Source: Candidatus Enterousia sp. (GTDB lineage: Bacteria; Pseudomonadota; Alphaproteobacteria; Rs-D84). From it: a stretch of 40,594 nucleotides of DNA. A program made the position numbers and the translations under genes. The stretch lies in NCBI GenBank assembly GCA_045613785.1, contig JAZLBQ010000021.1, positions 1 through 40,594 of the forward strand, written 5' to 3'. Below are positions 1 through 40,594 of this stretch, one piece after another. Under the pieces are notes generated by a model, which was not told where the DNA came from, searched no databases, and worked only from the letters and a program-made list of their open reading frames with translations. The first letter of the stretch is position 1. Each line of letters begins with the position of its first letter.

Positions 1-141
1 ACGCAGATTCTGCATTGTGTTGGAGTTGATTAAAGCACGAGTTGCTTCGCCTTCTTCGTGAATTGCCGTCTTCAAATCGCAGCAACACTGTTGAACGCCT
101 ACACGAACGCTGTCAATGTTGCGGTTGGTTTCGCAGCAACA
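1..141. repeat. Terminal direct repeat, left copy (circular assembly overlap)
   Basis: Bases 1-141 are identical to 40454-40594, and a reading frame continues across the junction. Confidence 0.97.
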
Positions 142-501
142 CTGTTGTGCAGCAAAACGGTTTTCAGCAATCTGCGAACCGATTGTATTGAACCCTGTCA
201 ACATACCTGTGTTCTGTGCATAAAAGCCGTCACACAAGCCCTGTGTAATACCGTCTAATTTTGCCAATACACGGTTATCAGCGAACCCTTGTGCCAATGC
301 CGCAGTGCCGAAAGCACCGCTTCCGCCACCAAAGCCACCAAAGCCACCGCCCCAGCCATTGCCACCGAATATCAGTGCAAACAGCAAGAACGCCGCCCAA
401 TCATTTCCAAAGCCAAAGCCACCGAAACCACCATTAGCCATCATAGGATACTGGTTATTGCCGATAACCGCAGCAATGTCGGATAAAGAGTATTTTTCCA
501 T
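1..501 (-). CDS. Gly-rich, CCC-motif protein, 5' part (about 230 aa in total, continuing at 40453 to 40262)
   Basis: ATG at 501 opens MEKYSLSDIAAVIG..GGFGGFGFG..WAAFLLFALIFGGNGWGGGFGG..QQCCCETNRNID..QQCCCDLKT, in frame with ORF 40262..40528 after circularisation. Not shown in the ORF track. Confidence 0.9.
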   Translation of the reverse strand, partial: MEKYSLSDIAAVIGNNQYPMMANGGFGGFGFGNDWAAFLLFALIFGGNGWGGGFGGFGGGSGAFGTAALAQGFADNRVLAKLDGITQGLCDGFYAQNTGMLTGFNTIGSQIAENRFAAQQCCCETNRNIDSVRVGVQQCCCDLKTAIHEEGEATRALINSNTMQNLR

Positions 502-562
502 TTTGTTTTCTCTTGGTTAAAAGTTCTCGACCAGTTATAAAGAAAATCTTTACAAGTGGGAT

Positions 563-769
563 TTATCTCAAACCGAGAGATTTCAAATCTTCTTCGGTGA
601 ATCTTTTCTCGTTGATGTCTATGCCTTTTGATTTTGCACAGTTCAACAGAGTTTGTAATTGGGACTTTGGGTCTTTTCCACGCATCATCTGGTTAAATGT
701 TTGCATCATAGGCGTTCCCTGAAACGACCCCGACATTACCTGCTGTGCTAATTGCTGTAATGGATTCAT
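563..769 (-). CDS. Small Met/Gln-rich helical protein of the CCC cassette
   Basis: MNPLQQLAQQVMSG..MMQTFNQMM; lies directly upstream of the CCC protein. Confidence 0.8.
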   Translation of the reverse strand: MNPLQQLAQQVMSGSFQGTPMMQTFNQMMRGKDPKSQLQTLLNCAKSKGIDINEKRFTEEDLKSLGLR

Positions 770-1121
770 TGCCTTGCCCCTTTATTTTTTGTTCTATTTC
801 ATCCAGTTTCGCCATAATCGCACGGATTTCTGGCATTTGTTCTGTTGCACTTTCTTTCTTATATGTTTCCAGTTCTATGTTGCCGTCCATATTCCACTGG
901 CGGACATAGATTTCATTAACTGCCTTGTTTATGCCGATATGAACCGTTCCAGGCATAAGTTGTATGTTTAATAGGTCTGATTGGTTGGAAACATAGAAAC
1001 ACTGCACCTGTGGCTGTATGCCTTGCAGGTTTTGTATCGTCTGCGGGTGCGATTGCTGATACTGTTGTTCCAGTTGAGCCAGTCGCATTGCAGGCGGTTG
1101 ATAATACGGGTAGTTATTCAT
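693..1121 (-). CDS. Tyr/Pro/Gln-rich N-terminus protein of the CCC cassette
   Basis: MNNYPYYQPP..QQYQQ low-complexity N-terminus, a small beta domain and a coiled coil; AAGGAG RBS upstream; overlaps the next gene by 77 nt. Confidence 0.85.
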   Translation of the reverse strand: MNNYPYYQPPAMRLAQLEQQYQQSHPQTIQNLQGIQPQVQCFYVSNQSDLLNIQLMPGTVHIGINKAVNEIYVRQWNMDGNIELETYKKESATEQMPEIRAIMAKLDEIEQKIKGQGNESITAISTAGNVGVVSGNAYDANI

Positions 1122-1151
1122 ACTAACTCCTTTTGGATATTAGTATTGTAA

Positions 1152-1179
1152 GAAAAAGGGCTAACTTTCGTTATGCCCT
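1152..1179 (-). terminator. Intrinsic terminator (GAAA tetraloop) between the HTH gene and the cassette, followed by a TACAAT -10-like box
   Basis: Minus strand AGGGCATAAC-GAAA-GTTAGCCCT-TTTT; TACAAT at 1150-1145. Confidence 0.6.
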
Positions 1180-1199
1180 AATTTATGAACCCCAAAAAT

Positions 1200-1457
1200 C
1201 TAGGAAATCAGCCTATCAACGGCGTTTTTATGATGGGTGAATACACGTCTGACGGATATATTTAGGTCGTATGCAATCTCTTCAAACATCGGCTGTGTTT
1301 CTTGCGCATAACGAGCCAACATAATTTTGCGTTCCAAAGCATTATCGGTGTATTCATAGACCCATTTCTTAAACAAGTCGGGATACCGCTTGCCTATTCT
1401 GCGTAGAAATATGTGAGTAAAGAACCAATAAACTGCTTTATATTTCACGATGCTCAT
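1200..1457 (-). CDS. Sigma-70 region-4-like / HTH transcriptional regulator
   Basis: ERKIMLARY..FEEIAYDLNISVRRVFTHHKNAVDRL matches the sigma region 4 / RinA-ArpU-type HTH pattern. Confidence 0.75.
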   Translation of the reverse strand: MSIVKYKAVYWFFTHIFLRRIGKRYPDLFKKWVYEYTDNALERKIMLARYAQETQPMFEEIAYDLNISVRRVFTHHKNAVDRLIS

Positions 1458-1596
1458 CTTTTTTCGTGGCTTTTGCTATGATTTGTTCTGTCGTTCTAAA
1501 CACTTTTGGCGCACGACCTGCCCGTGGTCTTTTTAATATTACTCGCCCGCCACGACCGCCACCAACGCCAACTACTTTCATATATTGTCTAGCCAT
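1438..1596 (-). CDS. Small basic Arg/Gly-rich protein (52 aa)
   Basis: MARQYMKVVGVGGGRGGRVILKRPRAGRAPK..; fills the gap and overlaps both neighbouring genes; below the ORF-track cutoff. Confidence 0.55.
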   Translation of the reverse strand: MARQYMKVVGVGGGRGGRVILKRPRAGRAPKVFRTTEQIIAKATKKDEHREI

Positions 1597-1783
1597 TTGT
1601 CATACTCTGGTTATTTTGTTCCCCGTCTTGGTGCATTTCTACACTTGTTCCACTAAAACTACTCGCATAATAGCCAAAGTGGATTCCTGCCCAGATAAGG
1701 TTGTTGATTATAAGTATAATTAAAAACCATTTGCAAAGCGATAGGAATGTTTCCACAGCGATATTTGGTTCTTGTTTATTCAT
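1589..1783 (-). CDS. Small single-TM membrane protein
   Basis: KWFLIILIINNLIWAGIHFGYY hydrophobic segment; AAGGA RBS. Confidence 0.7.
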   Translation of the reverse strand: MNKQEPNIAVETFLSLCKWFLIILIINNLIWAGIHFGYYASSFSGTSVEMHQDGEQNNQSMTNG

Positions 1784-1811
1784 TTATATAGTCCTTTGTA
1801 TATACAACATC

Positions 1812-2150
1812 CTATACAATGATTTGTGTATTGTCAACGACTAATTCCAGTTCGTTGATTTCCGCTGTTCTTGCCTGTATATACGCTTTGAGTTCTTCCC
1901 ACTCTTCGGCAGACATTTCGCCACGCAGGTATTTGAACTGCTTATAATCCACAGCAGCAATCTCTTCTTTTAAGACCGCAATGCGTGCCTGTGCTTTTTC
2001 ATAATCGGACATTTTTGGACTGGTGTATTCTGTAATTGTGTATGTCCCGTTGTCGTTTGGCGTTATTGAATATTTTCTGCCATTGGCATTGTTCCAATTG
2101 GCAAACGCCGTGTATTCTGATTTTGTTATAATTTGTCCATCATAATACAT
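1812..2150 (-). CDS. Putative tail-fibre assembly/chaperone-like protein
   Basis: Start at MYYDGQ with AAGGGG RBS; C-terminal LKEEIAAVDYKQFK..RTAEINEL resembles phage tail-associated helical chaperones; follows tail-fibre genes. Confidence 0.5.
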   Translation of the reverse strand: MYYDGQIITKSEYTAFANWNNANGRKYSITPNDNGTYTITEYTSPKMSDYEKAQARIAVLKEEIAAVDYKQFKYLRGEMSAEEWEELKAYIQARTAEINELELVVDNTQIIV

Positions 2151-2161
2151 ATTGTTCCCCT

Positions 2162-2620
2162 TTATTGTGCCGACATTCCGCAGACCTGCCAATATTGAAC
2201 TTGACTTGTGACATTGCTCGTGCTTTGATTCTTACAGCCCAAATAAACCTGTGTCGTGGATGTTTGCTTATTATTATTCACAGCAGGAACCAAGTTCCCG
2301 TTATCAAATGAAATTTGAATGTTGTATTTTGTATCACTCATCGGAATCGGCATTGTGACATACCAGGCTGTTCCAGTCCCTGCATTTATGGTTCTGGGGG
2401 TAAAATCACTGCCCCCCTGTTCAACCCAGCCTGACTTATACTTACGATACCACGTGTTTCCGTTATCCGCTGTCGGTAGTTGCGATTCTACAACATAGTC
2501 AACTTCATCGTCTAAATTAAACACCAAGTCATTCTCGCCGATTTCTCCTTCGTGAAGTTTCATTTGTTCGTCTGTATCAAACACGTGAATATTCAATTCT
2601 GTTAAAACTGTATCAGCCAT
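2162..2620 (-). CDS. Tail-fibre-related protein with gp53-like C-terminal domain
   Basis: VVESQ..NGNTWYRKYKSGWVEQGG..MPIPMSDTKY..WQVCG motif, typical of phage fibre tip domains. Confidence 0.7.
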   Translation of the reverse strand: MADTVLTELNIHVFDTDEQMKLHEGEIGENDLVFNLDDEVDYVVESQLPTADNGNTWYRKYKSGWVEQGGSDFTPRTINAGTGTAWYVTMPIPMSDTKYNIQISFDNGNLVPAVNNNKQTSTTQVYLGCKNQSTSNVTSQVQYWQVCGMSAQ

Positions 2621-2862
2621 TATTCAACTTCCTTTGGTTCTTTAATTTCTTCCCACTTGTCGGCACTGTCGCCATTGCGCAACCAATGCCCGCTAGATTC
2701 TGCGCCCGTTTCCTTGTTGCGTAAAATCATACCTTCGTCCGGTATTAACATTGGGCGTTCTTCCAATTCGGCAATCTGGTCTTCTGGCACAGATTTGCCA
2801 ACTGCCAACCAAACCGATGTGCCGTCTTTGAATTTAACAAAATAAGAATTTACAATTTTCAT
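2620..2862 (-). CDS. Hypothetical tail-module protein
   Basis: AAGGAG RBS; TAATG coupling to the next gene. Confidence 0.65.
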   Translation of the reverse strand: MKIVNSYFVKFKDGTSVWLAVGKSVPEDQIAELEERPMLIPDEGMILRNKETGAESSGHWLRNGDSADKWEEIKEPKEVE

Positions 2863-2876
2863 ATCTGCTCCTTATT

Positions 2877-3668
2877 TTACAAATCAAAATAAATTTCTGT
2901 CGCACCAAACTTATAACTATATCCATCGCACGCTTCAATCGCCGCCTGATTTGCAACAGCAAAGTGCAAGTTGCACTTATAACTTGATGATGTGTAGCAC
3001 AGATAACCGCTTACTTCTGTTGCCGACGGCAAGTTTATAGAAACGGTTCCTGAGTAGTTCATATAAAATGTTCCATAATACTTAGAACTGCCACCGACGA
3101 TTTTATTTACCTTAGAAAAAGTATATGTATTGCCTGTCTGCAAAGCACGAAAACACACGTCCCCTTGTATCTCTTCTAAAACAGGAAACACCTTGTCCAA
3201 ATCTACATATTTTTTATCAAAACAATCTCTGAAACAATTTTTAGCATTTATTTTTTTTAGCCTTGGGAACACTATATCTATATCCGGGCTAGTATATACA
3301 CCTCCGTAAAATGCGCCATCAAATGCCGCTTCGCTTGTAATTTCTTCTAAGGAATCAAATCTTCCCGTTATTTTTGTTGCCCCCATAAATGCTTGTAGAA
3401 ACCCTTCTGATAATACACTGGTCAAATCTGGTGCTATTATCGTAATTTCGGATGATGAACGATAAAAACGATATAGGAACCCCCCATAGTTCACAGTTTT
3501 AACGCCTGTCAAATCCAATGTAATCACGCCAGTTGGTCTACTATAACCCCCATCTGCATCAACATTCCCTATCATATTGTCAATAGATACGCCGAACTTG
3601 GTCTTTGCGACTTCTTTCTTTATAATCTTCGTGACCCCAACGGGTTTCTTGCCCAGATATACAGTCAT
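2877..3668 (-). CDS. Leucine-rich-repeat (BspA-like) putative adhesin/receptor-binding protein
   Basis: Recurring units FDSLEEI, FPRLKKI, FPVLEEI, FSKVNKI and LPSATEV, often followed by AF/CF. Confidence 0.6.
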   Translation of the reverse strand: MTVYLGKKPVGVTKIIKKEVAKTKFGVSIDNMIGNVDADGGYSRPTGVITLDLTGVKTVNYGGFLYRFYRSSSEITIIAPDLTSVLSEGFLQAFMGATKITGRFDSLEEITSEAAFDGAFYGGVYTSPDIDIVFPRLKKINAKNCFRDCFDKKYVDLDKVFPVLEEIQGDVCFRALQTGNTYTFSKVNKIVGGSSKYYGTFYMNYSGTVSINLPSATEVSGYLCYTSSSYKCNLHFAVANQAAIEACDGYSYKFGATEIYFDL

Positions 3669-5695
3669 TAGTTATACCTTTTGATTATTACTTTTGTTCC
3701 GCCGTCTTGTGGTTCTTGCCAACTTGCTGTTGACCCGTCTGTCGTCAGCACTTTGCCTGCGTTTCCTGTCTGGTCTGGCAAGGCATCTATGTTTGCAACC
3801 GCATCAGCAATCGCCGTTGCTACCTGTGCTTTACGCATTAAAGACACTTCCAACGCATCGGCATAGGTCGTGTTGTCATCTGTGGTCGGTGCTGTGTCAA
3901 ACTTAGTCTGTGCGACAATGTCCAATCCGTTATTAGTCGCAATAGTCGCAACCCCAGCAGTAATGCTAATATTTAATGTGCCTTCGTCCGTGCCAACCGT
4001 CAGGTCTTTCGTGGCAAGCGTGTTGTTATACAAGGTTGTTATATACCCAGATGACCACGGAACGGCGCTGCTCCCCAAACTAATGCCGCTGGTTGCCCAA
4101 AAGGCGTTGCCTTCAAGATAATATCTGTCGGTTCCATATTGACCAACGTGAATTTCAAGCCCATTTTCGGTTGATGTCTTAATACGTCCCTTAAATGTAG
4201 AATCTTTATAAAAGACAATGTCCCCAGTCATATTTCCGCCACTCAACGGCAAATAACCGCTCAAATCAACCTGGGTCGTGCCAATCAGTTCAAACGTCTG
4301 TGTCGCTGTAATCCATACGTATTCGTCATATACATCTGGTGCCGTGCCGTCTTTGGCCAACAGATAGATAACGCCCTTTTGCCCTGTTTCTGGTAATTCT
4401 TGAACCACGACAGCGTCAAAACCTGCACCGCCACCTGCACCTGTCGCACTGATGACGTTGTTAGAAATAATAATGTTATCGCCTGCCGTCAACTGGTCTT
4501 GCTTTGTCGCAATCTCTGCCGCCTGTGCTGTAATCTGTGTCTGTAATTCGCTTGCCATTTCGTTCAGGTCATCACGAATGTCCATTTCTTCGTCCAGCAA
4601 CTGCTGTTTTGTTATCAGATGATTTGTGCCACTTGCCGATTCTGGAATCTTGCTTTCAATCCCTGCAACTTGGTCGCCCAACGACGCTTGATTGCCACGC
4701 AATGTCGTCAGTTCGCTTGCGTGTGCCGTGATTTGTGTCTGCAACCGACTATCTTCGGCGTTCATATCATCACGGGTCTTGACAATCGCAGTAGAATTAG
4801 CGTCTATCTGTGCGTTGGCAACCGTGAACTTGTTATCAATCTCGGTCTTAGAATAAACTTCCGTTGCAGGTTTAGCCCACCCAGAGAACGTCATATCATC
4901 GCCGTTGCGGGTGAACTCTGGCATTGCTCTGCCGCCGTCTTCAACCTGTTCAATATAGTCATAACGGCTGAAATAGTCAGCAGGGATAATATACCCTTCC
5001 AACAGGTTTTCAATAAACTCTGGCAACAAGACATTGTCAGTTGACACCAAATCTGCATCTATCTTGCGTTGCAACAGAGTCAGGTGGGTCATACCGCTAT
5101 AAATGGTCGCACTCGCACCTTCGTCATCACACAACACCTGCACTGTCAGCGGGGAACCGCCGTGTGCTTTAATAACTTTCTGTTCGCTTTCGCTGAAATC
5201 TATCGCTAGACGCTGGCTGAACTGGCTCGCACATTCACGGATTTTGAACTGCTTTGTGGTCAGGTGGGTCGCCCCGATTTTTACCAACATTGTCAGGGTA
5301 ATCACACTGCCATTTTGCGTTATTAAACTGTCGCCACACAGGGTCAGCACCCACTTGGCGCTTGGTGCGATAATCGCCGATACTGGATTTGTTTCATCGC
5401 CTGTCGCAGGGAAAGTGTAAGTTGCGTTCAACCACAGCCCAGCCCCCGAAACACGGCTTGTCGTTGTCAGGTTGCTTTCTGTGCCGACATAGTCGTCCGC
5501 TACTGGAACCAACTGCCCCTGATTGACCGCCCAGTTCTGCGCTCCCTTGGCAACCACGACAGATGAATCACGGTCTGCGATATGCCCCATTGGGGAAGAT
5601 TTGAACGGTGCGACCAGTCGGTCATTTTGGATTTCTACAACCGACTTTGGGGTTGGCTCGCCTTTTAATTTTGCTATGAACTTGTTTTCCGACAT
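3668..5695 (-). CDS. Tail fibre / spike protein (675 aa)
   Basis: N-terminal beta domain, heptad coiled-coil stalk, and fibre motifs KQDQLTAGDNIII, ELPETGQKGVIYL..YDEYVW, YLPLSGGNMTG and LPDQTGNAGKVLTTDG. Confidence 0.8.
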   Translation of the reverse strand: MSENKFIAKLKGEPTPKSVVEIQNDRLVAPFKSSPMGHIADRDSSVVVAKGAQNWAVNQGQLVPVADDYVGTESNLTTTSRVSGAGLWLNATYTFPATGDETNPVSAIIAPSAKWVLTLCGDSLITQNGSVITLTMLVKIGATHLTTKQFKIRECASQFSQRLAIDFSESEQKVIKAHGGSPLTVQVLCDDEGASATIYSGMTHLTLLQRKIDADLVSTDNVLLPEFIENLLEGYIIPADYFSRYDYIEQVEDGGRAMPEFTRNGDDMTFSGWAKPATEVYSKTEIDNKFTVANAQIDANSTAIVKTRDDMNAEDSRLQTQITAHASELTTLRGNQASLGDQVAGIESKIPESASGTNHLITKQQLLDEEMDIRDDLNEMASELQTQITAQAAEIATKQDQLTAGDNIIISNNVISATGAGGGAGFDAVVVQELPETGQKGVIYLLAKDGTAPDVYDEYVWITATQTFELIGTTQVDLSGYLPLSGGNMTGDIVFYKDSTFKGRIKTSTENGLEIHVGQYGTDRYYLEGNAFWATSGISLGSSAVPWSSGYITTLYNNTLATKDLTVGTDEGTLNISITAGVATIATNNGLDIVAQTKFDTAPTTDDNTTYADALEVSLMRKAQVATAIADAVANIDALPDQTGNAGKVLTTDGSTASWQEPQDGGTKVIIKRYN

Positions 5696-5698
5696 TTG

Positions 5699-7270
5699 TT
5701 ATAATCCTTGTAAGAACATTGCTGGGTTGAACAAAAGTGATTCAGATAGCGTATTTTGACTGCCTGGCAATCCTGCTTTTTGTAAGATTTGGCTCGGCAA
5801 ATTCAGAGTTTCCGAATATGGCTGACGCAGCCCACCTTCACTCAACAATTCTCTCGCTTTACCACGAACATAAGGTTTGAATCCTAATCTTACGCCTTCT
5901 GTTCCAGACGCAACTGGTTGTTGAATTTCTTTCGGTGCGGTAATGTGTTTAATGTTTGCGAAAAAGTTATCATCAACCACATCTTGTGCGTTTCTTGCGA
6001 TAGAATACTGTCTATCTATTGCTTTAATGCCTGGCGTTGTGTTTTCTCTAATTACAGACAAATCATCTAATGCGTCTTGTATGTCGTCAACCAAAGCAAA
6101 GTTATCTGCCCTGCTCGCTCTTTTCATTCTAGCCCGCAACGCAGTGTTTATATCACGCATACCTTCAAAAGAATTAGGATTTACTTTTGGTGTCTTTTCT
6201 GCGTATTTTTCCCAAATGCTCGCCGCCGTTGGGTGTTTTCTGAAAAAGTTAGATATTGCCATACCAGAATTTGTTCCAGCAGGAACTTGTGCTGCAAAAT
6301 CAGCATATGCTTGTTCCGCCGCTAACATTTCTGGTGTCTTGATTCTTTCTGTTATTTCATTATAGCCTTCTACAATACCACGGTTATAACCTTTTGATTC
6401 GGCTTTTTTTGCCAACTGATTGACAGTGTTTATGTCTTTCGCCGCCTGTTGGATTCCTTTATCGCCCTTTCTTACGGCTTCGCCCAACAGTAAAGCATTG
6501 TCTAAATCATCAGCGTTATTTGCTAACAAATCATACATAGATTCTGTTATCTCGCCTTTGCTCATAGGATTTTTGCCAAGCCCCTTGCGAATACGACTGC
6601 CTATCGTCAATGCGTCTTTGATGCCAGAAACCCCAACAGGGATTAAAGCAGCCGTCAGACCACCACGCAAAGCACCTTCTTGTGCAGACATTAATCTTTC
6701 TGACAAGCCACCTTCACCAGCACCTAATCCGCCTAACGCACCATACCCAGTACCAGCCATACCCATTCTAAACGCCGTTTGACCCAAAGTTGCTGCACTG
6801 GCTGGGGCTGTTGCACCAAAACTAGCCAAAGCAGGTAGAAAACCACCGGCAAGATTTAGAGCCAATGCTTTATTTGGATTCTGTGCTGCATACCCCTGAT
6901 AACTTTCACGAGCATTTTGTAAATATTTATCATATTCTTCGCCAGATATTGCACCAGAACGCAAAGCGGCTTCTAATTCATCAGCAAATCCAAAAGACGC
7001 ACCCTGTGCAACATTACGCAAAGCCCCACCTGTATTATTCCCACGACCACGAACAACATCGCCGACATATTCAACTGTTTCGCCTGCCTTTTGCAAATCA
7101 GCCATAATATCAGACTTACTTGGCGCGTTTTGTTCGCCAACCGACTTTCTCAAATCTTCCGCAACGACATCTATCCGTAATTCGCCCGTTTGTGGATTTA
7201 CATATTGACCCAACGAACTGTCGTCAATTTCATAAATTTTACCGTCAATCTCTATTTCATAGACAGCCAT
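5699..7270 (-). CDS. Internal virion / DNA ejection protein
   Basis: AQGASFGFADELEAA motif and a Gly/Ala-rich hydrophobic stretch, typical of podovirus ejection proteins; position after the tail genes. Confidence 0.7.
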   Translation of the reverse strand: MAVYEIEIDGKIYEIDDSSLGQYVNPQTGELRIDVVAEDLRKSVGEQNAPSKSDIMADLQKAGETVEYVGDVVRGRGNNTGGALRNVAQGASFGFADELEAALRSGAISGEEYDKYLQNARESYQGYAAQNPNKALALNLAGGFLPALASFGATAPASAATLGQTAFRMGMAGTGYGALGGLGAGEGGLSERLMSAQEGALRGGLTAALIPVGVSGIKDALTIGSRIRKGLGKNPMSKGEITESMYDLLANNADDLDNALLLGEAVRKGDKGIQQAAKDINTVNQLAKKAESKGYNRGIVEGYNEITERIKTPEMLAAEQAYADFAAQVPAGTNSGMAISNFFRKHPTAASIWEKYAEKTPKVNPNSFEGMRDINTALRARMKRASRADNFALVDDIQDALDDLSVIRENTTPGIKAIDRQYSIARNAQDVVDDNFFANIKHITAPKEIQQPVASGTEGVRLGFKPYVRGKARELLSEGGLRQPYSETLNLPSQILQKAGLPGSQNTLSESLLFNPAMFLQGL

Positions 7271-7279
7271 TATCAGCCC

Positions 7280-8365
7280 TTATTGTTTAATACGAAACCT
7301 TATGCCACCAGCAGAAGTTTGCCAGCCGTCAGCACCTTCCAACTTTAAGTTATTTGTGCGACCTTCGTTGGCTTTCTGCTCAGAACTTATTTGTTTAATT
7401 GCGTTTTCTGGCGACCATTGCCCTGTTTTACGCAGATAATCAACCGTTGCGTCCCAATGTTGCAGATTTTTAACCAATGGCAAACCTGCTTTCGTCAACT
7501 CATCATTTAAGGTCTTTGTCAAACGCTGGTCACGAACATCTGGTGCCATAGTTGGGTCTGCCCCTGCTGCCTGTAAAGCAACCATAACGTCAGTATCTGT
7601 GGCTGGTCGCAATGCTTTTAACACATCAAACATACCCTGCATAGCCACCGTCTCAAACTTTTGGTATTCTTGTGCTTGTTGAGTTCCCTTTGATTTTGCT
7701 AAACCATAGTCATCGCCAGGCATTGCCGCCACATTTTGTCTTGTCCACCAACCTTGTTCTTTGTCTGTGGGGTCATAGGCAAAAGTATTCCATCTGCCAC
7801 CAGCCTGGTTTAATTCGTGTATTTTCACATCTGGCAAATTTGTATATTGTGTCAGTCCGCCATCACCAATAGAACCAGCACTACCGTTTCTAGTGTTGCC
7901 AGTAGCAACAGGTGTATAGCCCATCAATTCTGACTGTATTTGTCTGTTGCCCATCGCTTTGTCAAACGCCAACGCTGTTGCTAAATCTGCCTGTGCCGAT
8001 TCATAATCTTGTTTAGCACGGTCAATCGCCGCATTAGCACGAGCATTGAATGCAGAACCGAACCCACGAGCAAAATCGCCCAACCAAGAGCCAGCCCCCT
8101 GTTGTGCGGGTATACTCGCCAAAGCATTAGCCAAACCATAACCAAAGGTTTCACGCTGCCTTAATGCTTCATTCAGTGCCGCACGTTCTGCCCCAATTTG
8201 ATTTCTACGAGCCAACATATCAGAAAATTCTAACGGCTTAGACATTGTTTCCGTATAGGCAGAAGTTTTAACAGGGCGGTCTGCTTGTGCTTGAATTGCA
8301 CCGGTCAGCCCCTGTATTACATCTGACATAGGATTTAGATACTGCTGTGTATATTGTGTCGCCAT
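7280..8365 (-). CDS. Putative DNA ejection (pilot-type) protein
   Basis: Ala/Gln/Gly-rich helical protein in the ejection module. Confidence 0.55.
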   Translation of the reverse strand: MATQYTQQYLNPMSDVIQGLTGAIQAQADRPVKTSAYTETMSKPLEFSDMLARRNQIGAERAALNEALRQRETFGYGLANALASIPAQQGAGSWLGDFARGFGSAFNARANAAIDRAKQDYESAQADLATALAFDKAMGNRQIQSELMGYTPVATGNTRNGSAGSIGDGGLTQYTNLPDVKIHELNQAGGRWNTFAYDPTDKEQGWWTRQNVAAMPGDDYGLAKSKGTQQAQEYQKFETVAMQGMFDVLKALRPATDTDVMVALQAAGADPTMAPDVRDQRLTKTLNDELTKAGLPLVKNLQHWDATVDYLRKTGQWSPENAIKQISSEQKANEGRTNNLKLEGADGWQTSAGGIRFRIKQ

Positions 8366-8368
8366 ATC

Positions 8369-8977
8369 TTACCCCACATAATTATTTGTAATCGGCGTTG
8401 GTGCCAACCAAGAACCCAACCCCATACCAGCAATACCCGCACCAGCACTCAATAGGTTGTTAGCCCACTGATTACGTGCCTGTGTATTCGCAATATTCGC
8501 TTGCTGTTGTGCCTGCTGATTCGCCGTCACACGGTTCAAGATATTCTGTGCCATCGTGTTTCCCATATTGAAGTAGTTGCCTTCAACGCCCTGCAACGAA
8601 CTCAAAACATTACGCAAGCGAGCATCTTCTTCGGTCATCGCCTGTCGCAACTGTGTATTGCGGTTCGCTGCCAACGAGTTCAAGATTGCGTTAGTCGCAG
8701 AACCACGAGCCCCACGAGAAATAGCATTGGCTGCGTATTGGTTCGCCGCCTGACGCATATTCGTGTCAATCAAGTCCTGGCGTGCCTTAAAACTTTCACT
8801 GCCATAGGACGGGTTTATCAACTCGTTCAAATACTGATTTATGCCCGACTGTGCATCACGCACTGATTCGCTTGCCATTGGCGACAGATTTACACCGCTG
8901 GCATTTGCCGAGCCGAAATCGCCCCAATCATAATTTTCGCTGACTTTTGCAGCCGTCACTTCTTTTGGTTTTCCCAT
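8369..8977 (-). CDS. Putative DNA ejection protein (P22 gp7 / T7 gp14-like)
   Basis: Q/N-rich helical body, ISRGARGS motif and a C-terminal Gly-rich hydrophobic tail (LLSAGAGIAGMGLG). Confidence 0.6.
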   Translation of the reverse strand: MGKPKEVTAAKVSENYDWGDFGSANASGVNLSPMASESVRDAQSGINQYLNELINPSYGSESFKARQDLIDTNMRQAANQYAANAISRGARGSATNAILNSLAANRNTQLRQAMTEEDARLRNVLSSLQGVEGNYFNMGNTMAQNILNRVTANQQAQQQANIANTQARNQWANNLLSAGAGIAGMGLGSWLAPTPITNNYVG

Positions 8978-8978
8978 T

Positions 8979-9422
8979 TTATTCTCCTGCCATTACCGAC
9001 ATTAAAATACGTTCTGTTATATTATTTGGCGAATATCCTTGCACCTGCCCCAGAATACTATTGACAGCATTTTCGTTTTCAACAGCACGATTTTTTGCCT
9101 GCAATAGTCTATATGCAGTATAATTATAATCGTCTTTTAACAACTGATTCAGATTGCTAAGGCTAAACACGCCTTTCTTGTTTGGACTAACACCATTTCC
9201 ACGGTTTTGATAAATAGCAAAAACATCGTCTGGCAGAACAGTTAAATCTAATCTGTCGCCATAACCGCCACTATTCGCCCGAGCATTGTTCAAAATGTCT
9301 TGTATATGTTTAGGCATATAACTATCCGTGTGGCTAGTCAACAAAGGTGTCATTGTAAAATTCCCCCTTCCGACATATTGCTCTGGCTCTAAATTCATTG
9401 GAACAAAATCATATTTATTCAT
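8979..9422 (-). CDS. Hypothetical virion-module protein
   Basis: Tightly packed ORF with RBS-like AAGGTG. Confidence 0.6.
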   Translation of the reverse strand: MNKYDFVPMNLEPEQYVGRGNFTMTPLLTSHTDSYMPKHIQDILNNARANSGGYGDRLDLTVLPDDVFAIYQNRGNGVSPNKKGVFSLSNLNQLLKDDYNYTAYRLLQAKNRAVENENAVNSILGQVQGYSPNNITERILMSVMAGE

Positions 9423-9792
9423 TATTTACACCTTCTATTATATAATACGCAAATCTACCTGCGTTTTTTACCTTTTTGCCGATTTTTTCTGAAATTATTT
9501 TCATTTGGCGTTTGTCGGTCTTGATATACACGCCACCTAATCGTGTTGCAAGGTGCTGAATTACGCCAATAACCGACTTTATGTTCTTCCGAGCCGACCA
9601 ACCACTGACAAAATGCCCAGCGACCCCGTCCGACTCGTCCCAATAGACGGCAAAGCCTGCGATTATGTTGCCATTGTCGTCATACTGAACGAATTTTGTC
9701 GCATTGAGATAGTCGTGCCACGGTTCGCCCAGGTTTTGTTCCCACAGGCGAATTATCTCTGGCGTTGCTGTTTCAATGCATTGTATGTTCAT
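9415..9792 (-). CDS. Putative GNAT-like virion assembly protein (T7 gp13-like position)
   Basis: 125-aa alpha/beta ORF (DDNGNIIAGFAVY) between the tail and ejection genes; function inferred mainly from synteny. Confidence 0.4.
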   Translation of the reverse strand: MNIQCIETATPEIIRLWEQNLGEPWHDYLNATKFVQYDDNGNIIAGFAVYWDESDGVAGHFVSGWSARKNIKSVIGVIQHLATRLGGVYIKTDKRQMKIISEKIGKKVKNAGRFAYYIIEGVNNE

Positions 9793-9795
9793 TGA

Positions 9796-10974
9796 CTACC
9801 CCAACTTGAAAACTCTTATATACCCAAATGTTTCTTTGTTTAATGTGTCGCCGTCCGTTGCGTTGCCACCATTGCCATTGGTCTTTGGCTGACCCGCACC
9901 AGCACCACCGCCTGCACCGCCTTGTGCCCAACCAGCAGAACTAAAATTCGCAGCACCACCGGCACCAGCAGAAACAGTATAAGTTTCCCCGTCTATAACA
10001 ACGGTTGTTGAACCGCCGCCGCCACCACCCCAACTATCGCTTTCTGGGGTTGAACTATGTGCTCGCCTACCATTTACACCGCTTTGTGCTCCACGACCAG
10101 CAATATATTCAACGCCTGAAACCCCACCACTTTCTCCAACTATACCAGATATGGTTTTGCCAGATGCGTTAGTGATTTCTATTGTTCTAACAGCACCCTT
10201 TCCACCAGACATAAAACTATCGTTCCCGTCTGTAAAACCTGTGCCACCACCATTCGCTCCATTGCCACCAGCAATTTCTATGGCAACGACTTTCGCCGTG
10301 CTTGGTATTGTGAACGAATATGCACCATATATTTTTTTCTCAAACAGATTATTTGTTCTGCTGTTGATATATATTTTTATGTAGCCGTTATCTGTCGGAT
10401 TTATTTGGTCGCCAGTAGCGTTTCCACCATTCGTAACCGCCCTTTCGTTGATAACAAGACCAGCCGCACCGCCTTTTGTGCCACCACCTTTTCCGCCTAC
10501 TGAATGATACCAGCCACCAGTATAGTCATTCAAAGTTGCACCGCCACCGCCTGACGCTTCATACAGAGTTCCATCTATAACAACGCCAGTGCTACCGCCG
10601 CCACCACCGCCGTAAGAAGAAGTTCCGCTAGGTGTGCTATGTGTTCCATTACCACCATTTGTATATCCTGTGCCACCAATGCCCGTGCTAGATGTTGCAG
10701 TAGCCCCGATTTTTCCAGTGATTGTTTTGCCTGCCAAAGAACCAATAATATCGCCTAAAACAGTTATAAGTTCCCCACGACCACCAGCACCTAACGATAC
10801 GTCCCACATATACGCCTTACCACCATTGCCACCAGCAATTTCAATTCTAACGTGACGAGCATTAGCAGGTATTGTATAAGAGAAATCCCCAGCGGTTGTT
10901 TTAGAAAAGACAAGTTCTTCTGGTGCTAAATAAGGGTTATATGTCTGACTTCTAAAAAAAGAGTTTAACAGCAT
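9796..10974 (-). CDS. Glycine-rich virion protein with two tandem polyglycine-type domains
   Basis: Two copies of the pattern YT/FTIP..IEIAGGNG..GGxG..GGGGGST.VVIDG..GYI. Confidence 0.8.
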   Translation of the reverse strand: MLLNSFFRSQTYNPYLAPEELVFSKTTAGDFSYTIPANARHVRIEIAGGNGGKAYMWDVSLGAGGRGELITVLGDIIGSLAGKTITGKIGATATSSTGIGGTGYTNGGNGTHSTPSGTSSYGGGGGGSTGVVIDGTLYEASGGGGATLNDYTGGWYHSVGGKGGGTKGGAAGLVINERAVTNGGNATGDQINPTDNGYIKIYINSRTNNLFEKKIYGAYSFTIPSTAKVVAIEIAGGNGANGGGTGFTDGNDSFMSGGKGAVRTIEITNASGKTISGIVGESGGVSGVEYIAGRGAQSGVNGRRAHSSTPESDSWGGGGGGSTTVVIDGETYTVSAGAGGAANFSSAGWAQGGAGGGAGAGQPKTNGNGGNATDGDTLNKETFGYIRVFKLG

Positions 10975-10983
10975 AATTTTCTC

Positions 10984-11442
10984 CTACTGGGTTAAATTAT
11001 AATACCATTTGTTGTCTAGTTTATTATACACATACAATACACTATATGGCAACGTTGTGTCTATTTCTTCGTTGTTCAACAAGTGGAAAGATGTCCCTAA
11101 CGACAGAGAGTATAGTCCGCCAGCAACAATTAAAACTATTGTGTGAGAATATTGGTCAGCGCTAACTGTTGGCAACTGTATGCTACTGTTTTCTGTCAAA
11201 GTCAAAAATGTTGTAGTATTATCAGCCAAAGCAATAACGCCACCCGTGGTTTTTATGTCGGGTGTGTTTTGATTAAACTTTGTTATAACATCTTGGGTTA
11301 AATTTGTGCCATCTTTTAACAATGCTTCATTGGACAGCCGCAACAAAGCACTTTCATTGGCATTAGCCACGTCTTGAACTTCTACAAAGTTTTCATTTAT
11401 TTTTAATGCGTTTATGCCCTTGCCTGCTTCAAATGTGTGCAT
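10984..11442 (-). CDS. Tail-associated structural protein
   Basis: N-terminal HTFEAG..INENF anchor-like motif. Confidence 0.6.
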   Translation of the reverse strand: MHTFEAGKGINALKINENFVEVQDVANANESALLRLSNEALLKDGTNLTQDVITKFNQNTPDIKTTGGVIALADNTTTFLTLTENSSIQLPTVSADQYSHTIVLIVAGGLYSLSLGTSFHLLNNEEIDTTLPYSVLYVYNKLDNKWYYNLTQ

Positions 11443-11443
11443 T

Positions 11444-11926
11444 TTATTCTCCTGTCCAAATTAGTTTAACCTGTGCCTGCCCGGCAGTTTCATATATCAT
11501 AATATAATATATTCCCGCAGGAAACACCATATCTTCGCCATAGGTTATATTTGTATCGCCACTATACAAAATACTAAATGGCAATAAACTTCTATCATCT
11601 GTTGTTCTGATAACAACCCTTGCTTCTGCGTTCAGTCCTGTGGGTATCTGTATCGCCAAATCTTCGCCGTCCGCCAATGCTTTGTAATATTCGCACTCTG
11701 GCTGAACAATAACCGTGCTACCAGCAATCGCAAACGAGTTCGGTTTTTTACGAACCGCATTGAACAACTGGGTTAAATCATCATCAGGAAACGCAACGGA
11801 CACTTCGGCATCTTCAATCGCCTGAACGCAGTCGGCATTGCTGTTCGCCAGTGCCTTGAAATTGGCGTTCCACTCGTCTGCCACGACATAAGTTCCAACA
11901 GTAAAAGTGTATAATTGGTTTATCAT
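11444..11926 (-). CDS. Tail-associated structural protein
   Basis: N-terminal YTFTVGT..ADEWNANF anchor-like motif, similar to the next gene. Confidence 0.6.
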   Translation of the reverse strand: MINQLYTFTVGTYVVADEWNANFKALANSNADCVQAIEDAEVSVAFPDDDLTQLFNAVRKKPNSFAIAGSTVIVQPECEYYKALADGEDLAIQIPTGLNAEARVVIRTTDDRSLLPFSILYSGDTNITYGEDMVFPAGIYYIMIYETAGQAQVKLIWTGE

Positions 11927-11934
11927 TGTCGCCC

Positions 11935-13587
11935 CTAATAGTCGTTCATTTCATCAGTTATAAACGTTTGTTTGCTTTCAATTCCCGATATATTAAATTC
12001 CATATTCGGGGTTGTGGTGTAAATCTCAATTTGCAGATAACGCCAGTATGGTGGGCGGTCTATCGTCACTAACAAGTCATTGCCTGTAATCGCAAAGAAT
12101 ACACGACCCGACACATCTTCATCATCTTCTACAAAGAAACTGCCTTCGTATGGTTCGTCTGTTTCGCTGTATTTCGCCAGGTTGACATACCCAGCACGAG
12201 TAATACGAGCATTGTAAATCTCTTTGCGGTCTGTTGTGAAACGCACAAAGAAATCGTTATTCGTCTGTGGCTCTAATATAACCGCCAGTGGGTAAATATG
12301 GCTCTTGACTGACGACTGCGAATCCAACCATATCAAATTGGTCTGGTAATATGAATAATAGCCGTCTTCTGTCGGCAACTGTGTGCTGTTCGCCTGACGT
12401 GTTTCTGTAATCTGCTTTATAGCGGTTGTGCCATCGCAGAACAGTTCCTTATTCAGGAACTCAACCACACGGGCGTTCTTTGTAAATTGTTCGCTTGTCC
12501 ACTCGGCAATATCAACATCATATACCAACGACTGACCGCTTTCCTTTGTCAGACGAACACGGCGGTTGTGCGAGTTTATAGACACATTTTCAACATCTTG
12601 CAGATAGTCCTGAATATCGTTTCCAATCGGGCTGTCCACGCCAATCGTGCCGTCAATATTGTTGGTCAAGATAAACGCATTTTTCGCATAACTATCAACA
12701 TACGCACAATGACCGTTCATAACGAATACGGCATTGCCGAACACGCCCTTGGCAGTCAATGGTTGAACTACGATGTCGTTTTGAGATGTGCCACGAACAT
12801 TGTAAGAACGATTGCGACAGAACACCGTCAATCCGTTGTATTCTACCAACTTGTTTGCATATTCGCCTGTTTCTACGAAGAACGCACTTGTTTCGGTTGC
12901 TTCTGTTGCATAAGATGGGGCAAAGTTCAGGGGTTGTCCCGCTTCACTATACCATACGCCGTTTATAAACTCTGTTCCTGTTTCTTCATATCGTGTGCCA
13001 CCATTTATCGCCAATCTTGCACCATAAGGCTTGACTTGCGTAATATCGCCAACAGGTTTCTGTGTGCTACTTTCTTCAACAACGACCCAATTTGACTTCC
13101 ACAACGAACCTTCTGTTATCGGTGTCCAACCTTCAACATCGTCAGACGAATACATCAAATAGCCCAACGAATTATTGCCAAACGCAACCACCACAATCAG
13201 TCTATCGCCGAATTGGGTCATACAAACATCGGTCACGTCTTCTGCCGATGGAAAAGTCGCAATCTTTACAGGTTCTACCAAAATACCGCTGTCGTCTTCA
13301 ACCAACCACGCATTTATTGTTTCGCCACTTGTGAACGCAATCAACTGATTTGGGTAGCGATAACCTGACATATTCGCCGAGAACAGGCGTATTATTGGTT
13401 CGTCAAGGGTTGCATATTCATTAAACCACCCCGAACTACGAATTGACCGCTGTTGACCCGACTTTTCTTTTGACAGCGACACATTTAAGATTTTGTCCGC
13501 CCCCAATTCTTCCGCAGAGTTTATCGTATTCAACTTGCGAATACCCTTAAAGGACTTCCATAAAAGATTTGCTTTATTAGTTGCCAC
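11935..13587 (-). CDS. Tail nozzle / head-closure protein (P22 gp10 / T7 gp12-like)
   Basis: 550-aa beta-rich protein with an FKGI..N start, VWYSEAGQP and SLVYDVDIAEW; follows portal and adaptor. Confidence 0.7.
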   Translation of the reverse strand: MATNKANLLWKSFKGIRKLNTINSAEELGADKILNVSLSKEKSGQQRSIRSSGWFNEYATLDEPIIRLFSANMSGYRYPNQLIAFTSGETINAWLVEDDSGILVEPVKIATFPSAEDVTDVCMTQFGDRLIVVVAFGNNSLGYLMYSSDDVEGWTPITEGSLWKSNWVVVEESSTQKPVGDITQVKPYGARLAINGGTRYEETGTEFINGVWYSEAGQPLNFAPSYATEATETSAFFVETGEYANKLVEYNGLTVFCRNRSYNVRGTSQNDIVVQPLTAKGVFGNAVFVMNGHCAYVDSYAKNAFILTNNIDGTIGVDSPIGNDIQDYLQDVENVSINSHNRRVRLTKESGQSLVYDVDIAEWTSEQFTKNARVVEFLNKELFCDGTTAIKQITETRQANSTQLPTEDGYYSYYQTNLIWLDSQSSVKSHIYPLAVILEPQTNNDFFVRFTTDRKEIYNARITRAGYVNLAKYSETDEPYEGSFFVEDDEDVSGRVFFAITGNDLLVTIDRPPYWRYLQIEIYTTTPNMEFNISGIESKQTFITDEMNDY

Positions 13588-13693
13588 GTTTCACAACCTT
13601 TTTGTATTTCTTGCCATTGCGTTCAACTTCAACCACCGCAGTGCCTGTCTGCTTTCTCTTGAACGGATTAAAGAACGGTGTCACGTCAATCAT
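13577..13693 (-). CDS. Small basic protein (38 aa)
   Basis: MIDVTPFFNPFKRKQTG..; TAATG-coupled to the upstream gene and overlaps the nozzle start. Confidence 0.5.
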   Translation of the reverse strand: MIDVTPFFNPFKRKQTGTAVVEVERNGKKYKKVVKRGN

Positions 13694-14031
13694 TACTGTT
13701 TCTTTATTGTATCTTTAATAACCTGTCGTTGTGCCATCAGCGTCTGCAATTCATCAGGATAACCATCGTATGCCTTGCAAATAGCGTCAATCATATCGCC
13801 CAGAGATGGGTATAACTTTTCACGTTCAGCACGATAGTCGTATGGCGGATTAAAGTGGCGTTTTTCAATGTGGTCTTTATGTTCAACGAACTCAACTTGT
13901 TCGCCTTCGCCAGTTTCAATCAGCGGTTTCCAACCGTCTTTAACCAAGCGGTCAAGGTCTTTGTTATAGCCAACAATCCCTTTCCATACTTTTGGCGGTG
14001 TTATCAACTTGCCGTTTTCTAACTTATACAT
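13693..14031 (-). CDS. Hypothetical structural-module protein
   Basis: Start at MYKLENGKL with GGAG RBS; C-terminal YRAEREKLYPSLGDMIDAI resembles tail-chaperone motifs. Confidence 0.6.
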   Translation of the reverse strand: MYKLENGKLITPPKVWKGIVGYNKDLDRLVKDGWKPLIETGEGEQVEFVEHKDHIEKRHFNPPYDYRAEREKLYPSLGDMIDAICKAYDGYPDELQTLMAQRQVIKDTIKKQ

Positions 14032-14032
14032 A

Positions 14033-14719
14033 TTATATCTCCGTTCTTTCGCTATACAGCGGTGTTTTCGCAAACGACATCAAGCCGTTGTATGCTTCCA
14101 ACCATTCCTGCTGTTGGGCAGGGAATACTGTTGTCTGTGCGCCTTCGTTTAAGAATACACGAGTTTTTAACACAACGCAACGAGCATATGCGTCATAAAT
14201 GTATTCAGGAACGTTCAGGAATTGCTTTTTTGCGTCTTCGTCCAGTGTAAAGCGTTTCAATAAATCGCCGTCTGTGCGGTCGCCTAAACACGCAATATGC
14301 CTATCGTGGTATTGCATAATAGTCGTGGAGATTTCATCGCAATCTGCTGATACTGCTGGTGCGATTTGGATTTCTTCTGTGTCCCACTTATGCGACCACT
14401 GACTTGGGCAACCTTTTTCGGCTGTCAGTTCTGAAACATAGGTCAACGCACACTTTGCACTTGTCAAACCTTTTTTATAAAGCATACCGTGAACAATACC
14501 GTATGGCATAGGGTAAGTGTCTTGCCCAAGGTCGTTGATGTATTCTTCTTCCTTAAAGTTCCATTTCCAGTTATGCAGGTCACGCATAAATTCGCACGCC
14601 TGATTAAAAGCAATCAACACCGACTTGGACGTGTTATTTAAGTCAACAACCTGCCGATTGTCTATAATGGCACGCTGATTTAACACTTCTTCTATCAACT
14701 CAAAATAACTCTTTCGCAT
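14033..14719 (-). CDS. Head-tail adaptor (tail tubular protein A-like)
   Basis: ELIEEVL..AFNQA..HNWKW..GQDTYPMP pattern of podovirus adaptors; directly after the portal. Confidence 0.7.
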   Translation of the reverse strand: MRKSYFELIEEVLNQRAIIDNRQVVDLNNTSKSVLIAFNQACEFMRDLHNWKWNFKEEEYINDLGQDTYPMPYGIVHGMLYKKGLTSAKCALTYVSELTAEKGCPSQWSHKWDTEEIQIAPAVSADCDEISTTIMQYHDRHIACLGDRTDGDLLKRFTLDEDAKKQFLNVPEYIYDAYARCVVLKTRVFLNEGAQTTVFPAQQQEWLEAYNGLMSFAKTPLYSERTEI

Positions 14720-14729
14720 TTCGCCGTCC

Positions 14730-16601
14730 TTAATCTGCGGTTGTGCCTACTCTGTTTTTAACCTGTGTCTGTGGGGTCACAGAACGGACTGGAACAACCA
14801 TTTGTCCTTGACCGTTAGGAACAATTACATCTGCTGGCAAACCGCCTGTGGTTTCCCAAGTTTCACGCAACTGTTTTTTATACTGTTCGTCCTGCAATTG
14901 GCTCATAAGTTTGCTGGCTTTAATATTGTTGTTTTCTTCAACCTGCAACTGCTGACCCATTTGGAACAACTGCTGTAATACGCTGTCGGACAGACCTGCC
15001 AAGTTCTGCAATATAGTCTGTGAACGACCGTCGTTCAGGTATTCCGCAGGATTTACACCCATACTTTCCATTGCCTTGCGTGCTGTATCTTCTAACTTTA
15101 CCATAGATGGGTCATTAGCACCGACTTCTTTCAGCAAGCCAACGATGTTCTGCATTTGTATCTGTTCGTTTGCATATTCCCAACCAGTCTTGATGATGTT
15201 TTCATCAAATTCCTGACCTTCAAAGATTTGAACGCAATCTTTCAGATACTTGGACACAATGTGCAACATAATACCCGAAATAATCATATTCGGTATCAGG
15301 TTTTCACTCTGTGCGATGCGTTTAACTTCTTCTTCTGTCAACGCTTCTGATTTTACAGACAACTGACCGCTGTCAATACCACCGATTTCTTTCTGCAACT
15401 GCTTTGTCGCTTCTTGGAACAATGTCAACGGTTGTGCATTAAACTGAATTGGAATAATTGCAGTAGGGTCTTTCATACCAGGCGTGTATAAAATGTGCTT
15501 ACCTGGTTCAATCGTTGTGACTTCTTCTTCAAAGAACCCATCTGGTGCGTATTTTGGCGGATTTTTCTGCAACTGTATAAAGTCAATACTGTCGTTGAAC
15601 GTCTTTTCTTCCGCCTGGCACAAGTCCAAAATATAGAACAATGGCGACACACCACGAGAACCGCTACCAATTGCGTGATAAGGGAAGTAATAAATACCAG
15701 GTGTGTATATGCCCTTTGGCTTGAAATACGCTAAGTATTCACGACCAATAACGACCGCAACATAATTTTCATAGTATCTTCCGTCAATAACGAAATTGCC
15801 ATAGAAATTCAGCACTTCAATCTGGTTCTGGCGATAAATAGTATCTGCGTCCGCACCGTCTTGTTCTTTTTCATTTGGTGACTGGTCGTCTGACATAATT
15901 AGGTCTAATTCTTCACGACTGATTTCGTATTCTTTGTTAGACAGGATTTCCTGCTTTGTTTTCCACTCTTTGACGATTTTATCGCAACTATCAAATTCTT
16001 TTGTGCCTGGTGTGACCAATGGGTCATAGGCAAAGTTCGCAGGATTTATACGAACAAAGTTGATTTCTTCGCCTGTCTTTTCACGAACAACGAACGAATT
16101 TTCTTTTACCGACACAATCATAGACGGGTCGTCAATCTCATTTATCGCACTAATCGGCAAAACGGTCTTTTTATATGTGTTCTTTAATTCGGCACTGGCG
16201 ACAATTTCCCCATATTCCAGCATATCTTTCAATGCGACCATCAGGGTTTTCTTGTTCTCAACGCTAAAAGCACGGTTATAAACCGCATCATAACGTTCCT
16301 TGCCCATTTTCATATAGGACGAAATCTTATCATAAAACGTTTCGTGCAACAGCCCATATAACTTGCTGTAATATTCATAAACACGATTCAACTCAATCTT
16401 TGAGTGCCAATCTTTTTTATCTGCCTTACAAACTCTTGGTTTCGCACGTGTGGAAACAATCTTGTGATTTTTCTGCAACCCTTTAATAGGTTCTGCCCAC
16501 GCTTCCCACTTAGCAACGATACTTTCAACAACCCTGTCTTTGTTTTCTTTGGACAAGGTTTTGGCTACTACCTGATTGTCAATGTAATTGTATATTATCA
16601 T
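14730..16601 (-). CDS. Portal protein
   Basis: 623 aa with RINPANFAYDP, GSRGVS and NDSIDFIQLQKNPP motifs typical of P22/SU10-type portals. Confidence 0.8.
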   Translation of the reverse strand: MIIYNYIDNQVVAKTLSKENKDRVVESIVAKWEAWAEPIKGLQKNHKIVSTRAKPRVCKADKKDWHSKIELNRVYEYYSKLYGLLHETFYDKISSYMKMGKERYDAVYNRAFSVENKKTLMVALKDMLEYGEIVASAELKNTYKKTVLPISAINEIDDPSMIVSVKENSFVVREKTGEEINFVRINPANFAYDPLVTPGTKEFDSCDKIVKEWKTKQEILSNKEYEISREELDLIMSDDQSPNEKEQDGADADTIYRQNQIEVLNFYGNFVIDGRYYENYVAVVIGREYLAYFKPKGIYTPGIYYFPYHAIGSGSRGVSPLFYILDLCQAEEKTFNDSIDFIQLQKNPPKYAPDGFFEEEVTTIEPGKHILYTPGMKDPTAIIPIQFNAQPLTLFQEATKQLQKEIGGIDSGQLSVKSEALTEEEVKRIAQSENLIPNMIISGIMLHIVSKYLKDCVQIFEGQEFDENIIKTGWEYANEQIQMQNIVGLLKEVGANDPSMVKLEDTARKAMESMGVNPAEYLNDGRSQTILQNLAGLSDSVLQQLFQMGQQLQVEENNNIKASKLMSQLQDEQYKKQLRETWETTGGLPADVIVPNGQGQMVVPVRSVTPQTQVKNRVGTTAD

Positions 16602-16620
16602 AATATTTCGCTTTTATTTC

Positions 16621-16656
16621 GGCAGGGGGAGAGAAAGGACTAAATTTCCCCCTGCC
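16621..16656 (-). terminator. Strong stem-loop after the major capsid gene (attenuator or mRNA stabiliser)
   Basis: GGCAGGGGGA/TCCCCCTGCC 10-bp stem; no U-tract on the minus strand. Confidence 0.55.
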
Positions 16657-16663
16657 ATTAAAG

Positions 16664-17602
16664 TTAGGCTACTTTTACACGAACCTTAACCAATGCTTTT
16701 GGCTGTGTGACCAATACGCCTGCTGCATACAGAGTTGACCACAACATACGGAACTTGTCTTCCGCTGGCATCATACGAGTTGTCACTGTCTTGATAGCAT
16801 AGTGAGTTGCTTCTTTGACACCTGCGAATACGTTCACATAACCGCCCGCTGTTGGCAAGTTGGAAGATTCCAATACCATCAAGCCTGCGATTGTTCCACG
16901 AACTGTTCCCGCTTTCCACATTGCGTTCTTGTCTGTGAAATCAACCTTTACGAATGCAGGTTCTTTCAAGATATAACGCATTGTTGCTGGGTTAACAACA
17001 ACGTATGGAACACCTTTCATACCTTTGTCGCCGAACAAGTCAGAAGGGTTAGCCAATGTGATAGCACCTTCTTCTTTCAATTTTGCTGAAATCTGCAACA
17101 ACAGGTCATACATATCTCCGTCGCCTGCTGCGGTTGCGTCAAATTCAGCCAATGTGTTGCCTGCCGCTGCGATGATAGCGTCCATAATCATTGTGTCTAA
17201 CTGACGTGCAATTTTATGTTTTGCACCTTCAATGATTTCTGCCTGGAAGTTAACATCAGAGAATTTCAAAGCATAATCTTCGAAACCAACTGCTGCATAT
17301 GGAGATTCTGTCAGTTGCAAAGTATGTTTGTTAACTTTTGCATCTGCATATACGATTGAACCTTCCTGTCCTGCTACGTCAGCGTCTTCGCTACGTGTGT
17401 AGTATTCGCCAACGTTGATTGCTGTATCATCTACAATACGCAAGTGCAGAGAATCAGCATTTGCTGCCAATTCGCTAGAATGGTCAACACCAATGTGACG
17501 GAACACACCAGTGACACGCAAGTTTTTCAGCAACACCTTTGACCATTTTTCCGCAACGGCATTATAAGGTGATACCCCTAATTGAAAAGCATTTTGAGAC
17601 AT
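16664..17602 (-). CDS. Major capsid protein (HK97 fold, P22 coat / N4-gp56-like)
   Basis: 312 aa; AEKWSKVLL, ARQLD, YVVVNP and GTIAGLMVLESSNLP motifs; strong RBS. Confidence 0.85.
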   Translation of the reverse strand: MSQNAFQLGVSPYNAVAEKWSKVLLKNLRVTGVFRHIGVDHSSELAANADSLHLRIVDDTAINVGEYYTRSEDADVAGQEGSIVYADAKVNKHTLQLTESPYAAVGFEDYALKFSDVNFQAEIIEGAKHKIARQLDTMIMDAIIAAAGNTLAEFDATAAGDGDMYDLLLQISAKLKEEGAITLANPSDLFGDKGMKGVPYVVVNPATMRYILKEPAFVKVDFTDKNAMWKAGTVRGTIAGLMVLESSNLPTAGGYVNVFAGVKEATHYAIKTVTTRMMPAEDKFRMLWSTLYAAGVLVTQPKALVKVRVKVA

Positions 17603-17654
17603 AATATTTTCCTTATTTTTTGCTTTTGTTTGTTTATAATGCTTCGGAAATCAA

Positions 17655-17705
17655 AATTATCCACTCGTTCTCGGGTCTGTGACCAGATTGTCCAATACTA
17701 GGGTC
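17655..17705 (-). promoter_or_regulatory. Tandem GACCC-N-GGAYAAT element in the capsid leader
   Basis: Minus strand GACCCTAGTATTGGACAATC and GACCCGAGAACGAGTGGATAATT. Confidence 0.45.
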
Positions 17706-17774
17706 GGGTTTTAACCTTCCTTACTATATAATACGCAAATCCAACCCAACTTTTTGGCAAAAAACGCATTTTTT

Positions 17775-18095
17775 TTACTTTTTTATGTAAAATTTAGCAA
17801 AAAACACGCCCAAAACGACCAAAAGTATGGTTAAAATGCGATTATAGCGTAATTGCACATTGTTTATTTCAGTTTCGCAGACCGCCTGTGCGACCTTGTT
17901 CTCGGCACGCAGGCTTTCTATCTGGGCGACCACCGCTTCGGTCTTACACTCTTTCGGCAGGGTCTTTTCTAACGATGTTATCTGCTCTTCAATGGACAGG
18001 GCAACGGTTTCTACTGGTGTCTTGGCACACCCTGCTAATGACATCACGCAGAACAACCCCATAAGTATTAAAATCGCATAGCAAAGTTTCTTCAT
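17775..18095 (-). CDS. Lipoprotein with C-terminal TM helix, unimolecular spanin candidate
   Basis: MKK-hydrophobic-LAGC lipobox, helical middle and ILTILLVVLGVFFAKF C-terminal TM segment. Confidence 0.65.
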   Translation of the reverse strand: MKKLCYAILILMGLFCVMSLAGCAKTPVETVALSIEEQITSLEKTLPKECKTEAVVAQIESLRAENKVAQAVCETEINNVQLRYNRILTILLVVLGVFFAKFYIKK

Positions 18096-18111
18096 CGGCA
18101 CGCCTTTTGTC

Positions 18112-18141
18112 TTGACTTTTTTTGTAGGTTTATGGCACAAT
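18112..18141 (+). promoter_or_regulatory. Antisense sigma70-like promoter
   Basis: TTGACT-N18-CACAAT with a TG extension, inside the minus-strand late operon. Confidence 0.45.
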
Positions 18142-18146
18142 TAAAT

Positions 18147-18216
18147 CAGAAAAAATATTGGTTTCATTTTTTCTCCTTTACCCCTGACTAGTCATCGGGT
18201 CAGGGGGTTTTTATTT
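18147..18216 (+). ncRNA. Candidate ~70-nt small RNA with an anti-SD/anti-AUG tract
   Basis: Promoter upstream; contains TTTCATTTTTTCTCCTTT; ends in a CCCCTGAC/GTCAGGGG hairpin plus T-tract on the + strand. Confidence 0.45.
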
Positions 18217-19150
18217 AATCATCAAGCCCCATTTCTTCCGCTAACTGTTCGGCAATGGACATTTCACGCCAGTCCTTTTTAGGCTTTACTGGTTCTTGGC
18301 GTTCAGATGTCTTTACAGACGGAATCGGCTTACGTTCGGCTTCCTGTGCTAATCGTTTTGCTTCGGTTGCCTTATAGCGTTCCACCGCCTTTTCTTCCAC
18401 TGCTTTAATCATCGCCTTTACGCTTTTAACATCAACCTTGCGGTTCAGTTTAATCGCTTCGGCAATCAGGCTCTGATGGGTTTCTTCTGCCAACCAATCT
18501 GGGTCTTCTTCTTCCAGTTCTTCCAACGCTTCACGGACAGGTTGCATTTCAATTTCATCACGATACTTATTCGCTTCCTGACGAATTGCGGCGGACTGGT
18601 TCATAAAGTCAACTTCTAAACGGCGGTCAACACGTGGGTCTAAAAATCCACGGGCTTTTTCCAAATGCACCCCGTCGCCTGTGCGTTTATACATTTCCAA
18701 CGCATATAGGGCTTCCTTATGCTGTTCAGGGTCAGCAATCGTATTCACGGCATTGTTTATCAACCCCCAAGCGGCGTTGCTGATATTATCCTGAACCAAC
18801 TTGTCAAAGTCATCACTCTGCACCTTAGCAGTTTCCGCAACTTGCTGTGATTTCTTCGTCAATTGCTTTTCAAGGTTCTGATACGCTTTAATCAGGTCGT
18901 CCTGTGTCTTGAACTTGCCTAAGATTGGCTCAGATTCTTTTTCGGCAATAAGTGTTTCAGAATGTTCTGGTTCGGCAACAGGTTCCTGCGCTTGTTCTTT
19001 TGGTTGTTCAGCAGGCGTTTCTTCCTGTGCTGGCTCTTCCGCAGGCGTTTCAGCAGGTTCTTCCGCCGTAGGCACTACCGTTTCTTCTGTTTCTGTCGCC
19101 TGGCCTTCGTCTTTTTCCAATTCTTGTAAATCTTGAATAATATCGTCCAT
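18215..19150 (-). CDS. Capsid scaffolding protein
   Basis: Acidic Pro/Glu N-terminus (EEPAETPAEEPA) and ILGKFKTQDDLIKAYQNLEKQL motif as in podovirus scaffolds. Confidence 0.8.
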   Translation of the reverse strand: MDDIIQDLQELEKDEGQATETEETVVPTAEEPAETPAEEPAQEETPAEQPKEQAQEPVAEPEHSETLIAEKESEPILGKFKTQDDLIKAYQNLEKQLTKKSQQVAETAKVQSDDFDKLVQDNISNAAWGLINNAVNTIADPEQHKEALYALEMYKRTGDGVHLEKARGFLDPRVDRRLEVDFMNQSAAIRQEANKYRDEIEMQPVREALEELEEEDPDWLAEETHQSLIAEAIKLNRKVDVKSVKAMIKAVEEKAVERYKATEAKRLAQEAERKPIPSVKTSERQEPVKPKKDWREMSIAEQLAEEMGLDD

Positions 19151-19161
19151 ATTGTGTCCTT

Positions 19162-19350
19162 TTATTTATCTCGTTGGTCTTTAATGGCGAAATACGCCAT
19201 CATAAATCCTTTATAAACTGTCGGTTCCTGATTGTTCAGCAACGACTTGCTCTCCGTCAGCAGGTGTTCCAGTAATATCTTCGCTTCCGGACTTTTTGCT
19301 GCGTTTGCGATTTCCAGTTTTTTTAACTGTGCTTCCGTCAGATTCGCCAT
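19162..19350 (-). CDS. Small helical protein upstream of the scaffold
   Basis: AAGGA RBS; small head-module ORF; overlaps the upstream ORF by 140 nt. Confidence 0.6.
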   Translation of the reverse strand: MANLTEAQLKKLEIANAAKSPEAKILLEHLLTESKSLLNNQEPTVYKGFMMAYFAIKDQRDK

Positions 19351-19756
19351 TTTCGTTTTCCTTTGTTTCGTTTTCTTTCATTTTTTCTTCTAATGCCTTA
19401 ACTATCGCTTCTTCCTGCTTTTCCATCGCTTCCATATCGGCTTTTACGGCTTCTTCGCCACGTTTTTCAATGTTCGCCTTGATAATGAACTCGCCAATCT
19501 TTTCTGGGGCAGGTTCTTTAAGATTCTGGCAATTAGAAATAGCGTCTTTCAGTGGGTTCTGCCAACCTTGTGTAATATCAACGCCCAAGATGTCGCTAAA
19601 CAAGTGGCGGTCTTTACACGCCTTGTTAAACGCTTCACGAGTTATTGCCACTGTTTTGCTATAATGATTTGGGGCGTCTGGTCTTACGCCGTTGTTTATA
19701 GTAATAAACCCACCAATGCCATCTTTATCAAACGAACACACTATCAGTCTTTTCAT
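19211..19756 (-). CDS. Hypothetical protein
   Basis: GGAG RBS; 181 aa. Confidence 0.65.
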   Translation of the reverse strand: MKRLIVCSFDKDGIGGFITINNGVRPDAPNHYSKTVAITREAFNKACKDRHLFSDILGVDITQGWQNPLKDAISNCQNLKEPAPEKIGEFIIKANIEKRGEEAVKADMEAMEKQEEAIVKALEEKMKENETKENENGESDGSTVKKTGNRKRSKKSGSEDITGTPADGEQVVAEQSGTDSL

Positions 19757-19760
19757 ACTT

Positions 19761-19976
19761 TCACTCCATTATTGTTTTTTGTTTGGTTTGGTATTTTCGC
19801 AAGCCGTCTTGATAACGCTTTTCTTGTTCATACATACGTTTGCCTGCCCAAGTAAAGTAGGTCATCGGGTTTGCGGTCTTTTTCGGGTCACGCAGATAAT
19901 ACTCATACGCAACGCCTGCCCTTTCAGGGTAAATCTTCGTCAGTTTTGCCCAAGTTGCTGTGTCAAACGGCTTCAT
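19761..19976 (-). CDS. Hypothetical protein
   Basis: ATGA overlap with the terL stop codon. Confidence 0.6.
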   Translation of the reverse strand: MKPFDTATWAKLTKIYPERAGVAYEYYLRDPKKTANPMTYFTWAGKRMYEQEKRYQDGLRKYQTKQKTIME

Positions 19977-21334
19977 ATCTGGGTTCTCACACTCCTTCTC
20001 ATATCTCGTTCAAAACTTTCCCTTAAACTTACTATGCGGGACTTCTTCGGTTTAGCAAATTGTTCTAATACTGGGTCATTAGTCATAACGCAGTAGGACG
20101 CTGCGTCAAATATATGAGATTTTGCATAGTCAATCGTCTTCATACCAGGTCGCCACGCAGGTTCTTCTATCTTGCCATTTTTATCATAACTTAACATCTT
20201 ACACGACTGGATTAAATGCCTACAAGATGGGTCAACTAGTATATGACGTTTGCCATCAAGCCCCTTAACGTGCCAATCAAAATTAGCCACTCGGTTGCTT
20301 ACACTTGGATTTGCCTGTGGAACATCAAATGTAAATGGTATCTTATGCTTTACCAATACATTTTCAATAATAGCGTAGTTAGAATACTCGGAATTACTGC
20401 TTCTAGCACGCCCAGACGCATCCCCGTTTATGATAACCTTACAACCTTGATATTTTTGTTTGTATATCTTCACAAACTCTTCAGCAACAGTAAGGGTGCT
20501 TACGTGTTCTAACACAATTTCATCGCTAAAATAAAAGTCGTGTTTCCCATCCCAATGGCATATAACCGAGCATTGTGGCGTAAAATTAAAATCAAGCCCG
20601 AAGATAATTTTGTGTCCAACACGGCCAACGCCAATATTATCTGGCGACCAAGATTTAACGACTGGCGAATCCCCAGTAGTCGCCAACTTGCCAAGATATA
20701 TTTTCTCATAATCCGCAGGGCGGTTTTTCTTCATAAGAGCAATATTTTTCAAGATTGCTTCTGGCAAGGGGAACGGATTATGCAAATATGAACAATAACA
20801 ATAAAATGTATCGTCCCTTCTAGGTGCAGTTTCGCCAAATAAGTCATATACAACGTCTGACGCTTGGTCTGGGTTCGCAGAAATAATTATGAACGCACCT
20901 TTTTTTCGTATGGTTGGGTCTAAACTCTCCCAAGACGCACGAGAAACAGATTGACCTTCTTCTACCCAACATATATCTACATTAGTCATAGAACGGATAT
21001 TGTGTTCGCCAGTTTCCTGCAACCCACGAAAGAAAAAAATTGTTCCATTGCTAGCCCGAATGCTGTCATTATATATCTCATAAGGCAGGTTGTATTCTTT
21101 AATAACGCTTGCCAACTGTGCGTGAACCGATTCTTTAATAGATGACATTGTCTGACGACAACAAAGTATTCTTAAAGGTTTCAACAAACCGCAAACCAAC
21201 AACGCACTAGATATATTTTGGCTTTTCCCTAACCCAAGACGGCCAGTAAGGTAGGCAAAATACCGATATTTATAACTAACGGCATTTTCTATAATTGGGC
21301 GAAAATTATCTACAATGCTTAATTCCATTTCCAC
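19973..21334 (-). CDS. terL: Terminase large subunit (PBSX family)
   Basis: Walker A GRLGLGKS, ILCCRQTMSSIKESV, Walker B WVEEG, motif III SANP, nuclease GLDFN..HIFDA. Confidence 0.93.
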   Translation of the reverse strand: MEMELSIVDNFRPIIENAVSYKYRYFAYLTGRLGLGKSQNISSALLVCGLLKPLRILCCRQTMSSIKESVHAQLASVIKEYNLPYEIYNDSIRASNGTIFFFRGLQETGEHNIRSMTNVDICWVEEGQSVSRASWESLDPTIRKKGAFIIISANPDQASDVVYDLFGETAPRRDDTFYCYCSYLHNPFPLPEAILKNIALMKKNRPADYEKIYLGKLATTGDSPVVKSWSPDNIGVGRVGHKIIFGLDFNFTPQCSVICHWDGKHDFYFSDEIVLEHVSTLTVAEEFVKIYKQKYQGCKVIINGDASGRARSSNSEYSNYAIIENVLVKHKIPFTFDVPQANPSVSNRVANFDWHVKGLDGKRHILVDPSCRHLIQSCKMLSYDKNGKIEEPAWRPGMKTIDYAKSHIFDAASYCVMTNDPVLEQFAKPKKSRIVSLRESFERDMRRSVRTQI

Positions 21335-21852
21335 TCAAATCCGTTGGTTCTTTTTCTTTTACCATTACACACAAGACCTATTTTTGTTATATTAGAACCA
21401 GTCTTTTTGCCCGCTTCTGTTGCACTGCAAAAAACAGCAATAATCATACCGTCTTTTAATTGTGCGACAGGCTTACTTCTCCAATTCTTAGCCCCAGTCC
21501 TTCCTGTATTCGGGCCTTTTCTGTGCAATACCTTATAGGCGTGTATATGGTTCTCTTGACTAGTGCACCATTCAAGGTTTTCAATAGTATTATTATGAAC
21601 ATCGCCATCTTTATGATTTACCTGTGGTTTGTTTTCAGGGTTAGGTATAAATGTCTTGGCAACCAAACGATGAACAGAATGATATGTAGAAACCCCATTC
21701 TTATAAAGCGTTAAAAAATGATACCCGTTTCTGTGCAGGCCGTGTTTTAATATTCTTGGTGTTCCATATGCCCAAGAACGAATACGCCCCTTTGTGCTTA
21801 TCTCATATATGCCTTCATAGCCAGCAACATCGGCCCATAGTTCTTTACTCAT
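21319..21852 (-). CDS. NUMOD4-HNH homing endonuclease
   Basis: WADVAGYEGIYEISTKGRIRS; VHRLVAKTFIPNPENKPQVNHKDG..NLEW; C-terminal NUMOD1-like HTH; sits between terS and terL. Confidence 0.92.
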   Translation of the reverse strand: MSKELWADVAGYEGIYEISTKGRIRSWAYGTPRILKHGLHRNGYHFLTLYKNGVSTYHSVHRLVAKTFIPNPENKPQVNHKDGDVHNNTIENLEWCTSQENHIHAYKVLHRKGPNTGRTGAKNWRSKPVAQLKDGMIIAVFCSATEAGKKTGSNITKIGLVCNGKRKRTNGFEWKWN

Positions 21853-22366
21853 CTTGGCCGTCCTTCTTTTCTTCTGTTTTTTCAGGAATAATATTAGGTA
21901 ATGGCGATATGCCACTAATAGGGTTATTACAAGACCCAATAAATTTAACAATAACTTCGGCTGTTCCAGACTTGTTCGCTTCCGACTGCTCGCTAATCGC
22001 CTTGCTCCGACTTACCATACCCTGCAACGCCTTGACCGCACCATCCAACGCATCCTTGTTGATAATCCGACCGCCATTGTCAGTAGTCCGACCTTCCAAC
22101 GCTTCTAATAGTCGCCGTTCCAACACCCCAAGCATCACTTCTTCGTCTAATTGCTCAATCTTCGCCAGCCACTCATCCTGACCAGCGCCCAACATCCGAT
22201 GCCGAAAGGTCGCCCAACCCATCAACTCTATGTCACGATAGTCGCCCGTAAAATACTGCCGATACGCCCGACCGCACCCAAAGTCGTCCCCAAGCATATC
22301 CTTAAAACGCTTGCCGTGCCTGTCCGTCAAATCCAATGCCGATAAATAATATTGCTCGCCATTCAT
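21845..22366 (-). CDS. Putative terminase small subunit
   Basis: Helical 173-aa first gene of the late operon, upstream of terL; function from position. Confidence 0.55.
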   Translation of the reverse strand: MNGEQYYLSALDLTDRHGKRFKDMLGDDFGCGRAYRQYFTGDYRDIELMGWATFRHRMLGAGQDEWLAKIEQLDEEVMLGVLERRLLEALEGRTTDNGGRIINKDALDGAVKALQGMVSRSKAISEQSEANKSGTAEVIVKFIGSCNNPISGISPLPNIIPEKTEEKKDGQDE

Positions 22367-22390
22367 ATAAAGCCCGCCCTTTCATATATA

Positions 22391-22418
22391 AGTATGAGTA
22401 AATAGTAAAAAATGTCAA
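22391..22418 (-). promoter_or_regulatory. Promoter of the terminase/late operon
   Basis: TTGACA-N16-CATACT on the minus strand. Confidence 0.45.
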
Positions 22419-22617
22419 GAATAAAAAAAGTTGACGAAAAGTAAAATCGTTTGTCAAGGGTTTCGAAAATTACACGCAGGTGCAAATTGGGCCTACACAC
22501 ATACCCGCATACCCGTCGCCCCCTTCCCCTGCCTTGCGAATCCGCCCGCTTGCCTGGGATAGAATCAACCGCCGCCGGGCTTGCCCTGTGTTATTATTGT
22601 TATTATTGTTATTTTTA

Positions 22618-22646
22618 TTGACAATTTTATTTATTTATTCTATGAT
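22618..22646 (+). promoter_or_regulatory. Strong early sigma70 promoter
   Basis: TTGACA-N17-TATGAT preceded by AT-rich TTATTATTG repeats. Confidence 0.8.
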
Positions 22647-22678
22647 GCAAACATAGAAACAAAACAAGGAGCAAAAAA

Positions 22679-22837
22679 ATGAAAATATTACATAAAATAT
22701 ACACAAAAACATTTTCAAACAAAGACGCCGCCGAACGTTTTATCGAAAAGCACAAAAATCAAAAAAATTTTATTTTATCTTTTCAATATTATCCAATGTG
22801 TTGGAAAGTGGAAAAATATAAAAATTGGTCAGATTAA
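22679..22837 (+). CDS. Small early protein (52 aa)
   Basis: AACAAGGAGCAAAAAAATG start, own promoter and own terminator. Confidence 0.75.
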   Translation: MKILHKIYTKTFSNKDAAERFIEKHKNQKNFILSFQYYPMCWKVEKYKNWSD

Positions 22838-22840
22838 AAC

Positions 22841-22866
22841 AAGCCCCGCCCGGGGCTTTTATTTTA
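22841..22866 (+). terminator. Intrinsic terminator, probably bidirectional
   Basis: AAGCCCC-GCCC-GGGGCTT followed by TTATTTT; lies between convergent ORFs. Confidence 0.7.
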
Positions 22867-22904
22867 TCCCATAGCCGGCACACGTGACGCAATTCGGCAA
22901 GGCG

Positions 22905-23063
22905 TCAACGAATCCCAGGGCAAACAAGGCGGCGCAAATCACAAACCTTTTCAAACTTGCCAGACGGCAGGCGAACACAAACAACGCCACGACCGACCAG
23001 GCGACCGCCGGCATCATATATCCGGCCCGTTTCATCGAATAAATATTTTTTCGCTTTTCCCAT
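22905..23063 (-). CDS. Small protein (52 aa), probably leaderless
   Basis: MGKAKKYLFDETGRIYD..RRLV; ATG lies 7 nt after a -10 box with no RBS. Confidence 0.45.
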   Translation of the reverse strand: MGKAKKYLFDETGRIYDAGGRLVGRGVVCVRLPSGKFEKVCDLRRLVCPGIR

Positions 23064-23069
23064 ACCCGC

Positions 23070-23099
23070 ATCATAAAACACCCCCCGAAAAAAAGTCAA
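23070..23099 (-). promoter_or_regulatory. Sigma70-like promoter
   Basis: TTGACT-N18-TATGAT on the minus strand. Confidence 0.5.
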
Positions 23100-23148
23100 C
23101 AAAAAACAGTCAACAGGCGTCCAGGGCGAAAAAGCCCGGAAATCTGGG

Positions 23149-23353
23149 AAATTTGCCCCCATTTTTCAAATTTGCCCCCATTTTTTAAAATTTGCCCCAT
23201 CAGTCAACGCCGGCAAACCCGCAGAAATCCAGGAAATTTGCCTTATTTGACATATTTGCCTGATTTACACAAATAACCGTAAACCATATATATAAAAACT
23301 TTCTAAAAAATACGACCGTGTCAAATGTGTCAAATGTGTCAAATGTGTCAAAT
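23149..23353. repeat. Iteron-like repeats, putative replication origin or operator array
   Basis: AAATTTGCCCC at 23149, 23168 and 23188 (partial copy at 23234); four tandem GTGTCAAAT at 23318-23353; AT-rich tracts nearby. Confidence 0.7.
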
Positions 23354-23434
23354 TTTCATAACGATTTACAACCGCCACAACTTCCACGTCTTTCATAACT
23401 TTTATTATTTTTATAATTTTTATTATTTTATCGC

Positions 23435-23463
23435 TTGACTTTATGTTAGCAATGTGATAGACT
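23435..23463 (+). promoter_or_regulatory. Early sigma70 promoter
   Basis: TTGACT-N17-TAGACT with a TG extension and an AT-rich upstream tract. Confidence 0.7.
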
Positions 23464-23529
23464 TATAAACGAACAACCGGGACGACTTGACAAAAAACCG
23501 CCCCACAGAAAAAACAAGGAGCAAAAAAA

Positions 23530-23796
23530 ATGGCAAAGAATACGATTTTAATTATGCCAATAATGGCATTCCAGGGCGAACCAAACTGCACGGATTGCCG
23601 AGCAATCATCCGTGGAAACACATTCCCTATTAAAGATGCAATCAAGTCCGTTTGCAAGGCACGTTGGAACAATGGCGAATGGGATTGTTTAATTCCGGAC
23701 GTTGCGACAATGGATGCGCTGATAGATGTTTGCGCTGGGTTTGAAGTGTCCGGTCGTGACGAATGCGCTAAATATTTGCGGAAATTTGGGAAATAA
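23530..23796 (+). CDS. Early hypothetical protein
   Basis: AACAAGGAGCAAAA RBS; GNTFPIKDAIK..ARWN..W motif, common in small phage early proteins. Confidence 0.8.
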   Translation: MAKNTILIMPIMAFQGEPNCTDCRAIIRGNTFPIKDAIKSVCKARWNNGEWDCLIPDVATMDALIDVCAGFEVSGRDECAKYLRKFGK

Positions 23797-23811
23797 AAAA
23801 GGAAGGCAACT

Positions 23812-23949
23812 ATGCAGGGAATTATAAACACGACCGCCCGCCTTATGGCGGTGTCGCAACAATTCGCAAACATAGCCGCAGGGCGGCCAGAATATAACCA
23901 ATTCGGCAACGGGTGGAAAATCCCAGGGCCGGATGCGTGGACTTTATAA
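23812..23949 (+). CDS. Small early protein (45 aa)
   Basis: AAGGAAGG RBS; MQGIINTTARLMAVSQQ.. Confidence 0.55.
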   Translation: MQGIINTTARLMAVSQQFANIAAGRPEYNQFGNGWKIPGPDAWTL

Positions 23950-23963
23950 ACAAGGGGGGGCTT

Positions 23964-24230
23964 ATGATCACAAAATCGGAATTTTTGCAAATTATGAAAG
24001 ATCAGGGGGCGCAGATCGTGCGCTTGCCTGGGGATTGGTGCGATCGTTGGCAAATTAAAAATTGCTTTTTTGTTGATGATCCTGAAAATTGGCACAAAAA
24101 ACAAAAAATATTCGCAATTTATGGGCGCAAGGGCGGCAGGCTTGGCAAAAAGCACAATTTTATCAAGTGGCAGGATCAAACCACGCCGGCGGATTTTCAA
24201 AACTATTTGCAAAATATGATCACAGAATGA
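23964..24230 (+). CDS. Early hypothetical protein (88 aa) containing all observed GATC sites
   Basis: AAGGGGGGG RBS; ATG at 23964. Confidence 0.7.
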   Translation: MITKSEFLQIMKDQGAQIVRLPGDWCDRWQIKNCFFVDDPENWHKKQKIFAIYGRKGGRLGKKHNFIKWQDQTTPADFQNYLQNMITE

Positions 24231-24251
24231 CAGAATAAAAAGGGGGAGAAA

Positions 24252-24455
24252 ATGGCGACAAATACAAGGGAATATATGCGGATTTATCAAGCCCGCCGGC
24301 GTCAATCGTTGCGGGGGTGGGGGACTTTTAACCTAGATTTGGCACTAGCGGCCCATAGGCGACTTATTGCGCTAGGCGTGGGCAAGACCGAAGCAAGGGC
24401 GGCAATTTTAGACGCTGCCAGGGCTGGGATGTTTGGGACGATAAAACAATACTAG
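24252..24455 (+). CDS. Early hypothetical basic protein
   Basis: GGGGGAG RBS. Confidence 0.65.
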   Translation: MATNTREYMRIYQARRRQSLRGWGTFNLDLALAAHRRLIALGVGKTEARAAILDAARAGMFGTIKQY

Positions 24456-24474
24456 AAACAAGGAGCAAAAAAAA

Positions 24475-24735
24475 ATGAAATACACAAAAGAATATATAAA
24501 AAATTTGGACATAAGAACGCTTGAATTTGTAAAAAATTGGCTTTTTGATACATATAAAAAATATGACCTATCAAAAGATGCTGGAAAAACAAAAAAGATT
24601 CGTGAATATTGCGAGCATAAAACCGATGGGCTTTTTATGGCGTATAGAGAAATAAAAGATTTAACACAGGACATTGAAAACAACGGCGGGGCTTTATGCG
24701 ACGTAATATCATTATTCGACGCACCAAACGATTAA
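24475..24735 (+). CDS. Early hypothetical protein
   Basis: AACAAGGAGCAAAA RBS. Confidence 0.75.
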   Translation: MKYTKEYIKNLDIRTLEFVKNWLFDTYKKYDLSKDAGKTKKIREYCEHKTDGLFMAYREIKDLTQDIENNGGALCDVISLFDAPND

Positions 24736-24915
24736 AAAAGGCGAACCGATGGCGAGCAGAAACGAATGGCGGCTTGTCCGCTTGACTGCCAACTATGCGA
24801 TTTTACGCAAGGGGCAGGAAATAAAAGCCCAACCGATAACGGCGGCGGCGTTGCGTGTGCTGGACTGGAACCGGCGACACATTGCCGCCAATGATTAAAA
24901 AATTGGGCGGGATTC

Positions 24916-24944
24916 TTTACACTTTCAAAATTGCCTGCTATAAT
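24916..24944 (+). promoter_or_regulatory. Promoter of the recombination genes
   Basis: TTTACA-N14-TGC-TATAAT. Confidence 0.75.
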
Positions 24945-24975
24945 GACGGCAGGCAACAACAAAAAAGGCGAAAAA

Positions 24976-25515
24976 ATGGAAAAACTAGCAAAAATTCAAA
25001 AAGAACTGAAAGCCCCAAAGGGACAAATGAACAAATTCGGCGGGTATAGATACCGCAGTTGCGAAGATATTCTTGAAGCGGTTAAACCACTGCTTGACGG
25101 CGCAATTCTGACCCTGCAAGACGAAATCGTTTATATTGGCGACCGCTTTTATGTCAAGGCGACCGCAAAATTCACTGACGGCGACTATACACAAACGACA
25201 ACGGCATACGCCCGTGAACCGCTAGACAAGAAAGGCGCAGATGCGTCGCAGATTACTGGAATGGCGTCCAGTTATGCGAGGAAATACGCCCTTAACGGCT
25301 TGTTCTGTATCGACGACACGAAAGACGCCGACACAATGGACAACACGACCGCCCAGGCTGACGAACAAATTGCCGAAATGAAACGGCGAATCAAGGCGAT
25401 GTTGGAAGTCCTAGACCCTGCGATTGACACCGCTGAATTTAACGGCTGGGAAACCTGCAACGACAAGGCGAAGTTGTTAGAAATTGGCAAGGCGTTGAAA
25501 AAATTGGCGGGGTAG
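24976..25515 (+). CDS. erf: ERF-family ssDNA annealing protein
   Basis: IQKELKAPKGQMNKFGGYRYRSCEDILEAVKP and ASQITGMASSYARKYALNGLF..DDTKDAD signature. Confidence 0.93.
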   Translation: MEKLAKIQKELKAPKGQMNKFGGYRYRSCEDILEAVKPLLDGAILTLQDEIVYIGDRFYVKATAKFTDGDYTQTTTAYAREPLDKKGADASQITGMASSYARKYALNGLFCIDDTKDADTMDNTTAQADEQIAEMKRRIKAMLEVLDPAIDTAEFNGWETCNDKAKLLEIGKALKKLAG

Positions 25516-25519
25516 TGCG

Positions 25520-26170
25520 ATGAAAATATACAACATACCGCAACACCTAGACGATGGGCAGGCGAACCCTGATTGGCTTGCCCTGCGTGCTGGGAAATTT
25601 AGTGGCTCAGATTTCCACCAGTATTTGGGCATTATAGGCAAGGGATTATCGGCGACCGCTGAAACCGCTTTACATAAAAAAGTATTGGAATCCCTGGGCG
25701 AAACCTTTACAGGCGTGCAGACGGACGCAATGGCTTGTGGTAATGAATTGGAGCCACTTGCCCGTGAAGCGTATATGTGCCAGACCTTTGCAGATGTTCA
25801 GGAAGTCGGCTTTGTTGATTGGGAACGCTTGCGTGCAGGCGTTAGCCCTGATGGCGTGATATTTGGCGACAATGGCGAGATTGAGAAGATTATTGAATGC
25901 AAATGCCCAGAGTTGCCGGCATTTATCCGATACGCAACCGACAAGTCGAACATACCGCCGAAATATATAGTGCAAATGCAAATGCAAATGCTGATAACAG
26001 GGGCGAAGTTGTGCGATTTTGTGGCATACTATCCAGGGATGCGTCTGGTTGTGCATACAATAGACGCAGACAGCGAATATCAGGCGAAGATAGTCGCAGC
26101 ACTGGAAAAACTAAACGAACGCTATGATGAGATTCTGGCGACAATAAACAAGTTGAAAGTAGGGGAATAA
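25520..26170 (+). CDS. YqaJ / lambda-exonuclease-family nuclease
   Basis: WLALRAGKFSGS, GNELEPLAR, GVSPDG, IECKCP and QMQMQM..CDFV motifs. Confidence 0.93.
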   Translation: MKIYNIPQHLDDGQANPDWLALRAGKFSGSDFHQYLGIIGKGLSATAETALHKKVLESLGETFTGVQTDAMACGNELEPLAREAYMCQTFADVQEVGFVDWERLRAGVSPDGVIFGDNGEIEKIIECKCPELPAFIRYATDKSNIPPKYIVQMQMQMLITGAKLCDFVAYYPGMRLVVHTIDADSEYQAKIVAALEKLNERYDEILATINKLKVGE

Positions 26171-26171
26171 A

Positions 26172-26339
26172 ATGGAAGTAGAAAACGCATTTATGAAAAT
26201 TTTATGCTTTTTTGCCGTTGCTGGCGTGACTTTATATTTTGCGGCTGTGATACACGACACACCGTCAAGGTGTTGGTTGTCTTATGCACCCTTTACTTGT
26301 GCAAAGGCAATCCAATTAGAACAAACAATAGGAGAATAA
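26172..26339 (+). CDS. Small membrane protein (55 aa)
   Basis: AGGGGA RBS; ILCFFAVAGVTLYFAAVI TM segment. Confidence 0.6.
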   Translation: MEVENAFMKILCFFAVAGVTLYFAAVIHDTPSRCWLSYAPFTCAKAIQLEQTIGE

Positions 26340-26340
26340 A

Positions 26341-26394
26341 ATGGGCGTATTGGGCGTTATAATCTGCTTGGCATTGCTGGGCGTTGTTAGATAA
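26341..26394 (+). CDS. 17-aa hydrophobic peptide
   Basis: AGGAG RBS; MGVLGVIICLALLGVVR. Confidence 0.4.
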   Translation: MGVLGVIICLALLGVVR

Positions 26395-26399
26395 ACATA

Positions 26400-26427
26400 G
26401 CCCGACAGAAGAAAGGGGATGTCGGGC
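26400..26427. terminator. Stem-loop upstream of the helicase gene
   Basis: GCCCGACA/TGTCGGGC stem with a purine-rich loop (GAAGAAAGGGGA). Confidence 0.45.
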
Positions 26428-26493
26428 GTAAAATTTTGTTGCAATTCGCAATAGTTATGATACTTTTATTTTCAAGCATAAAGGAAGGGTGCT

Positions 26494-28242
26494 ATGAAAG
26501 AAATTCTTATCTCTGATAATCCAGTCGCAAACCAACACGCACAGGATTTTTACCCGTGCAAAATAATCAGCCGTGCCGAACTGGCAGGCATTGACCCGTT
26601 GGCAGTCAAGAAAGCGACACTTGACGGCAACGACACTGAAATCCTAGAACAGTTTATGAATGCCAAGCGGTATTTTATAGCCGAAAGTATTGACTTTTCT
26701 GCGGATTTTGATACACTAGGAATGGCGTATCGTAATGCCACGCCTTACACACCTGTTGACGACACTATGGGGGTTTCCCTTCCTTCTAACGAAGCCCCCA
26801 CTCTTGATGTTTTTGTTGAAGAAGCGACCTATGAAATCCCAATGCAGGAACAAATCGCCATACTTGACCCATTGTTGGCGAACAGACGAATTGGGGCTGG
26901 CACTATTGCCGAACTAACGGCACAGTTGGTGGACATCTGCCGTTCACACGACCTGTTCTCTCGTGATATTATTACTGGGCTGTTCCGCAGTCGCTTTACA
27001 CGCAAACCGTTGACAAGCGAAGAACACGCCAAGACGATGTTTTTTACACACTTTATAGACAAGTTGTATATCAAGACCCACGATTACAAAGTTGACAAGG
27101 CAACAGGGCAGACTAAATCCGAAGTGTCTTATAAACGCATATCAAAAGACGAACTGAAATTGCTTTGGCAGAACGTGTCGCTGTATTCAACCTTTAATAG
27201 CCGAAAGGAATTTTACGAAGCAATACCTGAATGGGACGGCGAAGAACGCATTATGACCTTTATGAAGAAATACTTTGAGTGCGACACCAACCCGAACTTT
27301 TTCTTACTGCTGATGACCAGTCTAGTGGCGAAATTTGCGCCAAAGAACGACTACTGCCCCTATTTCTTTGACTTGGTGGCAAATTCTAAGGGCATTGGCA
27401 AATCGTTGCTGTGTCGCCGTTTATTGGGCGGTAAATATTGCAGTTTCCTGACGTTCGCAGTTGGTCGCCGTGATGACTTCTACGTGAACGCATACGACAG
27501 CAATTCGGCGATTGTCGTTGATGATGAATGCACGTGGGTATCGACCAAGGGCAACAAGGGCTTTGGCACGATAAACAATGAAGAGTTTAAGAATATTGTG
27601 ACGAACGCAACGGATATGTTCTCTCGTAAGCATATGAACCCCGAAGAACACGCACGTTCGTTTATCATTATTCGCACATCCAACGATGTCAACCAAGTGT
27701 ATTCTACCAATGAACGCCGACAGATAATCTTCCAATGCAACCTTGCCGAGCAAGAGTGCCGTATCTTGAACTTGCCGGACGAGTTCTTCACGCAGATGTT
27801 AGCGGAAGCAAAAGACTATTATGTAAAGCACGGCGGTCGGTATCAGTTGACAGACGACGACAAGTTGGACATTAAAGAAACCAACCTGAATAATTACAAC
27901 ACTGAAACCAAAGAAAACTTTGCGATTATGGGCTATGTAAAGGCGGCAAGGGCTAACCCAGACCTGTGGTGCGTCAAGTTGACCGCAAAGAAATTCGGGT
28001 CAGAGAAGTGGGGCAACTACCAGAAATATGTTGAGTGGTGCGAAGAAAACAAAAAACCAACCTTGCAACACAGACCGTTCTGGCGTTCCGTTTCCGCACT
28101 GGCAGAATACCCCGAGAACCATATCTGTGTGCTGTCTGACCAGAGATACGACTTGGCAAGCGGCGGCAAGTGTCGTGTGTTCCGCATAGACCCAATGGTC
28201 GCAGACGAAGTGGCGGACGAAGTCCCCGACATTCCATATTAA
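26494..28242 (+). CDS. VirE/VapE-family SF3-type replicative helicase
   Basis: PEWDGEERI, Walker A SKGIGKS, Walker B IVVDDE, SFIIIRTSN..TNERR; acidic DIPY tail. Confidence 0.85.
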   Translation: MKEILISDNPVANQHAQDFYPCKIISRAELAGIDPLAVKKATLDGNDTEILEQFMNAKRYFIAESIDFSADFDTLGMAYRNATPYTPVDDTMGVSLPSNEAPTLDVFVEEATYEIPMQEQIAILDPLLANRRIGAGTIAELTAQLVDICRSHDLFSRDIITGLFRSRFTRKPLTSEEHAKTMFFTHFIDKLYIKTHDYKVDKATGQTKSEVSYKRISKDELKLLWQNVSLYSTFNSRKEFYEAIPEWDGEERIMTFMKKYFECDTNPNFFLLLMTSLVAKFAPKNDYCPYFFDLVANSKGIGKSLLCRRLLGGKYCSFLTFAVGRRDDFYVNAYDSNSAIVVDDECTWVSTKGNKGFGTINNEEFKNIVTNATDMFSRKHMNPEEHARSFIIIRTSNDVNQVYSTNERRQIIFQCNLAEQECRILNLPDEFFTQMLAEAKDYYVKHGGRYQLTDDDKLDIKETNLNNYNTETKENFAIMGYVKAARANPDLWCVKLTAKKFGSEKWGNYQKYVEWCEENKKPTLQHRPFWRSVSALAEYPENHICVLSDQRYDLASGGKCRVFRIDPMVADEVADEVPDIPY

Positions 28243-28260
28243 AAAATATTTTGCTGATTC

Positions 28261-28289
28261 TTTACAGTCTTAATTTTATGTGTTATAAT
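28261..28289 (+). promoter_or_regulatory. Promoter of the mini-ORF array
   Basis: TTTACA-N14-TGT-TATAAT. Confidence 0.75.
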
Positions 28290-28315
28290 GGTTGCGAACA
28301 ACAAAGGAGTTGAAA

Positions 28316-28624
28316 ATGACCATTACGGATATTATTAGAAACGAGATTGCCGTCGCTTTGGGGCATACGCCTTATGATGACGAGCAAGAATATTTTATGA
28401 ACTACATTCACGACGGATTAGCGGATAAAATTAACGCAGATTTGCCAATTATGCTAAAAGACATTTCGACAGCGATATACCTGTGTCGTGAAGAATGTTT
28501 TTGGTGTTGCCAAGAATGTGGCGAGTGGTTTTTGCCAAGCGAAATGAACGATTACGGCGGTCACTATTGCTTGAACTGCAAACCATTTGAAGACCCAGAT
28601 GTATGGAAAGACCAAGGAGAATAA
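28316..28624 (+). CDS. Protein with C-terminal zinc ribbon
   Basis: CQECGEW..YCLNC; AAGGAG RBS. Confidence 0.75.
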   Translation: MTITDIIRNEIAVALGHTPYDDEQEYFMNYIHDGLADKINADLPIMLKDISTAIYLCREECFWCCQECGEWFLPSEMNDYGGHYCLNCKPFEDPDVWKDQGE

Positions 28625-28626
28625 AA

Positions 28627-28854
28627 ATGACGATTCAAGATTTAATGCCAATTTTAAGACCTGGTTGGGTTGCAATGGACGAAAACGGCGAGTGGTGGTG
28701 GTTTGATGCGGAACCACTGCGTATAGACACTGGATGGATTAACCCAGATGGCGTGATAAGTTTTGGTATCCAAACGGCACTTTCCGTCAATTTCAAGGAC
28801 GACATTACACCGTTCGACGGCGGCTGGGAAAACAGTTTAATCAAGGTGGGATAA
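28627..28854 (+). CDS. Hypothetical Trp-rich phage protein
   Basis: WVAMDENGEWWWFDAEP..WENSL; AAGGAG RBS; similar to 31145..31510. Confidence 0.8.
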   Translation: MTIQDLMPILRPGWVAMDENGEWWWFDAEPLRIDTGWINPDGVISFGIQTALSVNFKDDITPFDGGWENSLIKVG

Positions 28855-29004
28855 ATGAAAGCAATAACATTTTTCGGCGAAGTTATATTGTTGATTATCT
28901 GTATGCCGGTGTTGTTGATAAGTATGGTTGTGTATTATTTTTGGGATAAATACGACAATCGCAAGACGGCTAAATTTTTTAAGAAATTAAAGGACAACAA
29001 ATGA
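28855..29004 (+). CDS. Mini membrane protein (49 aa)
   Basis: MKAITFFGEVILLIICMPVLLISMVVYYFW..; ATGA-coupled to the next ORF. Confidence 0.65.
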   Translation: MKAITFFGEVILLIICMPVLLISMVVYYFWDKYDNRKTAKFFKKLKDNK

Positions 29005-29147
29005 TAACTGATGTAATGCCTGGTTGTCTTGCGTATTCAAAATATTTAGATACCGCTTGCACACGATTTGGAATTAGCAGGGATGAAGCCCGCAAAAAAT
29101 ACGGACTTTATACCGAAAAACAGTGGACGGAATTATTAAAGGACTAA
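29001..29147 (+). CDS. Mini protein (48 aa)
   Basis: AAGGACAACAAATG start; MITDVMPGCLAYSKYLD.. Confidence 0.7.
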   Translation: MITDVMPGCLAYSKYLDTACTRFGISRDEARKKYGLYTEKQWTELLKD

Positions 29148-29150
29148 CAA

Positions 29151-29282
29151 ATGACAAACATTGACATTGAAAGCCCGACTATAAAAAGCCTGCGTAAATT
29201 GATACAAGAACACAAAAATCAAGAACAGGCAAAGATAGACCGAGAAATTATGGAGATTGCGTTAAAGAAGAATAACAAATGA
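29151..29282 (+). CDS. Mini protein (43 aa)
   Basis: AAGGACTAACAAATG start; MTNIDIESPTIK.. Confidence 0.65.
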   Translation: MTNIDIESPTIKSLRKLIQEHKNQEQAKIDREIMEIALKKNNK

Positions 29283-29413
29283 TATGGTTTATTTTAATTG
29301 TATTGCTGGTAATTGGTGGCTGGTGTCATATTTCGCTTATGGAAGATTATAAAAAAGAAATCGCAGAAGAAGTCGCAAAAGAATTAAAAAAGCAAAAAAA
29401 AGGCAACAAATGA
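29279..29413 (+). CDS. Mini membrane-anchored protein (44 aa)
   Basis: MIWFILIVLLVIGGW.. followed by a charged helix; ATGA overlaps at both ends. Confidence 0.65.
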   Translation: MIWFILIVLLVIGGWCHISLMEDYKKEIAEEVAKELKKQKKGNK

Positions 29414-29571
29414 TAAAGATTGAACCTTATCGTATTTTCCCAGTCAATAACAAAGATGAACGTTTTGAAGCGTGGATTGTGCTGGACAAAAGAACCAATC
29501 GTGTGTGGAGTGAATTTTATCCATCAGATTCGGCAGCAATTAAAGCAATTAAAAAGGCGACAAGAAAATGA
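29410..29571 (+). CDS. Mini protein (53 aa)
   Basis: MIKIEPYRIFPV..; ATGA overlaps at both ends. Confidence 0.65.
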   Translation: MIKIEPYRIFPVNNKDERFEAWIVLDKRTNRVWSEFYPSDSAAIKAIKKATRK

Positions 29572-29735
29572 AAAAGTGTCCATTTTGCAAAAGCAATGAA
29601 TATCAGGAATTGACAGCGGCAGGTATGCGTTGTTGCAGAAATCCAGAATGTAAATTTGCAGGATATTTCCTGCCGATTGAAATACTTGAAATGATAAAAA
29701 CACCAAATGGATATGATTGGAGAATTAAAAAATGA
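29568..29735 (+). CDS. Zinc-binding mini protein, Lar (restriction alleviation)-like
   Basis: MKKCPFC..RCCRNPEC; an N-terminal CPFC is typical of Lar-family proteins. Confidence 0.5.
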   Translation: MKKCPFCKSNEYQELTAAGMRCCRNPECKFAGYFLPIEILEMIKTPNGYDWRIKK

Positions 29736-29750
29736 TAACAATAGACCAGA
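29732..29750 (+). repeat. 19-bp direct repeat, copy 1 (duplicate of the methyltransferase gene start)
   Basis: ATGATAACAATAGACCAGA, identical to 30477-30495. Confidence 0.9.
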
Positions 29751-29767
29751 GTGATAGGGAGTGAGAG

Positions 29768-30475
29768 ATGGCAAGACGTGCATCAAAAGATGCTTATGAA
29801 TGGCGAACTTGCACCCAGTGCCATCAACCATTTAAGGTTGCAATATGCAAACTTGAAAACGGTCAAAAAGCCGAATGTTGCTCAAAACACTGTGCGATGT
29901 TGTTGCGACACGCCAAAAAACGAGAAAAACAACCGCCAATTTCGCAGAAAGATTTTCTAGAAAAATACCAAAGATATATGGTTGGTGTGCATTATGCAAT
30001 GGGGAAGCAAGACAAAATACTATATAAATATTTCTCTATACAAGAAATAAAAAACTGGTGCCTATCTTGGGTTTATGAGAAGTGGAATGATATTATGTCT
30101 GTTGATGGCGACCGTAACCGTATAAATTATATTATTACCCTATGCGACAGGGAAATAAAAAGATATACAGAATGGAATGCGTTTTCTGGGGTATTATCAC
30201 TGGAACACTTAAAAACAATAGGCGTTCAACCATCGTCCAGAAAAGACCGACCCGACGTCAGGGTATTCGGTATGATTGAATTGCAAGAAGCATACAACAA
30301 AATAAAACAATGTGCTGGCAAAGGCGTTGCGTGGAAATTGTTTTATGATTACATAGACGGTATGAGTTTTGACGAACTTGAAAAGAAATATGGGTTTAAT
30401 GCCCACGATTCAGCAAATAAAGTTGCATATTGTCGGCTTAGATTAAAACAACACGAACAGCAAAAAAGGATTTAA
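29768..30475 (+). CDS. Zinc-finger plus ECF sigma-factor-like protein
   Basis: N-terminal CTQC..CCSKHC, a region-2-like helical middle and a C-terminal LFYDYIDGMSFDELEKKYG..RLRLK region-4-like HTH. Confidence 0.55.
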   Translation: MARRASKDAYEWRTCTQCHQPFKVAICKLENGQKAECCSKHCAMLLRHAKKREKQPPISQKDFLEKYQRYMVGVHYAMGKQDKILYKYFSIQEIKNWCLSWVYEKWNDIMSVDGDRNRINYIITLCDREIKRYTEWNAFSGVLSLEHLKTIGVQPSSRKDRPDVRVFGMIELQEAYNKIKQCAGKGVAWKLFYDYIDGMSFDELEKKYGFNAHDSANKVAYCRLRLKQHEQQKRI

Positions 30476-30476
30476 T

Positions 30477-31148
30477 ATGATAACAATAGACCAGAACTGC
30501 CAGTTGTTTTGTGGCGACTGCTTGGAAGTTATGAAACAGATACCAGATGGGTCTGTTGATTGTATTTTGACGGACAGCCCCTATGGTTTCGGATATCAAA
30601 GCAATATGAAAAAGAACAAAGACTTGCCGATGTTCTACGACAGAAACACGCATTGGCTGAACGAGTTTTTGTTCATTGCAAATAAGAAACTTAAACCAGA
30701 TGGACATCTGTATATGTTCGCCCCAACACAGAAGATAGACGAGTTTAAGCAGAAGATTGAAAACTTTTTTATCATAAAAAATCTGTTAGTGTGGGACAAA
30801 CAAGGTTTTGGTATGGGCGATTTATATGGTCAATATGCCCCGTCGTATGAGTTTATAGTATTCGCAGTAAAAGAACAGGGACGTAAGTTGAACGGCGTTC
30901 GTGAACGTGATATTTTGCGCTTTAATAAAACCAAGTGCGAGTTGCATCCAACCCAGAAACCAGTGGATTTGATGGAACATTTGATAGAAAAAAGCACAAA
31001 CACTGGCGATGTTATCCTTGACCCGTTTATGGGCAGTGGCACAACAGGTGTTGCGTGCAAGAATCTGAACCGTAAGTTTATCGGCATAGAACTAGACGAA
31101 GAATACTTTAAGACAGCAGAAAACAGAATAAAAGGGAGTTTAATATGA
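30477..31148 (+). CDS. DNA methyltransferase (N6-A/N4-C, beta class)
   Basis: GDCLEVMK, catalytic motif TDSPY, HPTQKP and SAM-binding DPFMGSGTT. Confidence 0.93.
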   Translation: MITIDQNCQLFCGDCLEVMKQIPDGSVDCILTDSPYGFGYQSNMKKNKDLPMFYDRNTHWLNEFLFIANKKLKPDGHLYMFAPTQKIDEFKQKIENFFIIKNLLVWDKQGFGMGDLYGQYAPSYEFIVFAVKEQGRKLNGVRERDILRFNKTKCELHPTQKPVDLMEHLIEKSTNTGDVILDPFMGSGTTGVACKNLNRKFIGIELDEEYFKTAENRIKGSLI

Positions 31149-31510
31149 TTACTATTTCACAATTACTAGAATCTGTGGATTTGGATTTTGAACCGCAGTA
31201 TGTCACGAAAGACGAAACTGGCGTTGTTGAATTGTGGGAAAAGAAACCAAATAAAACCAATTATGGGTGTTGGAATTGTTATGGTTGGCAGACACGTCTT
31301 GCGGTGCTTAAACTAGCCGAGTTTGACGGCAAGGACTGGACAGAGTGCATTTATGAAGTGCCACGAAAGACAACAGGCATTGCTAAACTTATACACGAAA
31401 AACTAACGATTGGAAGAACCAAATATGAATACCCAACAAACGAAATGTTGAGATTAAAAATCAACGAACTTGTAGATGCAGTCAATGAATTAAAAAAGGA
31501 TTCAGAATGA
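31145..31510 (+). CDS. Hypothetical phage protein
   Basis: YVTKDETG..WEKKP..DWTECI, similar to 28627..28854; C-terminal KINELVDAVNEL helix. Confidence 0.75.
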   Translation: MITISQLLESVDLDFEPQYVTKDETGVVELWEKKPNKTNYGCWNCYGWQTRLAVLKLAEFDGKDWTECIYEVPRKTTGIAKLIHEKLTIGRTKYEYPTNEMLRLKINELVDAVNELKKDSE

Positions 31511-31875
31511 ACGACAGATTTAAGTTTAGAGTTTGGAACATTAAAGAGAATTTTTACTGCGACCAATGCGGGAACATGGTAATGAGTTCTGACGGACATT
31601 GTTATGATAATGGAGTTCGTGGCGATTTTAGTGCATCTGATGGTCTTGTTGTTGAACAATGCACAGGCTTAAAGGACAAGAACGGCAATCTGATTTATGA
31701 AAACGATGTGTTGTTTGATGGTGAATTTTGCGGACAAGTTATTTGGAAAGATGGCTGTTGGTTGGTTGAAATGACACTTTATGATGGTGATAAATCTTAT
31801 GAGCATTTAGACCAGCACTTTGCAAAATATGGCGAAATCATAGGCAACATACACGAACAAAAGGACGCAGAATGA
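31507..31875 (+). CDS. YopX-family protein
   Basis: FKFRVW, QCTGLKDKNGNLIYENDV and EIIGNIHE. Confidence 0.92.
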   Translation: MNDRFKFRVWNIKENFYCDQCGNMVMSSDGHCYDNGVRGDFSASDGLVVEQCTGLKDKNGNLIYENDVLFDGEFCGQVIWKDGCWLVEMTLYDGDKSYEHLDQHFAKYGEIIGNIHEQKDAE

Positions 31876-32204
31876 GTAATTCAATTTGGAAAACACCATA
31901 CAAGAACCCAAAAAATTACCAGTCAGTAATGTTTATAACAAAGAACAATAGCACTCGGGCTGGGATTTTCAAAGATGGTTTTTATTATGACGATGCTAAT
32001 AATCAGTATGAAGATGATGAGTTAGAGTGCTGGGCAACTATATATGATGTCAAAGCCCAAGCGGACAAGGCGGAACGATTGCAGAAAGAAATAACGCAGG
32101 CGTTAGATTTATATTACAGCCCTTATCAAAACCAACACCAAGAATCAGACCTTGTTTATGCCATTAAAAAGGCAATAAGGTATAAAGATAAATCAAACAA
32201 CTGA
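31872..32204 (+). CDS. Hypothetical protein
   Basis: ATGA overlap; AAGGA RBS. Confidence 0.7.
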   Translation: MSNSIWKTPYKNPKNYQSVMFITKNNSTRAGIFKDGFYYDDANNQYEDDELECWATIYDVKAQADKAERLQKEITQALDLYYSPYQNQHQESDLVYAIKKAIRYKDKSNN

Positions 32205-32217
32205 TAAAGGAATAAAA

Positions 32218-32472
32218 ATGGCAGAAGAAATCTGGAAAGATGTTGTCGGCTACGAAGGGCTTTATCAAGTTTCTACGCTTGGACGTGTAAGGTCACTAGA
32301 TAGAATAATACACAAAAATAATTGGCGTTATCATAACGTCATCAAGAAAGACCCTGAATTGTTGGAACGCCATAGAAAATGGAATCGTGAAGCAGCACGC
32401 CGTCGTCGTGCAGACCCAGAATATCGGGCAAGAGTAAATGAACAACGAAGACGTAAAAGGAAAGGAATATGA
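32218..32472 (+). CDS. NUMOD4-only protein (no HNH domain) with a basic tail
   Basis: EIWKDVVGYEGLYQVSTLGRVRSLDR followed by an Arg-rich helix. Confidence 0.75.
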   Translation: MAEEIWKDVVGYEGLYQVSTLGRVRSLDRIIHKNNWRYHNVIKKDPELLERHRKWNREAARRRRADPEYRARVNEQRRRKRKGI

Positions 32473-33125
32473 AAGTAGTAAAACCATCTATCACACCGCT
32501 AACAAATATCAACGGCGAAGAAGCCTTGATGTTGATTCAGAAAGTCGCCAAGACCTGCTATCAGACAGAAAAGACAACAGATGATATTGAATCAGCAAAA
32601 CGAATTGTCCGCTCTTTAATAGCATCTGGGCATCATAGTATGCTGGAATTTTACAATATCACAATGAGATACGTTTCAAATATTGCTGCATACAAAGATT
32701 TACGCACCCACCGACATAGCACATTTGCCGTCGAATCGACCCGCTGGTGTTCATATAACAAAGGTAAGTTTGATGGGCAGATAAAGTTCCTTGACCCGAT
32801 TGAGATTCCAAAAGACAGCCTGAAATATCAGGTGTGGCTGAACGGTTGCCAACAGGCGGAAAAGAACTATATGGATATGATTTCACTGGGTGCAAAGCCA
32901 GATGAAGCAAGTTTGCTATTGCCACAGTCAACGGCTGCTGAATTTAACGTGACGGCGAACCTGCGTGAATGGCGGCATATACTGAATCTTCGTGCGTGCA
33001 ACGCAACTGGACACGCTAGACCCTGCATTAACGAAATTATGCGGCCCACACTGCGGTTATTTGCAAAAGAAATTCCAGTAGTGTTCGACGACTTATTAGA
33101 AAAAATGAACCAAAGGGGAAGATAA
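32469..33125 (+). CDS. thyX: FAD-dependent thymidylate synthase
   Basis: GHHSMLEF, THRHSTFAVESTRW, LLPQS and NLREWRHILNLR. Confidence 0.9.
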   Translation: MKVVKPSITPLTNINGEEALMLIQKVAKTCYQTEKTTDDIESAKRIVRSLIASGHHSMLEFYNITMRYVSNIAAYKDLRTHRHSTFAVESTRWCSYNKGKFDGQIKFLDPIEIPKDSLKYQVWLNGCQQAEKNYMDMISLGAKPDEASLLLPQSTAAEFNVTANLREWRHILNLRACNATGHARPCINEIMRPTLRLFAKEIPVVFDDLLEKMNQRGR

Positions 33126-33209
33126 TGGATGTTGTAATACCTGCTGGAATGTCGTATGAATTTTATATGGAACTGTTGAAACTAGAAAAAACAGTGATAC
33201 AATAATACT

Positions 33210-33542
33210 ATGCAATTCCATAGACAGACCATCTTGATAGAACTTTACGACATCGAAATCCAATTCGGTGGGGTGGAAGAAATGCGACAAGAAGATTATG
33301 TCCAGTCCAAATTAGACGAAGGCTCAAAGGTCACGGCGATGACTTGGATAGACAACGGCGTGATTAAACTTGCGTATTCCGACAGTTTGAATCTGAAAGT
33401 TCTAGCCCACGAGATTGTTCACATCGTCAACCTGATATTCCGCACCAAGGGGATACAACTTGATTTGAACAATGACGAACCGCAGGCATACCTGACAGGG
33501 TGGCTGACACAGGAACTGCATCAGAGAATTTTTAACTACTAA
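33210..33542 (+). CDS. HExxH metallopeptidase-like protein
   Basis: LAHEIVH..DEPQAYL. Confidence 0.7.
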   Translation: MQFHRQTILIELYDIEIQFGGVEEMRQEDYVQSKLDEGSKVTAMTWIDNGVIKLAYSDSLNLKVLAHEIVHIVNLIFRTKGIQLDLNNDEPQAYLTGWLTQELHQRIFNY

Positions 33543-33562
33543 CACAAACGAAAGGAAGGACT

Positions 33563-33778
33563 ATGTTTATAATCACGGGGCAGAATTGCCAAAATTGCAA
33601 AATGTTAAAACAAATGCTGGGCGAAAACGCTATGCGTGTAGAGTTCAGATTGGCGGAAGAAAATATGTCTGTCTGTCGGGAACTGGGTATCAGAACCATA
33701 CCGGCATTGGTTAAAGACGACAATACGGTCGTGTTTGACTTGGGCGAAATCGTATCAGAAGTGGAGAAAACATTATGA
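33563..33778 (+). CDS. Glutaredoxin/thioredoxin-like protein
   Basis: CQNC active site and GIRTIP cis-Pro motif. Confidence 0.85.
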   Translation: MFIITGQNCQNCKMLKQMLGENAMRVEFRLAEENMSVCRELGIRTIPALVKDDNTVVFDLGEIVSEVEKTL

Positions 33779-34137
33779 GTGAAACTATTAAAAGCATAAT
33801 TGAGTGGCACGAACAGACATTTCCAGATGCAACACTGGAAGGGCAAAGAATAAAATTTTGGGAAGAGATGGAAGAATTTGATTCTGCACCTTACTATACA
33901 GAAAGAGTGACAGAACTTGTTGATATGTTTATTGTCGCCTGTGGCGTTGCAAGATTTAATATGACAGAAGCATTATCAGAGTTTGCTTGTGTCCGTGAAA
34001 GGGGCAATTATAAAAATATAGTATGGGAAGATTTTGAGAAAATTATAGACGTAAAAATGCAAATCAACCGCAACCGCAAATGGTCGATTGGCAAAGGAAA
34101 CTATCAGCATATTAGTGAAGGGGGCGACAATGACTAA
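33775..34137 (+). CDS. dATP/dGTP pyrophosphohydrolase-like protein (DUF550 / MazG-like)
   Basis: EWHEQTFP..EEMEE..ELVD..KMQINRNRKW pattern. Confidence 0.75.
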   Translation: MSETIKSIIEWHEQTFPDATLEGQRIKFWEEMEEFDSAPYYTERVTELVDMFIVACGVARFNMTEALSEFACVRERGNYKNIVWEDFEKIIDVKMQINRNRKWSIGKGNYQHISEGGDND

Positions 34138-34549
34138 CCTAATCAAAAAATACGAAAGTTTCTCGCCAAAGGCATATCGCTGTCCGGCAGGAATCTGGAC
34201 TTATGGCTATGGTTCTACTTATAAAGCAGACGGCACGCCAGTAAAGAAAGGCGACACGATTACAGAACCACAAGCAGACGCCTTGCTGAACGACTACCTG
34301 ATTAAACACGTCCGCCCAAAAATTTCCGACCTGAACCTAACACCGAACCAACAGGACGCACTGGAAAGTTTGCTGTATAACATCGGATGGACTGCGTTCG
34401 CCAAATCCAAGTGCTACAAGGCAATCAAGGCAAAAGATTGGGCTACGGCATTAAAGAACTGGGATTGGTATTCTGGTGGCGGCAAAGTCCTGAACGGGCT
34501 GATAAAACGCCGTGCGGAAGAAATCGGGCTGTTCTTCACAGAAATATAA
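34130..34549 (+). CDS. Endolysin (GH24 lysozyme)
   Basis: E-x8-C-x5-T catalytic pattern (YESFSPKAYRCPAGIWTYGYG), NQQDAL..YNIG and LNGLIKRRAEE. Confidence 0.93.
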   Translation: MTNLIKKYESFSPKAYRCPAGIWTYGYGSTYKADGTPVKKGDTITEPQADALLNDYLIKHVRPKISDLNLTPNQQDALESLLYNIGWTAFAKSKCYKAIKAKDWATALKNWDWYSGGGKVLNGLIKRRAEEIGLFFTEI

Positions 34550-34566
34550 AAAAAATTTCGCATTTC

Positions 34567-34595
34567 TTTACACATTGCGAAAAAAGTGTTATAAT
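34567..34595 (+). promoter_or_regulatory. Promoter of the ssb operon
   Basis: TTTACA-N14-TGT-TATAAT. Confidence 0.75.
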
Positions 34596-34625
34596 AATAA
34601 TGCAAATAACAAAAAGGGACTGAAT

Positions 34626-34904
34626 ATGGCAGAATTTGATAATACAAACACAGGGGTGTTGTTTAAGAACGACAAAGGCGACAATCCAAAACGCCCAGAT
34701 TACACTGGGAAAATCAACATCGCAGGCAAGGAATATCGCTTGGCAAGTTGGATTAAAACAGGGCAGGCGGGCAAGAACTTTTTGTCGTTGACCGTGTCTG
34801 AAATTGAGCAGGCGGAAAAACCAGCAGAACCAGTAGCGGAAACAGTCGCAGAAATTGACGACACTATACCTTTTAATGAAGACCGTCAGTCAAGTCGGTC
34901 GTAA
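34626..34904 (+). CDS. Phage single-stranded DNA-binding protein (small OB fold)
   Basis: FDNTNTGVLFKNDK..PDYTGKI..LASW..FLSL; acidic DDTIPF tip followed by 9 extra residues. Confidence 0.8.
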   Translation: MAEFDNTNTGVLFKNDKGDNPKRPDYTGKINIAGKEYRLASWIKTGQAGKNFLSLTVSEIEQAEKPAEPVAETVAEIDDTIPFNEDRQSSRS

Positions 34905-34917
34905 AATATAACTTGAC
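34881..34917 (+). other. H-type RNA pseudoknot
   Basis: S1 GACCG/CGGTC, S2 GTCAAGT/ACTTGAC, loops of 3, 0 and 10 nt. Confidence 0.65.
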
Positions 34918-34940
34918 CAAAAATAATGGAGTTATAAAAA

Positions 34941-35111
34941 ATGGAAATGATAACAGCAGAAGAAGTATCAAAGATTTTGGGCGTGCCACGCCAGACCTTA
35001 TACGGTTGGTTGAATAAGAAAAACTGTCCATTCGGGTCGTATCGTATCCAAAATATGTGGCGGTTCAATAAAGAAGAAGTTGTTGAATATTTACAAAAGG
35101 CGAAAATCTAA
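34941..35111 (+). CDS. Excisionase-like HTH DNA-binding protein (HTH_17 type, 56 aa)
   Basis: MITAEEVSKILGVPRQTLYGW..RIQNMWRF; GGAG RBS; below the ORF-track cutoff. Confidence 0.85.
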   Translation: MEMITAEEVSKILGVPRQTLYGWLNKKNCPFGSYRIQNMWRFNKEEVVEYLQKAKI

Positions 35112-35377
35112 TGGCAAAGAAGAAAGTAAAAGAAATTTTTGACGCAGAATTGGAAATCAACTTGTTGCGTATATTTGCGGAAAACAGTCGCAAGATTGCT
35201 AGCCGTGCGACCACTTGGCTTGGCGTTGCGGTTGTGTTGCTGGGGATTTCTGTCCTTATGCGTGGGTGTGTAATCAGCGACCTGCAAGACAAGGTCGGCA
35301 TACTGGAATGTCGCCACTGGGGCGAAGACTCTGGTCAGCCGTGGGCTTATTACGATGACGAATGCCATTTAATGTAA
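35111..35377 (+). CDS. Membrane protein
   Basis: WLGVAVVLLGISVLM TM segment; TAATG coupling. Confidence 0.7.
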   Translation: MAKKKVKEIFDAELEINLLRIFAENSRKIASRATTWLGVAVVLLGISVLMRGCVISDLQDKVGILECRHWGEDSGQPWAYYDDECHLM

Positions 35378-35387
35378 GGGGTTGCTT

Positions 35388-35609
35388 ATGAAAACGCAAG
35401 AACAGGTTCAGAACGCACTAGAAATCAAGCAGAAAGAACTGGCGGACTTGAACGCACGACTGGACGACCTGCGTGTATGGCTGGACAGCAGTGCCTTTAT
35501 GGGCAACGAGCAGATGTTTATCTCTTGCGTTAAAGAACGGGAAGAAAAGCAACGGCGAGAACAGGAATTGCGAATCCAGATAACATTTCTAAAATGGGTT
35601 CTGGGCTAA
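35388..35609 (+). CDS. Coiled-coil hypothetical protein
   Basis: AAGGGG RBS; ends in LKWVLG. Confidence 0.75.
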   Translation: MKTQEQVQNALEIKQKELADLNARLDDLRVWLDSSAFMGNEQMFISCVKEREEKQRREQELRIQITFLKWVLG

Positions 35610-35644
35610 AAGGATTGGCACAGGCGATTTATGATATATTTATA

Positions 35645-35760
35645 AATTGCTCCTTGTTGTGTTCAATACGCTGACATACCGTATCGTGCCAATAGTATGT
35701 CAAATTTTGGGGCAGGATATTTCCCTACATTCTCTCTCTACAAACCCCTGCCCCACCAAG
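35645..35760 (+). ncRNA. Candidate structured RNA: anti-SD tract, pseudoknot and CU-loop hairpin
   Basis: TTGCTCCTTGTT; ATACG/CGTAT plus TGACATAC/GTATGTCA pseudoknot; TGGGGCAGG/CCTGCCCCA hairpin; intergenic, after an extended -10-like TGATATATT. Confidence 0.55.
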
Positions 35761-35776
35761 ATTAAAGGAAGGGGAT

Positions 35777-36139
35777 ATGGGTTGGTCATCGCCAGAAGCA
35801 GCACATCGTTGGTATATGAAACACCGAGAACGTGAACTTGAAAGACAACGCCAAAGGAAACAATTACCAGACGCTAAAATAAAACACAGAAACCGTGAAC
35901 GGTTGCGACTAGCCAAGAACCACGGATTTACTTCGTGGGAAGAATATCAGGCGGCGAAACAGAAAACACAAAAAACTCGTGAACAGGCGGAAGCGAAAAA
36001 ACAAGCGGGACAAGACGCCAAACAGAAAAAGAAAGCAGTAATTCAGTTTTACAAAGACAAAGGGCAACGCCCGCCGTGGGTAATAGTAGATTGGACTTAT
36101 GAGCAATATCAACAATGGTTGCAGGGGTTGGGCAAATGA
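35777..36139 (+). CDS. Basic hypothetical protein
   Basis: AAGGAAGGGG RBS; Lys/Arg-rich. Confidence 0.7.
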   Translation: MGWSSPEAAHRWYMKHRERELERQRQRKQLPDAKIKHRNRERLRLAKNHGFTSWEEYQAAKQKTQKTREQAEAKKQAGQDAKQKKKAVIQFYKDKGQRPPWVIVDWTYEQYQQWLQGLGK

Positions 36140-36375
36140 AACGGATTTTAATACACATTATCGCCAGATATTACCTATGGAAGTTTCGCAGGCAAGAAAC
36201 AAATCCACGTGCGAAATACCGTCTTGACTTTCCTAAAACTGGCAGTATTTATATTCAACGTAGGACAAAAAAACACAGATATAAAAACGTGCTTAGAGTA
36301 TCCAACCACGTAGCCACCAACAGCAGGGGCAACCCTGTGACCAAAATGTCAAAAAAATATGGGATTGTAATATGA
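36136..36375 (+). CDS. Hypothetical protein
   Basis: GSIYI..LRVSNH motif; ATGA overlap. Confidence 0.65.
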   Translation: MKRILIHIIARYYLWKFRRQETNPRAKYRLDFPKTGSIYIQRRTKKHRYKNVLRVSNHVATNSRGNPVTKMSKKYGIVI

Positions 36376-36438
36376 ACACAGACATCATCAACCAAACCTA
36401 TGACGAATTGTAAAAACATCAGACTTAAAGGAGTAAAA

Positions 36439-36603
36439 ATGACAAAGGAAGAAGTATCAGTGCGAACAGTTGTTGCATCTAGTGTTATGGCTATAATTTC
36501 CGCTTTGTTAATGAATATAGTCCCTTTACCTATTCTTGCGTTTTTTTCTGGGGCTATTGCAATGTTCTTTGGCTGTAAAGGTTGGGAAAACATCACAGAC
36601 TAA
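36439..36603 (+). CDS. Small two-TM membrane protein
   Basis: AAGGAG RBS; two hydrophobic segments. Confidence 0.65.
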   Translation: MTKEEVSVRTVVASSVMAIISALLMNIVPLPILAFFSGAIAMFFGCKGWENITD

Positions 36604-36619
36604 TAAAGGTCGTAATAAA

Positions 36620-36955
36620 ATGAATTTGAATATCATAAATCTTCCTTGTGACCAGTGGTCTAAAACTGATTGGCAAGACGCATATTCCCAATACTGCCAA
36701 CACAACCAATTCGGGAAAATGACCAAACGCCAGTATTACGATTTTGTCCGCAATAACCACCAACGGCTAAAAGACCGCAACACACCGTTGTCGGCGGAAT
36801 TGGCTAGTAAGTGGTCGGCAGGGCGAAGAAACGCCCGTCTGTGGGCAGAAAAACACGGTTATCGTGCGACGCCAGAACCCGAACCAATATCGGTTGCTGA
36901 ACTGGTGGAACAGGTGCGTGAGTTAGAATGGCGAGTTATGAATAAAAAGGGGTAA
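36620..36955 (+). CDS. Hypothetical protein
   Basis: AAGG RBS; start at MNLNIIN. Confidence 0.65.
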   Translation: MNLNIINLPCDQWSKTDWQDAYSQYCQHNQFGKMTKRQYYDFVRNNHQRLKDRNTPLSAELASKWSAGRRNARLWAEKHGYRATPEPEPISVAELVEQVRELEWRVMNKKG

Positions 36956-36958
36956 AAG

Positions 36959-37435
36959 ATGGCAAAAACTGTTGATTTTTATAAAGATTCTAACCCGAAA
37001 AGCCCTTATTGTGGGCTTTGGAGAAGTTACAAAGATATTATAAAAAGATGTTATAATAAAAAACATAAACAATATAATACTTGGGGCGGTCGTGGCATAC
37101 GAATGTGCGATGAATGGCTTAATGATTACGAGTTGTTTAGAGCGTGGGCGATTAAAAATGGATGGCAAAAAGGTTTAACAATAGACCGCATAGATTGCAA
37201 CGGCGATTATAGTCCTGATAATTGTAGATGGATAGAACGAACTAAGCAATCATTAAACCTAAGGACTACCAACCTTTATGAATGTAATGGCTTTTTATTT
37301 TCGCAAAGAAGGATTATAGAGTTCCTGTGGACGCTAAAAGTAGGAGACGAAGTGTGTATAAAAAAATTGAAATGCAACGAGATAAGAGTGGGGAATCCTT
37401 ATCACAGGAACCACAGAAATCATTTCTCAAAATAA
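36959..37435 (+). CDS. HNH-like homing endonuclease
   Basis: IIKRCYN..WGGRGIRMCDEW..LTIDRIDCNGDYSPDNCRW. Confidence 0.9.
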   Translation: MAKTVDFYKDSNPKSPYCGLWRSYKDIIKRCYNKKHKQYNTWGGRGIRMCDEWLNDYELFRAWAIKNGWQKGLTIDRIDCNGDYSPDNCRWIERTKQSLNLRTTNLYECNGFLFSQRRIIEFLWTLKVGDEVCIKKLKCNEIRVGNPYHRNHRNHFSK

Positions 37436-37881
37436 CAATAGACACAAGGGAAGCCCTGCCCCTTTCCTTTGACGGGTTCCGTGGAGTAGATACTGTTCGC
37501 TCTGGGTTGCGGACAGGCGATTATAGCATTCAGGGTTATGAAGACCAGATTACTTTTGAACGCAAGTCGGTGCAGGACTTGGTTGGAACCTTGACATCAG
37601 GGCATACCCGTTTCCTGCGTGAAATGGAACGGATGCGGTCTTTCAAAGCGAAATATATTCTTATTGAACACACGCCAGATATTCTGTATAATTACTGTGC
37701 AAAGCACGGTTGGCAACGCAAGTTCAACACGATAATCCAGTCGCTATTGGCTTATGCCTGCCACTACCAATGCCGTGTGCGGTTTTGCAAAGACCGTGAA
37801 GATATGGCGGGATACATCGTCAAAAAAGCAAGGGAGTTTTTGAGAGAACAGGGGGAACAAAAAAATGAGAGTGAAAATTAA
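37354..37881 (+). CDS. ERCC4/XPF-domain nuclease (probable branch/junction resolvase)
   Basis: IDTRE, LRTGDYS and FERKSVQDL; start chosen at the GTG downstream of AGGAG. Confidence 0.88.
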   Translation: MYKKIEMQRDKSGESLSQEPQKSFLKITIDTREALPLSFDGFRGVDTVRSGLRTGDYSIQGYEDQITFERKSVQDLVGTLTSGHTRFLREMERMRSFKAKYILIEHTPDILYNYCAKHGWQRKFNTIIQSLLAYACHYQCRVRFCKDREDMAGYIVKKAREFLREQGEQKNESEN

Positions 37882-38143
37882 AAATGTCTATTACTGCAAA
37901 CACCCAGATTTTATTCAGGACGATAGATGCCCAAATGGCTATATAGTCCTAGACACAGCCAAATGGGTTGTAGAATGGGACACCGTGCCGTTTTATTCAA
38001 CCCCTGCGAATTTTTTCTTAAAAGAACATTACCGTGCCAGTTTCCCGACAGAAGAACAAGCACGGTCTTTTTATAACAAGATTATGAAACACACGAACCC
38101 TGCCGAAGTTGTGTTGTCGGACGAAATTAAAGCGATGGTTTAG
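37865..38143 (+). CDS. Hypothetical protein
   Basis: GGGGGA RBS; last gene of the plus-strand arm. Confidence 0.7.
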   Translation: MRVKIKNVYYCKHPDFIQDDRCPNGYIVLDTAKWVVEWDTVPFYSTPANFFLKEHYRASFPTEEQARSFYNKIMKHTNPAEVVLSDEIKAMV

Positions 38144-38154
38144 ATTGGCAAAAG

Positions 38155-38424
38155 TTATCTAGTATTGCCGTTTCTTTTTCTTTCCAGAACAAGCCATTGT
38201 TTATACTCTTCTAAGGTTAAAGACCCTTTTTGGTGGTTGCATTTGGCGCAACAAGGGTATAAATTACTATGCCCCAATTCTGCTTGACGAGAACGGGGCG
38301 GTTCGTGGTCTATCGTCAGGTCTTTCTGTTTGATTATTGGCTTATGGCAGATATAGCAATACACCGGCGGTAGTTTATGCGACACCTTATAAAGTGTCTT
38401 AAAGTGTTTTTTGTCGTCCGCCAT
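38155..38424 (-). CDS. Small HNH endonuclease with zinc ligands
   Basis: CYIC..TIDHEPPRSR..NLYPCCAKCNHQKG. Confidence 0.9.
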   Translation of the reverse strand: MADDKKHFKTLYKVSHKLPPVYCYICHKPIIKQKDLTIDHEPPRSRQAELGHSNLYPCCAKCNHQKGSLTLEEYKQWLVLERKRNGNTR

Positions 38425-38447
38425 AGTTTCCTTCCTTTCGTTGACGG

Positions 38448-39023
38448 TTATTTCTTCGCCTTAACCACCTTTTCCGCAGTCTCGGCGTATTCCCATTTAT
38501 AGCCATCTGCGTAACGGCACTTTCCTAAACAGCAAGCAGATATTTTTCTATAATCTACCCCTGTTTTTCTTTGTGCCTCGCATATTCCATAAAATTTAGC
38601 AATAACTTTTCCGTCTTCTATCTGCAAAACTATTTTTGTTCGACTGAAATCTTTGCCAAGCTTGCCTTTCCAAGTAGGTCTTTGCCCTAAAACCTTAAAA
38701 GAATGCTTCATATTATCTGACCTAGAAATCCATTCTAAATTTGTGACTTTATTATCAGTTTTTATTCCGTTTTTATGATTTACTTGTTCTAATCCTTCTG
38801 GGTTTGGCAAAAACGCTTCGGCAACAAGACGATGGACTAAACAACTTTTATGCCTTTTTGAGTTATATAACATTATTAAATTATATCCGTTGTTATTTAT
38901 AGTTGCCTTTCTCTCTCTTAACTCGCTACCTTGTTTGTGTGAACCAGGCATAAAAATGGAAAAAACCTTTCCTGTGTCGGATATGTAATATCCTGGAAAA
39001 TTTTTAATTTCTTTAATTCTCAT
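38448..39023 (-). CDS. NUMOD4-HNH homing endonuclease
   Basis: FPGYYISDTGKV and VHRLVAEAFLPNPEGLEQVNHKNGIKTDNKVTNLEW; C-terminal HTH. Confidence 0.92.
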   Translation of the reverse strand: MRIKEIKNFPGYYISDTGKVFSIFMPGSHKQGSELRERKATINNNGYNLIMLYNSKRHKSCLVHRLVAEAFLPNPEGLEQVNHKNGIKTDNKVTNLEWISRSDNMKHSFKVLGQRPTWKGKLGKDFSRTKIVLQIEDGKVIAKFYGICEAQRKTGVDYRKISACCLGKCRYADGYKWEYAETAEKVVKAKK

Positions 39024-39286
39024 TGCTTGTTCTTTTTGGCTATTTTTTCAACAATTTCCGTCACGTATTCTTTTGCTTCAAATGCTCGTGTTATGCAATA
39101 CGCAATTAGACCAATTAACCCTGGCGACGTGCGCACAATCGCTTCCCACATTGTAATGTCGCCCACAGTATCAATATCCCACACGCCTGTAACAACTGTT
39201 AATATCATACCTAAAAAAAGAGAAAAGCGACCCAGACACGGTTCGCCCACATCATCTAAAAACAATCCCTTGAAAAACTTTTTCAT
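39020..39286 (-). CDS. Putative holin (two TM segments, basic C-terminus)
   Basis: 88 aa, two hydrophobic segments, KIAKKNKQ tail; late operon. Confidence 0.55.
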   Translation of the reverse strand: MKKFFKGLFLDDVGEPCLGRFSLFLGMILTVVTGVWDIDTVGDITMWEAIVRTSPGLIGLIAYCITRAFEAKEYVTEIVEKIAKKNKQ

Positions 39287-39645
39287 TGCCGTTTCTCCAC
39301 GATAGATGTTTTAATTATTCTCAAATCATCATTGGCATCTTTCAACATCACTTTTAGTTCCGCCAGAGCAATATCTATATTATGTTGATTGCTTTCAATC
39401 TTATAAAACCGTTCTTCTGATTTGGCAATATGTTCCGCCAGATGTTTTTCACAGTTTGTCAACCGTGCTGGTGTAGATGTCGTTGATTGGTAATAGAATA
39501 AAAAAATACCGTATAGCAAAGCAATCAGGGCTAACAGCCACTGCCAGTTGTTCCAAAAACGCTTAAAACTTTCCACAACAAGCCCTGCTACCTTTCTCAC
39601 GAGCATTGTAGCAAGACCTGTTGCAAAAATCAAGACCTTTTTCAT
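39283..39645 (-). CDS. Membrane-anchored coiled-coil protein (holin/antiholin-like)
   Basis: WLLALIALLYGIFLFYY TM segment followed by a coiled coil. Confidence 0.55.
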   Translation of the reverse strand: MKKVLIFATGLATMLVRKVAGLVVESFKRFWNNWQWLLALIALLYGIFLFYYQSTTSTPARLTNCEKHLAEHIAKSEERFYKIESNQHNIDIALAELKVMLKDANDDLRIIKTSIVEKRQ

Positions 39646-39878
39646 TATATCTTGCGTTTTTCTTCTTTCATAACAGTTTCAACCGCATAAGCCAATTCCA
39701 ACAATGACTTTAAGGTTTCCGCCAGTTCTTTACTTTTGTGCAAAGGCTGGTCGCCTGTTGCTGTCAAGTGTGGGCGGACACGAGATTCATAGTCACGTTG
39801 GACATAGTTGCGTGCTTCATCTGTCATACGTCTGATATAGTCGTTCATAGCGTTCTCCTTATGCTGCGAACTGTGCAC
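39645..39878 (-). CDS. Small helical protein downstream of the CCC cassette
   Basis: AAGGAG lies upstream of the internal Met (MNDYIRR), so the true start is likely later than 39878; TAATG coupling to the next gene. Confidence 0.6.
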   Translation of the reverse strand: MHSSQHKENAMNDYIRRMTDEARNYVQRDYESRVRPHLTATGDQPLHKSKELAETLKSLLELAYAVETVMKEEKRKI

Positions 39879-40206
39879 AGTCTGGGGTGTTCCACAGGAT
39901 TACATACGAATCCGCTGCTGTCGCACCTTCCACGTAAGCCCCGAAATATCTCTTGCGTGGCTGTAAGCGGTTAGTGTTGATTGGCAATGCGTATTTATTT
40001 ACCAATGGAACGGCTGTGCCGTTAATGTTGATAGTGAAAGGCAGTGGTTCGCCTGTGACAACGGTGTCGGGGTTGACACACAACACCAACTCAAAGTAAT
40101 CCAAGTTAGATATATTGGTTGGATTTGTAATGGTCATTTCAACACTGTCAGCACCTGCGGTCAATGCTGTCACTTTGTGGAAGTATGGGTTATAGCAACA
40201 ATTCAT
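39859..40206 (-). CDS. Small beta-rich protein with N-terminal CC (CCC cassette)
   Basis: MNCCYNPYFHKV..; AGGAG RBS; directly follows the CCC protein. Confidence 0.8.
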   Translation of the reverse strand: MNCCYNPYFHKVTALTAGADSVEMTITNPTNISNLDYFELVLCVNPDTVVTGEPLPFTININGTAVPLVNKYALPINTNRLQPRKRYFGAYVEGATAADSYVILWNTPDCAQFAA

Positions 40207-40225
40207 TTCACTCTCCTAAGATTTA

Positions 40226-40254
40226 GGTGGGGGCAGGAAGGAATAGCCCCCACC
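40226..40254 (-). terminator. Stem-loop after the CCC protein gene
   Basis: GGTGGGGGC/GCCCCCACC stem; minus-strand loop UAUUCCUUCCU. Confidence 0.55.
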
Positions 40255-40261
40255 AAACTGT

Positions 40262-40594
40262 TTAGTAGCCGAAGCCACAACCGCCACATCCGTAAGCACC
40301 GTTGTTGCCACGAGCAGATTCATAAGGACTGCAAGTGATATATGATGGTGTTGGGAATGGGCGCAGAGTGTTAATCAACGTTGCGTTCTGTGCCTGTTGC
40401 GACAACTGGAAGTTTGCTGTCTGCAAATCACGGTCACGTTCTGCCAACTTGTCACGCAGATTCTGCATTGTGTTGGAGTTGATTAAAGCACGAGTTGCTT
40501 CGCCTTCTTCGTGAATTGCCGTCTTCAAATCGCAGCAACACTGTTGAACGCCTACACGAACGCTGTCAATGTTGCGGTTGGTTTCGCAGCAACA
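40262..40594 (-). CDS. Gly-rich, CCC-motif protein, 3' part
   Basis: Continues from the ATG at 501; coiled coil followed by PFPTPSYITCSPY..YGCGGCGFGY. Confidence 0.9.
   Translation of the reverse strand, partial: CCCETNRNIDSVRVGVQQCCCDLKTAIHEEGEATRALINSNTMQNLRDKLAERDRDLQTANFQLSQQAQNATLINTLRPFPTPSYITCSPYESARGNNGAYGCGGCGFGY
40454..40594. repeat. Terminal direct repeat, right copy
   Basis: Identical to 1-141. Confidence 0.97.

Follow-up and report, generated by a model that had tools for sequence, protein, structure and literature searches.

A conserved, predicted pseudoknotted RNA at a gene-cassette boundary in phages binned with Candidatus Enterousia

Layout of the locus and parts of the predicted fold

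The stretch of DNA analysed here, which we call the window, is a 40,594-nucleotide contig assigned to Candidatus Enterousia sp. (JAZLBQ010000021.1, assembly GCA_045613785.1), and between a 73-aa gene and a 120-aa gene it holds a single copy of the element described below. The parts of the locus are the following:

35607..35609, + strand: stop codon that ends the 73-aa gene upstream (35388-35609); the element starts 4 nt later
35568..35595, + strand: sigma-70-like motif TTGCGA-16-TAAAAT within the end of the upstream gene (9/12, a match of chance frequency)
35614..35621, + strand: 5' arm of helix P1, ATTGGCAC, an exact inverted repeat with GTGCCAAT, with compensatory changes in relatives
35623..35651, + strand: hairpin P2, with 12 bp, a 5-nt loop and three G-U pairs, identified by folding, shuffles and a natural variant
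35647..35658, + strand: 12-mer TTGCTCCTTGTT, made of the last 5 nt of the P2 3' arm and the first 7 nt of the linker; reverse complement of an early-gene ribosome-binding site (RBS) motif
35652..35665, + strand: linker J2/3, CCTTGTTGTGTTCA, pyrimidine-rich, between P2 and P3
35666..35684, + strand: stem P3, ATACG (35666-35670) with CGTAT (35680-35684)
35671-35679, + strand: conserved 9-nt loop of P3, CTGACATAC
35686..35693, + strand: 3' arm of P1, GTGCCAAT, identified by inverted repeat, folding and covariation
35695..35701, + strand: S4 tail GTATGTC, forming the pseudoknot with P3-loop bases GACATAC (35673-35679)
35708..35755, + strand: hairpin P4, TGGGGCAGG (35708) with CCTGCCCCA (35747), an exact inverted repeat around a 30-nt CU-rich loop
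35756..35776, + strand: conserved 3' flank CCAAGATTAAAGG, which includes the Shine-Dalgarno of the downstream gene; the same flank occurs in lineages L040 and L060
35777..36139, + strand: downstream 120-aa gene of no known family; relatives have other genes or tRNAs in its place

In the architecture that we propose, P1 would close the fold and P2, a variable hairpin, would be followed by the pyrimidine-rich J2/3 and then by P3, whose conserved loop would pair with the 7 nt after P1 to form a pseudoknot. In most lineages an extra long-range helix, P4, would end at the Shine-Dalgarno of the next gene.

All the sequence features named in a preliminary description of this locus are in place. The two stems of its pseudoknot, ATACG/CGTAT and TGACATAC/GTATGTCA, are present, and each carries compensatory changes in relatives; the second, an exact inverted repeat that starts at 35672 and 35695, joins the P3 loop to the 7 nt 3' of P1. 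The pairing of ATTGGCAC with GTGCCAAT, put forward there as an alternative to the pseudoknot, is likewise borne out, both as an exact inverted repeat and by compensatory changes in relatives, and the two may be unable to coexist because a single nucleotide separates P1 from the pseudoknot. The hairpin with a CU-rich loop after the pseudoknot, described there too, is confirmed as P4. The window, L040, L059 and L060 have this helix, L036 has an analogue of it, and L037 and L047 lack it. No covariation was seen in P4, where the variation among related contigs is confined to the loop; its closing helix encloses inserts of ~110 nt in L059 and ~230 nt in L060, and the inserts of L059, L060 and L036 show no clear homology among themselves. 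The pseudoknot-like element at 34881 is a 39-nt insertion, and the closest relative is without it.

Copies, folding and neighbourhood of the element

Six homologous copies were found outside the window, in five further lineages: those in L040, L036 (= L045), L037 and L047 by motif scan, and those in L059 and L060 by the covariance model, from whose building both had been left out. They sit on phage contigs of mosaic make-up that were binned with genomes of Candidatus Enterousia.

The proposal of a structured intergenic RNA on the + strand stands, in that the 97-nt core folds better than its shuffles (z = -3.10) and its helices covary in relatives; the core alone stands out, the whole 181-nt region being no better than shuffles on the + strand (z = -1.19) or the - strand (z = +0.19). 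In an alignment fitted to the covariance model, comprising 7 sequences from 6 lineages that all belong to one host family or to unplaced bins, 138 of 139 pair cells hold standard pairs, against 20-41% with the partners slid. Compensatory double changes occur at half of the 20 pairs in these sequences (3/8 in P1, 4/5 in P3 and 3/7 in the pseudoknot, the last located in L059 and L060), and the observed covariation score is matched by none of 500 shuffles.

P2, a variable hairpin, can be followed by its energy. In the window's lineage it is stable on the + strand only, at -11.5 against -4.5 +/- 2.1 for shuffles, the - strand giving -2.8; over five copies, the fraction of shuffles at or below the observed value is 0.004, 0.004, 0.022, 0.000 and 0.004. 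The natural variant preserves P2 through three double compensatory changes, one of them from G-U to U-G, and reaches -9.3 kcal/mol, as compared with -5.1 and -2.3 in half-changed versions. We assign the fold to the + (gene-sense) strand because of the G-U pairs. The linker after P2 is 5-14 nt long among the copies and opens with CCTT in four of the six lineages.

Taken together, these comparisons indicate that 35614-35701 is a conserved folded RNA, predicted to consist of three helices at a junction plus a pseudoknot. Some of it is also fixed in sequence: in the seven copies, half of P1 and 4/7 pseudoknot pairs are invariant, which points to sequence-specific recognition, something that a pure cis-folding role leaves unexplained. 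Near-invariant bases number ~35 in all, and the nucleotide before P1 is an invariant G in 7/7 copies.

The neighbourhood of the element is variable. The upstream gene lies on the same strand as the element in every copy, yet differs between copies, and the gap from its stop codon to the element is 2-4 nt in L040, L036 and L047. Downstream lie genes or tRNAs that are unrelated among the copies, with tRNAs adjoining the element in L047 and L059. Mosaic breakpoints fall at the edges of the module (in the window at 35770-35773), and the loose ends of related contigs run into two other downstream genes. Neighbouring genes include accessory and anti-defence genes, such as an Acb2/Tad1-like gene in L036. 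The phage itself encodes Erf, an exonuclease, SSB and a helicase-primase; the last is not shared with contigs G128:C4 or G125:C16 at E < 1e-5, and in a protein search it matched distant Firmicute phages only.

Searches beyond these lineages returned little. A near-identity search of the phage GenBank collection gave no match, the viral_contigs set yielded no motif match and no relatives of the two flanking proteins, and an IMG/VR relative, found via the 120-aa protein at 33775-34137, shows no copy of the element over the 16 kb examined. Among the papers listed by a full-text literature search for the motif strings, the matches were to unrelated primers only. Four of six metagenome pattern matches (L041-L044) were judged to be chance because they have neither ATTGGC nor the GC before the loop; with one or two mismatches allowed, the family scan found matches no commoner than for a reversed control pattern; and a 25-bit model match in G291:C17 is false, being the start of a ribosomal protein L28 gene.

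No Rfam 15 family matches the window at the gathering score, or the element at E <= 1 (L034, L036, L037, L040, L047, L059) or E <= 0.1 (L060), so the Rfam scan proposed with the preliminary description brought no family; those without a match include C4 RNA, xrRNAs, self-cleaving ribozymes and riboswitches. ARAGORN finds no tRNA on the element, and the Rfam tRNA model matches neighbouring genes only. The element is a new RNA motif.

What the element may do

The account that we tentatively put first, as quite possible and somewhat short of probable, is a structured + strand RNA within the sense transcript (35614-35701, with leader parts to 35776) that works in cis at a cassette boundary, either as a leader or as an intercistronic module. 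It would be made on the + strand within the sense transcript, would act on its own RNA as a portable module, and would decide what becomes of the downstream RNA, mRNA or tRNA alike, through processing, nuclease protection or elongation. The TTGCGA-16-TAAAAT motif could start a transcript ~11 nt before P1; promoter-like motifs of a similar kind were seen, by reading, upstream of the copies in L047 and L059. Judged by position and analogy only, the cis function might be that of a nuclease barrier, a processing signal or an antitermination signal.

Unlikely, and the next to be weighed, is a stable noncoding RNA, released from the operon transcript by cleavage and acting on a partner, protein or RNA, in the manner of P1 c4 or P4 CI, or else a self-cleaving ribozyme or ligand sensor. 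The closing helix, the two hairpins and a loop that could pair with a site a little farther along its own transcript all suit a processed RNA, the tRNAs that adjoin the element in L047 and L059 would allow RNase P cleavage to free it, its many near-invariant bases suggest a conserved partner, and the accessory and anti-defence company it keeps, as in L036, agrees with such a role. Against this, even the permissive Rfam thresholds (E up to 1, or 0.1 for L060) bring no match to C4 RNA, ribozymes or riboswitches, in the window the loop has no further targets close to gene starts and the RNA continues directly into mRNA, and the functionally unrelated downstream genes argue against a metabolite switch. 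The complementary site begins 1 nt past P1, and so an intramolecular pseudoknot fits better than c4/CI-like pairing. Several related ideas were tried and set aside. Neither the loop nor P1 has a trans target near a gene start in the window. J2/3 as a cis anti-Shine-Dalgarno of the next gene has a longest complement of 4-5 nt, no better than composition-preserving shuffles (0.73, 0.78, 0.17 and 0.27 in the four copies tested, which do not include L060), and J2/3 as a host rRNA-leader antitermination box shows, by eye, a 5-6-nt overlap only. Group I intron, tRNA-like and hammerhead-like readings do not fit in size, junction lengths or core motifs, as judged by eye, and find no support in Rfam.

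Less probable still is an exoribonuclease-resistant RNA (xrRNA), in which the junction, the loop-tail pseudoknot and P4 would form a knot-like fold and stall the host's 5'-to-3' RNase J, so that downstream tRNAs and mRNAs outlive the upstream message. We know of no exoribonuclease-resistant RNA of a bacterial virus, and count this against the idea, as we do the P2-P3 linker, which is not the single conserved C, and the tRNAs, which have little need of such protection. In its favour, the host has a gene for an RNase J ortholog, the element is always oriented toward the downstream genes, and the G before P1 never varies. The 7-bp pseudoknot lies inside the range of 2-7 bp, and the secondary-structure topology agrees with that of the flaviviral class 1a elements, as both are given in excerpts of PMC8571300 and PMC8374639; the likeness is one of topology alone, and no Rfam xrRNA model matches.

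We consider it distinctly improbable that conservation reflects a signal in DNA, namely a sigma-70 promoter CTGACA-16-TAGTAT (35671-35698), for which ATTGGC/GCCAAT might be operator half-sites, with a terminator-like hairpin before it, in a PeSL-like cassette. The hexamers do consist of conserved bases, hairpins begin 3-5 nt past the predicted start in the window and L036, the tRNA 5' end of L047 lies 6 nt past TAGTATG and the Shine-Dalgarno of L037 ~12 nt past it, and the location at mosaic junctions agrees with the description of PeSLs in the excerpted text of PMC4122927. The match is 9/12 only, at the scan's chance rate (18 found against 12.2 +/- 3.0 expected), and the hexamers stand 15 nt apart in L036, L047 and L060 and 16 nt apart in the remaining four copies, against the 17 +/- 1 bp of a sigma-70 promoter; the strong early promoters of the window, by comparison, match 11/12 with 17-nt spacers. 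The pattern of change tells the same way: the stem around the '-35' covaries freely (4/5 pairs), and changes of the '-35' loop in L059 and L060 are compensated in the tail past the '-10', which a promoter would not need. The distances from ATTGGC to GCCAAT (74, 73, 52, 74 and 51) differ by about two helical turns, and we considered protein half-sites with DNA looping between them (51-52 and 73-74); this was dropped once both arms of P1 turned out to differ in L059 and L060, the ATTTGTCC/GGACAAAT of L059 arguing against a fixed protein site. As an intrinsic terminator, P2 is not called by the scan; the natural variant gains a T run after the stem, and the P2 stems of L036 and L047 have only 4-5 bp, with no U run.

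A single-stranded DNA structure on the + strand, used as a replication, priming or recombination site like integron attC or single-strand origins, is very improbable: structure is conserved while stem sequences vary, the location is at cassette boundaries and Erf, exonuclease, SSB and helicase-primase are at hand, but G-T 'pairs' maintained by compensatory change better suit RNA, the orientation is always that of the genes, the scanned proteins (a subset of ORFs) include neither an integron-type integrase nor an HUH nuclease, and the helicase-primase is not common to G128:C4 or G125:C16 at E < 1e-5.

The preliminary description had built its interpretation on the 12-mer, as a discrete middle-phase sRNA pairing in trans with the RBS of genes 22679, 23530 and 24475 and silencing them by occlusion. 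The sites in question are:

22663..22674, + strand: early-gene RBS motif AACAAGGAGCAA, copy 1, gene 22679-22837
23513..23524, + strand: RBS motif, copy 2, gene 23530-23796
24457..24468, + strand: RBS motif, copy 3, gene 24475-24735

After every copy come 7-8 A and then ATG, and an early promoter, TTGACA-17-TATGAT at 22618, lies upstream of copy 1. The exact complementarity of the 12-mer at all three sites holds, as does its extension to 16/18 nt for gene 22679 (14/18 for the other two), and the 12-mer is not simply a minus-strand RBS, since no ATG, GTG or TTG ORF of at least 30 aa starts behind it. It has four matches against 0.30 expected, a count reached in 0/100 shuffles. For a silencing role one can further cite that, self excluded, the 22679 leader forms its best duplex with the tract (-22.3 kcal/mol), that the natural variant keeps CTCC(T)TT, that CTCCTT also stands in the host 16S 3' end, which makes the tract anti-Shine-Dalgarno in sense, and that a promoter-like motif lies closely upstream of the element.

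The sRNA itself does not hold up, and we regard it as highly unlikely. Exact 12-mer inverted pairs number 211 in the window, against 98 +/- 13 in 30 Markov simulations, and ribosome-binding windows have 12 or more further isolated antisense matches of 12 nt. When non-self 30-nt windows are ordered by duplex energy, the tract comes 1st, 3rd and 2nd for the three targets, an outlier for none. The complementarity thus lies within the window's background and looks accidental, a by-product of the P2 stem adjoining a pyrimidine-rich linker. Nor is the tract free to act as a seed: 35647-35651, 5 of its 12 nt, are in the P2 3' arm in every fold, and only CCTTGTT is unpaired. The natural variant turns TTG into AGA with compensating changes in the P2 5' arm, so that the stem is kept. 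The co-variation of tract and early RBS motif expected in relatives was looked for and not found, the tract being absent from all five other lineages (L036, L037, L047, L059, L060) and the RBS motif being absent from the two relatives with long contigs, G128:C4 and G125:C16, where the segment corresponding to the tract also lacks a complement of at least 12 nt at any RBS. Between 35600 and 38500 the scan finds no terminator-like site on the + strand that could end a discrete RNA. The most striking feature of the locus, a perfect 12-nt antisense match to a repeated RBS, is the least supported, and a caution.

Relation to known RNA and phage elements

Alphaproteobacteria do have anti-Shine-Dalgarno sRNAs, the 'cuckoo' RNAs, which carry a conserved CCUCCUCCC motif in the hairpin loops of discrete, terminated transcripts. 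The element resembles them in having a C/U-rich tract able to pair with the Shine-Dalgarno of several mRNAs in an alphaproteobacterial system, and differs in that the tract is half in a stem, is not followed by a terminator and is absent from homologous elements. The c4 antisense RNA of phage P1 and the CI RNA of P4 are processed RNAs, co-transcribed with their targets, with a terminal closing helix and loops that pair downstream on the same transcript, and they provide RNA-based control in phages that have no classical repressor at that step. The element shares with them the closing helix and the loop that pairs with a downstream site on its own transcript; the Rfam C4 model gives no match, however, and the complementary site is not at the RBS in 4/6 lineages.

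It is rare to find conserved pseudoknotted RNAs whose helices all covary, and those described earlier have mostly turned out to be ribozymes, riboswitches or signals bound by polymerases or nucleases. The present element belongs to no Rfam family, is found in phages of an uncultured, genome-reduced gut alphaproteobacterium, moves with exchangeable gene cassettes and precedes tRNAs as well as protein-coding genes, which together point to a general step of control, at the level of RNA, in how phages express their genes. At ~90 nt it is small enough for direct in vitro study.

With the PeSLs of T4-type phages, described in excerpts of PMC4122927 and PMC2839356 as composite terminator/promoter cassettes present many times per genome, the element has in common that it is a short conserved intergenic module with exchangeable, unrelated flanking genes and recombination breakpoints. 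Here, in contrast, an RNA fold with a pseudoknot explains the conservation, not a promoter, and there is one copy per genome instead of many.

In topology the closest counterpart is the flaviviral class 1a xrRNA, with its P1-P2-P3 junction, a pseudoknot of 2-7 bp made through L3 and an added P4, according to the excerpts of PMC8571300 and PMC8374639. Both have a three-way junction, a P3-loop pseudoknot with the strand just 3' of P1, and then P4. The likeness stops at topology: neither sequence nor covariance model shows any similarity, the linker here is longer and varies, and the ring-forming 5' pseudoknot and base triples are features of the xrRNAs. The candidate enzyme would be RNase J, not Xrn1, and the element is intergenic in a DNA phage, whereas its counterparts lie in the 3' UTR of an RNA virus. 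Going by this analogy, we think it improbable that the element is the founding member of a new phage RNA class with xrRNA topology that stalls RNase J mechanically; if it were, it would be the first xrRNA-like element in a bacterial virus and would imply a temporal control based on RNA stability, by which downstream tRNAs and late or accessory mRNAs outlast the early message.

The phage genome and the locus of the element

The window covers all of contig C21 (40,594 bp), which belongs to a 26-contig, 1.04-Mb genome. Its ends form an exact 141-bp direct repeat (1-141 = 40454-40594), so the contig most likely represents an entire circular (or circularly assembled) phage genome, ~40.45 kb long. 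The genes that frame the element are laid out as follows:

Gene layout around the element
From 22366 downward, - strand: terminase and structural genes
22679 to 38143, + strand: Erf, exonuclease, helicase-primase, DNA methyltransferase, thymidylate-synthase-like gene, lysozyme, SSB, small HTH protein, HNH endonucleases, ERCC4 nuclease
35388-35609, + strand: 73-aa gene of no known family
Between 35388-35609 and 35777-36139: 167-nt gap holding the element
35777-36139, + strand: 120-aa gene of no known family

Four HNH-type endonuclease genes (21319-21951, 36959-37435, 38155-38424 and 38448-39023) lie in this 40-kb phage genome, one falling between the positions of the small and the large terminase. 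The AT-rich gene 22679-22837 (52 aa) follows a strong promoter-like site, TTGACA-17-TATGAT (22618, an 11/12 match), and is bounded on its other side by a bidirectional terminator-like hairpin (22841-22858); the whole resembles a self-contained unit of the moron type. The SSB gene ends in a 39-nt insertion (34866-34904) that adds nine codons past the usual ...PF end and holds the pseudoknot at 34881, the first of the two in the preliminary description; in the closest relative, L040, SSB stops directly after ...LPF without this insertion.

A conserved fold and its relatives

Near-identity, protein and viral-collection searches returned nothing. A DNA search of 299 host-family genomes gave short matches to 35662-35701 in two of them, and the pattern derived from these matches was found exactly in 3/299 family genomes (the window's own included), in six metagenome stretches (two real, four chance) and in three records of genome_contigs, two being the family genomes already found and one new (L047). 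A covariance model built from the pattern-derived copies finds one copy in the window and, when run on two sets of 151 genomes, a further pair of divergent copies that had no part in model building: L059 (G128:C46, 57 bits) and L060 (G214:C54, 34 bits). A 25-bit match in G291 was rejected as false; it falls at the 5' end of the gene for ribosomal protein L28 (L058:1501-1575, in G291:C17), a stretch that resembles the 3' arm of helix P1 and the tail of the element.

A common plan unites all seven sequences, which represent six lineages because L040 and the window are nearly identical. An invariant G precedes P1, an 8-bp helix whose arms in the window are ATTGGCAC/GTGCCAAT. Its 5' arm leads after 0-1 nt into P2, a hairpin differing in sequence and size between lineages, and then, through a 5-14-nt linker that begins with CCTT in four lineages, into P3, whose stem is different in each lineage and encloses a conserved 9-nt loop. 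After P3 come 0-2 nt, the P1 3' arm, a single A and then a seven-base tail complementary to the P3 loop. In the window, the inverted repeats ATTGGCAC/GTGCCAAT, TGACATAC/GTATGTCA and TGGGGCAGG/CCTGCCCCA are all exact, and the ATACG/CGTAT stem is present too. Of the pairings described previously, the two pseudoknot stems correspond to P3 and to the loop-tail pairing, and the suggested alternative corresponds to P1; all three are real.

On an alignment of the seven sequences that was fitted to the model and leans towards it, standard pairs occupy 138 of 139 cells, as against 20-41% when partners are slid by 1-3 columns. Both sides have changed in 10 of the 20 pairs (3/8 in P1, 4/5 in P3 and 3/7 in the loop-tail pseudoknot), and the observed covariation score was reached by none of 500 shuffles; the compensatory changes in P1 and the pseudoknot come from L059 and L060, the two copies outside model building. 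Variation is absent from half of P1 and from four of the pseudoknot's pairs, which hints at a conserved partner. Only one base separates P1 from the pseudoknot, so the two may alternate instead of coexisting.

P2 could not be aligned across lineages, but other evidence backs it. Its stability exceeds that of composition-preserving shuffles in each of five copies tested, and for the window's lineage the hairpin is stable on the + strand only. A natural variant of the element, carried by contigs from two public runs, differs from the window at 35623, 35625, 35626 and 35627 in the 5' arm and at 35647, 35648 and 35649 in the 3' arm, whereby the pairs G-U, C-G, G-U and A-U become A-U, U-A, U-G and U-A. 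The variant hairpin is predicted at -9.3 kcal/mol versus -5.1 and -2.3 for two half-changed versions, and the preservation of G-U pairs via double changes points to the + strand and to RNA.

The P1 5' arm, ATTGGCAC, recurs five times in the window, at 24088 (+) and at 20277, 16411, 4285 and 298 (-), in every case reading in the same direction as the genes around it; roughly 2.5 sites would be expected for ATTGGCRC over both strands, and the extra copies may be due to chance.

Promoter-like motif and early-gene complementarity

A minor rival reading, initially favoured, takes CTGACA-16-TAGTAT within the element as a sigma-70-type promoter. The motif is composed of conserved bases, and in L047 a tRNA-Gly starts 6 nt past it; however, such 9/12 matches occur at the chance rate (18 found versus 12.2 +/- 3.0 expected), three copies have a 15-nt spacer, and the strong early promoters of this phage are 11/12 matches with 17-nt spacers. 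Moreover, covariation is free in the stem enclosing the "-35", and where L059 and L060 differ in the "-35" loop, the compensating changes lie in the tail, past the "-10". Other promoter-like motifs, not significant alone, lie 10-30 nt upstream of the element in three lineages and would place it at the 5' end of its transcript.

A + strand motif with three copies (22663, 23513 and 24457), each followed by 7-8 A and then ATG, is matched exactly by the reverse complement of the 12-mer at 35647-35658; the match extends to 16/18 nt for gene 22679 and to 14/18 for genes 23530 and 24475, and no ORF of at least 30 aa begins behind the tract on the - strand. The preliminary description, every listed feature of which is present, proposed a middle-phase sRNA that would shut off early genes by occluding their shared ribosome-binding site. 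Its structured RNA is supported and much strengthened, but the anti-RBS mechanism is not, and several findings speak against a conserved role in trans. The tract takes in the 3' end of the P2 stem (five bases) and the start of the linker (seven); it is missing from all five other lineages; in the natural variant its TTG is AGA, because the P2 stem partner changed; and no terminator-like site was found by a scan of the + strand downstream of the element. Neither of the two long-contig relatives, G128:C4 (39.7 kb) and G125:C16 (40 kb examined), contains the early RBS motif or a complement of at least 12 nt at any ribosome-binding site.

The complementarity itself is less special than it appears. 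A count over the window gives 211 exact inverted pairs of 12-mers, versus 98 +/- 13 in 30 first-order Markov simulations, and a scan of 12-mers against the -22 to +3 windows of 69 roughly called genes gave at least 12 other isolated antisense places, mutually resembling ribosome-binding sites aside. Ranked by predicted duplex energy among every 30-nt window, the three target sites themselves excluded, the tract is first for 22679 (-22.3; next window -20.7), third for 23530 (-20.5, behind -22.2 and -21.2) and second for 24475 (-19.2, behind -23.2). The sole oddity is the three-fold occurrence of the target motif, a property of the early genes and not of the tract. The CTCC(T)TT core kept in the variant is anti-Shine-Dalgarno in sense, and CTCCTT is present in the 16S 3' end; complementarity of the linker to the next gene's Shine-Dalgarno was no better than in shuffles in the four copies tested. 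Separately, the P2 5' arm and loop (35626-35637) have a 12-nt exact complement at 36630-36641, inside gene 36536-36955, of which 10 nt are kept in L040; this is probably chance.

Mobility and possible function

The gene upstream of the element is always on the same strand and differs between copies, and what follows is equally varied:

Neighbours of the seven copies (upstream; downstream)
Window: 73-aa protein; 120-aa gene
L040: small ORF; another gene
L036 (G125:C16): Acb2/Tad1 hairpin domain, 1249-1461, E 1e-17 (anti-CBASS/anti-Thoeris sponge family); 57-aa ORF behind a 130-nt leader
L037: small ORF; HD-domain gene, then capsid gene
L047: GapR-like protein, E 3e-26; tRNA-Gly, tRNA-Ile
L059: small ORF; CAU-anticodon tRNA (43.6 bits with the Rfam model, not called by ARAGORN)
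L060: small ORF; Cys-rich ORF

In the window, L040, L036 and L047, 2-4 nt separate the element from the preceding stop codon, which it overlaps in L060 (frame read by eye). In the window, L040, L059 and L060 it is followed by a U-rich linker and a further hairpin, P4, with the same GGGG/CCCC base and contents of 30 nt (a CU-rich loop), ~35, ~110 and ~230 nt, respectively; the inserts within P4 in L059 and L060 (P4 at 1380-1500 and at 1262-1500, - strand) have no Rfam match and no clear mutual homology. Past P4 lies a shared flank bearing a Shine-Dalgarno. The public-run contigs part from the window at 35770-35773, leading to two further downstream genes, and upstream at 35388, while the mosaic relative G128:C4 carries the element at a different gene-order position. 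Given these breakpoints, the varied flanking genes and the shifted position, the module is a portable unit at cassette boundaries.

No Rfam family matches the element, a conserved, single-copy, + strand fold of junction and pseudoknot; it is a new RNA motif of moderate interest. It presumably acts in cis on its own transcript. Since both mRNAs and tRNAs follow it, its output would be independent of downstream content, which favours processing, nuclease protection or elongation control over a metabolite switch. Among the host's genes is an RNase J ortholog (G000:C12:51645-53258) with Lactamase_B, RNase J beta-CASP, RMMBL and RNase_J_C domains, the Pfam beta-CASP and C-terminal domains scoring above their cut-offs; the host therefore has a 5'-3' exoribonuclease.

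Two known systems offer comparisons. PeSL cassettes of T4-type phages are likewise described as portable units at cassette boundaries (PMC4122927). Flaviviral xrRNAs are described as combining a P1-P2-P3 junction with an added P4 and a pseudoknot in which L3 takes part (PMC8571300, PMC8374639), and by that description the element has the same topology; by analogy, and with RNase J in the host, it is a lead as a candidate nuclease-resistant element.
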